A stretch of 64,000 nucleotides of DNA from a virus. Where the stretch lies: IMG/VR virus record IMGVR_UViG_3300027857_000017; one strand, written 5' to 3'. A program made the translations under genes and the position numbers. The notes beneath the pieces were generated by a model that ran no database searches, had not been told where the DNA came from, and saw only the letters and a list, made by a program, of their open reading frames with translations. This document shows, in pieces, positions 1 through 64,000 of the stretch. Each line of letters opens with the position of its first letter. Positions within the stretch are counted from its first letter, which is position 1.

Positions 1-73
1 CGCCGTAGATGACGGCAAACCACTCCATAGCACAATGGCGCTCAAGCGTAGAAAGTAACCATACTACTCGCTT

Positions 74-481
74 GTGATGAGGACATTCCTGGTTCTGGTA
101 ATCAATGTAGGGAGCAAGAGAGGAATACAGTCTGGAAATATCAAAACTGGCATTATAGATGATCACCGCCTTGCCTTCGATGAGATCCCATATCTTCTGT
201 GCTATCAGATCAAACGTTGGTGCATCAAGGAGCATTTCATCAGTGATACCGTGAATTGCTCTTGCCCCTTCACTGATTGGCTCGGTTGGTTTGACATACC
301 CAGTGCCCAACACCTGACCAGTGTGATCACAGACCGCCCACTGGATAATTTGACCATCCAGACTGGTTGTTTCGGTATCGAAGGTGACATAGTTCCCGCG
401 AGATACCACTTGGCTCACTTCATACAGCGTATTCCAACGATCCTCCTCTCTACTCATCCTTCGCACTCCTTGAGCATCTGA
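74..481 (+). CDS. hypothetical protein, weak call
   Basis: 135-aa ORF with no recognisable motifs; may be spurious. Confidence 0.2.
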   Translation: MMRTFLVLVINVGSKRGIQSGNIKTGIIDDHRLAFDEIPYLLCYQIKRWCIKEHFISDTVNCSCPFTDWLGWFDIPSAQHLTSVITDRPLDNLTIQTGCFGIEGDIVPARYHLAHFIQRIPTILLSTHPSHSLSI

Positions 482-678
482 ATGGCTAATGCCAGGACAG
501 CCATATCTTCAGCAGTAGTATCATCATGAGAGGTATGACGCCCTTTGGCCTGCCTATACTGGAGATAAGAGAGGTCACGACCAACTTTCCGCCATAAGCG
601 TGCAATTACCTGATTCTTGCTCTGATATCCCAGTTTATGAGCTTCTTCCACTAATTCATAGAGGTCCACGTCTGCCAT
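454..678 (-). CDS. small hypothetical protein; second gene of a tight 2-gene pair
   Basis: 74-aa ORF starting 2 nt after the stop of 681-920; the spacing is typical of toxin-antitoxin pairs but no family is recognised. Confidence 0.3.
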   Translation of the reverse strand: MADVDLYELVEEAHKLGYQSKNQVIARLWRKVGRDLSYLQYRQAKGRHTSHDDTTAEDMAVLALAIQMLKECEG

Positions 679-680
679 AG

Positions 681-920
681 CTATCCCTTCCCTTCTCTTT
701 CTCCCTCTTCAAATTCAATCCACTCAATAATATAACCTCTGGTCATATATGGACCTAACTCTTGCGCTGGCATGGTCTTCTCTTCCCTATCCGGGTATCC
801 AACCATCGTGACGGTGATCTGCGTATCAAGCGGTAGAGTGTGTTTGCCATCCTCTGTGTCCGTCACCTCCATCGTCTGATCTTGCCAATCAATCACGATG
901 CTCCGAACTCTCAGTTTCAT
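681..920 (-). CDS. small hypothetical protein; first gene of the pair
   Basis: 79-aa ORF translationally coupled to 454-678. Confidence 0.3.
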   Translation of the reverse strand: MKLRVRSIVIDWQDQTMEVTDTEDGKHTLPLDTQITVTMVGYPDREEKTMPAQELGPYMTRGYIIEWIEFEEGEREGKG

Positions 921-1253
921 ACTTTTCTCCTCTTCAAAGTCTGAAAGGTAATTTTACATTGTACAAAAAAGCTACTCAAGTATGAGATGTATAACATAAG
1001 AAAAGTGTATTTGTCAAGAGACAAAGAAAAAGACCCTGGAATTCCAGGGTCTCAAGGATATCAAAGAGTTGGTAGATCTTCGATAGAAACTCACGTCTTA
1101 CTCTCACTTCGGCAATACTTTCATTGGGGTCTGCCAGATGAGGTTGTACGTCGAGTACCCCTCTAATTTGCCTGATGGCATTGACCGTTGCTTCAGCATC
1201 GTCATCACGGATATCTTTCTCTAGTACCACGATGAATGCATTGTATCGATCCG

Positions 1254-1721
1254 TCACTGTTTGTGTGCCTCTTTTCTTGTATAGATTTCTACGCGCTCAT
1301 GGATTGCCTGCAGTTTTGCTGCGAGCGGTGATGTCACTAGACCCCTTGATTTTGCCTCTTGAATGGGATCGATACGCAGATCAAGCACACGAATAAACAC
1401 GCAGTTATACCAACGATGGACTTCTCCATCCACATCCTCAATATACCAGTACGTTTCACTGGGTCGTGGCCCGTTTATCTCTTCATCCTCTTCACTCCAG
1501 TCATCGATGGGTTCCTTGACCACCTTTATGAGACGCCCAAAACGAGACCAGTTATCCTCTTGACGGGAAGATATCTCAAGAACGAGGTCACCAGGCTGCG
1601 GGTTACTGAGCACGTGGTACATCGCCTCAGTCGAGGCCGACCGGCCTCCATCGAGCGTCCTTGCCCACAGTTCTAGCGCACTTACCATGAGCAAGGAAAG
1701 CACCTGTTCTCTCTCAAACAT
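1254..1721 (-). CDS. hypothetical protein
   Basis: 155-aa acidic ORF in the leftward operon. Confidence 0.35.
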   Translation of the reverse strand: MFEREQVLSLLMVSALELWARTLDGGRSASTEAMYHVLSNPQPGDLVLEISSRQEDNWSRFGRLIKVVKEPIDDWSEEDEEINGPRPSETYWYIEDVDGEVHRWYNCVFIRVLDLRIDPIQEAKSRGLVTSPLAAKLQAIHERVEIYTRKEAHKQ

Positions 1722-1727
1722 CTTCCG

Positions 1728-2033
1728 TCAACTCCTTAAAAATGGTTCTAGTATAGCCATCGCTATACGCCTCCACCAGACTCGACGCAGGCGAAACTTC
1801 GTTATCGTTGGATGCAGCCCATGCTCATATCGGCATTCGTCCACCAATCCGGTATCCCACAGTGCATTGAGTGTGTCTATCATTACACTCATATCAGCAT
1901 CGAGGAGCGTATAGAGCGTGGCTTTGCCTGTACGTGTCTGATCTATGACCCACGTCTCATTCTCAATCTGGAGTTGTTTCATGACCATCGTAGCGGTAAT
2001 TCCCCACCCAGCAGTGATTCGTAACACTCCCAC
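1728..2033 (-). CDS. hypothetical protein
   Basis: 101-aa ORF immediately downstream of the integrase. Confidence 0.3.
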   Translation of the reverse strand: MGVLRITAGWGITATMVMKQLQIENETWVIDQTRTGKATLYTLLDADMSVMIDTLNALWDTGLVDECRYEHGLHPTITKFRLRRVWWRRIAMAILEPFLRS

Positions 2034-2052
2034 TCATTTATTCTCTTTCACT

Positions 2053-3096
2053 CTAGTAATCAAGATGTACTCCACTGTTTGCTATCTTATTCCGCTCAAC
2101 ATAACGACTATACGGCACTGTGATACCAGACCACCCACCGGCATCAGCCAGATCAACAATATTCGTCCCACCATTTTTTGCGGACGTTGCCCAGGTGTGG
2201 CGTCCATCATGGGCAGAGAGATTATCTATCCCTATTCTCTTGCCAAGCGCATTCACACGAGCTGTGATAGCCCGTTTTGACATACAGCCCTGGAGGCGGG
2301 TTCCCCCTTTCCCCCTCTGACTTCCCATTAAGAGCAGGTCATTCAGTGAGAGATTAGTATACTGGAAGTAGTTCATCAAAGCCAGTATCGTATCGCCAGT
2401 TAATTTGTGGTTTTGATGTTTCCCCACCTTCTCCCGATAAAAGGCGATTTGCCCAGCACTCATGTCGATATGGGATCTTTTCAGTTGCGCCAGCTCACCA
2501 CACCGCAATCCGTGATCAAAGAAGAGACAAATGAGCACACGATCACGCCAACCTTGTGGTGTATCAGGCTGATCCTTCAGTTGAGCAACCTGCTCCTTAG
2601 AGAGGACAATGGCATCAGGCTTTTTGCCTCCAATACGCACTACCTCTCTATTGCGGTCTACATTGCGCCCCTCTTTGTGACTATACCCTTTGACCATCTT
2701 GATAAGTGCTAATTCTGCTACCGGAAGATGTCCCGCAGAAGTGGCAAGTTGGCAGAGCGTTTTAATCACCGAGAGTCTCACGCCAATAGAACCGATGGTA
2801 TATCCCTTTTGTAACTGCCAACGAACAAAGCCATTGATGATTCCATGCGTCATATGTTGCCACGCACTCAAATCTACATCGGCTTCTTGCCAATGTGCCA
2901 GATCAAGGATGATGCCAGAACAGGCTATTCCTGCTTCTTTGAGGTAGATACCAAACACATTGAGTCCGTTGGCAAAACTACGAATAGTTTCAGGTGATCT
3001 TCGCTCCAGGTAGTGACGCACGATATTCTGGCGGGTCACCTCATCAGCGACCCGTCCAGCAACTTCTAGGGAGGAGTAGGGGATGAGGTCAGTCAT
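2053..3096 (-). CDS. int: tyrosine-type site-specific recombinase / phage integrase
   Basis: 347 aa; LRCGEL (box I Arg), HDGRHTWAT (H-x-x-R-H box II) and C-terminal catalytic Tyr in VPYSRY, all typical of the Xer/lambda integrase family. Confidence 0.85.
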   Translation of the reverse strand: MTDLIPYSSLEVAGRVADEVTRQNIVRHYLERRSPETIRSFANGLNVFGIYLKEAGIACSGIILDLAHWQEADVDLSAWQHMTHGIINGFVRWQLQKGYTIGSIGVRLSVIKTLCQLATSAGHLPVAELALIKMVKGYSHKEGRNVDRNREVVRIGGKKPDAIVLSKEQVAQLKDQPDTPQGWRDRVLICLFFDHGLRCGELAQLKRSHIDMSAGQIAFYREKVGKHQNHKLTGDTILALMNYFQYTNLSLNDLLLMGSQRGKGGTRLQGCMSKRAITARVNALGKRIGIDNLSAHDGRHTWATSAKNGGTNIVDLADAGGWSGITVPYSRYVERNKIANSGVHLDY

Positions 3097-3569
3097 ATGG
3101 TGACACCCTCCTCTTGAGGCGTTCCCACAATTCCTGTTTTACTTTTTCGCACTGCATCGGCATAGTTGTACGCCTCCATAAATTTCTCATGGAGTGTATT
3201 TGCCATTTCATAGTTTCCTTCACGCTTTGCCGCATAGCAGGCAGAAAGAGCTTCTTGTTTTACTTTCTCAGCAGCATCAATGCGTTCCTGTCTTTCCTTG
3301 CGTTTCACCTCGCGCTTTTCCTGTTGGATTTGCCTACGTTTCTCTGGGGATGGGGTGTAATGCGGATCATCTTCTGGTAATGAATAGTAAAATGACAGAG
3401 GGGCATCACTACCACCACGTTTTGCACCATGCGCCATGCCTCCACACCGACAATGGCAGGACTCTTCACGAGCCTCCTCACACCTTTTGGCTTGATGCTC
3501 AGTTAACTTTTTCATCATCTCTTCTTTCCTTCTGCCCTTGCGCGTAGAAGTATGAGACAATTTGACCAT
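3093..3569 (-). CDS. basic, coiled-coil, Cys/His-containing hypothetical protein
   Basis: 158 aa; stop overlaps the integrase start by 4 nt (coupled). This is the position usually held by an excisionase or accessory factor, but no HTH is recognisable. Confidence 0.4.
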   Translation of the reverse strand: MVKLSHTSTRKGRRKEEMMKKLTEHQAKRCEEAREESCHCRCGGMAHGAKRGGSDAPLSFYYSLPEDDPHYTPSPEKRRQIQQEKREVKRKERQERIDAAEKVKQEALSACYAAKREGNYEMANTLHEKFMEAYNYADAVRKSKTGIVGTPQEEGVTI

Positions 3570-3768
3570 CTTTCTCCGCTTGCTCTAACCTGGCTACAGT
3601 AAAGCCGAGATATTCAGATGTCAGTTCGGCATGGTAGATCGTGAAAAAGTTGCTAATCTCTCCCGTTTGGAGATGAACATGAGGAAGTTCAGGTATACCG
3701 GCAAGATTATATCTCGTCACAATCTCTAGCGTGTAGGTATTTTGTCGTCCCATTTTTCGCCTTTCCAT
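3499..3768 (-). CDS. hypothetical protein
   Basis: 89-aa ORF; sigma70-like promoter (TTGATT-17-TATACT on the minus strand) about 80 nt upstream. Confidence 0.35.
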   Translation of the reverse strand: MERRKMGRQNTYTLEIVTRYNLAGIPELPHVHLQTGEISNFFTIYHAELTSEYLGFTVARLEQAEKDGQIVSYFYAQGQKERRDDEKVN

Positions 3769-3845
3769 TGACTATCGCTATGCGTTTTTTGGCCCTTTTG
3801 TTTTGCCTACCGATTTGGTTTGCTAATCGGTATCTATTTCTTTCA

Positions 3846-3874
3846 AGTATACGCTATCGATGAAGAGAAATCAA
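3846..3874 (-). promoter_or_regulatory. sigma70-like promoter, leftward
   Basis: minus strand TTGATT, 17-nt spacer, TATACT. Confidence 0.45.
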
Positions 3875-4032
3875 CTGTTTTGGAAGATACGTCAGGAAAT
3901 TGGTGAATAATTTATAATAAAGCGTGCTACTGCTGATTTGGTGGAAGAAACGGAGAGGTATGCAGGACGACGGTGATGAAAGAGGAGGAAGTCTCCCCTC
4001 CTCTTTCATCACCGTCTCTGGATAGGGGGTGA

Positions 4033-4344
4033 TCACCAACCCCATCGACCACAAATTTCTTCCCACTTCCAGTAGCGTTCATCCCATTCCCAGTGGTCGG
4101 GATCGTCGTAGACCGTCGTGTCTTCATTTTTCACTGGCACCCATTCAGGATCGACGATATGAATGCAGATGGCTTCAAGATTTTTGCCATCTTTCGCGGT
4201 GAGTCCGGTATCACCACCGCTGTCGATGTCAGTTCCGCTATACTCTTCAGCCAATGTATCGAGGAGTTCCAGGTCTAGTTTGTTGCGGTCATAGAGCGTG
4301 ATGATGGTATGCTGAAATGTGCTATAGGCTGCATTATTTCCCAC
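4033..4344 (-). CDS. hypothetical acidic protein
   Basis: 103-aa ORF. Confidence 0.3.
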   Translation of the reverse strand: MGNNAAYSTFQHTIITLYDRNKLDLELLDTLAEEYSGTDIDSGGDTGLTAKDGKNLEAICIHIVDPEWVPVKNEDTTVYDDPDHWEWDERYWKWEEICGRWGW

Positions 4345-4853
4345 GATTCATTCTCCTATTGGAGCCAACGTCAGACGAACACTACAATCACCCTGCCCAT
4401 ACTGGGATTGGTGGTCAATACAATGGACCGTGACCTGAATACTCCCATCAGGTTGTGGCTCAGGTTCACTTGTCTCTTCTTCTCGCATGAGCAGTTCGAG
4501 AATACGCTGCATGAATGCTTGTGGCGTCGTGGGTCCATCAAGATTGGGCATCTGAATGCTCCTCTCCAACCAGATTCTTGGTCCGCTGCCTCAACTCAGT
4601 CCACCGATGCTCAAATGCCGTATACTCACCAGCCACAATGGTTTCGTGATCCTCTGCCAGTCTCTCCCAATCCAGGGCGAGTTGTTGCAACGGCGTGATG
4701 TAGTCTCTGGTGATTAACGACGCCAATCGGGTCACGTCACACCTCATTTTATCGTCCATCTCTTCCCATGTAGTTGCCTCTTCCTTTGATGCAACTACCA
4801 ATGCCAGATCGCTCAATGCTTTGCCTGTTAGTTTCATAGGTGTGTCCTCCTAT

Positions 4854-5216
4854 TCAATTGGATGTACGTTTGCGAGACTTTGCAGCTTTTGCGAAGGGCA
4901 GATCCCAGTTATCGTGGACCCTCTGCCAGTTGATCTCTTCCGGTTTTGCGTCTGCCCGCCCGGTCTGCATAAGCTTCGCAAACTGTTGCTGCACCCGTGG
5001 ATCGAGGAGCATCTGCTTGCCTGTCGGGTTCATTTCCATAAGTATGGAAAGTTGTGATCTATTCTTCATGAAGTCAGTCACAGCACAATCAGGGCACCAG
5101 CCGCTGATCTCTGGATTGGTCGCATGTCTGAGGAGCCTCGCCTCTTCATTGGCTGTCTCTGCCAACCTGAGTGCCACTCCACAACGACTACAATTGACGA
5201 TACGAATGTCTAACAT
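4854..5216 (-). CDS. zinc-ribbon hypothetical protein
   Basis: CSRCG ... CPDC pair of CxxC motifs. Confidence 0.4.
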   Translation of the reverse strand: MLDIRIVNCSRCGVALRLAETANEEARLLRHATNPEISGWCPDCAVTDFMKNRSQLSILMEMNPTGKQMLLDPRVQQQFAKLMQTGRADAKPEEINWQRVHDNWDLPFAKAAKSRKRTSN

Positions 5217-5710
5217 GATAGATCCTCTTGCCTTTCTAAAACAAATCGCGCTACGGCTTCACCTATACGGCGATCAACCTCTTTATCAGGTTCGCTCAAT
5301 CCATCCCATTCAACCAACCATGAGGGTTTCGGGTCTGACTGCTCTTTTGCCCAGGCAATCCAGACGGAGCGGACCAGTTGTCCCAATATCTCTCGGTCAA
5401 GGTCTCCTTCAGTGCGTTGCTCTCTTGGTGCCTTATACCCGTATGCTTTCTTGACCAGATCTGCACGCTCTTCCCAGGTGATTTCTTTGGCACCGAGTCG
5501 GACCGCTTGACGGCGCTTATTCGGAGTTAAGTCGTAGTGGTGCATGGCGACGTTCTTGTGATGACACTGGAACCAGGATCTCTTGAGTCCAAGCTTCTCC
5601 GCGAATGCATGCAGTTCTTCAGTTGTATCAGCGGTCATGTGACAAGCTTGACTGTACGGCCACTTATCCGACTTGGCACAGTTGAAGAGAGGATCAACGT
5701 ATATTGGCAT
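5210..5710 (-). CDS. DUF4031-domain protein
   Basis: N-terminus MPIYVDP...ELHAFAEKLGLKRSWFQ...HHYDL matches the conserved DUF4031 pattern found in phages and Actinobacteria. Confidence 0.55.
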   Translation of the reverse strand: MPIYVDPLFNCAKSDKWPYSQACHMTADTTEELHAFAEKLGLKRSWFQCHHKNVAMHHYDLTPNKRRQAVRLGAKEITWEERADLVKKAYGYKAPREQRTEGDLDREILGQLVRSVWIAWAKEQSDPKPSWLVEWDGLSEPDKEVDRRIGEAVARFVLERQEDLSC

Positions 5711-5881
5711 CGTTCGCCTTGCCTTCCATTGATAGAGGTACTCTCTCCCATGTCCGCCTCGTTGCCACTATGGCTTCATCTCGTTCGTGACCTCGACAAA
5801 AACGCATGTCTTTCGTCTTCGTGCCAAACATCTGAAGGAGTAGGGCAACCTCTAGTTGGCAATGATAACATCGGCACACCT

Positions 5882-6697
5882 TTATGGCGTTATCCCTTCC
5901 AGAACTGACATCGATACAGGGAAGAGTTTCAATTGTCCTTTATATGGTATAGGCTCAATAGGTTGCGCATTCTCCAACACAAACCCATACTTCCCGAAAA
6001 ACCAGGGGCTTTCGCTCTCGGTTACCACATTTACGAGATCCGCACGCCCCACGATTGCACTTATTGGATACCCTGCCTTCGTATAAGGAACATATCCATC
6101 AAGTCCAAATTTGTCCAGATAGATCTGGGAGATGTACTCATTCCCTTTGCAAAACCAAGCAGGATCATACTTTGCACCTGCGTGAATGAGAAGTGGTCCA
6201 CGATACGCTGTCGTCCACTCTCTATTCTCGATGTCCTTGAACTTGTTGACAATGAGATAGGACCAGGGTTGCATAATAGACAAACAGGGAATGGTGTCTG
6301 GTGTAGCAGCGGAATCAGGTGAAACTATCTCTATCCATGGCAGCGATTGTTTTAGAGCATCGAGAATAGTATAACGATGACAACCTGTGTGAGCACACTG
6401 ACACAAGAGAATGAGATCGTACCCCTCCTGCAGATACATCATCAGTCCCTTGACGCCCTTCTCAATGTCCACAATTTTGAGAGGTCCACCTTTGAAGTTG
6501 AGGTTCCCAAGACAGTAACCTGCTTGCCGGTATCTTGCGCCATATTTCTTCCTGAGCGCCGCCTCAGTCCATTCAGGTCGCCATGAGTGAGGTTTGAGGC
6601 GGGTATCGATTAACAATACCCGCTCATCTCTCATCAGATGCTCAACCTGGCCAGCGGCACCATAGGCACTGTAGCCATAATGATGGACTCGCATCAT
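5882..6697 (-). CDS. DUF488-ASCH fusion protein
   Basis: N-terminal half has the DUF488 signature LLCQCAHTGCHR. C-terminal half has the ASCH beta-barrel signature MQPWSYLIVNKFKDIENREW (a putative RNA/DNA-binding domain). Confidence 0.55.
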   Translation of the reverse strand: MMRVHHYGYSAYGAAGQVEHLMRDERVLLIDTRLKPHSWRPEWTEAALRKKYGARYRQAGYCLGNLNFKGGPLKIVDIEKGVKGLMMYLQEGYDLILLCQCAHTGCHRYTILDALKQSLPWIEIVSPDSAATPDTIPCLSIMQPWSYLIVNKFKDIENREWTTAYRGPLLIHAGAKYDPAWFCKGNEYISQIYLDKFGLDGYVPYTKAGYPISAIVGRADLVNVVTESESPWFFGKYGFVLENAQPIEPIPYKGQLKLFPVSMSVLEGITP

Positions 6698-6708
6698 CGC
6701 ACATCCCC

Positions 6709-7695
6709 CTACATATCATGAAACGAGTTGAAATTGCGAATCTCATCATCACTCACCATCCCGTGATTGAGCCTCTCCATGAACGGCAAAAACACTGGCA
6801 GAGTCTGACACCTCTCGCAAAGAGCGTTGTAGGATATGTCATTTTGACGGTAAACAATCTGCTTCTGTTCAAACCAGCCTTTGCAATGAGCACACCGCGT
6901 CGTGCTACGCATAGGAAACTGCCGCCACATCTGCCCATCTAATTCTTCATGCTGCCCAGACCGGAATGCTGACCCCTGTTTGTAGAAAAAGCTAACCTCT
7001 TGAGTAAGACATCGGTCTCGTAGGTCACGCGCCCAGTCAAGATCCATCGGGCGATACCCTTTACCGCTCTCTCCACCCACTATGACCCAGTGGATACCTT
7101 CAAGGTTGAGTGATGGGAGTGGTCCCAAGAGTGGCTCACAGGATAAGAAGCGTACTGCTACAGGGACTTCGCGTAGGGCATCAGCTCGTGGTGTGAGATC
7201 GTCGGTCTCGATGGAGACCCCCATCCAGACATTAGCAGGCCAGTTGAGTTGTGGACCCAACCGACGCAGGCGACCAACACGCTTTGTCAGGATCTGGAAG
7301 ATATGCCAGTCAGCTCGTCGCATCACATCTAGGCAGGCGCGAATATACTCATCTGGCACCTGGCTATGGAACAGGTCAGACATACTATTGACGAAGAAAC
7401 GTTGAGGCTTCTTAATGTGGAGAGGATCTTCTAACCTCTGAGGGAGTAGTTGAATCTCAGAGAAGGGTTTATGGTACTGCACAGGCATGGCATGACCAGC
7501 GTTATAAGCAGCATGTCGCATATCATGAAGCGCAAAAGCATAGCAATTTTGACATCCAGAGGTAACGCGCGTACATCCGGTGACAGGGTTCCAGCTTTTG
7601 TCTGTCCATGCAATAGAGGTATTTCCGCTCACTTCGTGTTCTCCTTCTCTTGTACTATGAGGTTTTGTTTGGCTTTTTTCGTTGTTGCTCAACAT
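6709..7695 (-). CDS. phage Gp37/Gp68 family protein (DUF5131)
   Basis: IAWTDKSWNPVTGCTRVTSGCQNCYA N-terminal motif is diagnostic of PF07505. Confidence 0.7.
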   Translation of the reverse strand: MLSNNEKSQTKPHSTREGEHEVSGNTSIAWTDKSWNPVTGCTRVTSGCQNCYAFALHDMRHAAYNAGHAMPVQYHKPFSEIQLLPQRLEDPLHIKKPQRFFVNSMSDLFHSQVPDEYIRACLDVMRRADWHIFQILTKRVGRLRRLGPQLNWPANVWMGVSIETDDLTPRADALREVPVAVRFLSCEPLLGPLPSLNLEGIHWVIVGGESGKGYRPMDLDWARDLRDRCLTQEVSFFYKQGSAFRSGQHEELDGQMWRQFPMRSTTRCAHCKGWFEQKQIVYRQNDISYNALCERCQTLPVFLPFMERLNHGMVSDDEIRNFNSFHDM

Positions 7696-7997
7696 CTCCG
7701 TTGATTTTCGTCAGATGGGAAGCCTTAAGATCAGGATCAGCAATGGGTGTGCCGAGAAGGTGAACCAGATACTTCGGCCAGCGATCCGCTATCTGGGCAT
7801 CAGCAATGTGATAGGCATTCGCCCACGCAGATTTTGCCTTATCAACATCAGATGGAGATGATTCCACGGGGCTATCCACGATACGATGCTCCTCCTGCAA
7901 TTCTGGAGCAAACTGAGTCCCATAGCCTAATGCTGCCAATGCTCGCCCTATACTTCCAGTTTCTGAGCTTTCCAGTCATACATGAATTGCCCTCTTT

Positions 7998-8369
7998 CTA
8001 GCTTTCTGCCTGGATGATCAGTTCACCTGGTTGAAACGTGCATTCAATAGCACCGTGTTCACCCCATGCATCATCAACAATCCGGCGCACATGCACACCC
8101 AAGCTCGTTACAGAGAGCACCTTACCGGTCCAGAGTGGGTCATTTCTCTGGGTGACAGTCGTACCTGGCTGAATCCACTGGTACTCTTCGAGTTCAAAAC
8201 ACGTCTCGCAGTAGCGCAGATGGTTGTATTCGTTGCGCCAGACGTGCCCATTGGCTCGGCACTGTGCATCTCGTTTCATTTGCGCAGCTTCCATCTTGGT
8301 CCGACGTATACTCTCTTTCGTTGTTCTAGGCATAATTGGACTCATGACTTCCTTGAACCAGCAGAACAT
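7998..8369 (-). CDS. hypothetical protein
   Basis: 123-aa ORF. Confidence 0.3.
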   Translation of the reverse strand: MFCWFKEVMSPIMPRTTKESIRRTKMEAAQMKRDAQCRANGHVWRNEYNHLRYCETCFELEEYQWIQPGTTVTQRNDPLWTGKVLSVTSLGVHVRRIVDDAWGEHGAIECTFQPGELIIQAES

Positions 8370-8818
8370 GAGACAAAAGTAAGTTCATACGATTTCATCG
8401 TCTCTTCATCCAGGTACGTAGGCACAGCTATATACGTGTGGTATCCTGTCTGATACCTCTCAGATGGCATAAACACAGCATCGGGTATCCTCGCCCATGC
8501 TGCACTCATGGGGCGGCACGCTGACCCGTAGACGAGGTAAGATGCCATTTCCAGACCAAGTAACTCACCATACTGGACAAGAAGTGCAAGCATTGCTGGG
8601 GAGTGGACTTGACGTTGTTCTACTGCTTCTTGAAACTGGTGAGGAGAGACAAACTGAGCATCTTCTCCGTACCTTGCTTGCATTCGCGTCTTCAAGTCAT
8701 TCAGATCCTCGAAACCGCCATCACTTCGCTCAAGAGGAGCACTGTTCTCTGGTGTGAGAATGAGGGCACGTAAGTATCCCTCTGCGTTTCTGGTTGCAGT
8801 GAAAATCGTCTTCATCAT
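8342..8818 (-). CDS. hypothetical protein
   Basis: 158-aa ORF. Confidence 0.35.
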   Translation of the reverse strand: MMKTIFTATRNAEGYLRALILTPENSAPLERSDGGFEDLNDLKTRMQARYGEDAQFVSPHQFQEAVEQRQVHSPAMLALLVQYGELLGLEMASYLVYGSACRPMSAAWARIPDAVFMPSERYQTGYHTYIAVPTYLDEETMKSYELTFVSCSAGSRKS

Positions 8819-9048
8819 CTTTCCCCTTCTTCTCGGTTTTGTAGGTAGGCGTGAGTGACTTGAGCAGGAGTAAGGAGGACCTCAACCTCTTCATCATAGT
8901 TACGCTGCATCCTTACGCCGGAGCGGAAGACAACAAAATGCTGTCGCGTCCCTTCTGGTCTCATTTTGTATCCAACACTCCCATCAGACAGGCGGACGAT
9001 GCTATAATTTTCTACGTGGATGAGGAAACTCATTGTCTTCTCCATCAT
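8815..9048 (-). CDS. hypothetical protein
   Basis: 77-aa ORF, coupled with the neighbouring genes. Confidence 0.3.
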   Translation of the reverse strand: MMEKTMSFLIHVENYSIVRLSDGSVGYKMRPEGTRQHFVVFRSGVRMQRNYDEEVEVLLTPAQVTHAYLQNREEGER

Positions 9049-9072
9049 TTCATTCCTTTCTCTTCATTCGTA

Positions 9073-9531
9073 CTATGAATACATTTTCTGACAACATCCG
9101 CCGCACATTTCGTGCTCATGTCCTGCTTTCACAAGGTGTCCACACTCATGGGAGTAGGCTGGCTCAATACGAGGATCGCCAACCATCTCATAGACATTGC
9201 GAATGGTTGCCAACTTTTGCATATTGCGCTCTTCTGCAACAGCAGCAATCTCATCAGGGGTCATAACCAATTCTTGATACGCTGGAAGGTTTGCACTAAG
9301 AACTGCTGCGACATGATAACAATGCCCAGTATAGGAATGACCAGCACATTCTTTTCCATGAGGCTTTTTGCTGCGGCAAGAGGTCTTCCCATTGGGAGCG
9401 ATAACTACGAAATACACTTCTTCTTGGTCATTGGTCACTTTGGCGCAGATCATACCCGATGGCTTGATCATGCCGCTGATCTCAAGTTTACGATTCTTTT
9501 TATGCCCATCCTTGACTAGTGTGCTGACCAT
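9073..9531 (-). CDS. Cys/His-rich putative zinc-binding protein (SWIM-like)
   Basis: several C/H clusters (SCRSKKPHGKEC..HCYH, HECGH, CGGCC); first gene of the leftward operon. Confidence 0.4.
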   Translation of the reverse strand: MVSTLVKDGHKKNRKLEISGMIKPSGMICAKVTNDQEEVYFVVIAPNGKTSCRSKKPHGKECAGHSYTGHCYHVAAVLSANLPAYQELVMTPDEIAAVAEERNMQKLATIRNVYEMVGDPRIEPAYSHECGHLVKAGHEHEMCGGCCQKMYS

Positions 9532-9623
9532 TGGTACACTTCCTTTGCTACTCGCTTCCCTTTCCTGTGTCTTGACGGTCCAGGCGGTGAAGCGTTTTTC
9601 TTTCTCTCTACTCTTTAATTATA

Positions 9624-9696
9624 ATATGACTTAGGTCATAAGTCAAGCTTTTTCATAGGTATTTTGTGGGGTTGACAAAATTACCTAAGTCATATT
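9624..9696. promoter_or_regulatory. divergent promoter/operator region with inverted repeats
   Basis: ATATGACTTAGGT at 9624-9636 is the reverse complement of ACCTAAGTCATAT at 9684-9696. The first copy is itself a near-palindrome (TATGAC-4-GTCATA). A TTGACA box lies between them at 9672-9677. Genes diverge on both sides. Confidence 0.5.
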
Positions 9697-9701
9697 AAAC
9701 T

Positions 9702-10016
9702 TTGGAGAAAGGGAAGGAGCGCATTGAGTCTATGCCACCAGCTACGTTTACTGCAAAAGAGATCGATCTCTTATCTGAATTACAGCACAAAGAGTGGGGA
9801 TCAGCGAAAGAAGTTCGACTCATTCTCAGGAAAGTCAATAATCGAGAGATTAATGAGAAATCACTGGGAGATCTCCATAAGAGAAACAAATTAAGGCGAG
9901 AGCCATTCGACGAGAGGACATACCGGTACTATCTCCCTGACGCATGGAACCTGCGCATTAACGAAGATCCTCGACGGGGCAATCGCACCAACCACCACCC
10001 AAAGAGCAGAAAGTAA
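9702..10016 (+). CDS. hypothetical protein, first rightward gene
   Basis: 104-aa ORF with a GGAG-type ribosome-binding site. Confidence 0.35.
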   Translation: MEKGKERIESMPPATFTAKEIDLLSELQHKEWGSAKEVRLILRKVNNREINEKSLGDLHKRNKLRREPFDERTYRYYLPDAWNLRINEDPRRGNRTNHHPKSRK

Positions 10017-10063
10017 CTGTTCTTTTCTCCTCCTCCCTTTTACCTTCTTGTTTCATTCACACC

Positions 10064-10672
10064 ATGAATGTTATACTGGTGCCATTCAATCTACAGGGAA
10101 AGAGTGACGTGGAGATGGACTTATGGGAAAACATGCTGTATGGCGGGATCATCCTCTGTATCATCGGTACTTTCGCTATCCTCCACCTCCATCCAGATCC
10201 CTGCGAGGAGCGCAATACCATTCACAACCAACCCTTCCTCACTTGGCGTCGTTGCCTTTTCTGCGGACGCTACGAGCACACAGAAGCACTGTACTGCGAA
10301 CGTCACCCGCTCCCATCATCCTTGCTCCCCATCAGTCAAGAGCAGAGGACACGCGTGATGATTTTTCTGCTCAACACCTGTGTTCGTGAGTGGTTCCCTG
10401 ACCCTGAGTCTGCTGATGAGATTGGGAAGTACTTCTTGTGGCTGGAGGAGAAAACAGAACGTGAGTGGGACGACGCGAGCTCGGTCATCGTAGCCTATGC
10501 CTCTGGGATACGAAATGAAGATGCACTAGAGCCATTCAAGATATTCATTGCTGCGTATGAGGACACTATTGAACAGGAAATAGAGATGAAGCCTGCTCTC
10601 ATGCTTTATCAGGCACAACAGACGTTTCCCTATAGCAATGGCGAAATGGAAGACATCTCGCTTGAGGACTAG
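10064..10672 (+). CDS. hypothetical protein
   Basis: 202-aa ORF with an N-terminal hydrophobic segment. Confidence 0.4.
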   Translation: MNVILVPFNLQGKSDVEMDLWENMLYGGIILCIIGTFAILHLHPDPCEERNTIHNQPFLTWRRCLFCGRYEHTEALYCERHPLPSSLLPISQEQRTRVMIFLLNTCVREWFPDPESADEIGKYFLWLEEKTEREWDDASSVIVAYASGIRNEDALEPFKIFIAAYEDTIEQEIEMKPALMLYQAQQTFPYSNGEMEDISLED

Positions 10673-10678
10673 TCTTGC

Positions 10679-11656
10679 TCATTCCCGCTCCATCCAAGAT
10701 CGCTCACGTATGGAAGGAATATGACCACGATAGGCAAGAACCGCCTCTTCAGCATTGCCGAGCGAGAAATAGCGATCAGGATCGTGGCGAAGCATTTCCA
10801 GAATAGGGCGTTGCTGCGAGACATTTGGCACTGGGGAGAGGTCAAGTAAGGAATACATCTCACAGGATGGAATGGCATGCACCACCAGTTCGGCATAGGC
10901 ATGCAAGAGGGCGATGCGCTCTGGCGTGAAGAATCCTTCACGGATACTCGAAATAGTGAGTGCGCCTCCTATTCCACCACCCTGGATACGCAGAGGCGTT
11001 ACAAAGACACTCATCAAAGGACCTTCAAGAAATAAGGATCTGAGACGCTTATTCACCTGATGTCCCTCGTAGAGCAGGTCACGCTCTCGCAGAACACATT
11101 GACCAGACATGGAGTTGCTGCCAATGAAAATTAACTCCGTCTGCCGTTCCAGGCATTCTACCGTACCAAGAGAGCTGGCATGATAGAGCGTACGAACGCG
11201 TCCATCTTCCCCTGGGGGAGAACACCTCAAAAAAGAGATTAAACACCCTTCAGCGAGTGGGTCCAGGATGTGTCTCATTTGTGTTTGTGCCAGGAAAGAG
11301 ACCGTTTCAAATCGGAGGGCAGGCTCCTGATTGGTGCATGCCTCAACAATGTCCTGATAGTATGCAGAGGGGATATGGTCGTGGGTCAGGGACCGCTGGA
11401 TCTGCTCTGCGATAATCGCGTAGCGTGGTGTCATCTGGCGCAGCCCCTCGATAAACGTGAGGAGTCTCGTTCGAGGCAACACTCGTCCCAGCTCAAGAGC
11501 ATGGTCAGGATGAGGAACACTCTCTCCTCGTATCCATCGCTGGAGCGTGTTTCTCTGAATCCCAAGTTCTCTTAGCAGGGAACTTCGTTCCTCTGTTTCG
11601 AGATTTCTGAGGGCATCATTCCATTTCCTCTCTTCCGAGCGGCGATTGTTGGGCAA
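10679..11656 (-). CDS. transcriptional regulator, XRE-like HTH plus GAF-like sensor domain
   Basis: N-terminal LRELGIQRNTLQRWIRGESVP helix-turn-helix. C-terminal region has GAF-like signatures (VFVTPLRIQGGGIGGALTISS). Confidence 0.55.
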   Translation of the reverse strand: MPNNRRSEERKWNDALRNLETEERSSLLRELGIQRNTLQRWIRGESVPHPDHALELGRVLPRTRLLTFIEGLRQMTPRYAIIAEQIQRSLTHDHIPSAYYQDIVEACTNQEPALRFETVSFLAQTQMRHILDPLAEGCLISFLRCSPPGEDGRVRTLYHASSLGTVECLERQTELIFIGSNSMSGQCVLRERDLLYEGHQVNKRLRSLFLEGPLMSVFVTPLRIQGGGIGGALTISSIREGFFTPERIALLHAYAELVVHAIPSCEMYSLLDLSPVPNVSQQRPILEMLRHDPDRYFSLGNAEEAVLAYRGHIPSIRERSWMERE

Positions 11657-11711
11657 GTGAGTCCGCTCTTTCTGCCACAGGTACCGTGGCTATGGGCATC
11701 TCGTCACAATG

Positions 11712-11742
11712 AATGTAACATTTCCTTGCAAAATGTTACATT
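11712..11742. promoter_or_regulatory. perfect 12-bp-arm palindromic operator
   Basis: AATGTAACATTT-ccttgca-AAATGTTACATT between the divergent regulator gene and 12049-12486. Confidence 0.5.
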
Positions 11743-12048
11743 CCGTGGTATTATCCCGTGGTACATATATATTACGAATGATTGCGTTCGTGAGACGAGT
11801 GGAAAAACGAGAAAACAGCATGCTGTCATCTCGTTTTTATGTGTACCACGCCTTCTCGCCCTTAAATCTATCAGGGACCAAAGGGTGAGAGAGGAATCGA
11901 AAATTCACACAATGAATAGTTTGGGTACAGAAGCAGTGTACTAAAAAAGATGGCGAACGTCAATGATCTCTTGTTGTCCGTTCTACTACACAAGATGACA
12001 GAGAGTCTATGAGTCCATACACGGGTTCCGACCCCCAGGAGAGCAAAA

Positions 12049-12486
12049 ATGGAAACGATCTACGGCATAAACGTGCAAAGGATCATGCGTGATAACCGAT
12101 TGTCATACGTGCAAAGGAATTTTATCATCTTTCTCTTATATCTTTGCAATGAGGGAGATTGGCGTGGGAGAGAACGACCGATGACCTGTGAGTTCTTGAA
12201 TGAGCAAACAGGCATTTCCATAGGAGAGATCAGTGATGATATCAAGATATTAAGAGAAATGGGCTACATTCGCGCTACCCTCAAAAAGCAACTCATCAAC
12301 GGACGTCCGCGAGGACATGAAATGTGGCATATTGCTCTCAATGAGGATGGGCAACCTGCGCCTCTTCAATCCTACGGAAACGTGATTCACTTCCCTCCAC
12401 AGCAACCAGGACAAGCTATCCAGTTGGAGATCAATGGTATTCCCATCCATATCTCCATTCCCACATCCACAGCGCAAGAGGCATGA
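12049..12486 (+). CDS. putative winged-helix DNA-binding protein
   Basis: 145 aa; weak HTH around LNEQTGISIGEISDDIKILREMGYI. Confidence 0.4.
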   Translation: METIYGINVQRIMRDNRLSYVQRNFIIFLLYLCNEGDWRGRERPMTCEFLNEQTGISIGEISDDIKILREMGYIRATLKKQLINGRPRGHEMWHIALNEDGQPAPLQSYGNVIHFPPQQPGQAIQLEINGIPIHISIPTSTAQEA

Positions 12487-12517
12487 GAGACAGACTTCTC
12501 CCCTGCCTCCTTTTTCC

Positions 12518-12558
12518 GATAGGGATCGTTCACGGTATGGACGATCCCTATCTTTTTC
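12518..12558 (+). terminator. Rho-independent terminator
   Basis: 12-bp perfect stem GATAGGGATCGT/ACGATCCCTATC, 11-nt loop, then TTTTTC. Confidence 0.6.
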
Positions 12559-12628
12559 TCAATGCTCGTGCTATACTTCCCGCATTATCATTTTCGCGTA
12601 GGAGTGTTTATACAAGAAGTGTAGTGAG

Positions 12629-13159
12629 TTGAAGTGGAGTTGTTTTATGGCAACCATTGTAGGACCCAATCAAGATAATGCGCGTTGGAAAATCCTCGTT
12701 ATTGAACCCTATCATGACCTGCGTGTCTTCTGGACGTGTGCCCTTGAAGCGTTTGGGTATACGGTCCAGTCCTTCCCTACGGTACCAGCCCATCCTGGGC
12801 AAACCTTCCCTCTTGATGAGTTCAACCTCATCTTAATTGAGCCAGGCATCCTCTCACGAGGGTTGTTGCAACGCTTGGTCCACCGCCCCATCATTGTCCT
12901 CACAGAACATGAATCGGTGTTTCGTATCTGTAAAGAACTGTGCATCCCCTGTCATGATAAACACATGAAGCGTGCTGTCCATCTGCTGCCTGATATCTGG
13001 AAGATGTTCGCAGAGCAAGATGAGGAGAACCGCATTCCTTCACAGTTCTTGGCGATGAAAAAGCCACCAGAGCAGGCGATACAGGAAGATGTCCCACACC
13101 TGCTTCCCTCTTCCTCTCCGCTTGCACGACGCAGCAAACACTTTCTGACGATCCAATAG
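12629..13159 (+). CDS. receiver-domain-like (degenerate CheY-like) protein
   Basis: KILVIEP ... FNLILIEP pattern resembles a response-regulator receiver, but the acceptor Asp is not conserved. Confidence 0.3.
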   Translation: MKWSCFMATIVGPNQDNARWKILVIEPYHDLRVFWTCALEAFGYTVQSFPTVPAHPGQTFPLDEFNLILIEPGILSRGLLQRLVHRPIIVLTEHESVFRICKELCIPCHDKHMKRAVHLLPDIWKMFAEQDEENRIPSQFLAMKKPPEQAIQEDVPHLLPSSSPLARRSKHFLTIQ

Positions 13160-13180
13160 GGAAACCATCATGATCACGGG

Positions 13181-13486
13181 ATGATGGAAGGGGGAAGAGA
13201 AACAATGACGTCTATCAAACACCCAGTACTGAGAGCAGTCAAATTAGTGCCATTCGATCCTTTAGAAATCTTGCGCGAGGATTATCCTGAGTGGCTGGCC
13301 TCGGCCCCTCATCGATCCACGCTGCAGGACCTCATCGCCGACCTGCAAACCGTCCAAATGCCAGCTATTGTGCCTGCTGCTCTCCAGATGTTTGATCTCC
13401 ACAAACTAGAGCAGATGCTGGTACAGTCGTCACAACCAGGCAGGAAACGCCTTTTATCTGGATGGAGACGTGCGTCTGTGCAATAG
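13181..13486 (+). CDS. hypothetical protein
   Basis: 101-aa ORF. Confidence 0.3.
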   Translation: MMEGGRETMTSIKHPVLRAVKLVPFDPLEILREDYPEWLASAPHRSTLQDLIADLQTVQMPAIVPAALQMFDLHKLEQMLVQSSQPGRKRLLSGWRRASVQ

Positions 13487-14172
13487 CCTATCGAACCAAT
13501 TGAGGAAGCGAAGCAGCAACTCCATGAGACGAAAATGCCGCCCTGGTATCAGAAGTGCTTCATGGTCTACCTGTTCCGCTTTCTCTTGTTCCGCATAGAG
13601 CGCTACTGCTCGCTGGATAGCAATATCGCTGGCAACAGGTTCTTCAGGAAGTGGGTAAAAGGCCACGATAGAGCGATCACCTTCTTGCCGTGTTTTGAGG
13701 GAAAGCCTGGGAGGGATCAGCAAACGTGGTTCAGTGCTTTTTCTGGGTTCATCCTCAAAGTGATAGCAGGTTGACATAGCAATCCTCTTTCCACATATCG
13801 CATCAATAGTATTCATAGTGTGAGTCAATTTGGCAATGGAGGCATTGTACCTATGGGATGTGAACATGTCAATGGATGTATGAATATTCACTACATGAAT
13901 GAAGAGAGCCATATAAGGAGTAGGCTTATATGGCTCTCTTCGGGATGGACCGTAGAGGATGAGGGATAGGTATTATTCAGTGATAATCCGTTTAATACAC
14001 AGCCATCCTAGCATCCAAGATAGCGTATGTCAATACACCTATTCTTGTGTAAAGGACCATTGTACTGCTCTTTACCTTCTTGTATAATTCACAACGCGAA
14101 TATCTCTCTAGACAACTATGCTATGATAATGCTCACTAATCTTAATTTGATAGAAGGAGACTATTCCATTTT

Positions 14173-14904
14173 ATGAGCCATCTCAGTCAGGTTGTGGCAG
14201 TAGAGAAGGACACAAAGGAAAAAGCATCACAGAGACTCTCTCAAGCAAGAGGCGTCTTCGGCAATCGTGGTCTCTTCACCGGTCTGGCTCGTGCCTATAC
14301 ACCCAAAGATGAAGAAGGTGAGCAACTCCCACCTGAGTCCACACGAGTCCAGTACACTGTTAAGCAGGTGCTCAAAGATGCACAGGAAAGCCTGGTAGCA
14401 CTTTTTGATGTAACAGCTACCAAAGATTATACCAACTGCGTAGCAAAAGCCAACATTGAGGTTGATGGCAATGTCCTGCTCAAGGATGTGCCTGCCACGT
14501 ATATCCTGTTCTTGGAGAAACAACTTGCGGAACTGCTCAACTTCGTAAAGACCATTCCAACCCTGGATATGGCAGAGGAATGGCGCTACGACACCACGCA
14601 GGACGCATGGGCTACTCCACCTGTTGAAACGATCAGGTCCAAGAAGGTGATGCGTAACCATGTAATGGCAGAGGCAACGCCGCATCACCCTGCTCAAGTC
14701 CAGGTGTACGCTGAAGATATCCCTGCTGGTCGCTGGAGGACCGTGAAGTACTCCGGTGCCATGCAAGTCACTGACCACAACGCTATGATTGGGCGTATTG
14801 AGCGACTCCAAAAGGCAGTGAAGCATGCCCGTGAGGACGCCAACCGTCAGGAAGTCCTTCAACAGCATGTGGGTGAGACACTCTTGCACTATATCTTCGG
14901 GTAG
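14173..14904 (+). CDS. hypothetical protein (unknown family) upstream of the Y RNA locus
   Basis: 243-aa ORF preceded by AAGGAG; no recognisable motif. Confidence 0.45.
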   Translation: MSHLSQVVAVEKDTKEKASQRLSQARGVFGNRGLFTGLARAYTPKDEEGEQLPPESTRVQYTVKQVLKDAQESLVALFDVTATKDYTNCVAKANIEVDGNVLLKDVPATYILFLEKQLAELLNFVKTIPTLDMAEEWRYDTTQDAWATPPVETIRSKKVMRNHVMAEATPHHPAQVQVYAEDIPAGRWRTVKYSGAMQVTDHNAMIGRIERLQKAVKHAREDANRQEVLQQHVGETLLHYIFG

Positions 14905-14909
14905 CAACG

Positions 14910-15353
14910 ATGGCGCATGCATACTATCACGCAAAAAGTAGTGCCAGACAGTTTGGAGGGACATATGAAGACTATATGCCCCTCCATCAGTTCATGGACC
15001 ACACAAAAGGACATATCGGTGATAACAGACATCGCCTCTTGCTTCACAACACGTGGGGCATTTTCCTGGTGGAACGGATCTTTGGCGCACTCTGGACACG
15101 CCCCTCTGACGGCAAGCAGATTCCCACACGAACCATTCTAGAGCAGCATGTCCTGGAAGACTTACGATGCATCCCAACATTAGAGCAGTGCTTTGCGCAC
15201 GTCCCAGTGGAACCGTGGCAATTTCGCAAGGCACGATCACTCTCAAAAGAGGAGGAGAACGATGACCACAATGCAGACCCCATTGACCCGACAACAACTG
15301 ACGCAACTAACCCAGGAGTACCAAACACTGGAGGAGTGGACGACCATCCGTGA
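14910..15353 (+). CDS. hypothetical protein
   Basis: 147-aa ORF; the C-terminal tail overlaps the next gene and may be shorter in reality. Confidence 0.35.
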   Translation: MAHAYYHAKSSARQFGGTYEDYMPLHQFMDHTKGHIGDNRHRLLLHNTWGIFLVERIFGALWTRPSDGKQIPTRTILEQHVLEDLRCIPTLEQCFAHVPVEPWQFRKARSLSKEEENDDHNADPIDPTTTDATNPGVPNTGGVDDHP

Positions 15354-15765
15354 TTTTGCAAGCCAGGTCTACGGACCTGAGAGAGCTGCTAAGGTTGAAG
15401 TTGAGACCTATGGCGAGTACAACGATGAGGGCGGGACAAACTACAGTGTCAGCGCCGTAACTGCTTACGATGCTAATGGAGAGGGAATAGAATTTGATCT
15501 GACACTACCGTTCTGGACTCAATCCTATTTTGCAGAGACCTTTCAAGGGAAAACGGATGTTGAAGAGGCACTGGAGGCAGCACTTGATGCACTGAAAGAG
15601 TATTATCCTTACAAACCAGAGGGAAAGGCGCTTCTGGAACAGCAGAGATGGGTCCAATGGGAGGATCTACCCGTAGATGAGCATAACGGTGGTGACAAGA
15701 CCTATGATCTCACCATGCAGCCCTCTATCAGTTTCCCTGTGGTCTTTGCTGGGGTTGCTAGTTGA
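15262..15765 (+). CDS. hypothetical protein
   Basis: strong Shine-Dalgarno GAGGAGGA 6 nt before ATG 15262 (internal start of track ORF 15193-15765). Confidence 0.45.
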   Translation: MTTMQTPLTRQQLTQLTQEYQTLEEWTTIRDFASQVYGPERAAKVEVETYGEYNDEGGTNYSVSAVTAYDANGEGIEFDLTLPFWTQSYFAETFQGKTDVEEALEAALDALKEYYPYKPEGKALLEQQRWVQWEDLPVDEHNGGDKTYDLTMQPSISFPVVFAGVAS

Positions 15766-15790
15766 CAGGACTCCCTGTCCCATGTATCAT
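15762..15790 (+). promoter_or_regulatory. strong sigma70-like promoter for the Y RNA candidate
   Basis: TTGACA (15762-15767), 17-nt spacer, TATCAT (15785-15790). Confidence 0.6.
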
Positions 15791-16073
15791 GGCGACGAAG
15801 CACAGATTGAGTAGTAACTTGAGTCTTAATCATAATTTCAGATTCTTGCTTCAGACTCAGTATGCTTCGTTGCCAAACATGCGGAGAGCAGGCATTTTTC
15901 GCTACTGGTCGCGGGTTCGATCCCCGCTCGCGCATTTCGCTGCGCGATAACTCAGTGGCTAGAGTGGGTAGCTGTAACCGAGATGCATCCAAACCCGCGT
16001 GAATGGATGAGAACGAAACTCTTTTGCTAAGAGAAAAGACAAGCCAGGATAGGGCATTTCCTGGCTTGTCGCC
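15791..16073 (+). ncRNA. Y RNA candidate (YrlA-like) with a circularly permuted tRNA-like domain
   Basis: Element order is T-arm GCGGG-TTCGATC-CCCGC (15911-15927), 3' acceptor strand TCGCGCA, a 6-nt loop, complementary 5' acceptor strand TGCGCGA (15941-15947), U8/A9, then a canonical D-arm ACTC-AGTGGCTA-GAGT (15950-15965). The flanking GCTAC (15901) and GTAGC (15968) pair where the anticodon stem would be. The 5' end GGCGAC pairs with GTCGCC at 16068-16073. It lies convergent to and abutting rsr. Confidence 0.5.
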
Positions 16074-16093
16074 TTATTGAGTGACTATTTCAA

Positions 16094-16177
16094 GGGTGAG
16101 TATCCAAGTGGACAAAGGAAACTGTCTGTAAAACAGCGGGCATCATGCCTTCAGAGGTTCGAATCCTCTCTCACCCA
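16094..16177 (+). tRNA. tRNA-Tyr (anticodon GUA), type II with long variable arm
   Basis: Acceptor GGGTGAG/CTCACCC, TA at positions 8-9, D-arm TCC-AAGTGGACAAA-GGA, anticodon loop CTGTAAA with U33-GUA-A37, variable hairpin GGCAT-C-ATGCC, T-arm AGAGG-TTCGAAT-CCTCT, discriminator A. D-arm and anticodon arm resemble bacterial tRNA-Tyr. Confidence 0.6.
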
Positions 16178-16185
16178 CCCTCTCT

Positions 16186-17805
16186 CTAGAATTCGCCTTT
16201 AATGAAGGAATTCATAAGCAAAGGAGTGACGGTATCTAGTCCTACACAATCCATCGCCCTGCGGTCGTCTGGCGCATTGTTCGTCACATGAGTGGCGGTC
16301 ATCTGCACATTGATGATCTTGGCATTTGGGTTGACCTGAGCACGATACATTTCCAGTAATTGTGCAGGGTGTCCACCGCGCCCGGACCACGTTTCACTAT
16401 CTGTCAGGATCACAAAGGCGTCCACAGGCATTTTGTCGTACAACGCATACCTCATCGGCAGTGACAAATCAGTCCCACCTCCGCCAATTCCCTTAAGCGT
16501 TCTCACTACATCATCCAACCTCTGTGAAGGAGAGATGGTCAACTTCTGCACACCCGTATCTATGCCAATGAGATGGTAGTTCGGCTCAGTTCTCGCCATC
16601 ACCAACGCCATAGCGCCAGCAGCCGTATGCACATCCATACCAGGGATGCCATTGACCTGCCCATAGTGCATCGATCCACTGGTGTCCACTGCCAGCAAGA
16701 TGTGCTTTCCAGTGGGTTCTACTGCTTCAAATGACAGATAGAAGGCATCATTGAGTGCATCGATAATTTCACGTACTGGCTCCCAGGTATGATTCCCTCG
16801 CACGCCTTTCCCGCTGGCATACGTGGTCAATGCCGCAAGGATCTTAATTGGGTGAAGCTTCGCATTGTGAATCCTTTCGCGGTCCCGAAGACGCGACGTA
16901 ATCACTTTTGTCATCTCACCCATTGGCTTGATCACACCCTCCCTGGTCATCGTTGCCAGATTGCGCGTCATTGCCTCAAGCGGCATATCCTCTAGCAATG
17001 CCTCCCAGACCCGTATAGAATGCAAATGCTGAGTAGGAACTGCTTCGCGTGGTAGTTTGTAGGTCTTGATCAGAGAAGCCACTTCACGATCATCCTGAGC
17101 ACGTTTGGCTCGCTCGTATGCCCAGATGATCTTGAGCGCATCATCAGGATGCGGCTCATCACCAACAGACTCCCACCCGCCTTTGACAATCCAGTGATAG
17201 AGGGTGTTATACGTTGAAGTCTCTGCCTTTGGATGTGCCAGGCGGAGCAGATCGCGCTGACTGTAGCCATCCCTCTGCTGATACTTGAGCACCTGATACG
17301 CCAGATTGTGTTCTTTCCTATCATTGAACCAGGAGGCAACGGCACGACGATAGGCACGTCCCCAGCCTCTAAACTGTTTGGCATAGGCGACGAAGTGCAG
17401 GAGGTGCGTGCCGGTCCTGGCTACTTGTGGCAACACAGAGAGCGCATACTGGCGAATCTTCTCATCATCGGCAGCAGCACACCTTGCCAGCGCAAACAGA
17501 GCAGGGTCGTTGGAAGCAGCTCGTCCAGCCTTTGACACTTCTACGATGGAGGTCACTATATCACGCCCATTGCCCTCTTTAAGCATACGCTCCACGGTCT
17601 CTAAATTTTGTTTGGTCAATTCACGCTGCCCGACATAGAGTGTGTTGCTATTGCTCCCCAATATTAAGAACCTTAAGAGGCGCGTAGGATCATCAACAGA
17701 CCAACTAAACCCACCAGCGTTATTGAGAACTTGACTTGACCCAGGAATAGGCTCGGTTTGTGGCGTCTGCTGTGAAAAACGTCCAAAGTTGAGATAGTTC
17801 TTCAT
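16186..17805 (-). CDS. rsr: Ro60 ortholog Rsr (TROVE domain + von Willebrand A domain)
   Basis: About 540 aa; TROVE-like N-terminal region and C-terminal vWA with the MIDAS motif LLAVDTSGSM. Start taken at MKNYLNF (17805), which follows a GGAGGAAGGGGG Shine-Dalgarno. The track ORF extends to 17826. Confidence 0.8.
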   Translation of the reverse strand: MKNYLNFGRFSQQTPQTEPIPGSSQVLNNAGGFSWSVDDPTRLLRFLILGSNSNTLYVGQRELTKQNLETVERMLKEGNGRDIVTSIVEVSKAGRAASNDPALFALARCAAADDEKIRQYALSVLPQVARTGTHLLHFVAYAKQFRGWGRAYRRAVASWFNDRKEHNLAYQVLKYQQRDGYSQRDLLRLAHPKAETSTYNTLYHWIVKGGWESVGDEPHPDDALKIIWAYERAKRAQDDREVASLIKTYKLPREAVPTQHLHSIRVWEALLEDMPLEAMTRNLATMTREGVIKPMGEMTKVITSRLRDRERIHNAKLHPIKILAALTTYASGKGVRGNHTWEPVREIIDALNDAFYLSFEAVEPTGKHILLAVDTSGSMHYGQVNGIPGMDVHTAAGAMALVMARTEPNYHLIGIDTGVQKLTISPSQRLDDVVRTLKGIGGGGTDLSLPMRYALYDKMPVDAFVILTDSETWSGRGGHPAQLLEMYRAQVNPNAKIINVQMTATHVTNNAPDDRRAMDCVGLDTVTPLLMNSFIKGEF

Positions 17806-18036
17806 CGTCCCCCTTCCTCCACTCATAAAATGACACGGGCGAGAAAACGCTCATAGGTACCAAAAGCAGCGATAACCTACGAACTGCGGCCCGTGTCGAT
17901 AAGTCCTGTACTGAGCAAGTGAACTGGGGCGGGAATGTCAGCGATCCCAAAAGAAGCTAATAACCCGCCCATCTCGGCTCAGTACCATGATTGCGTGTCC
18001 TGGATAAAAAGCGATACTGGGTATCTTAAAGTCAAT

Positions 18037-18125
18037 CGCTTTCGACCACTCAGCCACAACAACCTTACGGTCATTGGTGGGATTCGAACCCACGGACATT
18101 TGATAATAACCCAAAATCCGCGACC
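18037..18125 (-). ncRNA. permuted tRNA-like module 2 (Y RNA candidate), minus strand
   Basis: On the minus strand: T-arm GTGGG-TTCGAAT-CCCAC (plus 18077-18093), acceptor-like stem CAATGACC/GGTTGTTG closed by a GUAA tetraloop (18057-18076), D-like hairpin with AGTGG (18037-18056), flanked by complementary CTGGGT/ACCCAG stem strands. Confidence 0.4.
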
Positions 18126-18311
18126 CAGGACAATTGATAAGTCCATGTGTCAGGCAAAAGGCGATAGAGGAAAGCCTGAGAGAACCCAGGTGCCCTACCA
18201 CTAGGCAAAGTCCCCAGCGGAGACTGAAAGAATCGAACTTTCGAGAACCTCCACCAAACGGCCCGACACCATAAGTGCGTGAGATAGACAAAAGGCGACA
18301 TCGGGGTAGGC

Positions 18312-18405
18312 GCTTATGCCACAAGCTCGACAGGTTTCCCTGCGTCGGGATTCGAACCCGCACTCCCTCTTCCAAAAGAGAACCAATGCCAAACGGCCCA
18401 TCTCG
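18312..18405 (-). ncRNA. permuted tRNA-like module 3 (Y RNA candidate), minus strand
   Basis: On the minus strand: T-arm GCGGG-TTCGAAT-CCCGA (plus 18345-18361), acceptor-like stem GCAGG/CCTGT closed by a GAAA tetraloop (18330-18343), D-like hairpin GCTT-GTGGCAT-AAGC (18312-18326). Sits directly downstream of the strong minus-strand promoter. Confidence 0.4.
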
Positions 18406-18411
18406 CTGTTT

Positions 18412-18439
18412 AGTATACTCGCTGTTTGCGATTTGTCAA
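18412..18439 (-). promoter_or_regulatory. strong sigma70-like promoter on the minus strand
   Basis: TTGACA (plus 18434-18439), 16-nt spacer, TATACT (plus 18412-18417); fires toward module 3, module 2 and rsr. Confidence 0.55.
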
Positions 18440-18623
18440 GAAGTTCCAACGAACACGCCTCATCCTCTGCCACATGGTCCAGCCAGATCCGATCAGCACG
18501 ACCAGGGTTGTCAGCGCGTAGCAACCACTAGCAACTTCAAATGCAATCAAGTTCAATTCAATCCCTTTCAACGTATCCCTTGTCCTAGCTAAGTAATACA
18601 CAAAAGGGACCATCATCTCAAAA

Positions 18624-19763
18624 TTAGGAATATTTGGTGATGGAAAACTGTAGTTTCCCCGCCTCGATGCTGAGTGATAGATTTCGCATTTCATGCTGCC
18701 AAATGATCTTCACGATATAGCCCTTACTCTCAATATAAGCAATACGTTTGGCATCATGTTCACGAATAGATTCGGCTGATCTGATACCCTGACCTCTTGA
18801 CTTCCTGATGCCTTGGGTGTGACCACATTGCAAACAGGCATGCCACCAGCAGCCATAAATCTCCACAACTTGGTTACTTTTGATAAGGTAGAAGTCTACG
18901 AGGCAAGACCTAATACGAAATTGCTTTTTGTAGTCAATGTTTTCTTGCCATCCTAATGCATTTAGTTTCTTTTCGAACGCGATCTCCGGTTTTGTGTCCT
19001 TGAGAACACGCTTTTTGCTATTTAGTGCTGCCTCAATCGATGGCATGAGCATATCTGTTCTTTCTTCCTTAGTGAACTGCTCCCAATAGGTTGATTTTGC
19101 TTTTGAGTGCCTCTTTTTTGCCTCATCAGTGTGTTTCTTCCCCAGAGCTGCGGTAGAACTCTTCTGCCTCCTTATTTCAGACTGCTTCTTTCCCTTCTTT
19201 GCTGCCGATATTTTTCTTCGCGTCTCTTCAGAGACTGGCGTATCTTTTTTGGATTCAAACCTTTTCTGAATGTGTTCGGGTGACTGCTTCCGTCCTTTCA
19301 TCGCACCAATCTTACCGTACATTGGGTTGCCTTCGCCTTTGACTCTCTGCGACATTTTTGCCTTGTTCTCTGGTGACATGTTCCATTCATGAACCTCCCA
19401 ATCAATATCTTGCAAGAAAAGCGGATTCATGCCCTGCTCTTCCCTAATTGAATTCAATGTAGCAAGAACATAGGAAGCGGGTTTTATGCGAATAGATTTG
19501 TTTTGTTCATAATAGCAAACTGTGGATACTGGTAGGGAGGTTCGTTTTGCAAACTCCTTTTGCGTAAGCCCTAATTGCATCCTCGCTTCACGCAAAGTTA
19601 ATTTGACAGGTTCTTTGTGGTCAGTTTGATGTTCCAAAAAGGGATCATCGAAGGGTAACGATTGTTGTCTATAGTTCTGCGGTGATAAACTATCCATCGT
19701 GTATAGCCTCCTCCATAGGTTATGCACACGTCTTAGAGGTGTTACAGCACCTCTAAGACGCAA
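18624..19763 (-). CDS. XRE-family HTH + NUMOD3 repeats + Vsr/DUF559-like endonuclease domain protein
   Basis: N-terminal HTH LTQKEFAKRTSLPVSTVCYYEQNK; repeated NUMOD3-like basic motifs (GEGNPMYGK, KISAAKKGK, GKKHTDEAKKRHS); C-terminal VDFYLI..EIYGCWWHAC...GYIVKIIWQHEM resembling the very-short-patch-repair endonuclease fold. Confidence 0.55.
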   Translation of the reverse strand: MRLRGAVTPLRRVHNLWRRLYTMDSLSPQNYRQQSLPFDDPFLEHQTDHKEPVKLTLREARMQLGLTQKEFAKRTSLPVSTVCYYEQNKSIRIKPASYVLATLNSIREEQGMNPLFLQDIDWEVHEWNMSPENKAKMSQRVKGEGNPMYGKIGAMKGRKQSPEHIQKRFESKKDTPVSEETRRKISAAKKGKKQSEIRRQKSSTAALGKKHTDEAKKRHSKAKSTYWEQFTKEERTDMLMPSIEAALNSKKRVLKDTKPEIAFEKKLNALGWQENIDYKKQFRIRSCLVDFYLIKSNQVVEIYGCWWHACLQCGHTQGIRKSRGQGIRSAESIREHDAKRIAYIESKGYIVKIIWQHEMRNLSLSIEAGKLQFSITKYS

Positions 19764-19810
19764 AAATTTTCATATGTCTATTATACCATGAACAAGCTTC
19801 TAGAACAAGT

Positions 19811-21178
19811 TTATTGGCCGTTTACACCTTTTCTTGCCCATTTTTGCCAGCGGGCTTCTTTGCGTCTTATCAGCAACCAGATTGACATGATCAAGGCGTA
19901 AAATTCTACGAAGGTGAGTATATAAAACAGGCACCACGCGATAGGGGACAGTACAAGAAACTCATATCCATACTCCGTTCTCTTTTCCCAAAACTGGACA
20001 AGAAACATGACAAACACGATGATCACGCCACTCAAGAAGGCACTAAAATCTCCGCTGAAGAAGCTAAAGAGGTATAATGCCAACAAAAAGGACGGTTCAA
20101 AGCCTATTTGCACGTCCTGGAATACTGCGAGCGGAAGTATGAGCCAACTGAGCACCTTATTGTGATGAGGTTGCAGCGAAAAGAAGAGATCCCTGTGTTT
20201 CCAGAAAGTCTGCAACCTCCCGCGTTTCCACCGTAGCCGTTGTTTCATGAGTCCGTTGAGAGTGTTAGCGCCCTCGGTGTAGATCAAAGCGTCTGGGCAA
20301 TAGGTTATCTTCATTCCCGCCTTTTGAATACGTGTACTCAGTTCAATGTCTTCCGTGATGTTTTTACAATCATACCCACCCAATTGCTCAAATACTTTTT
20401 TTCTGAACGCTCCTGCTGCCCCTCCAACAATATAGATGCTATTAAGCAAACTGTCTGCTCGCTTAAATCCGAAACCTAAGATGTACTCTAAATATTGCAA
20501 GGTTCCAATTAACCCCTTTGTATTCGCAATACGAACGTTGCCAACCGCTGCCTGTGTTCGAGGGTCTCTAAACGTCTCTACAAAGTGCTCTACTGCCCTT
20601 TCATGCACAATACAGTCAGCATCGATACTGATGAGGATATCGCCGCGAGCAATTGAGATAGCCGTATTGAGCGCTGCCCCCTTACCAGCATTCGTCTGAT
20701 ATCGATAGACAATCTCTATCCGCTCTGAGCGAGGGATGCCCGCCATTTCTCTCTCATAGTCTGCCAGAAACTTGTGCATTTTGAAGTCAGAGTCATCCGT
20801 ACTACCATCATTGACCACCACCAATTCAAGGTGTTTGTAGGTTGAGGCAAGGAGCGTCTTGATCGTGGCAGTAAGTCCAACAGATTCATTCCAGGCAGGG
20901 ATCATCACGCTGACCAGCGGCTGATAATCATGCACGAAGTGATCAAGTAACGCTTTTTCTCGCTTCGCTATGACGCTATACCAGGGACTCAAGAACATAT
21001 ACACGGTGTAGCGAGTCAGCAGCACTGAGGCAAAACACACAATAATCACACGGAGAATGCTTAGAAGTGGGCTATCGAATGGATGTGGCTTCAGTAGGAC
21101 CGATGATGCCATGATAGCCATTGTGATGAGATAGAGCAGGAAATAGACAAGCGGTTTTAACAGTCGGTGCATCTTCAA
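19811..21178 (-). CDS. family 2 glycosyltransferase, multi-pass membrane, processive type
   Basis: DGSTDDS, DAD and QRLRWKRG (QxxRW) motifs with flanking transmembrane segments; the true start may be internal. Confidence 0.8.
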   Translation of the reverse strand: MKMHRLLKPLVYFLLYLITMAIMASSVLLKPHPFDSPLLSILRVIIVCFASVLLTRYTVYMFLSPWYSVIAKREKALLDHFVHDYQPLVSVMIPAWNESVGLTATIKTLLASTYKHLELVVVNDGSTDDSDFKMHKFLADYEREMAGIPRSERIEIVYRYQTNAGKGAALNTAISIARGDILISIDADCIVHERAVEHFVETFRDPRTQAAVGNVRIANTKGLIGTLQYLEYILGFGFKRADSLLNSIYIVGGAAGAFRKKVFEQLGGYDCKNITEDIELSTRIQKAGMKITYCPDALIYTEGANTLNGLMKQRLRWKRGRLQTFWKHRDLFFSLQPHHNKVLSWLILPLAVFQDVQIGFEPSFLLALYLFSFFSGDFSAFLSGVIIVFVMFLVQFWEKRTEYGYEFLVLSPIAWCLFYILTFVEFYALIMSIWLLIRRKEARWQKWARKGVNGQ

Positions 21179-21707
21179 GAAACTCTTTCTTCAATGATCT
21201 CAAATACATATTGGTATCCTGAGTGAGCGCAGGGTGATCGGCAATAGAATACGACACACTTTTTCTCTGCTCTTGCTCATACATCTTCACGGCTTTGACG
21301 CTCATCGTATCCCTGAGATGAATTGCCTTCTGGCGTACCTTTTCTCGTGCAGGCGGGAGTGCTGTCCATGATGCTACATTTGCCCACAGGATCGCCAACA
21401 CGACCCATGTGACAACTCTGTAAATGGGTTGTGACGCTAAAAGCCAATACGCCATATACGCCATCTCAAGCGCAATGACGAGGTACAATGCCTCCGTTAC
21501 CCAGAGCCAGATGCTCACTTTGGAACGAACAGGTGGGAGTGGAAGCACTGTCACTGGCATAGGGATAGTTTCATAGGAGAGAGGCTCGTTATAAACGGGT
21601 TGTCGCATAGGCAGTGTCAGGTAGGGTGATATGCAGGTTGTTTTTGTTTGCGAATAATTCAATGGATTAGTCCTCTTCTTCCACGTAGTCTTGTTGAGAT
21701 ATACCAC
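21072..21707 (-). CDS. integral membrane protein co-encoded with the GT2
   Basis: 211 aa with several hydrophobic helices; overlaps the annotated GT2 start. Confidence 0.4.
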   Translation of the reverse strand: MVYLNKTTWKKRTNPLNYSQTKTTCISPYLTLPMRQPVYNEPLSYETIPMPVTVLPLPPVRSKVSIWLWVTEALYLVIALEMAYMAYWLLASQPIYRVVTWVVLAILWANVASWTALPPAREKVRQKAIHLRDTMSVKAVKMYEQEQRKSVSYSIADHPALTQDTNMYLRSLKKEFLEDAPTVKTACLFPALSHHNGYHGIIGPTEATSIR

Positions 21708-21835
21708 TCATACAACGAATGAATTGACCTATCAGAAACACTCTACTGTTCACAGCATGAATTCTCTCTTGCATTTTCCCTGATGGTGCCGTACTATGCC
21801 ACTTGAATCAGGTGAGATTGAAGGTATTTTGAACT

Positions 21836-22417
21836 ATGCACTATTACATAGACACGGAATTCATCGATGACGGGAAGACGATAGATTTGATCTCCATAGG
21901 GATTGTGTCTGGCGACGGCAGAGAATATTACGCTCAATCGACCGAGTTCACCATTGATAAGGCGTCACCGTGGGTACGAGAACACGTGCTCATGCATTTG
22001 AAATTATGCCCATCCATCAGCACGCCTTCAGTGTACTCTTTGGGAACAGTCTACGGAGCGCAATCACGTCATAAGCAGGGTCAATGTGTTGATCAGTGGC
22101 GTGAACGTATCCACAACTGCCCGTGGCGAACACGGGAACAAATAGCTCATGAGGTGAAGTCGTTCATTGGCGATGATATCCCTGAGTTCCACGCCTGGTG
22201 CGCAGGCTATGACTGGGTTGTCCTCTGCCAGCTTTTCGGCACCATGATGGATCTCCCATCTGGTTGGCCGCACTACATCCGTGATCTGCAGTACGTACTA
22301 GACGAGCGAGGCATCACCGATGAGATGCTCCCACCACAGGAAGAACAATCTCACAACGCCCTAGCTGATGCCCGATACATTCAAAAGATCTGGCAGGTAC
22401 TCGATGGAAAGAGATGA
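21836..22417 (+). CDS. DEDDh 3'-5' exonuclease (DnaQ-like)
   Basis: YIDTEF (Exo I) ... HNALADARY (Exo III with His). Confidence 0.6.
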   Translation: MHYYIDTEFIDDGKTIDLISIGIVSGDGREYYAQSTEFTIDKASPWVREHVLMHLKLCPSISTPSVYSLGTVYGAQSRHKQGQCVDQWRERIHNCPWRTREQIAHEVKSFIGDDIPEFHAWCAGYDWVVLCQLFGTMMDLPSGWPHYIRDLQYVLDERGITDEMLPPQEEQSHNALADARYIQKIWQVLDGKR

Positions 22418-22788
22418 GGGAGGAACTGGTGATACTCTACAATCTACAGAAAACGTGTGAAGCAAGTCCCGCTCAATGGCGTGCTGTCAATGAACTGGGT
22501 GAGCAAGTCTATATCCGGTTTCGCTTTGACACACTGACTGTTCACTGCCCATTTGACCCTGAGTGCGAGGATTATCCTGCATTTATGGCGACACAAATCC
22601 TCAAGATTGAGCATGTCAGAGGAGAAGAGTATGCCGGGAGTATGGATGAGGATGAAATGCTTCAATTGACGGGCTACACGCTTGGAGAACGGGTTTTCGT
22701 GGAGGCTAACGTAGAAGAGGCTATGGAAGCCTTCAGGAAATCAGAACTTCGCTATAGAAATCTGTACACAAGATTAGCAGAGATGTAG
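22414..22788 (+). CDS. hypothetical protein
   Basis: 124-aa ORF. Confidence 0.35.
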   Translation: MREELVILYNLQKTCEASPAQWRAVNELGEQVYIRFRFDTLTVHCPFDPECEDYPAFMATQILKIEHVRGEEYAGSMDEDEMLQLTGYTLGERVFVEANVEEAMEAFRKSELRYRNLYTRLAEM

Positions 22789-22803
22789 GCAGGAGGAGGG
22801 AAA

Positions 22804-23157
22804 ATGACAGCCAAGCGACGTACCGATGCTGAGATTGACTATCTCATGGAACTCATCAGAAACGCACCACCACTTCCACCGCGAGCGAAGGCATTACAAC
22901 AACAAATGGCACAAGTCAATCGTGAGAAGCAGACTGATGCTCAACCACGCCTGTTCAAAGATGGCGATCAAGTGCGCAATATCAACCCACGGAGCCAGTA
23001 CTACCAACTTATAGGCACCTTCAAACGCTACTTCTCGGCATGGACCTTTTGCCACGGACCTGGCTGCGATGTAGCCTACCCTGGTCACACTGGGCCATAT
23101 GGATATTTCTACGTGGCGCAATCAGCGCGTGATCTGGAACAGATTCATGACACATAA
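22804..23157 (+). CDS. hypothetical protein
   Basis: 117-aa ORF with a GGAGG ribosome-binding site. Confidence 0.35.
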   Translation: MTAKRRTDAEIDYLMELIRNAPPLPPRAKALQQQMAQVNREKQTDAQPRLFKDGDQVRNINPRSQYYQLIGTFKRYFSAWTFCHGPGCDVAYPGHTGPYGYFYVAQSARDLEQIHDT

Positions 23158-23258
23158 GGAGTGGTTTCTGCTCTGGCTGGTCCTCTGGCTCATCCTTTCC
23201 ATCTTTCTTTGCACAGTCAACCAATTCGATCTCTTTCAGATAACATGCGGAGGCACCA

Positions 23259-23900
23259 TTGCAGGGTTGTGTCTTTTCGCTACCATCTACAATTATGGAC
23301 AATGGCGCAGATCAGTCATGGACAAAAAGGATGAGGAAAAGGGTGGAGAGTGACGGAGAGGGACTCAGGCGGTGCAAATCGTGCGAAGACAAGGGACTCA
23401 ACACCTGGCACCCACTTACCGACTTCCATCGAGACAAAAACGGAAAGGATGGACTCTCATTCTACTGCCGGTCTTGTTATGCTGAGCGAAAACGCAAGTA
23501 TCGGCGTCCCACCAAACCTGCCATCGTGCTCACGCCAGAACAACAGGAGCAGCAGAGGATGGCAAAGAGAGAGAAAGCCAAACAGGTATCGAGAGACTAC
23601 TACTATCAGCATAGAGAAGAGATCCGACAAAAGACCCGTGGGCGCAATGCAGCATACTACACCAACAACAAGGACCGGTTACGTGCCTACAAGCGGATGT
23701 ACACCAACCGACGCTACCACAATGACCCGGTGTACCGAGAACGGTTACTGACCTGGCAGAAGAATGCCCAGCAAGAACGTCGTATTTTGACACGTCTGAT
23801 TGCCTGGTGTTTGCGCGGGCCTCATCGTCTCCATTTGTTCCCGTGCCTGAATAAGGCTTTTGAGCATCTCTTTATCTATGGAAGAAAGAAGAAACAATGA
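23259..23900 (+). CDS. basic zinc-ribbon protein
   Basis: CKSCEDK...CRSCYAERKRKY; the real start is probably MDNGADQ (23295). Confidence 0.4.
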   Translation: MQGCVFSLPSTIMDNGADQSWTKRMRKRVESDGEGLRRCKSCEDKGLNTWHPLTDFHRDKNGKDGLSFYCRSCYAERKRKYRRPTKPAIVLTPEQQEQQRMAKREKAKQVSRDYYYQHREEIRQKTRGRNAAYYTNNKDRLRAYKRMYTNRRYHNDPVYRERLLTWQKNAQQERRILTRLIAWCLRGPHRLHLFPCLNKAFEHLFIYGRKKKQ

Positions 23901-24188
23901 GAAGATTCATGGTCAAGTACTGCCAGGAGGAATATGAGTGTGTGCTCTTCTCTGATGGGGAGGTGTACATCCATAACTCATCTATTGTCCCTCCCGAATT
24001 TCCCAATTTACAGGCATTTCAACAGTTTCTCGGTAAGAACGATACAGAAGCGTGTACGGTGTTCAGGTGGATTGATGGCACTTCTATCACCTGGACGGGT
24101 ATCTTGCCGGCAGGGAGCGCTATGACCCTTGATGGGGACCAGGAGCGGCAAGAAGACAACGTTGTCACCGATGAGGAGGTAGACCAGG

Positions 24189-24617
24189 ATGAGTGGTGAG
24201 GTCATCAAGTGGGCGGCACTCCTGCCAGATCAACGGGATGCGTTGGTGCATGAAAAAGTAATGGGACACAAGGAGAGGGCGATTTGCCGTAGCGAGCAGC
24301 GCTATGGGTATGACGACGGTGATTGGGAGTGTGGCGAATGTGGTGCAACTGGACAATGGAACAATGCAATGGTTGGTGATCACTATCAGCCAATTCCACA
24401 TTATACACAAAGTCTGGATGCAGCATGGTTGGTGATGGAACATTTCGATGAACTTGTGCTCGTAGTACACGTCAAGCCACGATGGCACTGCACACTTCAC
24501 AAAGACGAGGCTCCATCGGGAAATGCAACCATGAAGACACCACAGGAGGCTATTTGTGTGGCGGCGCTCAGGGCAGCGGGCATCACTGTAGATGAGAGCG
24601 AGAAAACAGATGGGTGA
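24189..24617 (+). CDS. phage ABA-sandwich-domain-like protein
   Basis: IPHYTQSLDAAWLVMEHF resembles the conserved core of the phage ABA sandwich domain. Confidence 0.45.
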   Translation: MSGEVIKWAALLPDQRDALVHEKVMGHKERAICRSEQRYGYDDGDWECGECGATGQWNNAMVGDHYQPIPHYTQSLDAAWLVMEHFDELVLVVHVKPRWHCTLHKDEAPSGNATMKTPQEAICVAALRAAGITVDESEKTDG

Positions 24618-25056
24618 AGCACGTAATGACTACCCACGTCTCTGCTGGGGATGCTTAGGGATCATCGAAGCATGGGAGGAGGATTTTGCCTTGACTGATT
24701 TCGGTGGCACGTGTCCCGCATGCCATAGCTCACAAATTGGTGAGATGCCAGGACTCAGGAATATCCTGAATGGATACACAGAGCGGATGAATAGCGTTGT
24801 TGAGCAAGGCGAACTGACGATGGCTGTGATCGAGAAGGCGTTGGCGGGATCAGAAGAACAGCGAGAACGGATAATTGGTTGGTATAGCCTGAAGAATGTT
24901 GAGGCTATCAGAGCAGCAAAACAGTTTATCGGTGCTATGGAAAGACTTCAGACACTTGGTCCCATTGATTCCACCGCTTTGGAGGAAATACAAGCACAGT
25001 TACTCATGGTGGGTGAGCCACAAGAACCTCTCAAGAGCGAGAAGGGAGCGTTTTGA
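24592..25056 (+). CDS. hypothetical protein
   Basis: 154-aa ORF. Confidence 0.35.
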   Translation: MRARKQMGEARNDYPRLCWGCLGIIEAWEEDFALTDFGGTCPACHSSQIGEMPGLRNILNGYTERMNSVVEQGELTMAVIEKALAGSEEQRERIIGWYSLKNVEAIRAAKQFIGAMERLQTLGPIDSTALEEIQAQLLMVGEPQEPLKSEKGAF

Positions 25057-25433
25057 AGCAGCACATTACCCAGACTCAATTTGATGAGCTGACACCAGAG
25101 CAGCATGAGAGATGGTTGACCTGGACCTTCTCGAAGGACAAGGAAATCGACCAGGATCGGGTACGCCTGGAGACGATGATATCGTATATGGGGCAGCCTT
25201 CCTTTCGCTCTATCGGACATCTCATCTGGTTCCTCAATGATTATATGAGTCAACAAGATGGTTGGTGGGCAATCAACAAATCGAGTTATCCGAGCGTGTG
25301 GTCCATCCATAGCAAATATGATGTCGGATTTGGCGAAGAGGTAGGGAGTCCCGAACTCATCGATGTCCTCTGGGAGACCGTGAAAGCCGTGCTGAGCATG
25401 AATGATAGTGAACAAGAAGAAGGGAAAAGGTGA
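25053..25433 (+). CDS. hypothetical protein
   Basis: 126-aa ORF. Confidence 0.35.
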   Translation: MKQHITQTQFDELTPEQHERWLTWTFSKDKEIDQDRVRLETMISYMGQPSFRSIGHLIWFLNDYMSQQDGWWAINKSSYPSVWSIHSKYDVGFGEEVGSPELIDVLWETVKAVLSMNDSEQEEGKR

Positions 25434-25804
25434 GCCATATATCTGTAGACATCTTGACCCGCATTGCCGAGGGATTCGAAGAACAGAACCAGATCAACAG
25501 AGAATGGATTGAGATGCAGAAGGCATGGCGAAAGGCGGATGTCAGTGCATACGAAGCCAGACAGTCACAAGATGCTGCGTATCTCAAAGTGATTGAGCAC
25601 CGGCATCAACATGAATCTCTCCTTTTCGGGTTGGCACGAGCAAATCATGTCATTCTTCTTACTCGATGTCAGGGTCTTCTCGCACACTATCGAAAGATGT
25701 GCCCTCCATCTGAAGATGAGGCAGTAAGCCAAGCACTCAAGGACATTGAGAGCGCATTGAGCCAGTTCCAGTTGATGGATTTGTTGGAGAAAGCAAGTAA
25801 GTAG
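25430..25804 (+). CDS. hypothetical protein
   Basis: 124-aa ORF. Confidence 0.35.
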   Translation: MSHISVDILTRIAEGFEEQNQINREWIEMQKAWRKADVSAYEARQSQDAAYLKVIEHRHQHESLLFGLARANHVILLTRCQGLLAHYRKMCPPSEDEAVSQALKDIESALSQFQLMDLLEKASK

Positions 25805-25866
25805 TTTACGCGAAATTTTAGTTCCGTGAATAGTAGTAAAAGCACCATCGAAAGGAAGATAGAGCC

Positions 25867-26226
25867 ATGCATGGAAAGTGTATTATTTGTTGGGAAGAGA
25901 AGGGCGACTCTGAGATCGCAGATGGCATCCAGGTTGGCGAGAAAATGGTTTGTCGAGAATGCGACCTCATCATCACTGACCGAAGACTCGCTTATCAAAT
26001 AGCCGAGAAGCATCTTGAAAAGTTGGTTCGCCTGATGCGCATTGAAATGGCGACACAGGGGGTTCAGATCTACTTACGCGAAGCCTACCATAATCAAGAC
26101 TCTCCATTCATGAAGTTTAACATTGGTCAGGCATTTGGTCTTCTCGCAAAGGCGTTGAATGGAGAGGATCTTCAGGGACCTCATTATATGGAACCTGATG
26201 CATTGCCACCATTCGAGGATGAATAA
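25867..26226 (+). CDS. zinc-ribbon hypothetical protein
   Basis: CIICW...CREC. Confidence 0.35.
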   Translation: MHGKCIICWEEKGDSEIADGIQVGEKMVCRECDLIITDRRLAYQIAEKHLEKLVRLMRIEMATQGVQIYLREAYHNQDSPFMKFNIGQAFGLLAKALNGEDLQGPHYMEPDALPPFEDE

Positions 26227-26235
26227 GCACATACA

Positions 26236-26643
26236 ATGAGAACAATCAAGTTTAGAGCCTGGAACAAAGCAGAGCAGAAGATGTACTACGATGTGGGGAT
26301 CAACCCTTACGCTCAAGACTTCTTTATTTTTCACAAAGACGGAGCGATTCAGGATGTCTATGGTTCATCACCAGAACTGATGCAGTTTACAGGACTCAAG
26401 GATGAGAGAGGCAAGGACATCTACGAAGGCGATATTGTACGAATACATCATCCTCAAGACCTCACAGGTGATTTTACCAATGCAGTTGGAGATGTATTCT
26501 GGTGGGATGAAGAAGGTGGATGGTATCACGGGAATAATCATGGGAGACCCCCTAAGCGAATGTGGGACTATGTAGAAATCATTGGCAACATCTGGGAACA
26601 TAAAGATATGTTCCTCAACGCTGAGAGAGATTCTGAGCCATGA
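26236..26643 (+). CDS. YopX family phage protein
   Basis: MRTIKFRAW...KMYYD...GLKDERGKDIYEGDIV...IGNIWEH matches YopX. Confidence 0.65.
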   Translation: MRTIKFRAWNKAEQKMYYDVGINPYAQDFFIFHKDGAIQDVYGSSPELMQFTGLKDERGKDIYEGDIVRIHHPQDLTGDFTNAVGDVFWWDEEGGWYHGNNHGRPPKRMWDYVEIIGNIWEHKDMFLNAERDSEP

Positions 26644-26843
26644 GCATTGATGAGACAGGAGAACCATCATGACCCAACCCAAAGTCACCAAACGTCCCAT
26701 ATGGTTCCATGTCATTGCCGTTCTCATCTTGCTCATTGCCACTTTGATCAGTTCCCATATGGCGGCGCTGTACGTCTATATCCTCGTTATTCTAGGGATG
26801 AGCCTGATGGTTATAGCCTGGACTATAGCCGTAAAAGAGCGTA

Positions 26844-27188
26844 ATGCCATCCAACGTTGGATGGAGGAGCACCACGATGACTGATATTTGGGTAACGGAA
26901 CATGACCTGTGCGAGAACTGCGGTGCCTTGCTTGACGACTTATTTGGCATCTGTCCTCGTTGTGGCTATGATGGCTACGACTATGACGAGGACGAAGATG
27001 AGTATTACGATGACCTTGGCGATTATGACGAGCGTGCGTACCATCAAGGTGACTACGATGAAGAGGCAGAGTGGGAAGTTATCACGAGCAAACCACATGT
27101 GATAGATGTCTTGTGCGCTATGGCAGATGAGGCACTACGACAACGCGATGCAGGAGAAACAGAAGAAGGTGGCTTTGATTGCGAGTGA
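26844..27188 (+). CDS. acidic zinc-ribbon protein
   Basis: CENCG...CPRCG followed by a D/E/Y-rich tail. Confidence 0.4.
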   Translation: MPSNVGWRSTTMTDIWVTEHDLCENCGALLDDLFGICPRCGYDGYDYDEDEDEYYDDLGDYDERAYHQGDYDEEAEWEVITSKPHVIDVLCAMADEALRQRDAGETEEGGFDCE

Positions 27189-28032
27189 GCACGAATAGTG
27201 TTTTTAGCATGGCGGCAACGCCAAAAAAACGGCTTCGGCAAGTCAGACCTATCAATTATCGTCTTGCCTTCGGAAGAGGCAAATTTGCGCGACATACAGA
27301 CCGCTGATGGCATGATGGAAGGAAGGGCATGGAGTGAGGCCAGGAAAATGCGAATGTGCCGGTTGCTTGTTGGTGTTTACATCGATCTCAGCATTTGATA
27401 TGCATCGGGTAGGTGGATATGGAGAACCGATCTACAAGAGACTAGCGAGTGGCAAGCAAAACGAGATTATAGGCTACACCCAACCAACGAGGGGATGCGC
27501 TACCATTCCAGAGATGATCACCCGTGGTATGGTCCAGACGAGCAAGGGATGGTGGGCCACTGGGCAGTTCCATTATGAGCGAGAGGAGAAAGTGAGCACC
27601 TGATCTATGGTATACTCCCATTGAGGACCAACCACTTGCTGCCACGTAACCAGAATGGGAGGTGTGCCATGTGATAAACCTGGAGGAGAGACCTTACGCT
27701 AAGATAATGGCGGAACAACTGGTTTGATCTTCTCAAGCACCGTCTTGAACTGACCCACGGTCAACTTCTGCTCAGGAAAGAGCACAGCATATAACTCATC
27801 AAGCATGTCTGACTTCCATTGGTCCTCTGGTTGTGGCGCTTTGATCTCCTTCTCGCTGACAATGCCCTTGATTCCTCTGAACGCCTTCGCTGTAATATTC
27901 ATAAGACAGGCATTCCACCACCATTCGCCATCCATCGGTGTCTCTGGTGATTGACGACTCGCCCACTCATAGATGGCGAGCCACTCTTCTAACGGATCTC
28001 TTCCCAATGCTTGTTTCTTCTTCCTTTGCGAT

Positions 28033-28368
28033 TCACATATCCCGGCGTGACCACTTGCCCTTCATGGCGTCAATTTGCAAGGCAGTACTGGACGCACTCC
28101 TCTGTCCATATGGGTAAATGGACATTCGCTCTATCCAGATCCTGCCCGTTTTGAGGGCATGGATGGTAGACAAAAAGCGGGTGCCCTTCGTGAGATTCCC
28201 TGATAACTCCAGGAATTGCCCCAACTTGTTCCATCCCTCGATATCCACCAGCAAAATGGTCTCAGATGTGAAAGTAGCGATGATGCCCATTCGCTCAGGA
28301 TATGCGCCATAGGAACGTTTGAAGACCTTTGCTGCTGTTTGGATGAAGGTGTGGATACTATCTCCCAT
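28033..28368 (-). CDS. hypothetical protein
   Basis: 111-aa ORF. Confidence 0.3.
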   Translation of the reverse strand: MGDSIHTFIQTAAKVFKRSYGAYPERMGIIATFTSETILLVDIEGWNKLGQFLELSGNLTKGTRFLSTIHALKTGRIWIERMSIYPYGQRSASSTALQIDAMKGKWSRRDM

Positions 28369-28373
28369 TCCCT

Positions 28374-28801
28374 CTAGGTTTCTTCCTGCTCATCAACAAC
28401 CCCGTCATGGATATTCAGATGGTAGACGCTATCACCACCCTCCCAGATGACGAGCGCATTGAGCGTCCCATTGAACTGCTTGAACAGTGGCAGGAGGATA
28501 TCACTATAGAGATGACCTGAACCGTCCCCTGTCCAACCCTCAAAATCAGTGAGGACCAGGCTATCACCGTTTGCAGCACACCTGAGAGAGTGGGTCCAGC
28601 ACACGCCAGCTTCCAGGTCTGAGACGCAAAATCAACGAGAAGCTTGCTCTCTTCGTCTTCCATGCACCAACGCTTGCCCACATTCTCATAGCCCTTCTCA
28701 TCTCGGTCTGGCTGCATGTGGAGCCACTGCCTGAAGTCGAAAATGAGTGGTAATGTGAGGTTGATGGTACGGACCTTCCATTCGGTGATGTTATAGCTCA
28801 T
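28374..28801 (-). pseudogene. frameshifted paralog of gene 46521-46961
   Basis: N-terminal part (ORF 28415-28801, MSYNITEWK..GYENVGKRWCMED) and C-terminal part (ORF 28374-28604, ..TDFEGWTGDGSGHLYSDILLPLF..VIWEGGDSVYHLNIHDGVV) lie in different frames. Each aligns collinearly to the intact 146-aa protein at 46521-46961. Frame change is near 28580-28600 with no slippery motif. Confidence 0.55.
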
Positions 28802-29034
28802 TCGCTTACCACCTCTATCACTCTCGAGAGAGCTACCTTTGCCTGAGCCATCTTGCCTACATATTCCTGGTAATAGTCATCACGATACTCGTCGAATTCA
28901 TCAAAGCGATGATAGTCTGACTTGGCACTTCTCAGTTGCTCTTGAACATCCTCTAGCATCTTCTCCAGGTCATTGAGAAAGCGCCATCGTTCTTGGTTGA
29001 GATCACGCCCTTTCATCTTTTCTCCTGATCCTTC

Positions 29035-29412
29035 TCAGTCCATGTATCCAAGAATGTACCAGCTTGGTGTATACTTGGATGAGTCAATCCCTAACTCCTG
29101 AAGAAACGCCGCAATGTTTCGAGTATATTCTTCCGTGTTCGTAAGGGCGGAAGCCTCAATGACTGCAATATTCATATTCTTGCTACTGGCTTCCGCTGAA
29201 AATGCGGCGAGGATATCGACATCACTATACCCAACCGAAGACAATGAAATGTGGTGCTTCTTCTGGAGTTCCCGATGAAGCTCTTCAAATGCGTATTCTC
29301 CTCCCTCATCATCATCGTTGGCTTTCTCTGTGATTGCCTCGAACAACTCTTCTGTGTCCCTGTTATGGACAAATCCATTTTGCATACACTCCCATGAGAA
29401 CCACTCCTTCAC
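29035..29412 (-). CDS. hypothetical acidic protein
   Basis: 125-aa ORF. Confidence 0.35.
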   Translation of the reverse strand: MKEWFSWECMQNGFVHNRDTEELFEAITEKANDDDEGGEYAFEELHRELQKKHHISLSSVGYSDVDILAAFSAEASSKNMNIAVIEASALTNTEEYTRNIAAFLQELGIDSSKYTPSWYILGYMD

Positions 29413-29654
29413 TCTTCGTTCTTCTTGACGACATTCTTTCTCATTGCGTCCCGCAGCGCGATAACCAACTTTCGATGCGCCTCATTTGGCGCAATATCAA
29501 GTAACTCATCCATCTTCTGCACGAATTGCTGCCGTGACGCTTCTGCCTGCCTGTTGAGCCTGACGAATGCTCGCCATAGGTACACAAGGAGACCTGTGCC
29601 AGCCATAGTGATGGCGGTAAGTAATGCAATGTAGACCCATACCCATGTGCTCAT
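29409..29654 (-). CDS. small single-pass membrane protein
   Basis: 81 aa with an N-terminal transmembrane helix. Confidence 0.4.
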   Translation of the reverse strand: MSTWVWVYIALLTAITMAGTGLLVYLWRAFVRLNRQAEASRQQFVQKMDELLDIAPNEAHRKLVIALRDAMRKNVVKKNEE

Positions 29655-29882
29655 AGCAGACCTCTCAGTTCCGTCCGTCCAATCTCAATTGTCGTTCCCT
29701 CGCAGCGTACCTGCTTATCTGTGGATACAATCTGCTCACCACGTCCTTGATAATGCGAATCTCATCCATTGAGCCGGGGACTTCTAACCGCTCGCTTAAA
29801 TGTCGGAGATAGAAGTTGACTGCTTTCATGATACATAGGGTCTCATCGCTGTCCATTTCCACCGTCACACGGTCCTCTGCCA

Positions 29883-30473
29883 TCATCTCTCCTCTTCATC
29901 TGCTTTGTTGTTCTTGATGATACGATCTATATACACCTGCGTATCCTCATTTTTTGCCCGGACGTAGAGGGTGACGGTGTATACAGCAGATCCTTCATGA
30001 AAAGGTGCAGATCCCATCCCTTCCTCAATCTCTTCCACATTGTAGCCTTCATAGGCCACGTCTTCCACCAGGAAGTAGGCGGTATTGAAGGTGATAGGAC
30101 TGGCTGGATTGAGTCTCCACTCACTTCCACCCTTTGCTCCAAGTGACATACGCAAGTAGACCGTTTCTCCGATGCGAGGAACAACTGGGCAGAGCATATG
30201 CCCAACGGGATACGTTTCACCGTGCTCATCACGCACATCAAGATGGATATCCATTCTTGTGTTTTCTCCTCTCAATCCCACCGATCCTCCTGCTTGCTCA
30301 GGATGCTCTCTACCCGATCCTCTGCCTGGTCCACCCGTTTGCCCATCTTCACGACTTTTCTCCACTGGTAGATGACCACCACCGCAACAATGATAGCAAC
30401 GACGGCAAGGACCAGCAAAATCCCACCGATCAGGTTCATGGTAGATTATCCCTTCTTGGGAAGTAGGGTCCAC
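29883..30473 (-). CDS. hypothetical protein (probable real start MDIHLDV, about 30252)
   Basis: The N-terminal third of the track ORF overlaps a better small transmembrane ORF in another frame. Confidence 0.3.
   Translation of the reverse strand: MDPTSQEGIIYHEPDRWDFAGPCRRCYHCCGGGHLPVEKSREDGQTGGPGRGSGREHPEQAGGSVGLRGENTRMDIHLDVRDEHGETYPVGHMLCPVVPRIGETVYLRMSLGAKGGSEWRLNPASPITFNTAYFLVEDVAYEGYNVEEIEEGMGSAPFHEGSAVYTVTLYVRAKNEDTQVYIDRIIKNNKADEEER
30273..30440 (-). CDS. small membrane protein (55 aa), holin/antiholin-like candidate
   Basis: MNLIGGILLVLAVVAIIVAVVVIYQW.. has one clear transmembrane helix; below the size cut-off of the ORF track. Confidence 0.3.
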
Positions 30474-30661
30474 AACCTGATGACAATGTACAGCGCCAGC
30501 CCAATGGTGACACCCGTTGTCAGGTTGCTAGGAACCGTGTTGGATAGCCACGTTGCCAGTTCAATCACCGCGATCCCGATACACGCAACGTGGAGATCAA
30601 TGATCCTTCGATTGGACATCCTCATCATCTCACTTGATCCCCATGCCACTGGCAACCACAA
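30446..30661 (-). CDS. small two-helix membrane protein, holin-like candidate
   Basis: 71 aa with two hydrophobic segments. Confidence 0.3.
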   Translation of the reverse strand: MWLPVAWGSSEMMRMSNRRIIDLHVACIGIAVIELATWLSNTVPSNLTTGVTIGLALYIVIRLWTLLPKKG

Positions 30662-31067
30662 TCACATCTTTCACCTTCCGCAATGCGTCCCGAAGTTGGT
30701 CTACATCCTCTGGCGTCTCACAAACAAAACGCAGAAGTTGCACCCCATGCACAAATGACTCTGGAGGCTCGCTTTGCTTCTTGGTATCAACCATATATTC
30801 CACCCAGAAACCCTGATCCTTTGCTTCTTGCCACTCTGTGCTCATCCTCATTCCTCGCTGCTATCCGTCACGGATCGTAGCATCTCACCAGCATCATCTC
30901 CCAGTGCCACTCGCGCTTGCCTGAGTGCTGCCCTGAATGCTTCAAGTTGCGTGACGGTCGGAGCCTCCTCGCTTCCCTCCATCACCTTTGCCAGTGAGAG
31001 GTGGTAGAACGCTGCTGCTCCTGTGGCGATGACAGAGAGCGATGTGGATGAGATGAGTAATGGACGG

Positions 31068-31889
31068 TCAGACATGCGATTCCTCCTTTGGCGGACCTAT
31101 ACGTTCGATAGCAGCAAGATTCCCACGTTCAACCTCGCGGTGATGAATACTGAAGTCACCGTTGCGCATCTTTCCTCGAAAGCGTTTCCCGATAATGTAC
31201 TGAGGCAGGAACGCATCGATCTCAGCAGGAACATGGTTGGTAGAGTAGACGGATGAAGAAATCCCTCTTGGCAAATCATCTGTCCCTAGTATCACCCAAT
31301 GATCGACATCCACGTGATCAGAGAGCGATGGAACGCGCCCTGTGTGACAATCCAGGGCAGGGAGCATGAAAACATCAGGGTTCATCGGATGGTACCACAT
31401 GAGGAGTGGTGCAGCTTCCTCTGCCTGCTGATTATCGAAGCAACACAGGGCGACCGCGTACCCAGGATAGCAACGTGCATAGAAGTCAAAGAGTGGTTGG
31501 TTGACTGCAATACGCTTATGAGCAGGAACGAGAGGAAGTGCATTTGGAATGAGTGAGGCATCGGTAGCGAGCACAACAGTGTAGATATCATACTCGAATA
31601 CCTGCACGTGTCCCTTGCTCATACCCCCAAAGGAGTGGCTCCTCGTCTGAGGCATGAGGGACGTCACCATATCTCGCAGGATATGGCGACAACTTCTGGT
31701 ATCGAGGAAGTTCTGCTGGGTCATTCCAACGGCAGGGAGGTGAAGCAACATAGCGTTGGGACCAGATGCAAGGTTTTGCGCCGTATTCTGATAGCCTAGC
31801 ACGAAAACCCATCCATGCTGAGGGTGATATTTCTTTCCCAGGAACAGCGTCGTCCCTGTAAATTGTGCAGGTGCGGTAGAGACACACAT
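31068..31889 (-). CDS. hypothetical protein (273 aa)
   Basis: Conserved-looking His/Asp-rich sequence; no family recognised. Confidence 0.4.
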   Translation of the reverse strand: MCVSTAPAQFTGTTLFLGKKYHPQHGWVFVLGYQNTAQNLASGPNAMLLHLPAVGMTQQNFLDTRSCRHILRDMVTSLMPQTRSHSFGGMSKGHVQVFEYDIYTVVLATDASLIPNALPLVPAHKRIAVNQPLFDFYARCYPGYAVALCCFDNQQAEEAAPLLMWYHPMNPDVFMLPALDCHTGRVPSLSDHVDVDHWVILGTDDLPRGISSSVYSTNHVPAEIDAFLPQYIIGKRFRGKMRNGDFSIHHREVERGNLAAIERIGPPKEESHV

Positions 31890-31893
31890 GGGT

Positions 31894-32694
31894 TCATTCT
31901 CCCTTTTTACTATCTATTCGATCATACACCGTCACCCAATCATGAATCGCTTCCCACTGGATTGGGCGATGTGACGCCACCTCTTCCCAATCCTTCTCCA
32001 GTGCAGCAAAGAAGTTATCATCAGCATTGCACCCACCTTGACCCTCGCCAATGTAGATCAGTCTATCCCCTTTGTAGTGCTCAAGGCATTCTGTCGCCAT
32101 TGATCCGCCATAAGGAGGCCAGCACAAGAACAAGGTGCGGTCGGGGTACCGAGCCAACACTTCAGGGGTTCCCTGATACACGACATTCCAAATCTTCGAG
32201 AGGATGTGAGGCTGTTTGCCAGCCAATAACTCATCACGAACTTCCCGCAATACTTGAGGATCTTGAATAGACACACAGGGAGGCGCATGGAAGCGATTGA
32301 ACACCTTGTCAGGTGGCGCGATATCATACGGGGTCACGTGTATACCGAGTTGCTCAAGCTGCCAACTCCAGTACCCTGTTCCAGATCCCATCTCGACCAC
32401 AGGACCATGAGCATGTTCTGCTACAAATTGGAGTGTGGCTGGATCAGGGATAGCCCAGGCGTACTGACGGACAAGGCGCTCACGCTGCTCATCGACACCC
32501 TCACGATTGAAGAAGAGACGTTTGGGTTCCCAGTGTCCCTGCCAATCCTTCTCACCAGACAGTTCTTTCACGCTCTCCCAATACGGGTTCTCCGTTGGCG
32601 ATGTGAGCATGATCGGGTCGGTGCAGACTTGTGTGTATGTCGCGTAGTATCCATTGATCACACTTGAGATATATTCATTGTCCGGTACAGCCAT
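31894..32694 (-). CDS. SAM-dependent methyltransferase-fold protein
   Basis: VVEMGSGTGYWS (motif I, GxGxG) followed by LCWPPYGG, a (D/N/S)PPY-like amino-methyltransferase motif. Confidence 0.5.
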   Translation of the reverse strand: MAVPDNEYISSVINGYYATYTQVCTDPIMLTSPTENPYWESVKELSGEKDWQGHWEPKRLFFNREGVDEQRERLVRQYAWAIPDPATLQFVAEHAHGPVVEMGSGTGYWSWQLEQLGIHVTPYDIAPPDKVFNRFHAPPCVSIQDPQVLREVRDELLAGKQPHILSKIWNVVYQGTPEVLARYPDRTLFLCWPPYGGSMATECLEHYKGDRLIYIGEGQGGCNADDNFFAALEKDWEEVASHRPIQWEAIHDWVTVYDRIDSKKGE

Positions 32695-32707
32695 ATCATC
32701 CCTTCTC

Positions 32708-33046
32708 TCACTTTCCTTTGACGTGTGTCGTTCCCTGTGCCTTGAGCACCTTCAACTGGTTGAGTTGCTGATCCAATGCCAGTTTCTCCCTCTCCAATCG
32801 CTCTTTGTTCCCCTGATGGCTCTTGAGTCGTCCGTTCTTCGCCCCGTGCTGTGCAGCGCGTACCAACTTGCCGACAGTGCCACCTCCATGCATATGGACA
32901 CTCTGTGAATAGTGAGCGCGAATGTTTGCCATTTCACTTTTGACCTGGCGCAGTTGCAGGCGTTTCTGCTCAATCTCCTGCTTGACGCGAGCGATTTCCA
33001 GATCGATTGGGACAAGTGGCATGGTTCCCTCCTTACTGACGATCAA
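32708..33046 (-). CDS. coiled-coil hypothetical protein
   Basis: 112-aa ORF. Confidence 0.35.
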   Translation of the reverse strand: MIVSKEGTMPLVPIDLEIARVKQEIEQKRLQLRQVKSEMANIRAHYSQSVHMHGGGTVGKLVRAAQHGAKNGRLKSHQGNKERLEREKLALDQQLNQLKVLKAQGTTHVKGK

Positions 33047-33130
33047 CGTTCATATGCCGATGATACCTGAAGTTGCATCACTTGTCAGCAAGGAGGCGTC
33101 TGTACATACTTTCCTATTTTTCCCTAGATT

Positions 33131-33337
33131 CTACGGAATCTCTTTGTCTGGTTCTGGTGGTTTTCCTCTCGTTTGATCTTCTTTGTATCGCTCAATATCC
33201 TCTCGATTAAAGCGCCATACGTCACCAACACGCCAACCAGAAATCTCATTGCGTTCAACCAAACGAATCACAGTTCGGGAAGTGACGCCCAAAATCTTTG
33301 CGGCTTCACTTGTGCTAATCGGGGTCTTTTCCATCAA
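33131..33337 (-). CDS. excisionase-family HTH_17 DNA-binding protein
   Basis: TSEAAKILGVTSRTVIRLVERNEISGWRVGDVWRF is the MerR-like HTH_17 / excisionase signature. Confidence 0.55.
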   Translation of the reverse strand: MMEKTPISTSEAAKILGVTSRTVIRLVERNEISGWRVGDVWRFNREDIERYKEDQTRGKPPEPDKEIP

Positions 33338-33403
33338 GTACAGTCCTCCTTATAGGTCTTCATGGAAATTTTAACACAGTAAAGAGAGTACGTCAAATAA
33401 GTC

Positions 33404-33432
33404 TTGACAGACATAAGACAATTAGGTATACT
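33404..33432 (+). promoter_or_regulatory. consensus sigma70 promoter
   Basis: TTGACA, 17-nt spacer, TATACT. Confidence 0.55.
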
Positions 33433-33593
33433 GATACCGAAGAGACGCATCATTCTTATAGGTCTTCATCATCAACTTAGGAAGATGTGACTTTTTAGTA
33501 AGTCTCTAGAGGCTCCTTTTGTCTGAGTAGTATTTCGATTCTGTAGCGCCACTTTCTTATCTAACAGAACTAGCAAGAAAGGCAGCAGATTGC

Positions 33594-34001
33594 ATGCTCA
33601 CCACCATTGAATCCACTCCCACTTCCATTCCCGTTGAGGACCTTGTGCAACCTTCTCACTCTGCCGATGACATTGAAGATTACGGCGACTATGACTCAGA
33701 GATAGACCCACCACCTTGTTGCCGCCTCTTCGTTGGTCGAGATGCCTGGACGGTGCCAGGTCAGATAGCCAAAGATGGCTACTATGCTGGTCGGAAGGTC
33801 TTTCGTCAGTCATCAGACCATCTTTTTGAGTTGCCCATTCGCCTGGGAGGGTTGCCAGAATTGCCCACTGGAGACACCTTCGCTCATTACGCCCGTTGTT
33901 ATCGCCCACAGGAACTGGATAGGGATGAGGCAAGGTTGTGGCAGTCATTTTTCATCATGGGATACTTCAGCAAGGTACTGGATATCGACAAGAAACGATA
34001 G
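33594..34001 (+). CDS. hypothetical protein
   Basis: 135-aa ORF downstream of the consensus promoter. Confidence 0.4.
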   Translation: MLTTIESTPTSIPVEDLVQPSHSADDIEDYGDYDSEIDPPPCCRLFVGRDAWTVPGQIAKDGYYAGRKVFRQSSDHLFELPIRLGGLPELPTGDTFAHYARCYRPQELDRDEARLWQSFFIMGYFSKVLDIDKKR

Positions 34002-34577
34002 ACCGCATAGACGTTTATCGCTTGCACTAGGGTTGCCCTGTAATGTTATCATTCAGGATACGAACCATTTTAACCGGGAGGATGACGTGATGAGGATGTT
34101 ACGAGACAAAGAAATAGGCTACTAGACTGTTTGTATTCTTGGCGGAACTTCAGTCTAGTAGCCTCAAACAACCACTCTTTGCAGAGATGGCCCAATATGT
34201 TTACCCGCACGCGCCTGCGCACTTTCCTCTATCCTATCTGATGGTAGAGGTGTTGTCAAGTAGTTCAAAGTATTCGTCGGCGGTGCATGTGGAGGCGATT
34301 AAGGTGATATTTGACTCTCTTTTAACCCAGAGATATCTTCACACGGTGAATGGACTTATAGATTCTCATCAAGATAGACCTGTGAACCAGAAACAGGGAG
34401 TAGTGGGACTTTTTGGTATCTCTCCAAGCAGATCAGGCAGAAACCTCTTGACAGGTGGAGTGAAACGTAGTAATGTGCAGCGAAACGTTGCAAGTCGCTG
34501 CAAACACATAGAAGCCTTGCAAAATATTACTGACTATGCTATGATAGGGAGAGATACCCAAGAGAAGGGACAGGGCC

Positions 34578-34775
34578 ATGATAGAAATGAAAGAAAAGTA
34601 CCTCACCCCAGATCAACTTGCAGAGGCTGCGCAAGTTTCATCCGACACCATCTTACGCCTGTTGAGGAGCAAAGAACTCAAAGGATTCAAGATTGGTGGA
34701 CAGTGGCGCATTGCCGAGAGCGCCTGGGAGAAGTACATCAAAGAACAGCAGCAAGACACGGAAGAAGAAAAATAA
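34578..34775 (+). CDS. excisionase-family HTH_17 DNA-binding protein
   Basis: LTPDQLAEAAQVSSDTILRLLRSKELKGFKIGGQWRI; lies inside the longer, probably spurious ORF 34139-34861. Confidence 0.55.
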   Translation: MIEMKEKYLTPDQLAEAAQVSSDTILRLLRSKELKGFKIGGQWRIAESAWEKYIKEQQQDTEEEK

Positions 34776-34964
34776 AAGCCGCCAAAAGGCGGCAATTGAA
34801 AAACTTTGTAGCCTACCACGCTCAAGATGTTTCCAGCAGCCAAGAGCAGTGGTCTAGTTAAAGCTACCCTAGTTCATAGTATACCACATGTCTAACCGTA
34901 ACACAAGACGTTAGCATGGTTGCTTACTATGGATTCGGGTGGCGCAATGAAAGGATAGCGCCAA

Positions 34965-35495
34965 ATGACCTCATATCCTTTGAGCACTCAGGAGAGTGTC
35001 ACACAAGCCATTATCACGGCATTACTCAAACTGCAGTCTCCTCAGACCGTTGAAGAGGAACTCTCCCTGACGGGACTGTATCCGACCATTCTCGATGGCA
35101 TTGGCGAGTCCTGGTTCCAGTGCCACTTCACCGGATGCGATGAGAGAGCATTCTTTCCCGTTCCACCAGATAACGGTGGGATCTGCCACTCCAGTGAATG
35201 CGCCTATGCCATCGCCACGAGGATTGCCAACCTGCAGGGTGAACCAAACTTCTTCGACCAGCTCGCGCTCAAGTCCCTGTTGCATCAAGTGGCGAATATT
35301 GAGCGATATCCTCAGAAGAGGCATCCTGAGAAACCGGATACATGGATACCCTTTTGTCCATTCTGCTCTGTGCTCCAACAGGTGACACAACAAAAGCGTC
35401 AGGATGGCTACACCACCATCACCTACATGATGCCACATACACCAGAATGTATCGTGACGCGGGCTATGGCATTGGAGAACGGAGGCGCAAGATGA
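34965..35495 (+). CDS. hypothetical Cys-rich protein
   Basis: 176-aa ORF. Confidence 0.35.
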   Translation: MTSYPLSTQESVTQAIITALLKLQSPQTVEEELSLTGLYPTILDGIGESWFQCHFTGCDERAFFPVPPDNGGICHSSECAYAIATRIANLQGEPNFFDQLALKSLLHQVANIERYPQKRHPEKPDTWIPFCPFCSVLQQVTQQKRQDGYTTITYMMPHTPECIVTRAMALENGGAR

Positions 35496-36005
35496 CCTCC
35501 AAGACTTTAGGCACCATAGAGGGTGCGACTTACCAGGTATCCCCAGACCGGCGAGTGTATTATCGCTGGACACCCCGTGGTGGCTATTGCCGTGACCAGA
35601 TGCTTGCAGCTCGTGCCATCTCCCGAACAGCGAAGCGCATCCGTATTGCTGTCTTCAACCTCACAACACAGCAGATGGAATATAAGTCTGTTGAACCAGG
35701 ACGGATCTCACCCCGAACAGAATATGTGCCTGAGATCGATGATGCGGTGATTGAGCAGCAGGGAGGTGCAAGATGACCACCGAACTCTCACCTCAAGACA
35801 CGCTGCTCCGACTGGGTGGTCGGTGTGACGAATCCACCAGACGCTACTACGACCACCTGCTCAGATGGTGCCCGAATTGCTGTCACGGACGGCAATGTAA
35901 GGTTGCCGAGATGCTAGCACGAGAGTCCTACCAGGCTTTTCTGGACTGGGACCAATTGGATACGCAGTTGATGGATGAACAGATGCGAGAAAATGAGGGT
36001 GTGAG

Positions 36006-36488
36006 ATGAACGAGCAAGAAGTCACTACCTTCTGGAATGTCATGCCTGACTTTGCTGGTCTTTGGAAAGAGGATGCTGATAGCAATACAAGCATCAACAT
36101 TGAAGGGATCTATGCCACCATCACCTCATACACAATCAAACGGAACGGGAAGACCTATCTTCACTATCTGGCGATGATCCAACTCGCATGGGGAAATGGA
36201 TGGAACCTCCCATACGTGCTGCAGCACGATGTAACTTCCTACACCGAGGCAAGGCGATGGAGCGAGTCCTGGTTGCGTCACTTCTACAAAATGGTCCAAC
36301 TTGAGAAGCAAGTGGAGTATTATCGCCAGATGGACAGGCACTTCGAGGAACTACGACAGATGGTCTCCAACATGCCAGGCATTGATACCACCTTCTCTAT
36401 GAACATGCTCTGGGTAGAGAAGCGTAATGCCCTACTGATGAAGATCGATGAGCAGTTGCGAGGAAATGAGGGTGAGAAAAATGCGTAG
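36006..36488 (+). CDS. hypothetical protein
   Basis: 160-aa ORF. Confidence 0.35.
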   Translation: MNEQEVTTFWNVMPDFAGLWKEDADSNTSINIEGIYATITSYTIKRNGKTYLHYLAMIQLAWGNGWNLPYVLQHDVTSYTEARRWSESWLRHFYKMVQLEKQVEYYRQMDRHFEELRQMVSNMPGIDTTFSMNMLWVEKRNALLMKIDEQLRGNEGEKNA

Positions 36489-36551
36489 TGTTTTCATCGT
36501 GCCAATTGCTATAGGAAATACGTATTGGTCTGGAAGAAGTGAGGATGGAAG

Positions 36552-38342
36552 ATGAGTCGGCAACATAGTATCGTCAAGCACCCATCAAATTACTTTTATG
36601 TCTCGCTTGAGGATGATTATCTCTTTCTGTATGACATCCTGGCAAAGCAGCTCGATCCTCTCAAGGTTGAACAAGGACAACCAAAGAGTGCTTCAAGTGA
36701 TTGCAAAGCCATGATTGCCGCTGTCCTAGAAGGATGGATGAATAGCAAACGTCCCAATGCGAAGAATGAGAGCGATCTCTATGTCCACTTCACCATTGAC
36801 GAATGGATACAACAATTACGCTATCGCTACAAACGCTCTGTCGTTATCCAGTGTCTTCATGAAATGGAAGAAGAGGGAACCTCTACTGATCCCCAAACTG
36901 GTAAGACGATAAAGGGAACCATCAAGAAGCGTCTCTTTGTTCAGAATACCTTTAGCTATCTTCTCAACCTTCCCGTTGTCCAGTCACTGCTTGACGATCT
37001 CCCTGAGCAGTCACCCTATGATATGAGACCCCGACCTGCACTGGGCAGACCGAAAATAAACGGTCTAAAAATGGACGGTATTTCTGAGGAAGAAAGCAGT
37101 CTAAAAAAAGACGGTATTAAAATAAACGGTTTAAAAAAAGACAGTATTCCCGAAAAGCAGTCTAAAAAAAGACCGATTAATGCCAAAAGCAGTCTAAAAA
37201 AAGACGCTCCGTTCTATACACAGAACTCGGTAATTACACAGAACTCAAATAACACAAAAGAGAGTGATTCCCGCGCATCATCGCAACCCACCATTTCGCA
37301 TCCGCCTACCGGCGATGCGACTCACTCACCTGTTGTTTCTCTGAGCAATGAGGACTTACTTGCAGAACTAGCACGACGAGGGATACTTCCTCAATCACCC
37401 TCATCCACATCGGGAGCAGAGTTATCCACTCGTAGCGTGAAGAATGTGGATAACCAAATAAGCAGAGATCTATCTACTGCCACGATAGTCGGTGAGGGTG
37501 ATGCACGTACCCTTGGTGGGGATGTGCAATCGCTTCTGCTCGAAGGATATCGACAGGTTGGCAAGAATGGCATTACCTCACTCACCTTTGAGGATCTCGT
37601 TACTGCACAGAATGCCGCTCTTTCCACGCACAACAACGACCTGAGTGACATTCACGCTATGAACGATGGAGCAACTACGCCATCACCCGCTCTCCCAGAA
37701 TCGCCTCTCAACACAAAAGAGGGACAGGACAATGAGACAGTTACACAAGGGAATGTGCAGGCAAGCGAGCAAGTTTCTTGTAGCCAGAGGGTGGCTATAC
37801 ACACAGAACTTCCAGATATGCCTCTACCAAATGAGAAAAACAAAAATAAGAAACCAAAGAATGTCGTGGACTTCCCTGCAGGACCTCCCCTCATGCCACC
37901 TCCAGATGCAAAGTGGGACGAGGAAACCGCAGTTCAAATCATGGAGTCCAAGAAGGGTCGGCACTATAGTGATACGACCCGTAGCCAGGAAAAGGGGGCG
38001 GCTAAGAAGGTGTTGAAGATGATCTATGATGATGGTCCGATCACGCGTGAGCAGTTTGAGGCGGCTACTGATGACATGATAGCGTGGCCCTTCTGGAAGG
38101 AGCATACGACTGTCAAGCCAATGATTAAAACCCTTCAGAAAGACGACAAAATTATTGCCATTCTGGATGACCTGAAGAAAAAACCAGTAAAGCGTCCAGG
38201 GAATGGATCATCTGCTGGGGTGGCTCAACAGAAAAATATCTATACCGAGATGTCTCTGGACAAAGATCTCATGGCGAAACGAATGGAACAGCGTCAAGCC
38301 ATTATTGACGCAAGAAAACAAGCTCAAGCAGTAGCGAGATAA
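36552..38342 (+). CDS. putative replication initiator / replisome organiser with internal iterons
   Basis: 596 aa, directly upstream of the DnaC-like and DnaB genes. The DNA inside the gene carries 5 iterons, analogous to lambda O/ori. Confidence 0.5.
   Translation: MSRQHSIVKHPSNYFYVSLEDDYLFLYDILAKQLDPLKVEQGQPKSASSDCKAMIAAVLEGWMNSKRPNAKNESDLYVHFTIDEWIQQLRYRYKRSVVIQCLHEMEEEGTSTDPQTGKTIKGTIKKRLFVQNTFSYLLNLPVVQSLLDDLPEQSPYDMRPRPALGRPKINGLKMDGISEEESSLKKDGIKINGLKKDSIPEKQSKKRPINAKSSLKKDAPFYTQNSVITQNSNNTKESDSRASSQPTISHPPTGDATHSPVVSLSNEDLLAELARRGILPQSPSSTSGAELSTRSVKNVDNQISRDLSTATIVGEGDARTLGGDVQSLLLEGYRQVGKNGITSLTFEDLVTAQNAALSTHNNDLSDIHAMNDGATTPSPALPESPLNTKEGQDNETVTQGNVQASEQVSCSQRVAIHTELPDMPLPNEKNKNKKPKNVVDFPAGPPLMPPPDAKWDEETAVQIMESKKGRHYSDTTRSQEKGAAKKVLKMIYDDGPITREQFEAATDDMIAWPFWKEHTTVKPMIKTLQKDDKIIAILDDLKKKPVKRPGNGSSAGVAQQKNIYTEMSLDKDLMAKRMEQRQAIIDARKQAQAVAR
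37060..37210 (+). repeat. iteron array (about 5 copies of GTCTAAAAAAAGAC-like units), candidate origin of replication
   Basis: Direct repeats of AGCAGTCTAAAAAAAGAC / AACGGTCTAAAAATGGAC / AACGGTTTAAAAAAAGAC within the initiator CDS. Confidence 0.5.
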
Positions 38343-38358
38343 AGAAAGGGAAAACACC

Positions 38359-38976
38359 ATGAACGACGAGGAAACCTTAGCACAGAGAAAAGCAGCAGAG
38401 CATCGCTGGTGGATGATGCAAAACATGAGACCGGCCTTTCAATGGCTTGGTGGTCACTGGACTTCTGAAGATCTACGAGGATCACGCTTCGAGAACTTTG
38501 ATGCAACCAGGCAGCAGACAGCGTACAATGCTGCACGGATGTTTGTTGAGATGCCACTGGGAACATTCATCCTCTATGGTCCATACGGAACAGGGAAAAC
38601 CCATTTGTTGGCCGCGATCTGTAATGCCCTGCTCGAAAGACATATTGCCTGCAGGTTCGCCACTGCTCCCAACCTGTTTGGTGCTATTGGCGGCTATGTC
38701 AACCACCGTGAGGATTACAGCACCCTGATCGCGCAAGCGATTGCAACTCCACTGCTGGTCATTGATGACGTAGACAAGGCGCGATGGTCAGAGTTCCGAG
38801 AGGAGATCTACTTTGACATTCTTGACGGACGAGCAAAACGGAAGTTGCCCACTGCTCTTTCGACGAACCGCCTTGAGGAGTTGGATACTTTTGTTGGCGG
38901 TGCCTGTCAATCCCGTCTGTCTATTGGGCAGATTGCCATTGAGATGAGCGGTAAGGACTATCGCCCAGAGTTGTAA
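38359..38976 (+). CDS. DnaC/IstB-like AAA+ helicase loader
   Basis: Walker A GPYGTGKTHL and Walker B LLVIDDVD. Confidence 0.75.
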   Translation: MNDEETLAQRKAAEHRWWMMQNMRPAFQWLGGHWTSEDLRGSRFENFDATRQQTAYNAARMFVEMPLGTFILYGPYGTGKTHLLAAICNALLERHIACRFATAPNLFGAIGGYVNHREDYSTLIAQAIATPLLVIDDVDKARWSEFREEIYFDILDGRAKRKLPTALSTNRLEELDTFVGGACQSRLSIGQIAIEMSGKDYRPEL

Positions 38977-38989
38977 AGGAGAAACACAC

Positions 38990-40405
38990 ATGGTTCAACA
39001 GGGGGAGCAGCGGAGACAGGCGCGAGCGGCAACAGAAAGGTTGCTTTCCAATATAGAGGCAGAGCAGGGTGTGCTGGCAGGGTTACTCAATAATCCAAAG
39101 GCATTGCGCAAGATTGCAGATCGCCTTCAACCAGACCACTTCTGGAATGAGGGGCATAGAATAGCCTATACGGCAATGCTTACCCTCCATCGAGAGGGCT
39201 ATCGCACGACGGTTGACAACCTTGTGGAGGAGCTTTCCAGGGTTGATGGATTGTCGCGGGTGTGCAATCCCCGCGACAATGAGACACAAGGGTGGTTCTA
39301 TCTGGTAGAACTGGAAAGCAGTCTGACGACACTTGATCCTCTCTACGAATATGTTGAGACCGTGATCAAAAAGTCCACGTTCCGCCAACTCTACTATGCC
39401 GCCGCTGAGATTGCTGCATTGGCCCAAAGGGAAGAAGGGGACGCCGTGAGCCAGTCCGTGAAGTTAATCAACGACATCGCGCTGGGGACAAGTCGGCACA
39501 GTGTCACTCCCTTTGGAGAGGCCATTGACGCCTATCTCGCGGATCTTCGCCAGCGAAAAGCCGATATGGACGAGGGGATTGCGCGTGGTATTCCAACCGG
39601 CTTTTCTGACCTGGATAAGATGATTGGTGGGTTACAGCCTGGTGATCTCATCGCGGTTGGTGCCTTGACCGGATACGGGAAAAGCTCATTTGCGCTCAAC
39701 ATCGCGCTCAACATCGCGCTTCATGCCAAACATGTGCTGTTCTTCAGTCTAGAAATGGGCGTCGGTGAAATTGTTCAGCGTGCCTTATCGGTCTATACCG
39801 CCCTGTGTCATACGGAGGTGAAGAACTCCAATCTGCGTGATGCCACTCTTTCAGAGGGCGAATTGCGCATGATCGAGCAATATGGGCAGGAACTGAAAGC
39901 GTGTTGTGATATCAAGTTGGATGATAGCGCCTTTACCATCGAGGAGATCCTGGCAAAGTCAAAAGAGGTCCACAGTAAAAAACCGCTCAATTTGATTGTC
40001 GTTGATTACGTGCAATTGATGGCAATGACGAACCGCAATAAAAATGGGAATCAGGCTCAGGATCTTGAGGAGATTAGTCAGGCATTAAAGCGTCTGACCC
40101 TAGAATTGCAGGTGACGGTGATGGCTCTGGTACAGCTCAACCGAAAAGTAGAGGAGAGGTCATCCCCTGAGCCGATGCTTGCAGATATCAATGCGTCAGG
40201 CGGCATTTCGCGGAGCGCTGATGCTGTCGTGTTTCTCTACCCTGATAAAGAGGCGATGGAGCAGCGAAATGCGGGTCAACCCTTTCCTATGTGGTTTAAG
40301 GTCGCCAAAGCACGTGATGGAGAAATGGGACAGGCACCACTACAATTCAGTCCTAGTACAGTGTCCTTTAGCGAGATAGGGACGCCCAATGGAGATGCTG
40401 AATAA
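38990..40405 (+). CDS. dnaB: replicative DNA helicase DnaB
   Basis: 471 aa; RecA-like core GALTGYGKSSFALNIA, IVVDYVQLM, and a DnaB-like N-terminal domain. Confidence 0.85.
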   Translation: MVQQGEQRRQARAATERLLSNIEAEQGVLAGLLNNPKALRKIADRLQPDHFWNEGHRIAYTAMLTLHREGYRTTVDNLVEELSRVDGLSRVCNPRDNETQGWFYLVELESSLTTLDPLYEYVETVIKKSTFRQLYYAAAEIAALAQREEGDAVSQSVKLINDIALGTSRHSVTPFGEAIDAYLADLRQRKADMDEGIARGIPTGFSDLDKMIGGLQPGDLIAVGALTGYGKSSFALNIALNIALHAKHVLFFSLEMGVGEIVQRALSVYTALCHTEVKNSNLRDATLSEGELRMIEQYGQELKACCDIKLDDSAFTIEEILAKSKEVHSKKPLNLIVVDYVQLMAMTNRNKNGNQAQDLEEISQALKRLTLELQVTVMALVQLNRKVEERSSPEPMLADINASGGISRSADAVVFLYPDKEAMEQRNAGQPFPMWFKVAKARDGEMGQAPLQFSPSTVSFSEIGTPNGDAE

Positions 40406-40742
40406 GGATGAAGAATACCGTTGTAGGCGATGTGGCAAGAATGAGCAGGAGAATGGGGGTGAACTCCACTCCCTGGCTGACTTGTATTGGTGTGAGGACC
40501 ATAGGCATCTTGGGGAGTTGCTGCTCTGGGCGGGAAACCATCAGTTTCCCGCCATCAAGATTGTGGGCATTGACCAGAACTACGCTATAGGGGCACCGAA
40601 TGGACCTGACAATGCGTACCTTTGGGAGAGAGGTGTATTCCAGGGAAGCGAGGATATGGTCTGGTCTACCCTTTCAACGGTGATGTCTTTGAGCGAAAAT
40701 AAGGATGAAGAGTCAGCGTAATGTCTAGACGTAATCAAGAAC

Positions 40743-41519
40743 ATGAATACAAGGAAGGATAGACACATGGAGAATCAACCACTGATGAGACTACGAACGA
40801 TGCCCTATGAGGAGTATCTGCAAACGCCAGAATGGATAGAGAAGCGAGAGCAGACATTAGAGCGAGATGGGCACCGCTGCCGCGTTTGTAATAGCCGTGA
40901 AAAACTGCATGTCCACCATCGTACCTATGCTCGACGCGGAAACGAAGATCTCAATGACCTCACCACCCTATGTGAGACCTGCCATGAAGAGTTTCATCAG
41001 AGAATAAGCCAGGCCGAGGTCATCGCAAGAACCGCAGGGAATTTGACGCCTCGTGTGCCCAAAGAAGTGGTGGACCAAAGGTGGGAAGACCATTTGATCG
41101 GGATTTTAATACAGCACCCGAATGTACGCCCGCACGTGGTTGGCATTGTGTATGAACATGACTTTGCTGGGACGGAGACACGTGCGTTGTACCACTTACT
41201 CCTTTCCCTCTCTGGGTCAGACCAGACCTTTGAACAAGTGATACCCCAATCACTCCTCCCTGCCTTCCAGAGAGCCATCCAAGCCATCCAGAAGGGCGCA
41301 CTCAGTGACGAGAGCGCGCTGATAAAAGAAGCCATGCAAGTGATTATTCATTTGAGACGCCAATACCTCTACCGCTTAAACTTGGACCTCAAAACCCATA
41401 TGCAAGAGTCTGCCACATCTGGTGACCATGCTGCTTTAAAACAAGCCCAGCAGCAAGTACAAGAGATTCGCCAACAACTGCGGGTACTAAACTCTACTAG
41501 AAGCAGATCGCGTGGATGA
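40743..41519 (+). CDS. HNH endonuclease domain protein
   Basis: CRVCNS..LHVHHRTYARRGNEDLNDLTTLCETCHEEFH is the HNH motif. Confidence 0.55.
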   Translation: MNTRKDRHMENQPLMRLRTMPYEEYLQTPEWIEKREQTLERDGHRCRVCNSREKLHVHHRTYARRGNEDLNDLTTLCETCHEEFHQRISQAEVIARTAGNLTPRVPKEVVDQRWEDHLIGILIQHPNVRPHVVGIVYEHDFAGTETRALYHLLLSLSGSDQTFEQVIPQSLLPAFQRAIQAIQKGALSDESALIKEAMQVIIHLRRQYLYRLNLDLKTHMQESATSGDHAALKQAQQQVQEIRQQLRVLNSTRSRSRG

Positions 41520-42106
41520 ATAACGAGATAAGGAGGATCTCTCATATGACAACAGAGTGGTATACCCAACCCCAATACATCGAAGCGGCACGGCGTGTGA
41601 TGGGACATATCGACTTGGACCCGGCCTCCTGCGCGGCAGCAAACCTGATTGTGCGTGCATCCAGGTACTATACCAAAGAGGACAATGGACTGACGCAGTC
41701 GTGGCAATCTGAAAGTGTATGGCTCAATCCACCGTACGGCAAGATCAACGGGCGGAGACTCACAGGGTTCTTCATTTCCAAACTGGTAGAGGAGTACCAG
41801 GCAGGTCATGTCGAGCAGGCAATCCTGCTGACCATGACCGATACGTCAACGAAGTGGTTTCAACTGATTAGAGACTACCCAATATGCTTTGTGAACCACA
41901 AGGTTCACTTTTACACCACTCGACCACTGAAGTCCAATCCAACTGCCTCGCATAAGTATGGTGTGCTTTTCGTGTATCTTGGACCATATGAGGATCGCTT
42001 TATTCAGGAGTTCAGTAGGTTTGGCGATATCTGGCGAAGGATCAGTGCAGACCAGAGAGCGTGTCAACCGTGTTTGTGGGTAGTGGGAAGTGAGGCAGTA
42101 TCATGA
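41516..42106 (+). CDS. phage-type DNA N6-adenine methyltransferase (Dam-like)
   Basis: IDLDPAS ... NPPYG motifs of the phage N-6-adenine methyltransferase family. Confidence 0.7.
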   Translation: MNNEIRRISHMTTEWYTQPQYIEAARRVMGHIDLDPASCAAANLIVRASRYYTKEDNGLTQSWQSESVWLNPPYGKINGRRLTGFFISKLVEEYQAGHVEQAILLTMTDTSTKWFQLIRDYPICFVNHKVHFYTTRPLKSNPTASHKYGVLFVYLGPYEDRFIQEFSRFGDIWRRISADQRACQPCLWVVGSEAVS

Positions 42107-42630
42107 CTACAGCAACCAGACACGTCATCCCAGTCTCAGGGAAAGATAGTCTCGCAACTGCTATCATCCAGATGAGAAGAGAACCTGACTTGCCTTACGA
42201 ATTGCTCTATAATCCAACAGGAATGGAATTGCCTGAGGTCGAGGCGTGGCTTGCTCTTGTAGAGCAGTACCTGGGTAAGCCGATTGTGCGTGTTGGCGAT
42301 GACCTTGGTGAGATTATCCGAGAACAACAGATCTTGCCTGCACATAAGCAGCGTTTTTGCACCAGGCTCGCCAAGATCATCCCGATGGAGGAATGGTTAG
42401 GAACAGACCCTGCAAGAGTCTATTATGGCATTCGTGCTGACGAGCAGAGGGTGGGCTATCAATCTATGAGCGGACACAACATCACGCCAGTCTACCCGCT
42501 CAAAGAAGAAGGGTATACGCTTCCAATGGTGTGGCAATTGGTGATGGACCTGGACCTCTTGCCACCACAATTCTTCTGGCAGTCCCTGTATGAGATGGTC
42601 GTGAAAAGGTTGGGCATAGCCCGTGAGTAA
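42103..42630 (+). CDS. PAPS reductase-like (ATP-PPase fold) protein, N-terminal segment
   Basis: PVSGKDS PP-loop motif and PAPS_reduct-like core; terminates at a TAA located in a hairpin loop (see findings). Confidence 0.6.
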   Translation: MTTATRHVIPVSGKDSLATAIIQMRREPDLPYELLYNPTGMELPEVEAWLALVEQYLGKPIVRVGDDLGEIIREQQILPAHKQRFCTRLAKIIPMEEWLGTDPARVYYGIRADEQRVGYQSMSGHNITPVYPLKEEGYTLPMVWQLVMDLDLLPPQFFWQSLYEMVVKRLGIARE

Positions 42631-42646
42631 CTCACGGGCTATGCCC
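42612..42646. repeat. perfect 35-bp palindrome (16-bp arms) with the in-frame TAA as its 3-nt centre
   Basis: GGGCATAGCCCGTGAG-TAA-CTCACGGGCTATGCCC. Confidence 0.8.
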
Positions 42647-42660
42647 CCTGGCAGTTCAAC

Positions 42661-43017
42661 ATGCTTTTTGCATGGCGTACCCGCCCAAATTGTCATATGT
42701 GCTTTTATCAGAGATTGTACGAATTGGTAGGGTTGTTAGAATATCATCCAGATCTCTTCTGGCAAGATGTAGCGCTAGAGGAGGAGATAGGGATGGCAGA
42801 TAAGCGAGTGAAGATGTTCAGCCTCAAGCGGGACTGGCCGCTACGCAAGATTGCGGAACACGCGGAAATCATTAAACGAAAACGATGTAGCGCGATCTGC
42901 AAAACGATCATTAAGCAAGCGAAGATAGAATTGAACTTTGATTTTGAGGATGAGGAACTGGATGATGAGCCAGATATGCTGCAGGTGGTCCCGTGTGGAT
43001 TATTCTGTGGAAAGTGA
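42661..43017 (+). CDS. C-terminal segment in the same frame as 42103-42630
   Basis: Same reading frame as the upstream ORF; only one stop codon (TAA 42628-42630) separates them. Confidence 0.4.
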   Translation: MLFAWRTRPNCHMCFYQRLYELVGLLEYHPDLFWQDVALEEEIGMADKRVKMFSLKRDWPLRKIAEHAEIIKRKRCSAICKTIIKQAKIELNFDFEDEELDDEPDMLQVVPCGLFCGK

Positions 43018-43513
43018 GAGGTCATAATGGGTAGTCTAACAATGAAGGATGTAGAGGCGTTCATGAAGCGTACAGGTCAGGTTTTGCCACCCACTCCCAT
43101 TGCTCCATCCAAGAAGAGGGTGAAGCGTGAGCATCCACTGGTGGCACGTCTCAACGCTCTCCTGGCACCCTATGGTTGGCAGTGTGACCTCTATCGCTGG
43201 CCCTGTGAGGATGAGCGATCACCGCGAAACACTGCTGCCACCTGTGCCACCATGAATGCCATTGTGGCATGGCGGGTAGGACAGATACGGCATGTGGGAT
43301 GGTTGTGGGAGATTGAGGCAATGAGTGATGAGGCTATTGTGGCTCAGGTAGTTGGCAAGAGAGAGGTTGCGTGATGTTTTGTGTTTGCCAATCCATTCAC
43401 AGTATGAAGAGTGGAGGATGAGAGATGGATAAGTTGGTTAATGGTGCCCTCTGGCTTCTGGCAAGCTCCATTGCGCTCCTGACTTGGCTGTTCATCATTG
43501 CTGATATTCTCAT

Positions 43514-44209
43514 ATGGCTGGAATGGAGAGACGAAGAAAGGCGGACAAGGCGATGAAACCGATGGTACTTGATGTATATTGTGGTGCCGGTGGCTGTACA
43601 AAGGGATATCAACGTGCTGGCTTTTATGTGGTAGGAGTCGATATCCACCCGCAGATTCATTATTGTGGGGATGAGTTCATTCAGGATGATGCACTTCATT
43701 TTCTTGATACTGCTGACCTTTCTCGTTTTGCCGTGTTTCATGCGAGTCCACCTTGTCAGCATTTTACTCATATGCTTAATCATGGGATGACAGATAGAGG
43801 GAAGCATCCTGACCTTATCGATGCAACACGCCAACGTTTCAATGCTACAAGGAAACCCTATGTGCTTGAGAATGTTCCAGGCGCTCGCAGAAAACTGGTT
43901 CATCCCCTTCTTCTTTGCGGGAATATGTTTGGTTTACGTGTCTATCGGCATCGCCTCTTCGAGATATCATCTAAAACGTTTGTATTCGGGCATCCTCACG
44001 TAAAGCATCGAGAAAAAATAGTCCATGCAGGTATCGCACCACGGCAGAATGAGTTTTACTGTCCTGTAGGACATTTGGCGGATCAGGCTGGTTCCCAAAG
44101 AGCTATGGGCATTGATTGGATGCAAGGTCAATATGAGATAGCACAAGCTATTCCTCCTGCTTATACTGAGTGGATAGGTCGCCAACTGTTTCGAGAGGTA
44201 CAAGGATGA
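43514..44209 (+). CDS. short DNA (cytosine-5)-methyltransferase
   Basis: Motif I LDVYCGAGGCTKG, motif IV PPCQ, motif VI ENV; about 230 aa, a compact phage-type Dcm. Confidence 0.65.
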   Translation: MAGMERRRKADKAMKPMVLDVYCGAGGCTKGYQRAGFYVVGVDIHPQIHYCGDEFIQDDALHFLDTADLSRFAVFHASPPCQHFTHMLNHGMTDRGKHPDLIDATRQRFNATRKPYVLENVPGARRKLVHPLLLCGNMFGLRVYRHRLFEISSKTFVFGHPHVKHREKIVHAGIAPRQNEFYCPVGHLADQAGSQRAMGIDWMQGQYEIAQAIPPAYTEWIGRQLFREVQG

Positions 44210-44496
44210 AACCACGACGACATGATGGCAATGTCATTGACCTCTTCACGCCAGAACCAGCCCAGCCTCCCGTCTATGGCACCTGTTGCCGATGTAAGAA
44301 GCAGCCCGCTACGGTCAAGTCTCCCAGTGGCAAAGAGCAGGAGATCTATTGTGCTCCCTGCAGCAAGAGCAAGCGATGCGTCCACACTATCTTGGATTTC
44401 GTCTATAGTGAGCAGAATAGAGGATGGGTTGATCCCTGTGTGGTGGCAAACGATCATCGACATGAGATGACACAACAGAGGTTGATGGAGGGCTAG
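44206..44496 (+). CDS. zinc-ribbon hypothetical protein
   Basis: CCRCKKQ...CAPCSKSKRC; start taken at MKPRRHDG after AAGGATG. Confidence 0.35.
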   Translation: MKPRRHDGNVIDLFTPEPAQPPVYGTCCRCKKQPATVKSPSGKEQEIYCAPCSKSKRCVHTILDFVYSEQNRGWVDPCVVANDHRHEMTQQRLMEG

Positions 44497-45687
44497 ATGG
44501 TGAAAAGTGAAAAGATCGATGATATCAGAGAAGATGTTCACCAAGCGATACTCAATGAGCGCGAATGCCAGGGATATCAGGTCTCCGTTGATCTAGTGCG
44601 TCCTGTCCACACGGTCCTGGGCGTACACCTTCCAAAGACGTTGGAGGTGGCGTATATTGCCACGACTGTCTGTACGAGAGAACATGGCGATGAAAAAGCC
44701 TGTGCATGGTGTGACTATGCCTTTTTCCTCAATGGCAAGTGGCGGGTCATGTTGGAAAATGACCTTCGTGGTGGGAGTGGTTCAGTGGAAGAGAATGTCA
44801 AACAGATTCTGAGAAAACTTAGTCAAGAACAGGTGGAAGGGTGAGCGAGTGGCTGTGATAGCAGTTAGTCAGCGTGCAACAACGTTCGTCAAACCTGTAC
44901 AATACCTTCCAGATCGTCCCTGCCAGGTTCAGGGATGTCAGGCGCAAGGGATGCTTCACCTGACAGGCAATATGTGTTTTTGTTGCCAGCACTGGAGAAG
45001 GTATCTCGTAGTACGCCTGGCAGAATATCTCTTCCTGTTGCCATCCTATCTCTATCGCGTCCAGATGCGTAAGAGAGGCTCCGATGAGGTGATGCTGTGT
45101 CGTTGGAGGCAATGGGCATGTGATGCGTGTGAGAGCGATGTGGCGTTGTTGCTGGTGGCGTATAGTGGGATGCTCACCACGGGCAATGTGGTGGCGTTGG
45201 TCGATGAGATAGATAGACGTGATATAGAAGAGGTTGTACAGGAGGTACTACGATGACTAGTGAAGAAGAAGTTGAGACGCCGTTTTCGTATACACCGAGA
45301 GGGTCCATTGGCTGCGTGACGTTAGGGACGCTCAATGCAGATCCTCCTAATGATGGAGGTCACTGTTACCCTCATCTGAGCATAAGCCAGTTGTCAGAGT
45401 TGCGTATCCAGGTGCCGGATGGTCCCGTTGTGCCTGTGAGCAAAGCCAGTGATGAGCAGTTTTTGGCCTATATCGAGGGATTGTTGGAGGAGCACGTGAG
45501 AAGCGGTATGCGCGAGCGGGTCAGGATGCAGGTCATGGATGGAATTGCGCCAAGTGAGCCACTAGATGAGGTGGCACGATTTTATATCTTGGACAATCTT
45601 TCGTCTATTAAGTATGTAAGATCAAAATTGTTCATTGTGTGAACGAAGTGAGAGGACTGTTTGGCTGGCAGCCCTCTCTCAGTCTTG

Positions 45688-45981
45688 TCACATGTCGTTG
45701 TCTTCTTCCTCGTCCTCATCATCCCAATCGTCCTGCTCATCTTCTTCGTGCATCTGAAGATCGCCATAGTCAGCACAGAGTTTGAGCACTTCTCCATAGC
45801 TATGGCTGGACATGGCGCGGCTGGTGAACTCTTTTGCAACATCAACATGACCCGCCCGTTTGAGTGCTGTTGAAACCTGGGACATCAGTGCAAAGGCGTT
45901 GCCATCCCGACCGAAGTCAGGGACGATAGGTTTCTTAAAGTTTTCTTTTGTGTCAACTAACCAATTGGTCTGTATTGTCAT
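45688..45981 (-). CDS. hypothetical protein with a poly-acidic tail
   Basis: 97-aa ORF ending in a D/E-rich tail. Confidence 0.35.
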   Translation of the reverse strand: MTIQTNWLVDTKENFKKPIVPDFGRDGNAFALMSQVSTALKRAGHVDVAKEFTSRAMSSHSYGEVLKLCADYGDLQMHEEDEQDDWDDEDEEEDNDM

Positions 45982-46011
45982 TGTCTGCTTGCTCCTTCTC
46001 TATCGGTTTAA

Positions 46012-46518
46012 TTAGTAGTTGTAGATCCCTGCATGTTCGCAGTTTTCTAGAGACCATCTCACCCACCATTCTAGCCAGACTCGTCTGGCTAGAATGGCAT
46101 CATAGCCAACATCTGGCTCCTCTCTTTCCCAAGAGAACTTCTCAAAGCCAGGAGTAGCATCGGGATGAGATGATCGCCAAGTATCGAGTGCGGTATGAAT
46201 GATGACCCAGTGTTCCCGTGTGAGTTGAGCGTGTCCAGGGTGCTCACGCATCAACCCATCGAAGTCATCGAAGAAGAGCCCATACAATCCCGTGTCCCTA
46301 CAAAATTCACCCCATGCGCTATAGGCGGGATGCCGACCATTGCTGTTCCCGGTCATCTCATCATTCGGGAATGTCGGTGCATCTGGTCGCCTTATCTCTT
46401 CAATGATTGGCTCAAAGTACTGGAGAGATCCATTCATGATGCGGGTATAGTCGGTGGTGTACTCATTGTCCTCTACGGGGCGCATCTTCGTGTTGCCAAT
46501 GTATATGCTATAACTCAC
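46012..46518 (-). CDS. hypothetical protein
   Basis: 168-aa ORF coupled to 46521-46961. Confidence 0.4.
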   Translation of the reverse strand: MSYSIYIGNTKMRPVEDNEYTTDYTRIMNGSLQYFEPIIEEIRRPDAPTFPNDEMTGNSNGRHPAYSAWGEFCRDTGLYGLFFDDFDGLMREHPGHAQLTREHWVIIHTALDTWRSSHPDATPGFEKFSWEREEPDVGYDAILARRVWLEWWVRWSLENCEHAGIYNY

Positions 46519-46520
46519 GG

Positions 46521-46961
46521 TTATTTTATCTCCATTTCGCTCACTACCCCATTATGGATACTCAGACGATAGATGCTATCACCCCCTTCCCAGACAACCA
46601 TTGCCTCTAAATTGCCATTGAATGCGCGAAACAGCGGGAGGAGGATATCGCTATAGAGATGTCCAGATCCTTCCCCACGCCAATCAATATCTGTCACGAG
46701 CAGTTCATTGTTTTCTATGGTCCCTGAGAGACTCTGGGTGGTAAAGTCCAACTCCCAGGTCTTTTGTGCAAGGTTTGCGTTAACGGCAGTGGGAGAACGG
46801 TCTTCTAAGCACCAACGCTTTCCCACGTTTTCATATCCACGTTGATCACGATCTGGCAGCGTGCGAACCCACTCCATAAAATCAAACGTGAGTGGCAGGT
46901 TTAGGCTGATTGATGATTGTTTGAATGCGGTGATGTTATAACTCATAGAAACTCCTTGCAA
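46521..46961 (-). CDS. intact member of the MSYNIT...GYENVGKRWC...GSGHLYSDILLPLF family (unknown function)
   Basis: 146 aa; paralog of the frameshifted copy at 28374-28801. Confidence 0.45.
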   Translation of the reverse strand: MQGVSMSYNITAFKQSSISLNLPLTFDFMEWVRTLPDRDQRGYENVGKRWCLEDRSPTAVNANLAQKTWELDFTTQSLSGTIENNELLVTDIDWRGEGSGHLYSDILLPLFRAFNGNLEAMVVWEGGDSIYRLSIHNGVVSEMEIK

Positions 46962-47109
46962 GAGAACTATTCCTGCTTACATAAGTAAGTATACTTGATA
47001 AATTCGTGAATGTCAAGGATATTATGGTGAAAATAGATAATATGGAAATATTGACAATTCAAGATAGATATGATATGCTCTCTGTAAGAACTTTGAAAGG
47101 CAGTTACCC

Positions 47110-47391
47110 TTGATTAAAATCACTGAACTGCGTATGACATCAGACCTTCCCATGAAGGAGTTTGCCAAGACCATAGGGCTATCACCTTCTACGCTTGCCC
47201 GTATTGAGGCAGCGGAACGCGATGGAAGGAAACATCCGGTATCGTATCGTGTCCTGTTTCATCTTCAGAAGGCGCTTAGTAAGAAGATGAAACGAGAGGT
47301 CACGTTAGAAGATCTGGAAGGTGTGATGATTGCGCCGCCACGTCCAGGTCGACCAAAGGGATTGAAGACAAAGAAAGAAGAGGAACTATGA
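47110..47391 (+). CDS. XRE-family HTH regulator (Cro/CI-like)
   Basis: MKEFAKTIGLSPSTLARIEAAER HTH; TTG start; AT-rich promoter region upstream. Confidence 0.55.
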   Translation: MIKITELRMTSDLPMKEFAKTIGLSPSTLARIEAAERDGRKHPVSYRVLFHLQKALSKKMKREVTLEDLEGVMIAPPRPGRPKGLKTKKEEEL

Positions 47392-48787
47392 GCTATCTCT
47401 ATCATGTCAATCAAGACCAATCGGGCTACTACGTAGAACGCCTCTATGTAGATCGGTGGTTGCCAGTCATGCCCCATAATTTTCGGCATGATGTGGTAGA
47501 GACTGCCATTGATGCCATTATGGAACTGACGGCAGATGATGAGAACCCACCATCACGTGCTGATATCCAGGTTGTACAGAAAAGTGAGGCATCATCATGA
47601 GTCCACTTGCATGGCGTATCCTGGCACTGTTTATCGCTCATGTCGAGCGGGTCTACAAAGGCGAGTTTGGACATGGCTACATCGCCTCCTGGACACTGGG
47701 CAAGATGCTCGGTGGTGACGCCTCAACCATCAATGGCGCTGATGTCAAGATACACCCGCAGAACGAGTATCAGCAAGCCTTGCGTGAGTTGGTTGATCTG
47801 GGAATTGTACGAGAGAAACCAGACCTGCCAGAACGGTTTGAGTTGGTGGTAAAGGAGGTGAGCCATAAGTAATCCGCTCTATTGGCAAACCCTGCCTCAA
47901 GGGGTTACCCTCTATACCGATGAACGCAACACCTACATCAAAGTGAACGGTGCCCATATCATGACTGAGGCAACGGGCAAGCGCAAAAGTTTTCGTGGGA
48001 CAGATGAATCTGCGCAGATCCGGGCTAAGAAATGGGTCTGGCAGTACCTCGATGGGCAACATCGTGAGTATAGATTGGAGAGGGAGGGCGAGCATGCTTG
48101 GTGAGTAGATATCTCTGGACGAACGAGAGCAGCCAACCTTGCAGGACTTGAGGAAGCGGAAGTTTAAGACCATCAAAGCCTTTGCTGCAGCCTGTGGCTT
48201 TTCGAGCAGCAAAGCATCGATGCTTTTGCAGGGTCGCTATCACATGACGCTCTCACGCAAGGAGGTACAGCAGTTCTCCAACGTGTTTGGAGTGACTTTC
48301 GATGAGTGCGTATCAGCCGCGAATGGTTCATGGGATGAATGGTGCTTGAAAGAGAAGCGGCACGGTCCATCAAAAGACTATTGGGACTTGCGTACACGGT
48401 GGACAAGGGAAGACCAATGGGAGGAGGAAGTTCGGCAGTGGAAAGCACGAGGAGGCAAGGACAGAATACTCTTTGCGCTGGAGTCCTGTCCAGCATTTGT
48501 TTCCTTTGGACTCCCTCCCACAGCCACAAAAGAGGATGTGATGCGAGCATTCCGTGAAAAAGTCAAAGCGATGGCTGATGGACAAGGTGGTTTTATAGGA
48601 GACATGGATGCGCTGGTGCAAGCCAAAGAGAAGGCACTCGCGTTTATCACCTCAACAATAAGTAGTGTTTAGCGTCTGGGAGGTTTCGTAGACCTCCCAG
48701 ACGACCAGGCAGAAAGGACGTTACCCTCAATGTCGGCAGTATGTAGTATAACGCATGGATCTTTGGTCATCTCAACTGAGGTGACTC

Positions 48788-49234
48788 ATGGCTGAAAAAT
48801 ATCTCTACTATACCCTCTCTGACCTGTTACCTCCTGGGAGTCATCTAGCGGTCAACACGGGCGTTGGAATGTCTCGTGGTGGAATACTTACAGTGATCAC
48901 TGAGGATGGCAAGATTACGGGGCAAGAGAGCGTGACTGATCAGGAACTTTCCCTGCTCCTGGCTCTCCTCGAAGACTATCCCTACCATTGCCCGTATGAG
49001 CATTTGCTCGCGGCTATGTGGAATGAAAACGTTGATGTGGTACGCACCAGGCTCAATCGGGCTGCAGATCATGGAACCTGGGATCTGGAGATTCGCTCTA
49101 TTCGTAACACCATGAATCGCCTGCGCAAGAAAACGAACTTGCTTGGGATTGATCATGTCGCCATCATCGAAACTGGCTACATGTTAGTCAAATTGGGAGA
49201 GGGACGCTTGAGTCTTGGGCACGCACGACGCTAA
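48788..49234 (+). CDS. hypothetical protein
   Basis: 148-aa ORF. Confidence 0.35.
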   Translation: MAEKYLYYTLSDLLPPGSHLAVNTGVGMSRGGILTVITEDGKITGQESVTDQELSLLLALLEDYPYHCPYEHLLAAMWNENVDVVRTRLNRAADHGTWDLEIRSIRNTMNRLRKKTNLLGIDHVAIIETGYMLVKLGEGRLSLGHARR

Positions 49235-49329
49235 AGGCGTGGATGTGGAAGCCACCATGGTCTCTTGTGCTATGCTATGCTTCCAGCATGCCCTGTCCAC
49301 TCTCGAACAGTGCGGGCAGATAAAAATGA

Positions 49330-50136
49330 CTATCCTGGAAAAGGAATAACCTTCTTCTCCTTCTTTGGTTTGCTGACCTTCACCTTCTGCTCTCTCATGC
49401 CTGCTACAGCGGACATAGCGCCTGCGATGTGCAGTAAGTCTCCAGCATGTCCAGCAAGTCTCTCAGCCTCACTATACGTCCGTGTAGTGGTATCGTAGCG
49501 TCTAATCTCTAGATGGTGATGTTCCTGCAGGTCGTACTTTATCACTTCAATGGTCCCACGCCTGGACTTCCACGCTTTGAGCACTTCTCTCTTCCTCCCA
49601 ATGAAAGGATGTTCTCTTGCCCAATGCTTGAGTGGACCCTGGATTTCTGGTAGTTCCCACAGTGGAATGTAGAGTTCGGGTGGTCGTGCCTCTTCTCCTC
49701 GCCTTTTATTTCCCTTCTGTGCCTCTGTGTACATACTGTAGTCAGGGTTAATGGCACGTATCAGCCAGGCGGGAGGATGCGCAAAGACCAATCCCTCGAA
49801 GGGGTTGCGCCACGGGAGGATGCGAGCCGCTGCCTTCTCACCAATGGAGCTGATAGCATCAGGATAATAATGGACACCCCAGGAGTCGATCTTGCATCTA
49901 ACTGAGACGGTGATGCCATCAAGCGTGAAGGTGTACATGTCCTCAAAAATGGCTTTGAATGAGGGATCGTTGCGAATGGCGTCCAGGTTCATGGCTGAAT
50001 CTCCCCTTTTTGAGCGTAGTGTGGCGGAAAAAGCGAAAAATGGGAAGAGAGACGGTACTTTTGTGAGGATATGCCTCTTTTGTCTGGTCTGACCTGTAAA
50101 GAAGAAAAAAGTGAATCTATACCATATCTGTTTCAC
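49330..50136 (-). CDS. putative plasmid-type replication protein (unknown family)
   Basis: Gene lies between the iteron/centromere-like repeats and parAB; probable start MNLDAIRND (about 49988). Confidence 0.3.
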   Translation of the reverse strand: MKQIWYRFTFFFFTGQTRQKRHILTKVPSLFPFFAFSATLRSKRGDSAMNLDAIRNDPSFKAIFEDMYTFTLDGITVSVRCKIDSWGVHYYPDAISSIGEKAAARILPWRNPFEGLVFAHPPAWLIRAINPDYSMYTEAQKGNKRRGEEARPPELYIPLWELPEIQGPLKHWAREHPFIGRKREVLKAWKSRRGTIEVIKYDLQEHHHLEIRRYDTTTRTYSEAERLAGHAGDLLHIAGAMSAVAGMREQKVKVSKPKKEKKVIPFPG

Positions 50137-50174
50137 GTCATAGACATTTCCTCTTTTCTTGATGATCTTTAGCT

Positions 50175-50194
50175 AACCTGCTACTTAGCAGGTT
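50175..50194. promoter_or_regulatory. parS-like palindrome AACCTGCTA-ct-TAGCAGGTT
   Basis: Perfect 9-bp arms; related copies at 50285-50300 and 51974-51990 flank parAB. Confidence 0.5.
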
Positions 50195-50329
50195 AGCAGG
50201 AGAAGATGAAGTCTTCATAATAAATAGAGAAACATCTCTCAGTATTTTAAGCCTATTTTTGAATATATTTTATAACCTAATCATAACCTGCTACCTAGCA
50301 TCTTCTTAAATTGTAAGAAGGTTCATATA

Positions 50330-50560
50330 TCGCTCTTATGAGATGGATAGAAGAGAGTTATGCTCATTTCATAAGATGGAAAGGAAGTAGTTATGAGATA
50401 TTCCTTATCAGATGCTGAAGAGAACAGAAGATACTTATGAAAATGACCTGCTGATAAGGATCTTATGAACTCATACTAAGATGTTTATGACGTGCTAAGA
50501 AGGTGCTTCTATGATAGTTCTGATGAGAGGAGATCATGAGCAGATGAGAAGGATATCTTC
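50330..50560. repeat. array of 8 or more TTATGA-containing direct/inverted repeats (iteron-like)
   Basis: CTTATGAGATGG, TCATAAGATGG, GTTATGAGATA, CTTATCAGATG, CTTATGAAAATG, CTTATGAACTC, TTTATGACGTG, CTATGATAG in an AT-rich non-coding stretch. Confidence 0.5.
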
Positions 50561-50583
50561 ATCTGCTCATCTGCCACTTGTGT

Positions 50584-51042
50584 TTACTTCGGGAGATCCT
50601 CCCAGGTGAATGGGCGATCAAGGAGATTCGGGTCTAATGGATATCCTGCTTCTAGTAACACCCTGAGCAGGGTCCTATTGAACGCATCGACTTTACTTTG
50701 CCCAGCTCGCTCCATGAGGTCGTAGAATGCTGGGAGCATACGCTTGTCCACCATCACGTTCTCCTTCTTGTACCTCTGCTCAAAAGGAACTTTGCTGCGA
50801 CGGTCATGGGAAGAGGGTTGCCCCATACCTTTCCAGGTGCTGATGTTTGGCAATGAGATGGGAGCAGGGAGTAGCGGTGACTCTGGGACTTGCGTTGACA
50901 CTGGAGACGATGATGGTGTCTCTCCAGTGACTGGAGACGATTGTAGAGGTGCTTCCCCCACTTTGCGTTCTACTTGGCTCCTCATCCTGAGTAATCGTTC
51001 TGTAGCACTTTCCTGTGGTGGATCAGGCGTGTTCTGTTGCAT
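50584..51042 (-). CDS. putative centromere-binding partition protein (ParB/ParG-like)
   Basis: Small basic gene overlapping parA; C-terminal VPFEQRYKKENVMVDKRMLPAFYDLMERAG is ribbon-helix-helix-like. Confidence 0.4.
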   Translation of the reverse strand: MQQNTPDPPQESATERLLRMRSQVERKVGEAPLQSSPVTGETPSSSPVSTQVPESPLLPAPISLPNISTWKGMGQPSSHDRRSKVPFEQRYKKENVMVDKRMLPAFYDLMERAGQSKVDAFNRTLLRVLLEAGYPLDPNLLDRPFTWEDLPK

Positions 51043-51973
51043 ATGCCTCGCCTCTTTCGTCGGTCAGTTTGACGAGCTGTCGGTAACATTCTCGCATGGC
51101 TAACACGTTTTTCATTTTTTCTGTATCCTTCAATGTGTAGGTGAAGATGGATCGTCCTGCTTTGTAAGCTTCCTGAAAAACAACCTTCTTTGGGATGTTG
51201 AAATCGGTCATCTTCTCAGGGAGAATGGCTCGAAAATCGCGCAGAATGTCGTTCGCTAATCCACTCGACTGCACGAGGTTGGGGATGAGTGTCAGGATAT
51301 TCACTTTGAACTTCAACTCGGCCTCAACCACTTGAATTTGATTAAGAAGTAATTCGAATGCGCGAATAGATGTTTGTTCTGCCTGAATGGGAATGATCAA
51401 GCCTGATCGAAGCAAATCATGAGACTCTTTGGTAAGATCGCCAGCCCCTTCCCGATCAAGCAGTAATTCGCCCTTGGCGTTTACTGGGATACCTACAGCG
51501 CGAATGATATTATCTGTGAGGTTTCCAAAGTAAGAAGGCGAATCAATCACGATGACATCAAAGGCATGTTTGAATGCCTGTAAGAGATCGAGGAGACGCG
51601 TCTCCCTGCTTCTTTCTCTATTGAGGTCTTTATCCAGTTCCATCATCTGAAAGTTACTTGGAATGGCAAAGAACTTCTCACCAGGCACCTCCTGGATAAG
51701 ATCTTGAGGATTGATCTTCTGGGGATTGATCAGTGCATCGTGGAGAGTCGGAATATCCATTCGTATCCAGAAGTCTTTGAGTCCTATTCCCTCCGTTCCA
51801 TGTCCTTGTGGGTCAAGATCGATAAATAAGACGTTTTTGCTGCCGTCTTCTGCTTCAGCAGCAGCTTCGTCAAAACCCACCGTACTCTTGCCTACGCCAC
51901 CTTTTTGGTTAATTACAGCTTTTACGCGTGCCATAGGTGAACTCTTCTCCTCTTCGCAAAATAACTTGCTCAT
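51023..51973 (-). CDS. parA: ParA/Soj-family partition ATPase
   Basis: Deviant Walker A KGGVGKST at the N-terminus. Confidence 0.85.
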   Translation of the reverse strand: MSKLFCEEEKSSPMARVKAVINQKGGVGKSTVGFDEAAAEAEDGSKNVLFIDLDPQGHGTEGIGLKDFWIRMDIPTLHDALINPQKINPQDLIQEVPGEKFFAIPSNFQMMELDKDLNRERSRETRLLDLLQAFKHAFDVIVIDSPSYFGNLTDNIIRAVGIPVNAKGELLLDREGAGDLTKESHDLLRSGLIIPIQAEQTSIRAFELLLNQIQVVEAELKFKVNILTLIPNLVQSSGLANDILRDFRAILPEKMTDFNIPKKVVFQEAYKAGRSIFTYTLKDTEKMKNVLAMRECYRQLVKLTDERGEAYATEHA

Positions 51974-52267
51974 AACCTGCTACGTAGCGGCTATAGAGCA
52001 TCTCTTGCCAGTATGGCATTACAGGAGGAAAAGAGTCAACGAACATGTGTTCTGAGAGGTTTCTCTGAGAGATATGAGAAGAATCTCTCTTGTTTGATGC
52101 AGGTCAATCTGCTATACTGCTCCCATGACGGGTCTGGTATTCCTCCCGCTTGCGGGTTTGCAACATGTTCCAGTTCTTGAACGCGTTCTGACCCGTTCCC
52201 GTCTGGGGTTGAAACCACGTCAACTTAAACTGCGGTTTATTCCCAACCCCTCCCGTTAGGGATTGCT

Positions 52268-52300
52268 CGGCCAAATAAAAACACCGCACCTCTCTGGTGC
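52268..52300. terminator. bidirectional Rho-independent terminator
   Basis: AACACCGCACC-tctct-GGTGCGGTGTT followed by TTTTGG on the plus strand and TTTTTATTT on the minus strand. Confidence 0.55.
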
Positions 52301-53601
52301 GGTGTTTTGGTTCAGTCTTTAATATCCTTGGTCATAGAGGATAGAGTGCAGGGCCTCGTTGACGATCTGATTGAGGCGGTAACTAGGATGATCCTTGAGG
52401 CAGATTTGCAATCGTTCCATGACACCGAGTTGGATACATGCCTCTAGTTTGGTGTTGAATGGCTCAGTGCGATGTCGGCGTTTCAACTCAGTTTCCTCTG
52501 CGATATATGCGGGATCATCAGGGTCAAAGTTCAGATCTTCTTCGCTCATTCGCCTCTCCTCGCTGTATAGCGGAACGTCCATTCCTGTTTCGTTTCACTG
52601 TACTTATAAGAAATTTTGCCACCGATACCGCTTTTATCGAGAGCTTCCTGAAACGCATCAGACTCATGAATGCGTTCGCCTAGCATTTCACCATCCACAA
52701 TGATCACCCACCGTCCAGGATTCTTTGCCTTCCAGAATTTCAGATCTTTGTTGGCAGATGCAAAAAGTTCTCGCATCTTTGCCTGCATCGCTGCCTCTCC
52801 AGTCAGTTTCATCATCGTTGTCCTTCCTCTGTGCTGAAGAGCATTCCCAGATGGAAAAGCGCGAGCTTCTCTTCTGGCGTTTGCGGCGGATAAGGTTGAG
52901 CATCGCTCACCAGCCAGAGGCTCGACGCTGTACCAATGGTTCCATAGTGAGCACATACCTTCTCAGTACTCAGCATCTCAAGAAGTTCGCTGTCTGTCGA
53001 GAATGAGTGGTTCCCTGCAATGTACTGGCTTGTCTGAAGATAAGCGACGACATCAGCATCTGACCATTGCCGTACCTCAATGATTCTCCCTAGATGTGCT
53101 TCAACCACCTGTTGTACCAACTCCTCTGGTATCTCATCTTTGGGGAGCCATGCACTTCCATCTGGTTCAGTACCATCGTTGTCATATGCTGATCTATAGG
53201 GACCTAGCATTTTGAATGCTGAGGAAACGCTGTCAGGGCGCAATTCCAATACGTTCATAGTACCCTCTCTCAGTTACGTCCTCTCAGTTACGTCGCTCCC
53301 ATTCTTCTCCGTCATTCAGCCACATTTCAATCCCTTCCTCCAGTCCATCTACATCGGCCCAGGTTGCGTCTGCGCCCCAGGAAATGCCCATCCTCTTCCA
53401 CTCTGGATCATAGAGTCCCTCGGCCCGCTCTGCAAACTCTTTTCCTGCGCTGTCCAAAATGCGAATTATCAGTCCCACTGTCTTTTCAGAGCATCCAGCC
53501 AAATCTTTTCGGAGGGAGGTGGACCCTATTATTTCTTCTAGGTCCACCTCCTCGTAGGTGAAAGAGCGCTTTTCGTCCTCTTTCTTTTGCTTGATTTCTT
53601 C

Positions 53602-53623
53602 GGGTATTCGGCTTTTAATGTGT
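53602..53623. repeat. solo copy of the ISL3-type terminal inverted repeat
   Basis: GGTATTCGGCTTTTAATGTGT versus IRL GGCTATTCGGCTTTTAATGTGT, 100 bp left of the IS. Confidence 0.5.
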
Positions 53624-53969
53624 TTACCCACATTTTGACCATTACTCTTTTTCATTGTTTGCGTGACGGGGATGAGCCGGGATAACAACACTACAATCTT
53701 GGGCTATTCGGCTTTTAATGTGTAATCACCCACTCGCTATCAATTCCTACATTTTTCTAAAATTCGGCATTTGTTGTTGACAAGTAGGAAGTTATCGAGT
53801 ATACTACACAATAGAAGCCGAATTTTAGAAAAATGTAGAAGGGCGGTTGTGTCGGGATTTCGCCCCCTGTATAACCCGATCAGAGATGCTTACTGTACGC
53901 AGTAACGACGGCTGATAACCTTGAGGGAGCCACCTCAACAAAGAGTATAGCAGAAAGGAAAAATGAGAA

Positions 53970-54473
53970 ATGAGAGGCAAAGCGCGGCTTTTCTCACCCC
54001 TGCAAGGGTTTACCTACTGGTTTCCAGAACGTTCAAGGATCGCACTCTCATCAGTCCAGAGCGATCTAGGGAAAACAATTATCTTGCGGAAACGGGCTAC
54101 CTGCCGCATGTGTGGCAAACGGATGCAACCAGGAGAACAGGCCATTATAGACGCGAGTGATTTCGATGATATTGGACATGTAGACGGATTCATACACGCT
54201 GCAAAGTGCATCCCTCTCGTTGAATTGGTTATGGGGAACCAAACCGAGCAAGGATTTGAAGAGCGTGAGCGCATACGCTCGGATGGGTACTACCATGAAG
54301 AAGCAATGAAGTCTTACTCATTAGAGTACGCCCAACAGGATGAAGCAAGGTACTTTCTTGACTCCTATTGGAGCGGGATCTTTCAAGTCTGCTATGTAGA
54401 GGTTGATGGCATACGTCATCCTGAGCCGATCTACTCAGAGTGGTATAAGAAAACGGAAGTAGCAAGGACATAG
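53970..54473 (+). CDS. passenger ORF inside the IS (zinc-ribbon hypothetical protein)
   Basis: 167-aa ORF with CRMCGK; transcribed from the internal promoter. Confidence 0.35.
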   Translation: MRGKARLFSPLQGFTYWFPERSRIALSSVQSDLGKTIILRKRATCRMCGKRMQPGEQAIIDASDFDDIGHVDGFIHAAKCIPLVELVMGNQTEQGFEERERIRSDGYYHEEAMKSYSLEYAQQDEARYFLDSYWSGIFQVCYVEVDGIRHPEPIYSEWYKKTEVART

Positions 54474-54726
54474 ACATGAGCACTATCAATTGGACAAAAA
54501 ACGCCGATGGGTCGCTCACGGCTTCAATCAAAGAAGGAATAACAGCGACAATCCGCCAACGGCTCATTGATGCTAAATGGAAAGGCTATATACTCATCGA
54601 TGGGCAAGAGTTACCCTTTCGAGAGCAGGCGCAATACACCGGGATGCAAACAGCAAAGGAGTGGATCAAACGTCAGGTTCTTACCAATCAGATTTAATGC
54701 GTCAACCAGTAGGATAATGGAATATA

Positions 54727-56055
54727 ATGAGTGTGTTTACACAAGAAACCCTAACAGACAGGCAGCGTAACCTGTTGAACCTTCTCAATCTCCAAGGATG
54801 GAGCATCGCGAAGATTGACGAAGATGAGGATGACTATGCTATTACAGCAAGTCCATCCTCTATCCCCCACTCGTGCCCTATCTGCCAGCACACTCACCTC
54901 TTCAAGCATGGCTCTGATGCCCAGGGCATCCACGATACCCCGATCCACGGCAAACGCGTTGTCATCAAGGTAGACAGGCAACGCTATCGCTGTACGAACT
55001 GTGGCAAAGCCTTCTTCCAATCGTTGCCAGATGTGGATGAGAAGCGTTTCTGTACGAAGCGCCTCATTGCCTACATTCAGCGTCGATCCATGAGCAGAAC
55101 CTTCCTCTCGCTGGCAGAGGAAGTAGGTCTACATGAGCGCACGGTGAGGCGTATCTTCCATGATTATGTAGAGGCGTTAGAACAATCCACTCACTTTGCC
55201 ACGCCCCGCGTCATGGGTCTGGACGAGCTGCATGTCATCCACCAGGCGCGAGGCATCATTACCAACATTGAGGCAGGCACGATTGTCGAATTTCTCCATG
55301 ATCGTAAGAAGCAAACCATCATGCGCTACCTCTCGCACCTCGAAAAGAAGGATCAGGTTGAAATAGCCTGTATCGACATGTGGCAACCCTACAGAGAGGC
55401 CATCAGGGAAGTCTTGCCCCAGGCCAGGATCGTGGTTGACAAATTTCACGCTGTTAAGCTCGCCAATGAGGCCCTTGAACAAGTGCGTAAAGAGGTGAGA
55501 GCAGGTCTATCCGACAAACAGAGGCGCGCCCTTATGCATGATCGGTTTTTGCTCCTCAAGCGGCGAAGCGATTTGAAGGACAAAGAGAAGCTGATCTTAG
55601 AAACCTGGACGGAGAACTTCCCAGCACTTGGCAAGGCATATGCCATGAAGGAGAGCTTCTTTGAGATTTGGAATGCGAAGACGGTGGATGAGGCAAATGA
55701 CCTCTACTATGCGTGGATCTGCCAGATTACGCCGGAGATCGCCGACGCCTTTGTCCCGATCACGCTGACGATGGAGGAATGGGGCGATGAGATCTTCGCC
55801 TACTTCGATCACAGATATACCAATGCCTACACTGAAAGTCTAAATGGGTTGGCGAGGGTTGCGGCCAGACTTGGAAGAGGGTACTCCTTTGATGTGCTGA
55901 GAGCACGATTGCTCTACGGGATTGGGCAGCACCCGAACCGAAAGAAGAAAGAGAAGAGTGTGGAATCACTCCTAGCAGGCGTTAATATTTCCACACTCGT
56001 CGAATCCGCTCAGGCAGAGCTTGAAACAGAGGAACCCACATTAAAAGCCGAATAG
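54727..56055 (+). CDS. ISL3-family transposase
   Basis: N-terminal zinc-finger CPICQ..CTNCGK (zf-ISL3) and DDE core; 442 aa. Confidence 0.8.
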   Translation: MSVFTQETLTDRQRNLLNLLNLQGWSIAKIDEDEDDYAITASPSSIPHSCPICQHTHLFKHGSDAQGIHDTPIHGKRVVIKVDRQRYRCTNCGKAFFQSLPDVDEKRFCTKRLIAYIQRRSMSRTFLSLAEEVGLHERTVRRIFHDYVEALEQSTHFATPRVMGLDELHVIHQARGIITNIEAGTIVEFLHDRKKQTIMRYLSHLEKKDQVEIACIDMWQPYREAIREVLPQARIVVDKFHAVKLANEALEQVRKEVRAGLSDKQRRALMHDRFLLLKRRSDLKDKEKLILETWTENFPALGKAYAMKESFFEIWNAKTVDEANDLYYAWICQITPEIADAFVPITLTMEEWGDEIFAYFDHRYTNAYTESLNGLARVAARLGRGYSFDVLRARLLYGIGQHPNRKKKEKSVESLLAGVNISTLVESAQAELETEEPTLKAE

Positions 56056-56691
56056 CCCATATCTGGCCCGGTATTCTTTGGGGTCGTCGGTCAAGTCTTC
56101 GTTTTGCTCAAGAGCGAGATCAACGAGGCTATTTGCATGGGTCTCCAACTCCTTGCCAGTGAGAGCATCACCGAGGTAAATCATACGTGTATCTTCCCAG
56201 GCATCGTTTGCAGCTTTTTGGTCGAGGTTGGCACGTGCCGACATGCTGGTTTCTAGCGCGTAGGTGTAGGACATTTCTTCTCCCCTTTCTTCAATTTGTT
56301 GACGATATCTCTCGCCAACTTGTCTGATAAACTCAGTAACGCCAATTTCCTCTGTACGTTGTTCCAGCGAGACTTTTAACGCGATCCAGCGGTCATTGCG
56401 AAGCAATTCTGGCGCAAACACTTCGGCATGGTTTGCCAGTGCCTGCCAGTTGCTGACCATGAAACGAAGTTGATCTGCCAGTGGCGACGGTCCAATATGT
56501 TCTTGAATGCCAGCGAGCGCATACTCTTTGGCTTCTTTTATACAAGCCTTTTCAGATGCTTCCTCGCTCCTCCCTCTGAGGATCTTTTCGATAGCTGGGA
56601 GGACATCAGCAGGGAGATACAGGCTAATAGTTTTGCCTGTAATCTCCTTAGCAGCATAGGTGTTCTTCTCCGGTGCCCCTTTTTCTGCCAT
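56041..56691 (-). CDS. hypothetical protein whose 3' end is altered by the IS right end
   Basis: 216-aa ORF; its last codons lie inside IRR. Confidence 0.35.
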   Translation of the reverse strand: MAEKGAPEKNTYAAKEITGKTISLYLPADVLPAIEKILRGRSEEASEKACIKEAKEYALAGIQEHIGPSPLADQLRFMVSNWQALANHAEVFAPELLRNDRWIALKVSLEQRTEEIGVTEFIRQVGERYRQQIEERGEEMSYTYALETSMSARANLDQKAANDAWEDTRMIYLGDALTGKELETHANSLVDLALEQNEDLTDDPKEYRARYGLFGF

Positions 56692-57119
56692 TATTCCTCG
56701 CCCCCGTCCTCATCCGTCTCATAGCCCAGACCATTGATCACATGAACGGATGCGCCCACGTATCCCGTATCAACATAGACATATTCAGGTTGCTCATCTG
56801 ATGTGTCAATACCATGAATATTGCCTCTGCGCTCATCTGGATCAAAGCCAATTCCTGCTTGTCGCAGCGATGCGTACACGGCTTGCATATCGACGGGAGT
56901 ATTCCATTGCTGACGGTGGATATCGATTTCGTACAGTGCCATCGTTCTTTCTCCTTCATTCTCTGATCGCTCATCGGCATATTAGTATTCTAATATGAAA
57001 CTAATAGTCTGTCAATACTTTTCCCTTCCAATTTCCTCCCCTCTCAAAAACTCGTCTCTCGCCCAACAAAAAAGAGGCTCTGGACATACCAGAGTCTCTT
57101 GAGCGAATGTGGATTTCTG

Positions 57120-58169
57120 CTATAGCTCACCCATCAACCGCTGTACCACCCTCACATCTTCTCCTGCCTCCTCGCTCATTGGTGGTTCTACCACACTGCG
57201 GTCAAGGTAGTGGAGAACACGGTTATACTGCAGGTGAGAAGGGTCTTCCTTGCTGGTAGACTCGATCATGAAGACGGTTGTCCCATCAGGACAATGAGGT
57301 GGAACAATCGGTCGTCCTCCATCGGCGACTGAGAGGATGATGCGATCCTTGCCACACGTGACCTGGAATGCATGTCTGACTTGCTGCTCACGTGAGCCAT
57401 CACTTCGGACATATTCCAGGTTGGGATCACCACCAATGCGATAGCGCCCAGTGTTTGGGTGTCTATGCCATCCCGTAGGTTCAGGTTGTTCAACCGGATT
57501 CCACTCCGTGAAAGCCTGGATAGCTGCATTCAGTGATGGGAAGTCCCAGGTGTCAGCATAGACGCCAATTGTGTGCATCGGTGGGAGCATCCCAATGCCG
57601 AGTCTGGCATGTCCTCCAATGAGTGGCTCGATGGCAAGGAGTCGCTCATCAGGAAGATGTTTCTTGAGCATGAATCCTTGCTCATCTACTGATGGGCTTG
57701 TCGTTGGACCTTTCCCGCAACCAGCCTCACATCCGTCGTGACACGGGAGTCCCTGAGCCATGCGGAGAACCATTGGCTCATCTGGAATTGGGAGACCGTA
57801 TATGTCGCAGATTCTCTTCAAGATCGGAGCGCCATACTGTGCGTAGTTCGTACTCTCCTCCGCAAATTGTTGTGTTTCCTCATCACCCAGGAGCCAGAGC
57901 CACGCTCCCATCTTCTCAACACTTCTCATCGCGCTGATGCCACGATGGTCCATGACCTTCTCCCAGGAAAATTCCATGTACTCTCGCATGGTCGCTATGA
58001 CGGACTCACGGGTGAGAGGTTTCTGCTGCCAGTCTGAGAGATCAGCATCCTCTTTGAGAAGTGGCCTTACCTTTTCAGGAGAGAGAAACGGCAGGATGGC
58101 TTCTCCAACAAACCCAAGCATGTCATCGCTTTGCTGATAGTAGGCAAGTATTTCGTCTTCTGTCTTCAT
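57120..58169 (-). CDS. hypothetical protein (349 aa)
   Basis: Cys cluster CHDGCEAGCGKG; no family recognised. Confidence 0.4.
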   Translation of the reverse strand: MKTEDEILAYYQQSDDMLGFVGEAILPFLSPEKVRPLLKEDADLSDWQQKPLTRESVIATMREYMEFSWEKVMDHRGISAMRSVEKMGAWLWLLGDEETQQFAEESTNYAQYGAPILKRICDIYGLPIPDEPMVLRMAQGLPCHDGCEAGCGKGPTTSPSVDEQGFMLKKHLPDERLLAIEPLIGGHARLGIGMLPPMHTIGVYADTWDFPSLNAAIQAFTEWNPVEQPEPTGWHRHPNTGRYRIGGDPNLEYVRSDGSREQQVRHAFQVTCGKDRIILSVADGGRPIVPPHCPDGTTVFMIESTSKEDPSHLQYNRVLHYLDRSVVEPPMSEEAGEDVRVVQRLMGEL

Positions 58170-58172
58170 GCT

Positions 58173-59087
58173 TCACTTCCCTGTGGTGAACGGCGCGAGT
58201 ACTGGGTTACTTTGTCCATTGGTGGAGAGATAGTTTGGCAAATGACCATCCCATTTTTGCGCGATGAGGTACTGAATGTACTCAGGTGACTTCGCCAACT
58301 GTGCATTGATGATCGCAATACTCTGTGCATCTCCCTGAGCCTTTGCTACTGCTGCATCTGCTTCATATTGCGCTTGCTGCTTGAGGTAGGCGCTCTTCTG
58401 TGCATCATTTCGAGCATTGAGGACTGCCTGGATCGTGGCATCAGGTTTTCTTTCATTGAGGAAGACCTGTGTGACGAGAATGCCGTTTGGCGTCAGGTCT
58501 CGCTGGAGTGCATTCATAACATCAGCCTTGAACTGGTCCGTCTTAGCTGGTCCTGTCCCATCTCCTAGTAAGTCCTGCCATCCGTAGCGCGTGCAGGCAT
58601 CTAAGACATCGCTTCTTACGGCACCATAGACAAGCGTGGTATTGATATCGTTGTTCAGACTACTCACCAGCGGCACTCCCGGTTTCTTGAGATAGAGTAT
58701 TTCGGGATGTTCGCTATTGACCTGCCAATTGACTGTTAACCCAATGTTGAGGATACCTCCACCTGACATCTGGCAGGCAATGGTGGAGTCGCCTTGTAGT
58801 TCGCCTTCCTCGCTCTTGGATGAAAGGACGAGCTGCTGCTGGGCGATGGGATACTCCACAATTTGCTCACCTGAGAAGGGTGGAATGAAGGCATATTGTC
58901 CCGTAGCGAGTGTGTGGATGACGGGTTTCCCTGCACTTGCACCTGCAGCGAAGTCAATGAGGATACCTGCGTTTCCTGGGTCTATGCGCTTATAGCTGGT
59001 GGCGATGGTGATAACGACGATGATGGCAACGATGCCAATAATGGCGCTAATCGTACAGCCTTTGGGATGCTCTTCGATAAAATCCAT
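58173..59087 (-). CDS. SPFH/band-7 (stomatin/HflC-like) domain protein
   Basis: N-terminal transmembrane helix, then an SPFH core and a coiled-coil AQKSAYLKQQAQYEADAAVAKAQGDAQ. Confidence 0.7.
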   Translation of the reverse strand: MDFIEEHPKGCTISAIIGIVAIIVVITIATSYKRIDPGNAGILIDFAAGASAGKPVIHTLATGQYAFIPPFSGEQIVEYPIAQQQLVLSSKSEEGELQGDSTIACQMSGGGILNIGLTVNWQVNSEHPEILYLKKPGVPLVSSLNNDINTTLVYGAVRSDVLDACTRYGWQDLLGDGTGPAKTDQFKADVMNALQRDLTPNGILVTQVFLNERKPDATIQAVLNARNDAQKSAYLKQQAQYEADAAVAKAQGDAQSIAIINAQLAKSPEYIQYLIAQKWDGHLPNYLSTNGQSNPVLAPFTTGK

Positions 59088-59088
59088 A

Positions 59089-59271
59089 CTAATTATGTTT
59101 CTCCTCTTCTTCCATTTGTCCTTGATGATATTCTTGGATGATGTCTTTTTGTGTCTGCGTAAAGTGTTTCTTGATTTGTCCGACGAGGTAAGCGAGTGGT
59201 CTCAGTGAAAAGTAGATGACAATACCCACGATGGTGACAGAGAGTAGGGCTTGTCCCAACTCATACCACAT
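59089..59271 (-). CDS. small membrane protein partnered with the SPFH protein
   Basis: 60 aa with one transmembrane helix, immediately upstream and coupled. Confidence 0.4.
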   Translation of the reverse strand: MWYELGQALLSVTIVGIVIYFSLRPLAYLVGQIKKHFTQTQKDIIQEYHQGQMEEEEKHN

Positions 59272-60104
59272 AGCATCTTCCTCCCTTCTACTTCTCTAAA
59301 CGTAGCGTTTTATTCCTCATCCAATCTCTTCTTGAGAATATGCAACTCTCCTGCTTGGTACAGCCTATCGCAAAAATCAGCACGCTCTACCGGACTCCAC
59401 GGTGTCTCTTCCCCCTGGATCTCAATACGCGTCTTTGCCCACTCGCTGAATTGCTGATCTGTTGCCTCACCTGCGTGAATGGAGACCCAATGACCTTCCT
59501 CATCTTGTGCTCTGATATAGACAAGATCCAGTTCTGTGGGTGTGATGGGATCGGGCATATCGGGCGGGAAGATGAGTAGTTCCATCGTAGTGCTGCAATG
59601 GTGTGGAAGCACCTCTACCTGCACGGCTTGCGCCTTGAGTTGTTTGAGTTGCTCTATCCAATCGAGATCTGCCTGAGAGATATATCCACGTACTTGGCAG
59701 GTTGAGCAGATGAGGACAGCACGAGAGTTTTTTTGTCGGGTCACATGCATTATGTTTATACCTTCCCCTCTTGGATGCAGAGTGCCATCAGCTCTCCTGC
59801 GTGTCTCTCGCAAAAATAGACATACCCGTTTGGTAATGGTGATGATGTTGGCAGCTTCAGGTACGCTGGTTCTGTGCAGTCCTTCTCTTCAGTTTGCTTA
59901 CCATTTTCATCTGTGGCGGTTTGCATGAGTCCGCATCGCTGTTCATCGCTCATTTCATTCCTGCTTTCCCATCTGTCTGCTGCTCTGATGCTTTGCGTAT
60001 TTCCCTGATACGCTGGAGGTTAGAGTGATGACGTTTACTTTCTAAGTAGAGGATGGCTCCTACTACAAAACACAGGAGACCCGCGAGTGTCCAATTTAAT
60101 ATGA

Positions 60105-60452
60105 TCACCTCTTGTTTCCCTCTCGTGGTCTGCGCATGGTGAATCGCTCTTCTCTGTAGACTCGTTTTCGTTTGGCGATACAGATGAAGCAGTACTGTGC
60201 CCCATTGTTCCGCCTGGTCTCATTGCCACAATCAAGACAGATGCGAGGCGTTTCCGGTGGCAATGGGTGCCTTCTTCGCGCTCGTGGGTGTGGTGCATCT
60301 GCTTCGGCATGTTCTTCGATGAGCTTTTTGGGTGGACGAGAACGACCCTCCCGCCTTTGCGTTTCCCGACACTCAAAACAATAGTGTGCGTGGGCGTTAC
60401 GCCTGGTTGGTAGTCCACAGGTAATGCATATCCCTGGCTCTCGCTCTGTCAT
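60105..60452 (-). CDS. double zinc-ribbon basic protein
   Basis: CITCG...CFECR and CLDCG...CFIC. Confidence 0.35.
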   Translation of the reverse strand: MTEREPGICITCGLPTRRNAHAHYCFECRETQRREGRSRPPKKLIEEHAEADAPHPRARRRHPLPPETPRICLDCGNETRRNNGAQYCFICIAKRKRVYREERFTMRRPREGNKR

Positions 60453-60955
60453 CGTGCCGATCCCATCTGCGCATCCTGTAGTTGTTGGCGTAGAGTCTGT
60501 ACCTGTTCTTCCAACTGTTTTTGATACGCTTCAGCAAGGACGCTGACTCTCCCATTTTCCGCTAGAACACGCACCAGGCCATCTGGAGTCTGAATGTCCC
60601 AGATGCGAAACTGGGCGCTGATTTCCCGCAATGATTGCAACCCTATCGTCAGATGATGAGTCTCTAGAAAGGTGAAAACCGATGAGATGACATCCTGGAT
60701 GAGCTGAACCTCATTCTCTTGTGCCTGTGTGTGTATCAGTTGGGAAGTCGGTTCGAGAACCGACTTCCCAACTGATACACGTCCCTGTGCAAATTCATCA
60801 ATCTGCTCTTGTGAAATGCCAAGAAAGAGACCTGCGTTATCTCTCACGCATTTGATACGTCCAAGTGTCGTGTACTGCCGGATGGTAGCTACTGCTAGAT
60901 TGAATTGTGCTGCTACCTCTTCCATTGTGTATAATCGGTTACTTGTTGTTGTCAT
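60449..60955 (-). CDS. HTH_17-like N-terminal DNA-binding protein containing a 50-bp palindrome
   Basis: YTMEEVAAQFNLAVATIRQYTTLGRI HTH; the perfect palindrome at 60731-60780 encodes VSVGKSVLEPTSQLIH. Confidence 0.45.
   Translation of the reverse strand: MTTTSNRLYTMEEVAAQFNLAVATIRQYTTLGRIKCVRDNAGLFLGISQEQIDEFAQGRVSVGKSVLEPTSQLIHTQAQENEVQLIQDVISSVFTFLETHHLTIGLQSLREISAQFRIWDIQTPDGLVRVLAENGRVSVLAEAYQKQLEEQVQTLRQQLQDAQMGSAR
60731..60780. repeat. perfect 24-bp-arm inverted repeat (2-bp spacer) inside a CDS
   Basis: GTGTATCAGTTGGGAAGTCGGTTC-ga-GAACCGACTTCCCAACTGATACAC. Confidence 0.8.
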
Positions 60956-61049
60956 ATATTCTCTCCTTCCCTGGATGCGGTTGTATTGGTTGATGCCGTA
61001 GCGTCAATATGTTTTCTGTGCATGCTTTTGATGGGAGAGCATCACTTGC

Positions 61050-62219
61050 TTATTGTCCCGTTGCTTTCAATTGCGCAGCCGCCTCTGCCATGAGCGTGCC
61101 TATGTCTGCCATGATGGACGAGAGTGGACGTGGAGACGGGAGTGGTTCTGTCTGACCTCCTGATGACGGAGTAGGTTGAGGTGGAGGGGGACTAAACCAC
61201 GGATTGCCTCCCAATGACCAGACGGAAATGTTGGAGAGTCCCTGACTCAAAATCGCTTGCATTCTCATATCCATTGTGGTTGAGTCAGCATAAGAGTAAG
61301 ATATCCCGCTTTGTGACCACATCATCTCTCCAGATGCCGGGTCCCGTACGGCAGTAGAGAAGCCTGGAAGACTTGATGCTTGCCTACTAGGAAACTTCTT
61401 GACGTGATAGGTCCCTGTGGCTCCCGAATAGGCATAAGAAGGTATGCCTATCACGATCCTGTTGACATCGGTGATTTTACTTTTCGTCCACTGGCAGCAG
61501 GCAGTGAGTGTCAAAAGTGGCGCAATAGGTGTGCCCGCTCCATTATCCGATTGCAGATCATAACACATGGCGGTGATGTAATCTGCTGGCAGTGGTTCCA
61601 GATCTTCATACTTGAAGGGATAATAGCCTTGATATTTGGCGTTAAAAATCACCGGCCCGTCAATCATTAACTGGTAGTTCTGAGCATGCAAGGCATTGCC
61701 AAGTTGTTTGATAAATGCCAGGTAACCTTGATACTGCTGCTCGCTCCACTTACTAAACCCCTCGAAATCCAACTCAATCCCGGTGAATTGTGCTGTCTTC
61801 AGAAACTCTACTGTGGTGGTGATAAAGTCTTGCGTCAGGAGAGGAGAAGATGTGAGCGCAACCATTCCTGCCGTTTGTCCTGAGATGGTGACGAATTGCC
61901 TCTCGCTAGCTGCTTTGATAGATGCCACATTCTCAGGGCTGTAGCCAAGGCATCTTGCGCTTGTCACGGTGTCCTGCACAAGAGTGCCAGTATCTTGTAA
62001 GGTGTAGTACTGAGGTTTCAGTACTGTAATCTGTTTGGTGATATATTCAGTTTGGACATCACACGATAAATCTGGATAGAGCCAGGCCATCGTTGTCACT
62101 TCCATCTTCTTCCCCTCTGGTATAACTGTCTTCTTGGGAATTGGCGCAGGCGTCGTTCCGCAAGAGATGAGAATGAACGTGATGAGAATACTTATGAGAA
62201 TAAGCACACGCTTGTTCAT
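61050..62219 (-). CDS. lipoprotein with a glycoside hydrolase family 18 (chitinase-like) domain
   Basis: Signal peptide plus lipobox LISCG; GH18 catalytic motif GIELDFEGF (DxDxE); Pro-rich C-terminus. Confidence 0.6.
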   Translation of the reverse strand: MNKRVLILISILITFILISCGTTPAPIPKKTVIPEGKKMEVTTMAWLYPDLSCDVQTEYITKQITVLKPQYYTLQDTGTLVQDTVTSARCLGYSPENVASIKAASERQFVTISGQTAGMVALTSSPLLTQDFITTTVEFLKTAQFTGIELDFEGFSKWSEQQYQGYLAFIKQLGNALHAQNYQLMIDGPVIFNAKYQGYYPFKYEDLEPLPADYITAMCYDLQSDNGAGTPIAPLLTLTACCQWTKSKITDVNRIVIGIPSYAYSGATGTYHVKKFPSRQASSLPGFSTAVRDPASGEMMWSQSGISYSYADSTTMDMRMQAILSQGLSNISVWSLGGNPWFSPPPPQPTPSSGGQTEPLPSPRPLSSIMADIGTLMAEAAAQLKATGQ

Positions 62220-62440
62220 CAGCGGTGGTGAGGTGTCCCACTCCCACTGAGCAGTTTCTCTACGGTCTCTTGACGCACACGATACGACTCACGCTTGTTG
62301 AGATGAGGCAACCGCACTGCTTCCAGGAGACCGTTCTTGATCCATCTTCTCACGGTTGTGTCATCCACGCGAAGAATTGCGGCCACCTCGTGGACGGTGA
62401 GCAGTTTCGTCTCTTTCTCTTCCAGTGTTTTCAATGTCAT
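62219..62440 (-). CDS. excisionase-family HTH_17 DNA-binding protein
   Basis: LTVHEVAAILRVDDTTVRRWIKNGLLEAVRL. Confidence 0.55.
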   Translation of the reverse strand: MTLKTLEEKETKLLTVHEVAAILRVDDTTVRRWIKNGLLEAVRLPHLNKRESYRVRQETVEKLLSGSGTPHHR

Positions 62441-63030
62441 ACTGTTCGTTCCTCTCTCTATTTATTCATGATGCGAATAATTCTACCACTTCTGTCAACT
62501 ATTCTGCATACACTTTCTTGTGTATATTTCTACTTGTTTCGTGCTGACTGCTCACTATCATCAGGCTTGTAGACTGCTTCTCTGGTATCTATTGACTTCG
62601 CTTGGATTCTTCACAGTACGAGTGTTATACTGTATATACGCTCAGGTGGTGGGCGCTGAGAGAGCGTATCCTTTCGCGGTGTTGGTGTGGTGATTGAATG
62701 ATTTGACAAGCAGGCGTGTCTAGTTAGCAATGGCTGGATAACGCCTGTTTTTTGTTGCAGTAAATGAAAGTAGAAAAGGCATGAGTAGCATTCGAACATT
62801 TTCAGATGCACAGTACAGCATTTTAGTATTGCAAACATTAAAAAGGTTGTTAAGAAGGTCAGACTATTATCTAGCTGTTCTGCCGCCAAGAGACATTTTG
62901 AGCAAGGATGAAGCTTCTGCATCCGATGTATCATCAGCATTGGACTTTGCCATTGAGTCTATTAGAGGACAGTTCGAAGCTCAAGAAGTGGCAAAACCAC
63001 CGAGAGAAGAGAGGAAGTTGTACTGATATT

Positions 63031-63663
63031 CTATGGTGTTGGCGATAGTACTGGCACTGTGAGGGTGGGAACCGATGTTGGTGGAAGCGTTGGAGCTATT
63101 GGCATGGTTGCCGTTGGTGGTATAGGCGTCGGTACTACTGTTGGAATAGGCACAGGCGTTGGAACCGGCGTGGCAGTAGGTGATGGTGCAGCTGTCGATA
63201 TGGGTATTACAGTGGGCAACGCTGTTGGGTGAGGCGTCGGTACTGGCACTTTTGTTGGTACGGGTGTCGGCATTATATGCGGCTTAGGTGTGGGTATTAC
63301 TAATGGCGTCGGAATAGCCGTAGGATGAACAAGAGAAGGCGTAGGGATAGTTTCAGTACTCTGTAATGGTGCTACGAGCGCAGGAGCCGTAGGCGTGATT
63401 GTAGCGCGAATGGCTACGGTAGGTGAGAGTTGCAACGGTGCCATGATGGGCGTAGGTATGGTTGTGGTAATCACCTCCTGGTGAACAGGCTTGCCGTGAA
63501 TGGCTGGTGCTAGAGGTGGTGTTGAGTGTGCAGACAGGGTGAGAGCAATGACGCCAGTCGTGGTGATGACCAATGCACAGAAGGCGATGAGGGTTCGCTG
63601 TAAGGGTCGCCAATCTTTGGGAGGTGGAGGAGGCGGGACAGCATACGGGTTACTGTTGTACAA
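63031..63663 (-). CDS. membrane-anchored Pro/Thr-rich low-complexity protein
   Basis: N-terminal transmembrane helix then PTP/VPTP repeats. Confidence 0.4.
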   Translation of the reverse strand: MYNSNPYAVPPPPPPKDWRPLQRTLIAFCALVITTTGVIALTLSAHSTPPLAPAIHGKPVHQEVITTTIPTPIMAPLQLSPTVAIRATITPTAPALVAPLQSTETIPTPSLVHPTAIPTPLVIPTPKPHIMPTPVPTKVPVPTPHPTALPTVIPISTAAPSPTATPVPTPVPIPTVVPTPIPPTATMPIAPTLPPTSVPTLTVPVLSPTP

Positions 63664-63768
63664 TGTGTGCTTGCTTCCCTTCCAACCTGATTTTGTTCAC
63701 ATCATGAATAACGCCCTCTATGATAACGTATATATCTGCTGTATGGTATCATTGCGTTGAAGGAGGGA

Positions 63769-64000
63769 ATGGCACCCATGAACAGAGCTGAACAGCTTCG
63801 AGTCACTACAACCTATCAAGAAGCCTTCTCTGCGTGGTTTGGCCGCTTTTACCGAGAATGGCAGCGACAACGGGAAACATCTCTTGCAGACCCTGGAGAT
63901 CCACACGCCTTTGTGGCGCAACTGCGTGAGTACTATCAACAAGAATTGGAGCCAGAGCAGGCGTTTCTAGAGTGGAGACAATCGATGATGGAATGGGAAG
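63769..64000 (+). CDS. hypothetical protein, 3'-truncated by the window end
   Basis: ORF MAPMNRAEQLRV... runs off the window. Confidence 0.3.
   Translation, partial: MAPMNRAEQLRVTTTYQEAFSAWFGRFYREWQRQRETSLADPGDPHAFVAQLREYYQQELEPEQAFLEWRQSMMEWE

Follow-up and report, generated by a model that had tools for sequence, protein, structure and literature searches.

A stop codon at the centre of a perfect coding palindrome: probable template-switch inactivation of a viral SspD/DndC-like gene

Introduction

The stretch of viral DNA analyzed here (hereafter the window, 64,000 nucleotides of the IMG/VR record IMGVR_UViG_3300027857_000017) carries two open reading frames, 42103-42630 and 42661-43017, which lie in the same frame and have a single stop codon between them, the TAA at 42628-42630. 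This triplet sits in the middle of a perfect 35-bp palindrome. Are the two frames one gene or two, how did a stop codon come to occupy the very centre of a symmetrical sequence, and is the palindrome an inserted element, a signal, or part of the coding sequence in its own right?

Results

Genomic context

The window element looks like a temperate phage or phage-plasmid, and encodes a tyrosine integrase, a ParA-like partition protein, a DnaC-like loader with a DnaB helicase, and a minor-tail-like protein (Table 1). Dam, HNH, DnaB, DnaC-like loader and methyltransferase genes are the neighbours of the interrupted gene in the window. An insertion sequence resides inside the element, as indicated by a complete ISL3-family transposase featuring Zn-ribbon, HTH and DDE domains; a pair of 31-nt inverted repeats is found upstream of the transposase. 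The sole tRNA in the window is a tRNA-Tyr(GTA), not a suppressor. It directly adjoins the gene for a 545-aa Ro60/TROVE + vWA homolog, and no Y-RNA-like Rfam match was detected anywhere in the window at the gathering threshold.

Table 1. Features of the window and palindromes of the related genes. Arms are given in nt; for palindromes of the gene family, the arm length and, where given, the centre base follow the name of each locus.
Feature	Position	Strand	Remarks
Palindrome, 11+0+11, perfect	1031-1052		inside ORF 976-1257(-)
Tyrosine integrase	2053-3096	-	
tRNA-Tyr (GTA)	16094-16179		
Ro60/TROVE + vWA homolog	16186-17826	-	
DnaC-like loader and DnaB helicase	38359-40405		
Dam-type N6-adenine DNA methyltransferase	41516-42106	+	Pfam PF05869, E 1.1e-16; overlaps the gene start
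Ancestral single gene, SspD/DndC-like PP-loop enzyme, PAPS-reductase family	42103-43017	+	304 codons if TAA is read as sense
ORF1, truncated 175-aa product	42103-42630	+	PP-loop SGKDS; GAGG Shine-Dalgarno
Perfect palindrome, site A of the gene family	42612-42646	strandless	plus strand encodes GIARE-stop-LTGYA
TAA stop	42628-42630	+	42629, its middle base, is the centre of the palindrome; TTA (Leu) in homologs
Untranslated gene remainder	42631-43017	+	frame still open; holds invariant Cys residues
Outermost right-arm codon, GCC (Ala)	42643-42645	+	relatives have K/Q/N/E (codon comparison, protein alignments)
ORF2	42661-43017	+	118 aa
DNA methyltransferase	43514-44209	+	PHROG 363; weak C5 match
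Second coding palindrome, 15+2+15	46066-46097	-	ORF 46012-46518(-), 167-aa protein, function unassigned
Palindrome, 12+2+12, perfect	50172-50197		apparently intergenic, between ORFs 49330-50136(-) and 50584-51042(-)
ParA-like partition protein	51023-51973	-	
Inverted repeat pair, 31 nt	53747-53838		upstream of the ISL3 transposase
ISL3-family transposase, complete	54727-56055		
Third coding palindrome, 24+2+24 (50 bp)	60731-60780	-	ORF 60449-60955(-), MerR/HTH_17-like, excisionase-like
Minor-tail-like protein	61050-62219		
Site A, centre at 2nd base of a Leu codon			window (17; A), L116 (14; T), L117 (13; T), L124 (11; T)
Site B, T centre, 1st base of the Trp codon in LFAWRTRPN			L036 (15), L125 (14), L129 (13), L130 (12)
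Site B, A centre, giving Arg			L120 (17), L127 (17), L003 (12)
Site C, centre at 1st base of a Trp codon (column 53, invariant elsewhere)			L123 (16; A, giving Arg)
Site D, centre at 2nd base, Ile/Leu/Phe column 313			L128 (17; A, giving Asn)
Distant subclade, 21+1+21			covers AGRSRMNCSFCFFQ; centre in the codon of the first CxxC Cys
Distant subclade, 14+1+14			spans the VYYG motif
Distant subclade, 10 or 11+1+10 or 11			centre on a Gln codon, variable region

One gene interrupted by a single stop

A search made with the read-through product retrieved 338 homologs. The best 25 of the 338 are single proteins of 290-318 aa, sharing ~59-76% identity with the query at 98-100% query coverage, and the best full-length match is only 76% identical. 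A sequence-only reading of the locus had supposed that phage proteins of this type usually carry a C-terminal extension and that both ORFs probably derive from one gene; homologs of 290-305 aa, 60-76% identical, indeed cover 98-100% of the read-through product, as single chains that run through both ORFs ungapped. Alignment A1 is likewise ungapped at the palindrome, and the stop falls in a hydrophobic, mostly Leu column (RLGIARE-stop-LTGYAPW in the window vs. RLGVASELLTGYKPW in the homolog P0002). The segment 42103-43017 is one ancestral gene, and the palindrome is not an insertion. The tiny palindromic insertion, possibly a MITE, which the same reading had listed among the explanations, can be discarded: the gene has no extra residues compared with intact homologs, the stop aligns with a Leu codon, and the palindrome is single copy, its own two arms being the only matches in the window when up to 3 mismatches are allowed.

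The start of ORF1 overlaps the stop of the upstream Dam gene (ATGA), and the frame stays open for 128 codons after the TAA. ORF2 would start at an in-frame ATG, 30 nt past the stop, without a Shine-Dalgarno sequence, while neighbouring genes have GAGG or GGAG. The PVSGKDS motif corresponds to residues 10-16 of ORF1, and S12, G13, K14, D15 and S16 are invariant in alignment A1. ORF1 is matched by PHROG 424 ('PAPS reductase', E 5.9e-14), homologs by the PADLOC SspD model (P0002, E 1.2e-43; P0052, E 5.5e-50); Pfam PAPS_reduct matches are weak or precomputed for homologs, and missing for ORF1 alone. The cysteines C86, C197, C298 and C302 are invariant in alignment A1, C200 nearly so. Four of the five lie past the stop in the window, in the NCHMC motif at ~42691-42702 and in the C-terminal CGLFCGK, and are missing in the truncated product.

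Neither SspA/B/C nor DndA/D/E operon partners were found beside the window gene, and no partner domains in the related loci. The family is used in DNA phosphorothioation, and an anti-defence role in phages has been proposed for it. Phage PAPS reductases have been described as DndC/SspD homologs located in anti-defence regions (PMC13551039). The phage JSS1_004, looked at as a 'PAPS reductase evading Dnd', turned out to be irrelevant, the product being a kinase. Close homologs are missing in isolate phage genomes, and every sequence described here is a metagenomic assembly. A scan of genome contigs for the gene family returned only 7 distant matches, all in metagenome-assembled genomes, the closest being distant ones of Bacteroidota and Blastocatellia.

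Mosaic recombination at the palindrome was considered and rejected, as identities to all relatives are similar whether the N- or the C-terminal half is compared. An internal-deletion variant of the gene was found in locus L032 (IMGVR_UViG_3300044658_000141, ~1500-1890), in which …YYGIRADERRV is joined to DDEPDYLSVVPCGLFCGK. The deletion removes ~170 codons, palindrome region included, and occurs on more than one contig (proteins P0127 and P0130).

The palindrome at 42612-42646

The perfect 35-bp palindrome with a central TAA is real, and its symmetry slightly better than had been read. It consists of 17-nt arms and a 1-nt centre, the A at 42629 (GGGCATAGCCCGTGAGT-A-ACTCACGGGCTATGCCC), equivalently 16+TAA+16. 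The minus strand reads GIARELLTGYA, and inverting the palindrome would therefore restore the Leu. Across 30 Markov-shuffled versions of the 64-kb window, the arms of perfect palindromes (centre 0-3 nt) never exceeded 11, which places this one beyond chance. The folding energy of the single strand is -39.7 kcal/mol for RNA (z -5.6) and -21.6 kcal/mol for DNA (z -8.2). The outermost right-arm codon, GCC, is the reverse complement of GGC, which in the left arm encodes the conserved Gly of 'RLG'.

Searches at the site for an Rfam family, a promoter and an intrinsic terminator were all negative; the stem is followed by CCTGGCAG rather than by a T-run. The idea of an mRNA hairpin for readthrough or translational attenuation, also put forward from the letters of the DNA, finds no backing: homologs have a sense codon in place of the stop, TAA terminates 11 of 31 other window genes, and the site lacks both an Rfam match and a terminator T-run.

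Identical stop and palindrome are also carried by JGI contig 3300005537 and Logan contig SRR5579859. The exact 175-aa product is recorded on 4 contigs, all of which carry the stop (centre A). A TTA (ON) allele of the window phage was found neither in the protein database, nor among cluster members, nor in a pattern scan of viral contigs.

Palindromes in the related genes

Each of the closest homologs with readable DNA has exactly one perfect palindrome with a 1-nt centre within the gene, at one of four sites in total (A to D in Table 1); this count covers 11 close-clade genes, plus L130 and the partial L036. Three genes (L116, L117 and L124) have TTA at the centres of their own perfect site-A palindromes, and the sequences of the arms differ. 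At site D the right arm overwrote ancestral codons, the family's WPLRKIAEHAE being replaced by WPLARNSSERPR in L128. Within the gene clade the palindrome is a conserved feature with a variable sequence, and in the window only the centre base changed. The structure had been suspected to be recent or selected, and own-arm palindromes in relatives, changes at centres and compensated arms all agree with that view.

A T at the centre specifies the family residue (Leu, Trp, Ile, Val or Cys), an A a deviant one (stop, Arg or Asn). The centre base is A or T, never G or C, in 22 of 22 distinct perfect palindromes of this type (1-nt centre, arms of at least 9 nt; loci and window), whatever bases flank it. 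None of 8 centres falls at a third codon position, and ~40% of lineages are in the deviant A state, with ORFs otherwise intact. Among 95 unique genes, the sole nonsense codon sits exactly on a palindrome centre. Similarly, deviant residues in three columns are confined to palindrome centres, namely Arg in column 53 (invariant Trp) and column 227 (W/G), and Asn in column 313 (I/L/F). No palindrome was found in 74 of the 95 family members.

The clade formed by P0023, P0137 and P0138, with Arg at site B, lacks the second CxxC Cys (CHGFF) and has a 9-residue insertion near site A; it may be a copy in decay. Further site-B palindromes were sought by a pattern scan of viral contigs, which returned the known contig and unrelated short matches only. 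A sequencing or assembly artefact, another suspicion raised early, is unlikely, since palindromes recur across samples and assemblers, in diverged homologs, and keep the reading frames.

Palindrome density and arm pairing

The 95 unique genes (89.6 kb) contain 20 palindromes with arms of at least 10 nt, all of them with a 1-nt centre; centres of 0, 2 or 3 nt do not occur at this arm length. Only 1 palindrome of the 1-nt-centre type, with the same arm threshold, resides in 333 kb of flanks, the density in the gene being ~70 times higher. Synonymous-codon shuffling of the genes yields 0.11 palindromes on average vs. 20 observed, so the protein sequence is no explanation for them. The flank palindrome (L129, 3099-3145, 23+1+23) belongs to a related phage, where it lies within the gene of a ParB_N-Dam fusion methyltransferase; its centre A opens an AAT codon (Asn), which flipped would be TAT (Tyr).

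Complementarity around the sites is bimodal, being either perfect outward from the centre or at background, with no decaying intermediates. At site A, both members changed in 9 of 17 arm pairs and a single member in none, a figure reached in 0 of 500 shuffles; compensated pairs are 3 at site B. In some compensations the change is synonymous in one arm and non-synonymous in the other, as in L127, where V to A in one arm goes with AGA to AGG. Pairing within perfect arms is strictly Watson-Crick, G:T pairs being absent. Coupled changes of this kind and the lack of G:T point to homogenisation of the arms at the DNA level, rather than to selection on an RNA stem.

Arms tend to be longer in the A state (17, 17, 17, 16, 17, 12) than in the T state (14, 13, 11, 15, 14, 13, 12, 14, 21), with a one-sided P of 0.047, a weak test given the small number of related sequences. 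Conservation at centre columns is not significantly higher than at random columns (P about 0.10).

Centre flips

L120 and L130 fall into the same protein cluster at 90% identity. The former has an A centre and 17-nt arms, the latter a T centre and 12-nt arms, and at site B they differ by four adjacent bases of the outer left arm plus the centre. A single reverse-complement copy of centre and right arm over left arm and centre accounts for all these differences. The window footprint matches this pattern, combining a unique GCC outer codon with a flipped centre. In a neighbour-joining tree built with the palindrome region excluded, the centre state of site B changed at least 4 times, a Trp allele being nested among Arg alleles within one 90%-identity cluster. 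Both centre states thus occur within a single cluster of relatives of this identity, and 4 of 4 window-phage contigs carry A.

Template switching is documented to homogenise the arms of inverted repeats and to invert loops or spacers (PMC8794818, PMC8604942). Replacement of several bases together by the reverse complement of the adjacent arm is seen in L120 vs. L130, in the window and in L128. Spacer inversion is seen as well: 1-nt centres alternate between T and A, and a 2-nt centre that is GA in the window is TC in L139.

Other palindromes in the window

Palindromes with arms of at least 9 nt number 6 in the window vs. about 1 expected; two of them, 50172-50197 and 1031-1052, are described in Table 1 only. 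The 2-nt centre just mentioned is that of the second coding palindrome, 46066-46097, where GA, at 46081-46082, is part of CGA (Arg). The homolog L139 has a 10+2+10 palindrome in the same place, with TC as part of CTC (Leu). Leu is found at this centre in 55 of 58 homologs, Arg only in the window protein and in a relative 83% identical to it. Passing from TC to GA takes two specific adjacent changes, not one point mutation, and is the outcome expected of an inversion; this centre is the clearest evidence for true inversion. The third coding palindrome encodes RVSVGKSVLEPTSQLIH; its TC centre is part of a CTC Leu codon, which flipped would be CGA (Arg). No relatives of the HTH protein with this 50-bp palindrome were found in IMG/VR.

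Discussion

Origin of the stop codon

There is no insertion in the window gene, and the stop is the centre base of the palindrome; palindromes of the family are conserved in position and have compensated arms, and the centres of the relatives change repeatedly. The TAA probably arose when a template switch inverted the centre of the palindrome, leaving a null allele of the SspD/DndC-like gene. The gene of the close relatives features one perfect odd-length palindrome within the coding sequence. A replication template switch would have copied the reverse complement of left arm and centre T over centre and right arm. The same copy event would have lengthened the arms to 17 nt, turned the outer right-arm codon into GCC, and inverted the central T:A pair, changing Leu TTA into TAA. 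Translation would then end at codon 176, ahead of the CxxC and of the C-terminal Cys, giving a null (OFF) allele, and the same mechanism could flip the centre back.

We infer that a template switch, not a simple point mutation, made the change at 42629, that the truncated product is inactive, and that the change is reversible. An identical sequence would result from a plain T-to-A transversion at 42629, so that the case for a template switch here is built on the arm extension that came with the change and on analogy. Past the stop the frame is still open, implying that the event is recent or that the allele is reversible or periodically restored. Template switching alone does not account for the presence of the palindrome in the SspD/DndC-like gene rather than in the genes around it. 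A recombination site had also been envisaged; this holds loosely, if arm-to-arm template switching during replication is meant; the evidence does not point to a recombinase site.

Alternative explanations

The palindrome may in addition be a selected contingency switch, maintained because its centre flips often between a functional (T) and a disabling (A) state, the window being in a phase-OFF, returnable condition. We regard this as possible, though doubtful; it extends the template-switch explanation and excludes nothing of it. It fits the presence of exactly one palindrome per close-clade gene at four different sites, as in site turnover, the density of palindromes (~70-fold over flanks, 20 vs. 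1; 0.11 in the shuffle null) and the absence of imperfect, decaying ones. It fits also the avoidance of third codon positions by all 8 centres, the ~40% of lineages in the A state with otherwise intact ORFs, and the Arg at a near-invariant Leu of the second gene, common to proteins only 83% identical. The sole other 1-nt-centre palindrome of the flanks moreover sits in a ParB-Dam methyltransferase gene, and palindromes occur in other modification or accessory genes. Yet the two states were never found together in one population (4 of 4 window-phage contigs are A), conservation of centre columns is not significant, and 74 of 95 family members do without a palindrome. A T/A swap at codon position 2 always exchanges hydrophobic and polar residues, so that the 'designed' look is partly automatic, and the Arg clade around P0023, also devoid of a CxxC cysteine, looks like decay. 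A cis-acting structural element travelling in the gene, the stop being an accidental hazard of carrying it, appears rather unlikely. Candidate roles are an mRNA hairpin limiting expression or cut by RNase III, or a cruciform or hairpin DNA site needed by the enzyme itself or for replication. The occurrence of one palindrome per gene, free in position and sequence, and the very stable stem are in keeping with such an element, as is the frequent location of the gene in replication modules; gene neighbours differ between phages, so a gene-linked site would have to sit inside the gene. The 1-nt centre and the strict Watson-Crick pairing without G:T are unlike a product of selection for RNA pairing, however; avoidance of the hazard should favour neutral centres, which 0 of 8 at third positions contradicts, and most family members are palindrome-free, with no Rfam family or terminator match.

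An ordinary T to A nonsense mutation in a dispensable accessory gene, the central position being a coincidence, is improbable. One base change is enough, and phage accessory genes are often lost, L032 being an internal-deletion variant of this one. Against this stand the position of the sole nonsense codon of 95 genes on 1 specific base of about 900, the site-B centre base that changed at least 4 times, the confinement of deviant residues at invariant columns to centres, and the 2-nt inversion in the same genome. Functional recoding, either by readthrough of the TAA or by translation of both ORFs as a split enzyme upon reinitiation at ATG 42661, is very improbable: the 128-codon downstream frame is intact and an in-frame ATG lies 30 nt past the stop, but homologs are single chains with a sense codon, TAA is not reassigned, being the normal stop of 11 of 31 window genes, ORF2 lacks a Shine-Dalgarno sequence, and the only window tRNA, tRNA-Tyr(GTA), is no suppressor. 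Perfect symmetry and sharp ends are what a MITE/REP-like insertion, or an assembly or sequencing artefact, might produce; nevertheless we give this next to no credit, as there are no extra residues relative to homologs and no other copy, and diverged homologs, obtained from other samples and with other assemblers, are palindromic at the site too, with the reading frame kept.

Significance

If the palindromes are only mutational, they provide an unusually clean natural example of template switching, in which coding palindromes are kept perfect across deep divergence, and the process overwrites amino acids and knocks out a gene by a one-base 'inversion'. This is relevant wherever such changes are treated as independent point mutations or phage pseudogenes are called. 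If they are selected, the gene, related to DNA phosphorothioation enzymes, would carry a recombinase-free on/off device comparable in role to repeat-tract contingency loci, and detectable from metagenome sequence alone. The clade palindromes may be an unrecognised kind of on/off site. More tentatively, perfect odd-length palindromes in phage anti-defence or DNA-modification genes could be selected single-base-pair 'invertons' working without a recombinase. Their arms would be kept perfect by template switching, with the A:T centre flipping often and reversibly toggling a conserved hydrophobic, Trp or Cys codon vs. a stop or charged one. Such palindromes would make a new class of phase-variation device, the window copy being caught in the OFF phase.

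Relation to known systems

REP and MITE-type elements have a short perfect palindrome in common with the site described here; the window palindrome differs from them because it is not inserted, not repeated, and encodes protein in frame. The gene product resembles SspD and DndC, ATP pyrophosphatases of DNA phosphorothioation, in the PP-loop, the conserved cysteines and the PADLOC SspD match. The conserved cysteines of DndC are Fe-S ligands, and their counterparts are conserved in the window gene family. Unlike SspD/DndC, the window gene stands alone beside methyltransferases, with no sspABC or dndADE partners seen, and its activity is putative.

In invertible-DNA phase variation (Hin, Gin/Cin, Fim invertons), the product depends on the orientation of a segment bounded by inverted repeats, as it does here. 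The invertible segment is however one base pair, and both orientations were not seen in one population. The arms abut, which makes duplex synapsis by a recombinase implausible, and no invertase or site-specific recombinase adjoins the gene, the integrase and the ISL3 transposase of the window being far away. Contingency loci and phasevarions offer another resemblance, a hypermutable site in a DNA-modification gene with reversible loss of function. They switch by frameshift upon slippage of a repeat tract, whereas here the putative switching would be a centre-flip substitution.

The locus is alike quasipalindrome, or template-switch, mutagenesis (the Ripley model; the TSMs of Loytynoja and co-workers, PMC8794818; yeast coding sequences, PMC8604942) in the reverse-complement copying of one arm onto the other. 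All four footprints of the process are found: this copying, changes of several bases in a single event, homogenised and extended arms, and an inverted loop or spacer. In contrast to those cases, the palindromes described here are perfect at the same codon across homologs ~75% identical, are found in one gene only, once per gene, with a 1-nt A/T centre, and their inversion toggles a sense codon vs. a stop or radical codon.

What the first reader, a model, noticed from the sequence alone, without database searches (positions are those of the whole stretch)
49330..52300. Second, plasmid-type maintenance module: rep candidate, TTATGA iterons, parAB and three parS-like palindromes
ParA (KGGVGKST) and a small basic partner sit between copies of AACCTGCTA-NN-TAGCAGGTT-type palindromes (50175-50194, 50285-50300, 51974-51990), next to an AT-rich stretch with 8 or more TTATGA repeats. 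Together with the separate DnaB/DnaC replication module, this suggests the element can persist as an episomal phage-plasmid as well as integrate; it has an integrase and four excisionase-like HTH_17 genes.
Basis: partly seen in the sequence, partly recalled or inferred. Interest (0 to 1): 0.55.

Follow-up and report, generated by a model that had tools for sequence, protein, structure and literature searches.

The report
Partition cassette in a phage-like element
This stretch holds a genuine DNA-segregation cassette (a ParA ATPase, a small adaptor protein from an undescribed family, and the DNA repeats that adaptor most likely binds) in a large phage-like element from soil. This is the ordinary equipment of a low-copy plasmid or phage-plasmid, and the proposed replication gene and replication origin beside it are not supported.

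Summary
TAACCTGCTA occurs four times in 64 kb, all flanking the ParA operon (0.06 expected). TTATGA occurs five times exactly, plus three near copies, within 190 nt (0.3 expected).

Eight related cassettes from other metagenome contigs carry the same 9-mer, AGCAGGTTA. It appears as 11-bp direct repeats or as a 22-bp palindrome, usually at three fixed places:
- between a conserved promoter and the parA ribosome-binding site;
- about 200-300 nt after the partner gene;
- about 350-430 nt after the partner gene.

ParA and the partner are the only genes shared by all these contigs. The partner evolves as two modules. Its N-terminal peptide follows the ParA class, and its C-terminal domain follows the DNA repeat. 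That is the behaviour expected of a ParB-like centromere-binding adaptor.

The cassette is best read as a type-Ib-like partition system with a new centromere-binding protein family: 39 clusters among 1.8 billion proteins, with no Pfam, PDB, plasmid or phage match.

The "rep candidate" resembles no known Rep protein. Some of its homologues occur without ParA or repeats. The TTATGA array travels with the par cassette, not with that gene. A better origin candidate lies inside the initiator-like gene upstream of DnaC/DnaB.

An episomal lifestyle is plausible but was not shown.

The parts
52286..52300 (-). Intrinsic-terminator-like hairpin plus T-run ending the upstream gene. It marks the upstream boundary of the par transcription unit.
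   Evidence: stem GCACC/GGTGC followed by GGTGTTTTTA.
52010..52039 (-). Sigma-70-like par promoter: -35 TTGACT (52039-52034), an 18-nt spacer with an extended TG, and -10 CATACT (52015-52010).
   Evidence: The same cgTTGACtcg...GTAATGGnATACT block aligns upstream of parA in L004, L005, L007, L010, L013 and L014. Activity is inferred.
51962..51994 (-). Site O, a putative operator and centromere site between the promoter and the parA ribosome-binding site. In ParA sense it reads GCCGCTACGT-AGCAGGTTA-tg-AGCAAGTTA.
   Evidence: An equivalent site lies within about 50 nt of the annotated ParA start in L004, L005, L007, L009 and L010; in L004 the called start is probably too far upstream.
51023..51934 (-). 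parA: a Walker-type (deviant Walker A, KGGVGKST) ParA/MinD-superfamily ATPase of 303 aa with no N-terminal HTH extension.
   Evidence: It is identical to P0001, and the closest relatives are 60-70% identical.
50584..51042 (-). Partner gene (152 aa), the putative centromere-binding adaptor. It has an N-terminal helix motif ERLLRMRSQVE, a Pro-rich linker, and a conserved C-terminal domain (GQPSxHDRRSxVPF..RYKKENxMxDKR followed by two helices).
   Evidence: The 20-nt overlap with parA is also seen in L004 and L005.
50537..50572 (-). Stable hairpin directly after the partner stop codon. It is a likely operon terminator or RNA-stabilising stem and has no T-run.
   Evidence: -23.3 kcal/mol, z -3.1. 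Equivalent hairpins sit at the same place in L004 and L005.
50336..50526 (.). AT-rich array of strand-biased TTATGA boxes (TCATAA in ParA sense): 5 exact and 3 near copies, mostly spaced at multiples of 11 bp, often with a second block, GAAGA. Function is unproven; it may be part of the centromere.
   Evidence: Pooled over nine cassettes, TCAT phasing peaks at 11.0 bp (power 28.7 against a null of 14.9 +/- 1.8; 0 of 2000).
50273..50302 (-). Site S1. In ParA sense it reads GATGCTAGGT-AGCAGGTTA-tg-ATTAGGTTA.
   Evidence: Equivalent sites lie +190 to +300 nt after the partner stop in L004, L005, L007, L009 and L010.
50174..50195 (.). Site S2, a perfect 22-bp palindrome: TAACCTGCTA-CT-TAGCAGGTTA.
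   Evidence: Equivalent sites lie +350 to +430 nt after the partner stop in L004, L005, L007 and L010. In L004 and L005 the site sits directly upstream of a TTGACA -35 box for the next gene.
49330..49992 (-). It is not part of the conserved cassette and its function is unknown. The model shows two repeats of a beta-sheet-plus-helix unit.
   Evidence: It lies next to other ParA operons in L017 and L021 but not in L018-L020.

Best explanation
The region 50174-52039 is a self-contained, type-Ib-like partition (par) cassette on the minus strand.

**Proposed mechanism**
1. One promoter drives parA and a translationally coupled 152-aa partner gene.
2. The partner is a two-module adaptor. Its C-terminal domain binds the AGCAGGTTA repeats, probably as a dimer, and possibly with a ribbon-helix-helix fold.
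3. The repeats occur as 11-bp direct copies or as a 22-bp palindrome at three sites. Site O lies over the 5' leader of the operon, where binding would repress the operon. Sites S1 and S2 lie downstream of the operon.
4. The N-terminal peptide of the partner contacts and stimulates its own class of ParA.
5. ParA-ATP bound to the nucleoid then positions partner-coated copies of the element so that each daughter cell inherits one.
6. The phased TTATGA array between the operon and S1 most likely extends or shapes the partition complex.

**Status of each step**
- Shown: the genes, the repeats, their conservation and their co-variation.
- Inferred: DNA binding, autoregulation, ATPase stimulation and segregation.

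The cassette implies that the host element, a phage-like element of at least 133 kb, spends time as a low-copy extrachromosomal replicon.
For: **ParA identity.**

**Operon structure.** Promoter, 20-nt gene overlap and terminal hairpin.

**Repeat statistics.**
- Exact TAACCTGCTA: 4 found against 0.06 expected.
- TTATGA: 5 found against 0.30 expected.

**Positional conservation.** AGCAGGTTA-type sites recur near the ParA start and at about +190 to +300 and +350 to +430 nt after the partner stop in the window, L004, L005, L007 and L010; L009 has the upstream site and one downstream cluster.

**Only the cassette is shared.** ParA and the partner are the only genes the window shares with all these contigs within +/-10 kb. 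The factor that reads the sites is therefore most simply encoded in the cassette itself.

**Modular co-variation.**
- L010, L013 and L014 have a different ParA class: 22% identical to the window's ParA, 70-74% identical to each other. They also have a different partner N-terminus (DPLxRRxSLYQxT). They keep the same partner C-terminal domain (55-68% identity) and the same repeat family and promoter.
- L006 and L008 have the window's ParA class (about 50% identity) and the same N-terminal motif (xRLxxxRxxI/V). Their C-terminal domain is unrelated and their repeats are different (for example TCCTACATAG). In L008 these repeats lie on both sides of the operon.
- L017's partner is 45% identical over the C-terminal domain and has a changed strand segment (TRSLSVDKR against KENVMVDKR). 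It has its own repeat (GATTAAATTAGGACTTAAT) both upstream and downstream.

**Precedents in the literature.**
- pSM19035 omega is a ribbon-helix-helix protein. It binds direct or inverted heptads at three promoter-overlapping parS sites and uses its N-terminal tail to engage the ATPase (PMC3074150).
- pCXC100 ParB is a ribbon-helix-helix centromere binder with no sequence-detectable motif, and it binds 9-nt direct repeats (PMC3074162).
- pB171 par2 is flanked by parC1 and parC2 (PMC4270457).
Against: - No binding, ATPase or stability data exist.
- The partner's fold is unproven. The monomer AlphaFold model is poor (pLDDT 58). Foldseek found nothing significant; the best hits were TCP domains at E about 2. 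A profile search against PDB and Pfam scans of 38 family members gave nothing.
- The TCAT/TTATGA array persists in L017 although that cassette's palindrome differs. The array may therefore be read by something other than the partner's sequence-specific surface.
- ParA-like genes also occur in strictly integrative elements.
- No member of the partner family is found in curated plasmids or phages. No relative therefore has a known lifestyle.
Confidence: 0.72

Rival explanations
1. The region is a complete plasmid-type replicon. The ORF at 49330-50136 is a Rep initiator, the TTATGA repeats are its iterons (oriV), and parAB with parS sits beside it. This would give the phage a second, plasmid-mode origin, as in P1 oriR.
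For: - The array is AT-rich (GC 0.35).
- It has about 22-bp, helically phased direct repeats with two conserved blocks, as many iteron origins do.
- The 220-aa gene lies next to three different ParA operons: in the window, in L017 and in L021.
Against: - The 220-aa protein has no Rep-family match by Pfam, NCBIfam or PHROGs and no significant structural match.
- L004, L005, L009 and L010 have the array but not this gene.
- L018-L020 have the gene but no array and no ParA.
- There is no DnaA box in the region.
- A better origin candidate exists. Five roughly 24-nt iterons lie in a GC-0.30 dip at 37050-37215, inside the 596-aa gene directly upstream of the DnaC-like and DnaB genes. The only perfect DnaA box in the window lies 230 nt further on.
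Confidence: 0.08
2. The AGCAGGTTA sites are operators for a transcription factor other than the partner, for example a lysogeny regulator of the element. In this reading the real centromere is the phased TTATGA array, which the partner binds.
For: - S2 sits directly upstream of the next gene's -35 box in L004 and L005. O sits in the par leader. Both look like operator positions.
- The TCAT array accompanies every cassette that has this partner C-terminal family, including L017.
Against: - Contigs that share nothing else within +/-10 kb with the window except ParA and the partner keep the same sites.
- The sites change exactly where the partner's C-terminal domain changes.
- Combined operator-and-centromere sites are the norm in type Ib systems (PMC3074150).
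Confidence: 0.12
3. The ParA and partner pair does not segregate the element. It may belong to a chromosomal or cell-division system, or it may be a remnant carried by a strictly integrative prophage or island.
For: - An integrase is present.
- Many ParA homologues at about 40% identity are labelled 'chromosome partitioning protein'.
- No direct evidence for an episome exists.
Against: - The close family (49-70% identity) is found only on gene-dense contigs rich in unannotated ORFs that carry some phage- or plasmid-type genes (for example Amidase_2, P22 antirepressor, Dam, ArdC). Two relatives are in IMG/VR.
- None was found in 185,579 species-representative genomes.
- The intact promoter, coupled genes and conserved cis sites argue for a working system.
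- The integrase lies in the middle of phage-like genes rather than at an element-host junction.
Confidence: 0.08

Closest known systems
pSM19035 delta/omega type Ib partition system (Streptococcus pyogenes)
   Same: - A small Walker ParA without an N-terminal HTH.
[quoted passage not shown]
- Three separate sites, at least one overlapping the par promoter, so the protein acts as both repressor and centromere binder (PMC3074150).
   Different: - The repeat unit here is 9 bp on an 11-bp period, not contiguous 7-bp heptads.
- The partner is twice as long, with a roughly 75-aa Pro-rich linker.
[quoted passage not shown]
- An additional AT-rich phased TTATGA array is present.
pCXC100 ParA/ParB (Leifsonia xyli), type Ib
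   Same: The centromere-binding protein had no sequence-detectable DNA-binding motif, yet its C-terminal half is a ribbon-helix-helix dimer that binds 9-nt direct repeats cooperatively (PMC3074162). This is the same situation as here: a C-terminal DNA-binding domain, a 9-nt core and no Pfam hit.
   Different: - pCXC100 has nine uninterrupted repeats in a single centromere. Here two to three copies occur at each of three dispersed sites.
- A profile of the present family does not detect the pCXC100 ParB chain in PDB.
pB171 par2 (parC1-parA-parB-parC2)
   Same: The operon is flanked on both sides by centromere regions made of short repeats. The upstream region doubles as the promoter/operator (PMC4270457 for the parC1/parC2 layout; the repeat details are from my own knowledge).
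   Different: The repeat sequences and the centromere-binding protein family differ. Here the downstream region is composite: an array plus two palindromic sites.
Phage-plasmids such as P1, N15 and SSU5
   Same: A phage-like element carrying a ParA-type partition operon alongside phage replication genes (PMC7969092).
   Different: - P1 and N15 use type Ia ParA with HTH-ParB and a known plasmid replicon.
- Here no plasmid Rep, capsid or terminase gene was seen, and no extrachromosomal state was shown.
- No DNA or partner-protein similarity to any record in the phage or plasmid collections was found.

Membership tests
ParA/MinD superfamily partition ATPase | Deviant Walker A motif (KGGxGK[ST]) and a P-loop NTPase domain scoring above curated thresholds | tested here: met
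   NQKGGVGKST is present. AAA_31 scores 96.7 bits (cutoff 27) and CbiA 40.7 bits (cutoff 25.4). PHROG 164 matches at E 8e-33. No NCBIfam equivalog reaches its cutoff; the best is ParA_partition at 60.8 bits against 180.
Type Ib partition system | ParA lacks the N-terminal HTH autoregulatory extension found in type Ia | tested here: met
   The protein has 303 aa, and the P-loop starts within the first roughly 15 residues of the 303-aa form.
Type Ib partition system | A small centromere-binding protein is encoded immediately downstream and co-expressed | tested here: met
   The 152-aa ORF overlaps parA by 20 nt. The same arrangement is seen in L004 and L005, and a small partner ORF abuts or overlaps parA in all eleven cassettes examined.
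Type Ib partition system | The centromere-binding protein has a ribbon-helix-helix DNA-binding fold | tested here: inconclusive
   - The pattern is compatible: a conserved xxMxDKR segment, a helix, a G-x-S/T/N turn and a second helix.
- The monomer model is weak (pLDDT 58).
- Foldseek, the PDB profile search and Pfam scans were all non-significant.
Type Ib partition system | Short repeats near or over the par promoter act as centromere and operator and are specific to the cognate centromere-binding protein | tested here: met
   This was tested in silico only. The sites are statistically enriched, conserved in position, and co-vary with the partner's C-terminal domain. Physical binding was not testable.
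Type Ib partition system | The N-terminal tail of the centromere-binding protein is specific for its ParA and stimulates it | tested here: met
   Only co-variation was tested. Two N-terminal motif types track the two ParA classes independently of the C-terminal domain. ATPase stimulation was not testable.
Type Ib partition system | The cassette stabilises a low-copy replicon in cis | not testable with these tools
   This needs a plasmid-loss assay.
Iteron-type plasmid origin with Rep | A cognate Rep initiator gene lies adjacent to, and is co-inherited with, the iterons | tested here: not met
   The 220-aa neighbour has no Rep similarity. The gene and the array occur independently of each other.
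Iteron-type plasmid origin with Rep | Phased direct repeats in an AT-rich region, usually with DnaA boxes | tested here: inconclusive
   Phased repeats and AT-richness are present. No DnaA box lies in the region.
Phage-plasmid | Phage virion and lysis genes and plasmid maintenance genes on one replicon | tested here: inconclusive
   - The par cassette is present.
- DUF5131 and Dam (Pfam) plus five PHROG family matches are found in the window, and an Amidase_2 gene lies on the same contig outside it.
- No capsid, portal or terminase gene was seen in the roughly 72 kb that could be read.
Phage-plasmid | Maintained extrachromosomally during lysogeny | not testable with these tools
   No reads, coverage data or complete circular contig were available.

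The most novel reading that the evidence does not exclude
The cassette may define a new kind of composite centromere. A roughly 200-bp AT-rich array of TCATAA boxes, phased at 11 bp, is shared by cassettes whose sequence-specific palindromes differ. The array would act as a generic wrapping or spreading platform, or alternatively as a Rep-independent plasmid-mode origin. The flanking palindromes would supply specificity. The adaptor's ParA-binding peptide, its DNA-binding domain and the cis sites would be exchanged as separate modules among large soil phage-plasmids, allowing them to escape incompatibility.
Probability: 0.2. Interest if true: 0.55.

Novelty: new member of a known kind. Interest (0 to 1): 0.38.

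Why it matters
The cassette adds a previously undescribed centromere-binding protein family to the ParA-type partition systems, together with its likely DNA sites. It has no Pfam, PDB, plasmid-database or phage-database match.

It also gives a clean natural example of modular evolution. The ParA-contacting peptide and the DNA-binding domain have been swapped independently.

The cassette marks a lineage of large (at least 133 kb), uncultivated, phage-like elements from soil as probable low-copy episomes. It supplies a specific 9-bp motif and coordinates that could be tested directly.

It is not a new principle, because partition cassettes in phage-plasmids are well known.

Tried and rejected
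**DNA similarity.** blastn of 49000-53000 against the plasmid and phage collections found no match.

**Collection scans with single proteins.** ParA alone found nothing in viral or genome contigs. The partner profile found nothing in genome contigs.

**Partner protein against curated collections.** tblastn against plasmids and phages found no match.

**Tests of a ribbon-helix-helix fold for the partner.** None was informative:
- AlphaFold monomer, pLDDT 58;
- Foldseek against PDB, best E about 2;
- profile searches against PDB sequences with 13 and with 38 family members;
- Pfam scans of all members at a relaxed E-value; a single RHH_9 hit at E 0.13 is noise.

**Classification of the 220-aa ORF.**
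- Pfam, NCBIfam and PHROGs gave nothing.
- BFVD gave nothing at E <= 0.001.
- The AFDB50 library was unavailable.
- ORFs of similar size after other cassettes (L007, L013) are unrelated to it.

**Circularity and lifestyle.** A look-up with the GH18 protein at the right end of the window failed. The missing roughly 3.9 kb of the source contig and its ends could not be retrieved, so no terminal-overlap test was possible.

**A check that first looked negative.** The one-mismatch count of TAACCTGCTA (6 found against 2.5 expected) looked like chance. The exact-match test was the appropriate one.

**Host taxon.** It could not be determined.
Full report
**1. What is in the sequence**

The minus strand of 50.1-52.1 kb carries a compact transcription unit.
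- A terminator-like hairpin with a T-run at 52286-52300 ends the upstream gene.
- A sigma-70-like promoter follows: TTGACT, 18 nt with an extended TG, then CATACT, at 52039-52010.
- The ParA ORF contains NQKGGVGKST and matches AAA_31 and CbiA above their thresholds. It also matches PHROG 164, 'ParA-like partition protein'.
- The ORF is open from 51973. The identical database protein (P0001) has 303 aa and starts at the ATG at 51934, and relatives start at the equivalent place.
- A 152-aa ORF (50584-51042) overlaps the end of parA by 20 nt. This overlap is also seen in L004 and L005.
- A stable hairpin follows the stop codon (-23.3 kcal/mol, z -3.1).
- The partner is close to neutral overall (pI 8.0), with a basic patch at residues 76-105.

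**2. Are the repeats real?**

Yes.
- Exact TAACCTGCTA occurs four times in 64 kb, at 50174, 50186 (- strand), 50284 and 51973. The expected count is 0.06, and no shuffle out of 100 reached four.
- An earlier one-mismatch count was uninformative.
- Only 50174-50195 is a perfect 22-bp palindrome. The other two sites have one good arm, a degenerate inverted arm and a second direct copy 11 bp away.
- TTATGA occurs five times exactly, plus three one-mismatch copies, in 50336-50526. This 231-nt stretch has GC 0.35. A composition-matched simulation expects 0.30 copies, and 0 of 5000 runs reached five. No other 231-nt stretch of the window holds more than one copy.

**3. Related loci**

The DNA has no match in the curated plasmid or phage collections. 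The protein database contains a close ParA family at 49-70% identity.

I retrieved the surrounding DNA for these relatives and for relatives of the partner. This gave L004-L010, L013, L014, L017 and L021.

Read in the ParA sense, the window's motif is AGCAGGTTA. It usually appears as 11-bp direct repeats (AGCAGGTTAtgAGCAAGTTA) and sometimes as the palindrome.

In the window, L004, L005, L007 and L010 it occupies the same three places; L009 has the upstream site and one downstream cluster:
- site O, between a conserved promoter block (cgTTGACtcg...GTAATGGnATACT) and the parA ribosome-binding site;
- site S1, 190-300 nt after the partner stop codon;
- site S2, 350-430 nt after the partner stop codon. 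In L004 and L005, S2 lies directly upstream of a TTGACA box for the next gene.

A tblastn of all window ORFs against these loci shows that ParA and the partner are the only genes consistently shared. Whatever reads the sites is therefore most simply encoded by the cassette itself.

**4. Modular co-variation**

This is the strongest evidence.

| Loci | ParA | Partner N-terminus | Partner C-terminal domain | DNA repeats |
|---|---|---|---|---|
| Window, L004, L005, L007, L009 | class A (60-69% identical to the window) | xRLxxxRxxV/I | window type (66-68% identical over the last ~75 aa) | AGCAGGTTA type |
| L010, L013, L014 | class B (22% to the window; 70-74% to each other) | DPLxRRxSLYQxT | window type (55-68% identical) | AGCAGGTTA-type family, same promoter block |
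| L006, L008 | class A (about 50% identical) | xRLxxxRxxI/V | unrelated | different; TCCTACATAG in L008, on both sides of the operon |
| L017 | a third type (28% identical to the window over 200 aa) | different | 45% identical; strand segment TRSLSVDKR instead of KENVMVDKR | own repeat upstream and downstream |

The N-terminal peptide therefore tracks ParA, and the C-terminal domain tracks the DNA repeat. This is the expected behaviour of a ParB-like adaptor whose tail activates ParA and whose body binds the centromere.

It matches the described biology of three systems:
- pCXC100 ParB, which binds 9-nt direct repeats through a ribbon-helix-helix fold that sequence analysis did not reveal (PMC3074162);
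- pB171 par2, which is flanked by parC1 and parC2 (PMC4270457).

**5. The partner family**

The family is small and uncharacterised.
- A word-indexed search found 12 relatives.
- An exhaustive HMMER search of 1.84 billion representative proteins found 39 clusters at E <= 0.001.
- There is no Pfam, NCBIfam or PHROG match.
- There is no tblastn hit in the plasmid or phage collections.

The family alignment shows a conserved basic stretch, a short xxMxDKR segment, a helix, a G-x-S/T/N turn and a second helix. This pattern is compatible with a ribbon-helix-helix fold, but I could not demonstrate that fold.

**6. The TTATGA array**

The gap between the operon hairpin and S1 is AT-rich (GC 0.30-0.44) in nine cassettes. 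It holds strand-biased TCAT(AA) boxes whose spacings are multiples of 11 bp.
- The pooled periodogram peaks sharply at 11.0 bp: power 28.7 against a null maximum of 14.9 +/- 1.8, with 0 of 2000 randomisations reaching it.
- The array follows the partner gene whatever gene comes next: an HTH_17 gene, the 220-aa gene, or genes on the other strand.
- It is present in L017, whose palindrome is different.
- No comparable AT-rich gap follows the partner in L006 and L008, whose partner C-terminal domain is unrelated and whose next gene starts about 110-120 nt away.

I take it as part of the partition locus, probably a lower-specificity or architectural part of the centromere. This is the least certain element of the model.

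**7. The 'rep candidate'**

- Other assemblies call this gene at 220 aa (49330-49992), not 268 aa.
- It has only eight relatives and no family assignment.
- It lies beside three different ParA operons. In the window and L017 it is downstream on the same strand. In L021 it is upstream and divergent.
- In L018-L020 it occurs with no ParA and no AT-rich array. Cassettes in L004, L005, L009 and L010 lack it.
- In the window and L017 it sits in a shared block that also includes an HTH gene, beside cassettes of different type. This suggests it belongs to the backbone of the element.

Nothing identifies it as an initiator.

**8. Where replication more likely starts**

The 596-aa ORF (36552-38342) directly upstream of the DnaC-like and DnaB genes has these features:
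- five copies of a roughly 24-nt iteron (about AGCAGTCTAAAAAAAGACGGTAT) at 37050-37215;
- a GC dip to 0.30 over the same stretch;
- the only perfect DnaA box in the window, 230 nt downstream.

This is the lambda O/P-type layout, with the origin inside the initiator gene. No DnaA box lies in the par region.

**9. What kind of element is this?**

- The window has an integrase, DUF5131, Dam and other methyltransferases, HNH, an ISL3 transposase, Ro60, and many ORFs without matches.
- Five of ten further proteins hit PHROG families.
- Another assembly of the same element (100% identical over 13 kb) continues past the left end of the window with an RNase_T exonuclease, an Amidase_2 and a protein of more than 900 aa. 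That contig runs about 69 kb beyond the window, so the element spans at least 133 kb.
- The integrase is internal to phage-like genes rather than at a junction with host genes.
- Two relatives of the partner lie on IMG/VR contigs. None was found in 185,579 species-representative genomes.

This fits a large phage-like, possibly phage-plasmid, element (PMC7969092). However, no capsid or terminase gene, no circular junction and no coverage data could be examined. The episomal state is inferred from the presence of an apparently functional par cassette.

**10. Verdict**

- The rep-plus-iteron part is not supported.
- The lifestyle claim is plausible but untested.

The cassette is a new member of the type-Ib-like partition systems, with a novel centromere-binding protein family and a composite downstream centromere region. 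It is useful and cleanly defined, but it is not a new principle.

Noticed in passing
window 37050-37215 (iterons), 37445-37453 (DnaA box), inside ORF 36552-38342: Five copies of a roughly 24-nt repeat (about AGCAGTCTAAAAAAAGACGGTAT), spaced about 32 nt apart in a GC-0.30 dip, lie inside the 596-aa gene directly upstream of the DnaC-like and DnaB genes. The only perfect TTATCCACA box in the window lies 230 nt downstream. The layout resembles a lambda O/P-type origin inside the initiator gene.
   Followed up: partly
window 16094-16179 (+) and 16186-17826 (-): A Ro60/TROVE plus vWA protein gene lies 7 nt from a tRNA-Tyr(GTA) gene on the opposite strand. This may be a Ro60 protein with a tRNA-like or Y-RNA-like partner carried by a mobile element.
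   Followed up: no
window 50576 and 51982/52015 (ends of L001, L002 and L003): Other assemblies of the same element, all 100% identical, break at the two edges of the par operon. One break is inside the post-operon hairpin and the other is at site O. This may mean that co-existing variants carry the same cassette in different flanking sequence.
   Followed up: partly
L015 13097-21044 (beyond the window's left end); window 2053-3096: The element continues past window position 1 with an RNase_T exonuclease, an Amidase_2, an HNH protein and a protein of more than 900 aa. That contig extends about 69 kb further, so the total span is at least 133 kb. The tyrosine recombinase has a SAM-like N-terminal domain, as XerC/D-type recombinases do (from my own knowledge), and lies in the middle of phage-like genes. 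It could be a dimer-resolution enzyme rather than an integrase.
   Followed up: partly
window 62219-62440 (-), 54727-56055 (+): An HTH_17 gene closely resembles the HTH_17 gene that directly follows the par cassette in L004 and L005 (L009 also has an HTH_17 gene downstream of its cassette). In the window it lies 10 kb upstream of parA, with an ISL3 transposase in between. This suggests a rearrangement.
   Followed up: partly
L017 8269-10669; L021 3718-5914; window 49330-51934: The uncharacterised 220-aa protein family lies next to three different ParA-partner operons, in two different orientations. It is found without any ParA nearby in L018-L020.
   Followed up: partly
L008 5187-9080: One relative carries an FtsK/SpoIIIE translocase and an actin-like (ALP_N) protein directly upstream of its ParA cassette. 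That would be two segregation-type systems side by side.
   Followed up: no
window 49427-49467: A 20-nt tandem duplication (ATGTCCAGCAAGTCTCTCAGC, two copies) lies inside the 3' part of the 220-aa gene.
   Followed up: no

Follow-up and report, generated by a model that had tools for sequence, protein, structure and literature searches.

Template-switch mutations of the quasipalindrome type (Ripley model) are among the closest described counterparts of the feature considered here, and have been documented in E. coli as quasipalindrome-associated mutations, or QPMs (PMC7202029). Inversion of the loop and the one-step creation of a perfect stem are recognized as signatures of template switching, and loops of 4 nt are enriched (PMC8794818). 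Template-switch correction has also been proposed to maintain the perfect inverted repeats of bacteria, and imperfect inverted repeats are preferentially corrected to perfect ones in Proteobacteria (PMC5941160). Palindromic DNA embedded in genes is further known from the Rickettsia palindromic elements (RPEs), which measure ~150 bp, form families with tens of copies and lie in frame in open reading frames (ORFs; PMC10969869). The palindrome analyzed here, located at about 60.7 kb of a 64-kb stretch of DNA (hereafter the window), belongs to a kind of feature that is already known, of which it is an unusually long, in-frame example. Like template-switch mutations, it consists of a perfect reverse-complement copy adjacent to its presumed source, with a minimal spacer and an effective loop of 4 nt; it occupies a single locus with no dispersed family, and it has a sister palindrome in the same window that displays both a multi-base change to perfect pairing and an inverted spacer. 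Unlike the usual bacterial cases, its 24-nt arms are long, it lies in frame within a gene, and it is bordered by 10-bp repeats that fall outside the model. A de novo copy of 24 nt is at the long end of the range for bacterial template-switch events. The locus resembles the RPEs in being palindromic DNA that is held in frame at a position compatible with the fold and function of the protein, and differs from them in its size (50 bp) and in being single-copy in the accessible data.

The palindrome spans positions 60731-60780. Its left arm, GTGTATCAGTTGGGAAGTCGGTTC (60731-60754), is the downstream arm on the coding (minus) strand and encodes E68-H75 (EPTSQLIH), and its right arm, GAACCGACTTCCCAACTGATACAC (60757-60780), is the upstream arm on that strand and encodes (R59)V60-V66 (VSVGKSV). 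Both inspection of the sequence and a repeat finder gave 24 complementary positions out of 24. Between the arms lies an asymmetric 2-nt spacer (60755-60756) that reads GA on the plus strand and TC on the coding strand. Since GA is not self-complementary, the preliminary description of a 50-bp perfect palindrome is accurate for the 24-bp arms but not for the center: the arrangement is 24+2+24, not a 50-bp dyad. Altogether the palindrome runs from the second base of codon 59 to the end of codon 75, (R)VSVGKSVLEPTSQLIH. The 20 codons made up by the palindrome and one flanking repeat contain no stop, and the reading frame is kept.

Chance does not account for such a structure, as had been argued at the outset. 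None of 100 shuffled versions of the window contained the 24-nt arm, even when 3 mismatches were allowed, and simple arithmetic predicts ~3e-9 perfect 24-nt repeats in 64 kb. Perfect hairpin repeats with arms of at least 12 nt number about zero per shuffled window vs. 13 in the real one, the 60.7-kb palindrome being the longest of these. Contigs from ENA (MEGAHIT) and Logan carry its DNA with 100% identity over 12.2 kb and 2.6 kb; the three assemblies in agreement come from different assemblers, possibly working on one read set. The palindrome is thus confirmed as real, in frame within 60449-60955 and non-random. Folded as RNA, it forms a 23-bp stem with a 4-nt loop at -40.7 kcal/mol (z = -7.4 vs. 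shuffles), the effective loop being 4 nt once the innermost pair opens, and the operon mRNA carries this stem however the palindrome arose. Scored on synonymous choices only and ranked among real-gene windows, the 16 palindrome codons fall at the 0.3rd percentile; taken separately, the arms fall at the 3.5th (upstream) and the 0.2nd (downstream).

The palindrome is single-copy in all accessible data. The window holds no second copy of the arm with up to 3 mismatches, and blastn-short searches of the window and of the related loci that were fetched returned no weaker relatives. Exact-match scans for the arm across viral, genome and metagenome collections likewise yielded none of the further copies for which the preliminary description had proposed a search, although the metagenome scan also missed the window's own contig and its silence is therefore weak evidence. 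Arm k-mers of 8-11 nt occur elsewhere in the window at chance frequency, with none enriched. An operator, iteron or parS-type site was discarded, as neither the arm motif nor a half-site recurs in the replicon. When the 80-bp unit was compared by blastn with annotated plasmids and phages, only noise at E>1 was returned. A search for the arm tips alone, in the pattern GTGTATCAGTTG-N16-46-CAACTGATACAC, gave one match (L010), the interior of which is non-palindromic and lies in AT-rich, ORF-free DNA; a family of miniature inverted-repeat elements (MITEs) conserved at its tips was accordingly rejected and the match judged to be chance, with ~0.1 matches expected for an assumed collection size.

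The gene that carries the palindrome in frame (60449-60955, minus strand, 507 nt) codes for a protein of 168 aa. It is considered a real gene because a strong Shine-Dalgarno sequence, GGAAGGAGAG, precedes its ATG, because the ORF that follows it in a minus-strand operon starts in overlap with its stop, and because nine distant homologs share its two-domain architecture. These homologs, the best of which is 48% identical, were found by an exhaustive HMMER search of 1.84 billion cluster representatives; a word-indexed search matched only the protein itself, tblastn against plasmids and phages gave no match, and alignment-based locus retrieval gained nothing for a family this divergent. The protein comprises a Xis/MerR-like winged helix-turn-helix (HTH) domain (residues about 8-59, nt 60779-60934), a disordered linker (residues 56-80) and a conserved alpha/beta C-terminal domain (residues about 81-168). 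All the longer homologs are built in the same manner, with an N-terminal winged HTH, a non-conserved linker of variable length and the conserved alpha/beta domain. Its earlier designation as HTH_17-like is weakly supported: Foldseek relates the HTH to the winged helices of Xis, BldC and MerR (E about 0.03, TM about 0.75 on the target), and the Pfam matches to MerR and HTH_17 remain under the gathering cut-offs.

The AlphaFold (AF2) model of the protein has a mean pLDDT of 80.6, and its sole internal segment of low confidence (pLDDT <50) corresponds to residues 61-76. The residues encoded by the palindrome (59-75) fall wholly in the disordered, non-conserved linker between the two domains. This linker measures 25 aa with the palindrome and would be reduced to 5 aa by the removal of 60 bp, whereas it ranges from 21 to 50 aa in the seven homologs counted. 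As to an insertion of about 16 codons, for which the preliminary description had proposed an alignment of homologs, the lengths oppose it, and the similarity of the palindrome-encoded peptide to the homolog linkers is not significant and speaks neither for nor against it. The start of the upstream arm continues an AQGRV motif that reads AQTRV in the closest homolog (P0002). The linker DNA of four homolog genes is devoid of a long palindrome, which indicates that the palindrome is not a conserved feature of the family.

The surrounding replicon encodes a DnaB helicase, a DnaC/IstB-like loader and, upstream of these, a 596-aa protein, as well as ParA, one Xer-like tyrosine recombinase (2053-3096, the only one found), HNH and homing-type nucleases, a DNA methyltransferase, Ro60 and an ISL3 insertion sequence (53700-56059). 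A weak endonuclease-VII-like ORF occurs at 23259-23900. No capsid, portal or terminase gene was recognized among the ORFs scanned. The 596-aa protein has a conserved N-terminal portion of ~225 aa, with a folded core of ~130 residues modeled as a winged helix, followed by long disorder. Its gene adjoins those of the loader and helicase near the minimum of the cumulative GC skew (about 32-36 kb), for which reason the origin of replication is probably located there and not at 60.7 kb. Relatives of the replicon genes are found on IMG/VR viral contigs and on a similar element that carries ParAB, Ro60 and Mom, and metagenome-assembled genomes (MAGs) of Ktedonobacteraceae supplied both the nearest ISL3 transposase and one homolog of the 596-aa protein. 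The description that fits the window best is that of a phage-plasmid-like mobile replicon, the host of which is probably a member of the Ktedonobacteria.

Most of the 13 perfect hairpins surveyed sit at the boundaries of genes or in small ORFs of doubtful status, and only one beside that at 60731-60780 lies inside a solid gene. This second palindrome (46066-46097) is made up of 15-nt arms that again enclose a 2-nt spacer. For the minus-strand gene in which it lies (46012-46518), 58 homologs with identities of up to 83% were found, and the segment that the palindrome encodes, AILARRVWLEW, is the best-conserved motif of that family (consensus ILARLIWLDWW). Because it encodes this motif, the palindrome cannot be an insertion and must have arisen in place. 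In the same register, the DNAs of four homologs form 5, 7, 8 and 12 of the 15 Watson-Crick pairs, against 15 of 15 in the window. A synonymous-codon null model gives ~7-8 pairs, which makes the perfect pairing of the window improbable by chance (P<0.001), as is the pairing at 12 positions in the lineage of P0016 (P = 0.003-0.005). As spacer, the window has GA where two homologs have TC and another two TG. Since the reverse complement of TC is exactly GA, the change from one to the other amounts to an inversion, by which codon CTC (Leu) becomes CGA (Arg). Leucine occupies this position in 41 of the 43 family members with a recognizable motif, and arginine is present only here and in the relative with 83% identity. 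The codon score of this segment lies at the 1.7th percentile of real-gene windows.

Inversion of the spacer and a multi-base change to perfect pairing are the very signatures of template switching in the literature, and their presence at 46066-46097 indicates that this process has acted on in-frame palindromes in the replicon lineage. The inverted spacer is well documented and is the most useful by-product of the analysis. Template switching did not figure among the candidates of the preliminary description; it is the existence of the second in-frame palindrome in the same window that points to it.

On this basis we favor, with a confidence that falls a little short of even, the explanation that the 60.7-kb palindrome is the product of a replication template switch that has been tolerated in a permissive linker and has no dedicated function. 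We infer that the process that shaped 46066-46097 also made this palindrome, and the identity of the source arm in the same way. During replication, the nascent strand would have switched template after passing the upstream arm and about 2 nt, copied ~24 nt of linker-coding sequence as its reverse complement by folding back, and then returned to the normal template, plausibly via the (AC)n microhomology at the junction of arm and flank. A single event of this kind would exchange part of the old linker for a perfect inverted copy, and the product could survive since the linker is disordered and tolerant of sequence, the frame was kept and no stop was created. The downstream arm is most likely the templated copy and the upstream arm its source, because the downstream arm has the least coding-like codon usage. 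In both in-frame palindromes, the symmetry of the DNA overrides the choice of codons, a pattern that fits a template switch and is also compatible with a foreign origin of both arms at 60.7 kb. Replacement in place, as opposed to net insertion, is argued from the length of the linker, which is in the range of the homologs as it stands and far below it once 60 bp are subtracted. As collateral effects, the operon mRNA would acquire the 23-bp hairpin, which may slow ribosomes or attract nucleases specific for double-stranded RNA, and the DNA would gain a potential to form cruciforms or hairpins along with atypical codons.

Several observations weigh against a template switch. The 10-bp direct repeats that abut the palindrome are not predicted by a single switch and have to be attributed to coincidence; the presumed source arm is itself atypical in its codons; a DNA site under selection would show perfect symmetry just as well; and, with the closest homolog being only 48% identical and its linker unalignable, the ancestral linker cannot be reconstructed.

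The flanking repeats carry the most serious of the competing explanations. On the left, GTGCCTGTGT (60721-60730) encodes T76, Q77, A78 and the first base of Q79 on the coding strand, and on the right, GTCCCTGTGC (60781-60790) encodes A56, Q57, G58 and the first base of R59. Set 60 bp apart, the two stretches agree in 8 of their 10 bases, and they abut the palindrome exactly. A match of this quality at period 60 is found at only 0.066% of window positions; if the duplication may measure anything from 4 to 12 bp, the empirical p is about 0.003. None of the other perfect palindromes of the window has comparable flanks. Together, the palindrome and one repeat (50+10) add up to 60 bp, i.e., exactly 20 codons. 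The locus could therefore be the footprint of a transposon or a minimal MITE, in which an element with identical terminal inverted repeats of at least 24 bp inserted into the linker and made a target-site duplication of 9-10 bp, the sum of 60 bp restoring the frame; such an element could always have consisted of two ends, or could have lost its interior by replication slippage as in the "nearly precise excision" of Tn10. We regard this origin as unlikely, but as deserving more weight than any other alternative to a template switch. The remnants left by nearly precise excision of Tn10 are reportedly ~50 bp long and palindromic, with a 9-bp duplication at their flanks. The palindrome resembles these Tn10/Tn5 remnants in consisting of ~50 bp with two inverted ends abutted and a direct duplication of 9-10 bp outside, but no parent transposon or insertion sequence with such ends is known or was found, and the duplication is imperfect. 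Remnants of Tn10 and Tn5 obtained in the laboratory do not normally restore the function of a gene; unlike them, the 60.7-kb palindrome is in frame.

Beyond the flanks and the total in frame, a transposon remnant would account for the non-native codon usage of both arms, and the replicon has been exposed to insertion sequences, since its ISL3 element has perfect ends of 23 bp and extra end-like copies nearby. Terminal inverted repeats are present as well, if trivially, given that the whole element would be two 24-nt inverted repeats. The ends of the ISL3 element (GGGCTATTCGGCTTTTAATGTG) are nevertheless unrelated to the arms, and no second copy or parent insertion sequence came to light in the window, the related loci or three public collections. 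At 50 bp, the palindrome is also smaller than the in-frame intragenic elements covered by a MITE review, such as the RPEs. The duplication has 2 mismatches whereas the 48 arm positions have none, a disparity with a probability of ~0.08 under neutral decay. Excision of the 60 bp would leave an ancestral linker of 5 aa, vs. at least 21 aa in all seven homologs counted, and the residues at the start of the upstream arm continue the AQGRV motif, as compared with AQTRV in the closest homolog. Finally, an origin by transposition leaves the second in-frame palindrome unexplained. The in-frame MITE of the preliminary description thus retains the flanks that resemble a target-site duplication and the total of 60 bp, and loses ground on its single copy, its small size and the residual linker. 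Should the transposon explanation be true, the host gene would have been rescued by a remnant that is in frame and unusually small.

Regardless of how it arose, the hairpin could be kept by selection for a role at the RNA level, a prospect that we consider improbable. It might serve as an RNase III-type processing site, as a barrier to 3'-exonucleases that differentially stabilizes the upstream operon mRNA, or as a terminator/attenuator without U-tract that uncouples the HTH domain and the upstream genes from the downstream genes. The stem is very stable, codon preference has been given up for symmetry, and the fact that most of the 13 perfect hairpins lie at gene boundaries without T-tracts gives the impression that this replicon uses hairpins as punctuation. 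The palindrome at 46066-46097 is, moreover, partly conserved, with its 12 pairs of 15, in a homolog that is only 60% identical. The resemblance to U-tract-less ("I-shaped") terminators and RNase III sites extends to a long, stable stem without T-tract, as in the gene-boundary hairpins of the window, but the 60.7-kb stem lies 175 nt into a 507-nt gene and not at a boundary, a mid-gene position that would be costly for translation. A functional RNA permits G-U pairs and bulges, and an all-Watson-Crick stem of 23 bp exceeds in both length and perfection what a functional RNA stem requires; pairing at 24 of 24 positions speaks instead for a process at the DNA level or a recent origin, and template-switch correction alone would be able to keep the repeats perfect (PMC5941160). 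There is no T-run on either strand at the palindrome, the site is not reported by a terminator scan, and no Rfam covariance model matches it at the gathering score, the sole Rfam match in the window being a tRNA at 16094-16177. Four homolog genes lack any hairpin in the linker. A frameshift signal was also rejected, since no slippery heptamer of the form X XXY YYZ precedes the stem in the mRNA. If the notion is widened to a selected, structure-specific element of the coding linker, either an operon-splitting RNase III/exonuclease-barrier hairpin or a cruciform or hairpin DNA recognized by an enzyme of the replicon, we judge it to be marginally more doubtful still; if true, mobile elements associated with Ktedonobacteria would possess a class of hairpin signals embedded in coding sequence, represented here by the two in-frame palindromes with their 2-nt spacers.

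A unique DNA site for a dedicated enzyme, be it a protelomerase site, a site of recombination or dimer resolution, or a hairpin origin or priming signal, is very improbable. Protelomerase targets are palindromes of roughly 40-56 bp, and Xer/att-type sites have short imperfect arms around a core of 6-8 bp. The palindrome is near the size of the former and does not share the geometry of the latter. It resembles the protelomerase sites of N15 (telRL) and relatives in being a unique palindrome of tens of bp on a ParA-bearing replicon, as plasmid prophages are (a relative has both ParA and ParB), yet it differs from them in its asymmetric center, its intragenic location and the lack of a detectable protelomerase gene. 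Neither a protelomerase, an HUH/Rep protein, a relaxase nor a nearby recombinase emerged from searches of the larger ORFs with Pfam, PHROGs, NCBIfam and PDB; the protelomerase search covered the ORFs scanned in the window, about 3.9 kb of the 67.9-kb contig lying outside it. The 596-aa ORF was rejected as a hidden protelomerase or recombinase, as homolog alignment, AF2 and Foldseek describe it as a small winged helix plus disorder. A tyrosine recombinase is encoded by the replicon, but far from the palindrome. With no recombinase detected near the site among the ORFs scanned and neither the arm nor its sub-motifs repeated, the recombination or resolution site put forward in the preliminary description is not borne out. 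Its hairpin origin fares no better in the face of a GC-skew minimum and of initiator-like, DnaC-like and DnaB genes at about 32-40 kb, and an origin of replication at 60.7 kb was rejected on the same grounds.

That the palindrome is an inverted chimera produced by assembly or library preparation, which the possible reliance of the three assemblies on one read set would allow, is scarcely credible given the identical sequence from three assemblers with unique flanks on both sides, the size of a feature that is shorter than one read, and a frame that stays intact over the 20 codons of palindrome and flank repeat.

If the template switch is the true origin, the window would offer two clean natural cases in which replication template switching recast coding sequence on a mobile replicon. 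On the one hand, a 24-bp stem would have been built inside a disordered linker. On the other hand, a quasi-palindrome would have been perfected within a conserved motif, its spacer being flipped and a change from leucine to arginine forced upon the protein. Such cases would show that symmetry at the level of DNA can override both codon usage and the conservation of amino acids, and why scars of this type survive in disordered linkers. They also carry a warning for annotation, since a gene may contain a long perfect palindrome that is neither a site nor a mobile element.

A second perfect palindrome (46066–46097; 15-nt arms, 2-nt spacer) lies in frame within the minus-strand ORF 46012–46518, where it codes for the motif that is most strongly conserved across a protein family of 58 members. 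Homologs form only 5 to 12 of the 15 pairs at the same register. The spacer of the palindrome is inverted, from TC to GA, which changes Leu to Arg at a residue that is Leu in 41 of 43 family members.

Outside the window, the 12-nt tips of the main palindrome recur identically (GTGTATCAGTTG...CAACTGATACAC) at positions 7442–7502 of the metagenome contig Ga0209629_10010727 (L010), around a non-palindromic interior of 37 nt and in AT-rich DNA without long ORFs. We judge this match to be due to chance; the segment is possibly a small, unrelated element with terminal inverted repeats.

The gene that hosts the main palindrome belongs to a minus-strand operon (57120–62440), together with genes for a small HTH_17 protein, a lipoprotein-like GH18 chitinase-family protein, a Zn-ribbon protein and a Band_7/SPFH protein. 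Since a Band_7 gene also adjoins the host-gene homolog in L007, the locus carrying that homolog, a conserved module is suggested. An ISL3 element (53700–56059) is bounded by perfect 23-bp terminal repeats (TGGGCTATTCGGCTTTTAATGTG) and contains an extra ORF of 167 aa. Close to its left end lie further end-like copies: a direct one outside the element (53597–53623) and inverted pairs inside it (53747–53838). They may represent either a remnant, nested or MITE-like, or binding sites in a sub-terminal position.

The replication module (36552–40405) encodes a 596-aa protein followed by a DnaC/IstB-like ATPase (38359–38976) and DnaB (38990–40405). The 596-aa protein, for which no family match was found, has a winged-helix domain within its conserved N-terminal region and, besides, long disordered regions. 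Because the module begins just after both the cumulative GC-skew minimum (~32–36 kb) and a switch in gene strand, the origin probably lies nearby.

ARAGORN predicts an 86-nt tRNA-Tyr(GTA) gene on the plus strand (16094–16179; Rfam tRNA match at 16094–16177, 52.8 bits), 7 nt from the minus-strand Ro60/TROVE gene (16186–17826). In the related element L003, a tRNA-Gln gene (11942–12012) lies ~330 nt from the Ro60 gene (9958–11616). Both may be genuine tRNAs; alternatively, they may represent the tRNA-like module of a Y RNA of the YrlA type, a partner of Ro60.

Perfect hairpin repeats with arms of at least 12 nt number 13 in 64 kb, against ~0 expected (e.g., 3969–4016, 13901–13941, 42612–42646 and 52278–52308). 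The majority are located at gene boundaries and the majority lack T-tracts, and they are possibly terminators without a U-tract or mRNA punctuation. The hairpin at 13901–13941 covers the start codon of ORF 13454–13912, and that at 42612–42646 is centered on the stop codon of ORF 42103–42630. Elsewhere, a 213-aa ORF on the plus strand (23259–23900) weakly matches the PHROG endonuclease (E 1.6e-6) and endonuclease VII (1.1e-4) families; if these matches are real, this replicon, in which perfect palindromes abound, would encode an enzyme that cuts junctions or cruciforms.
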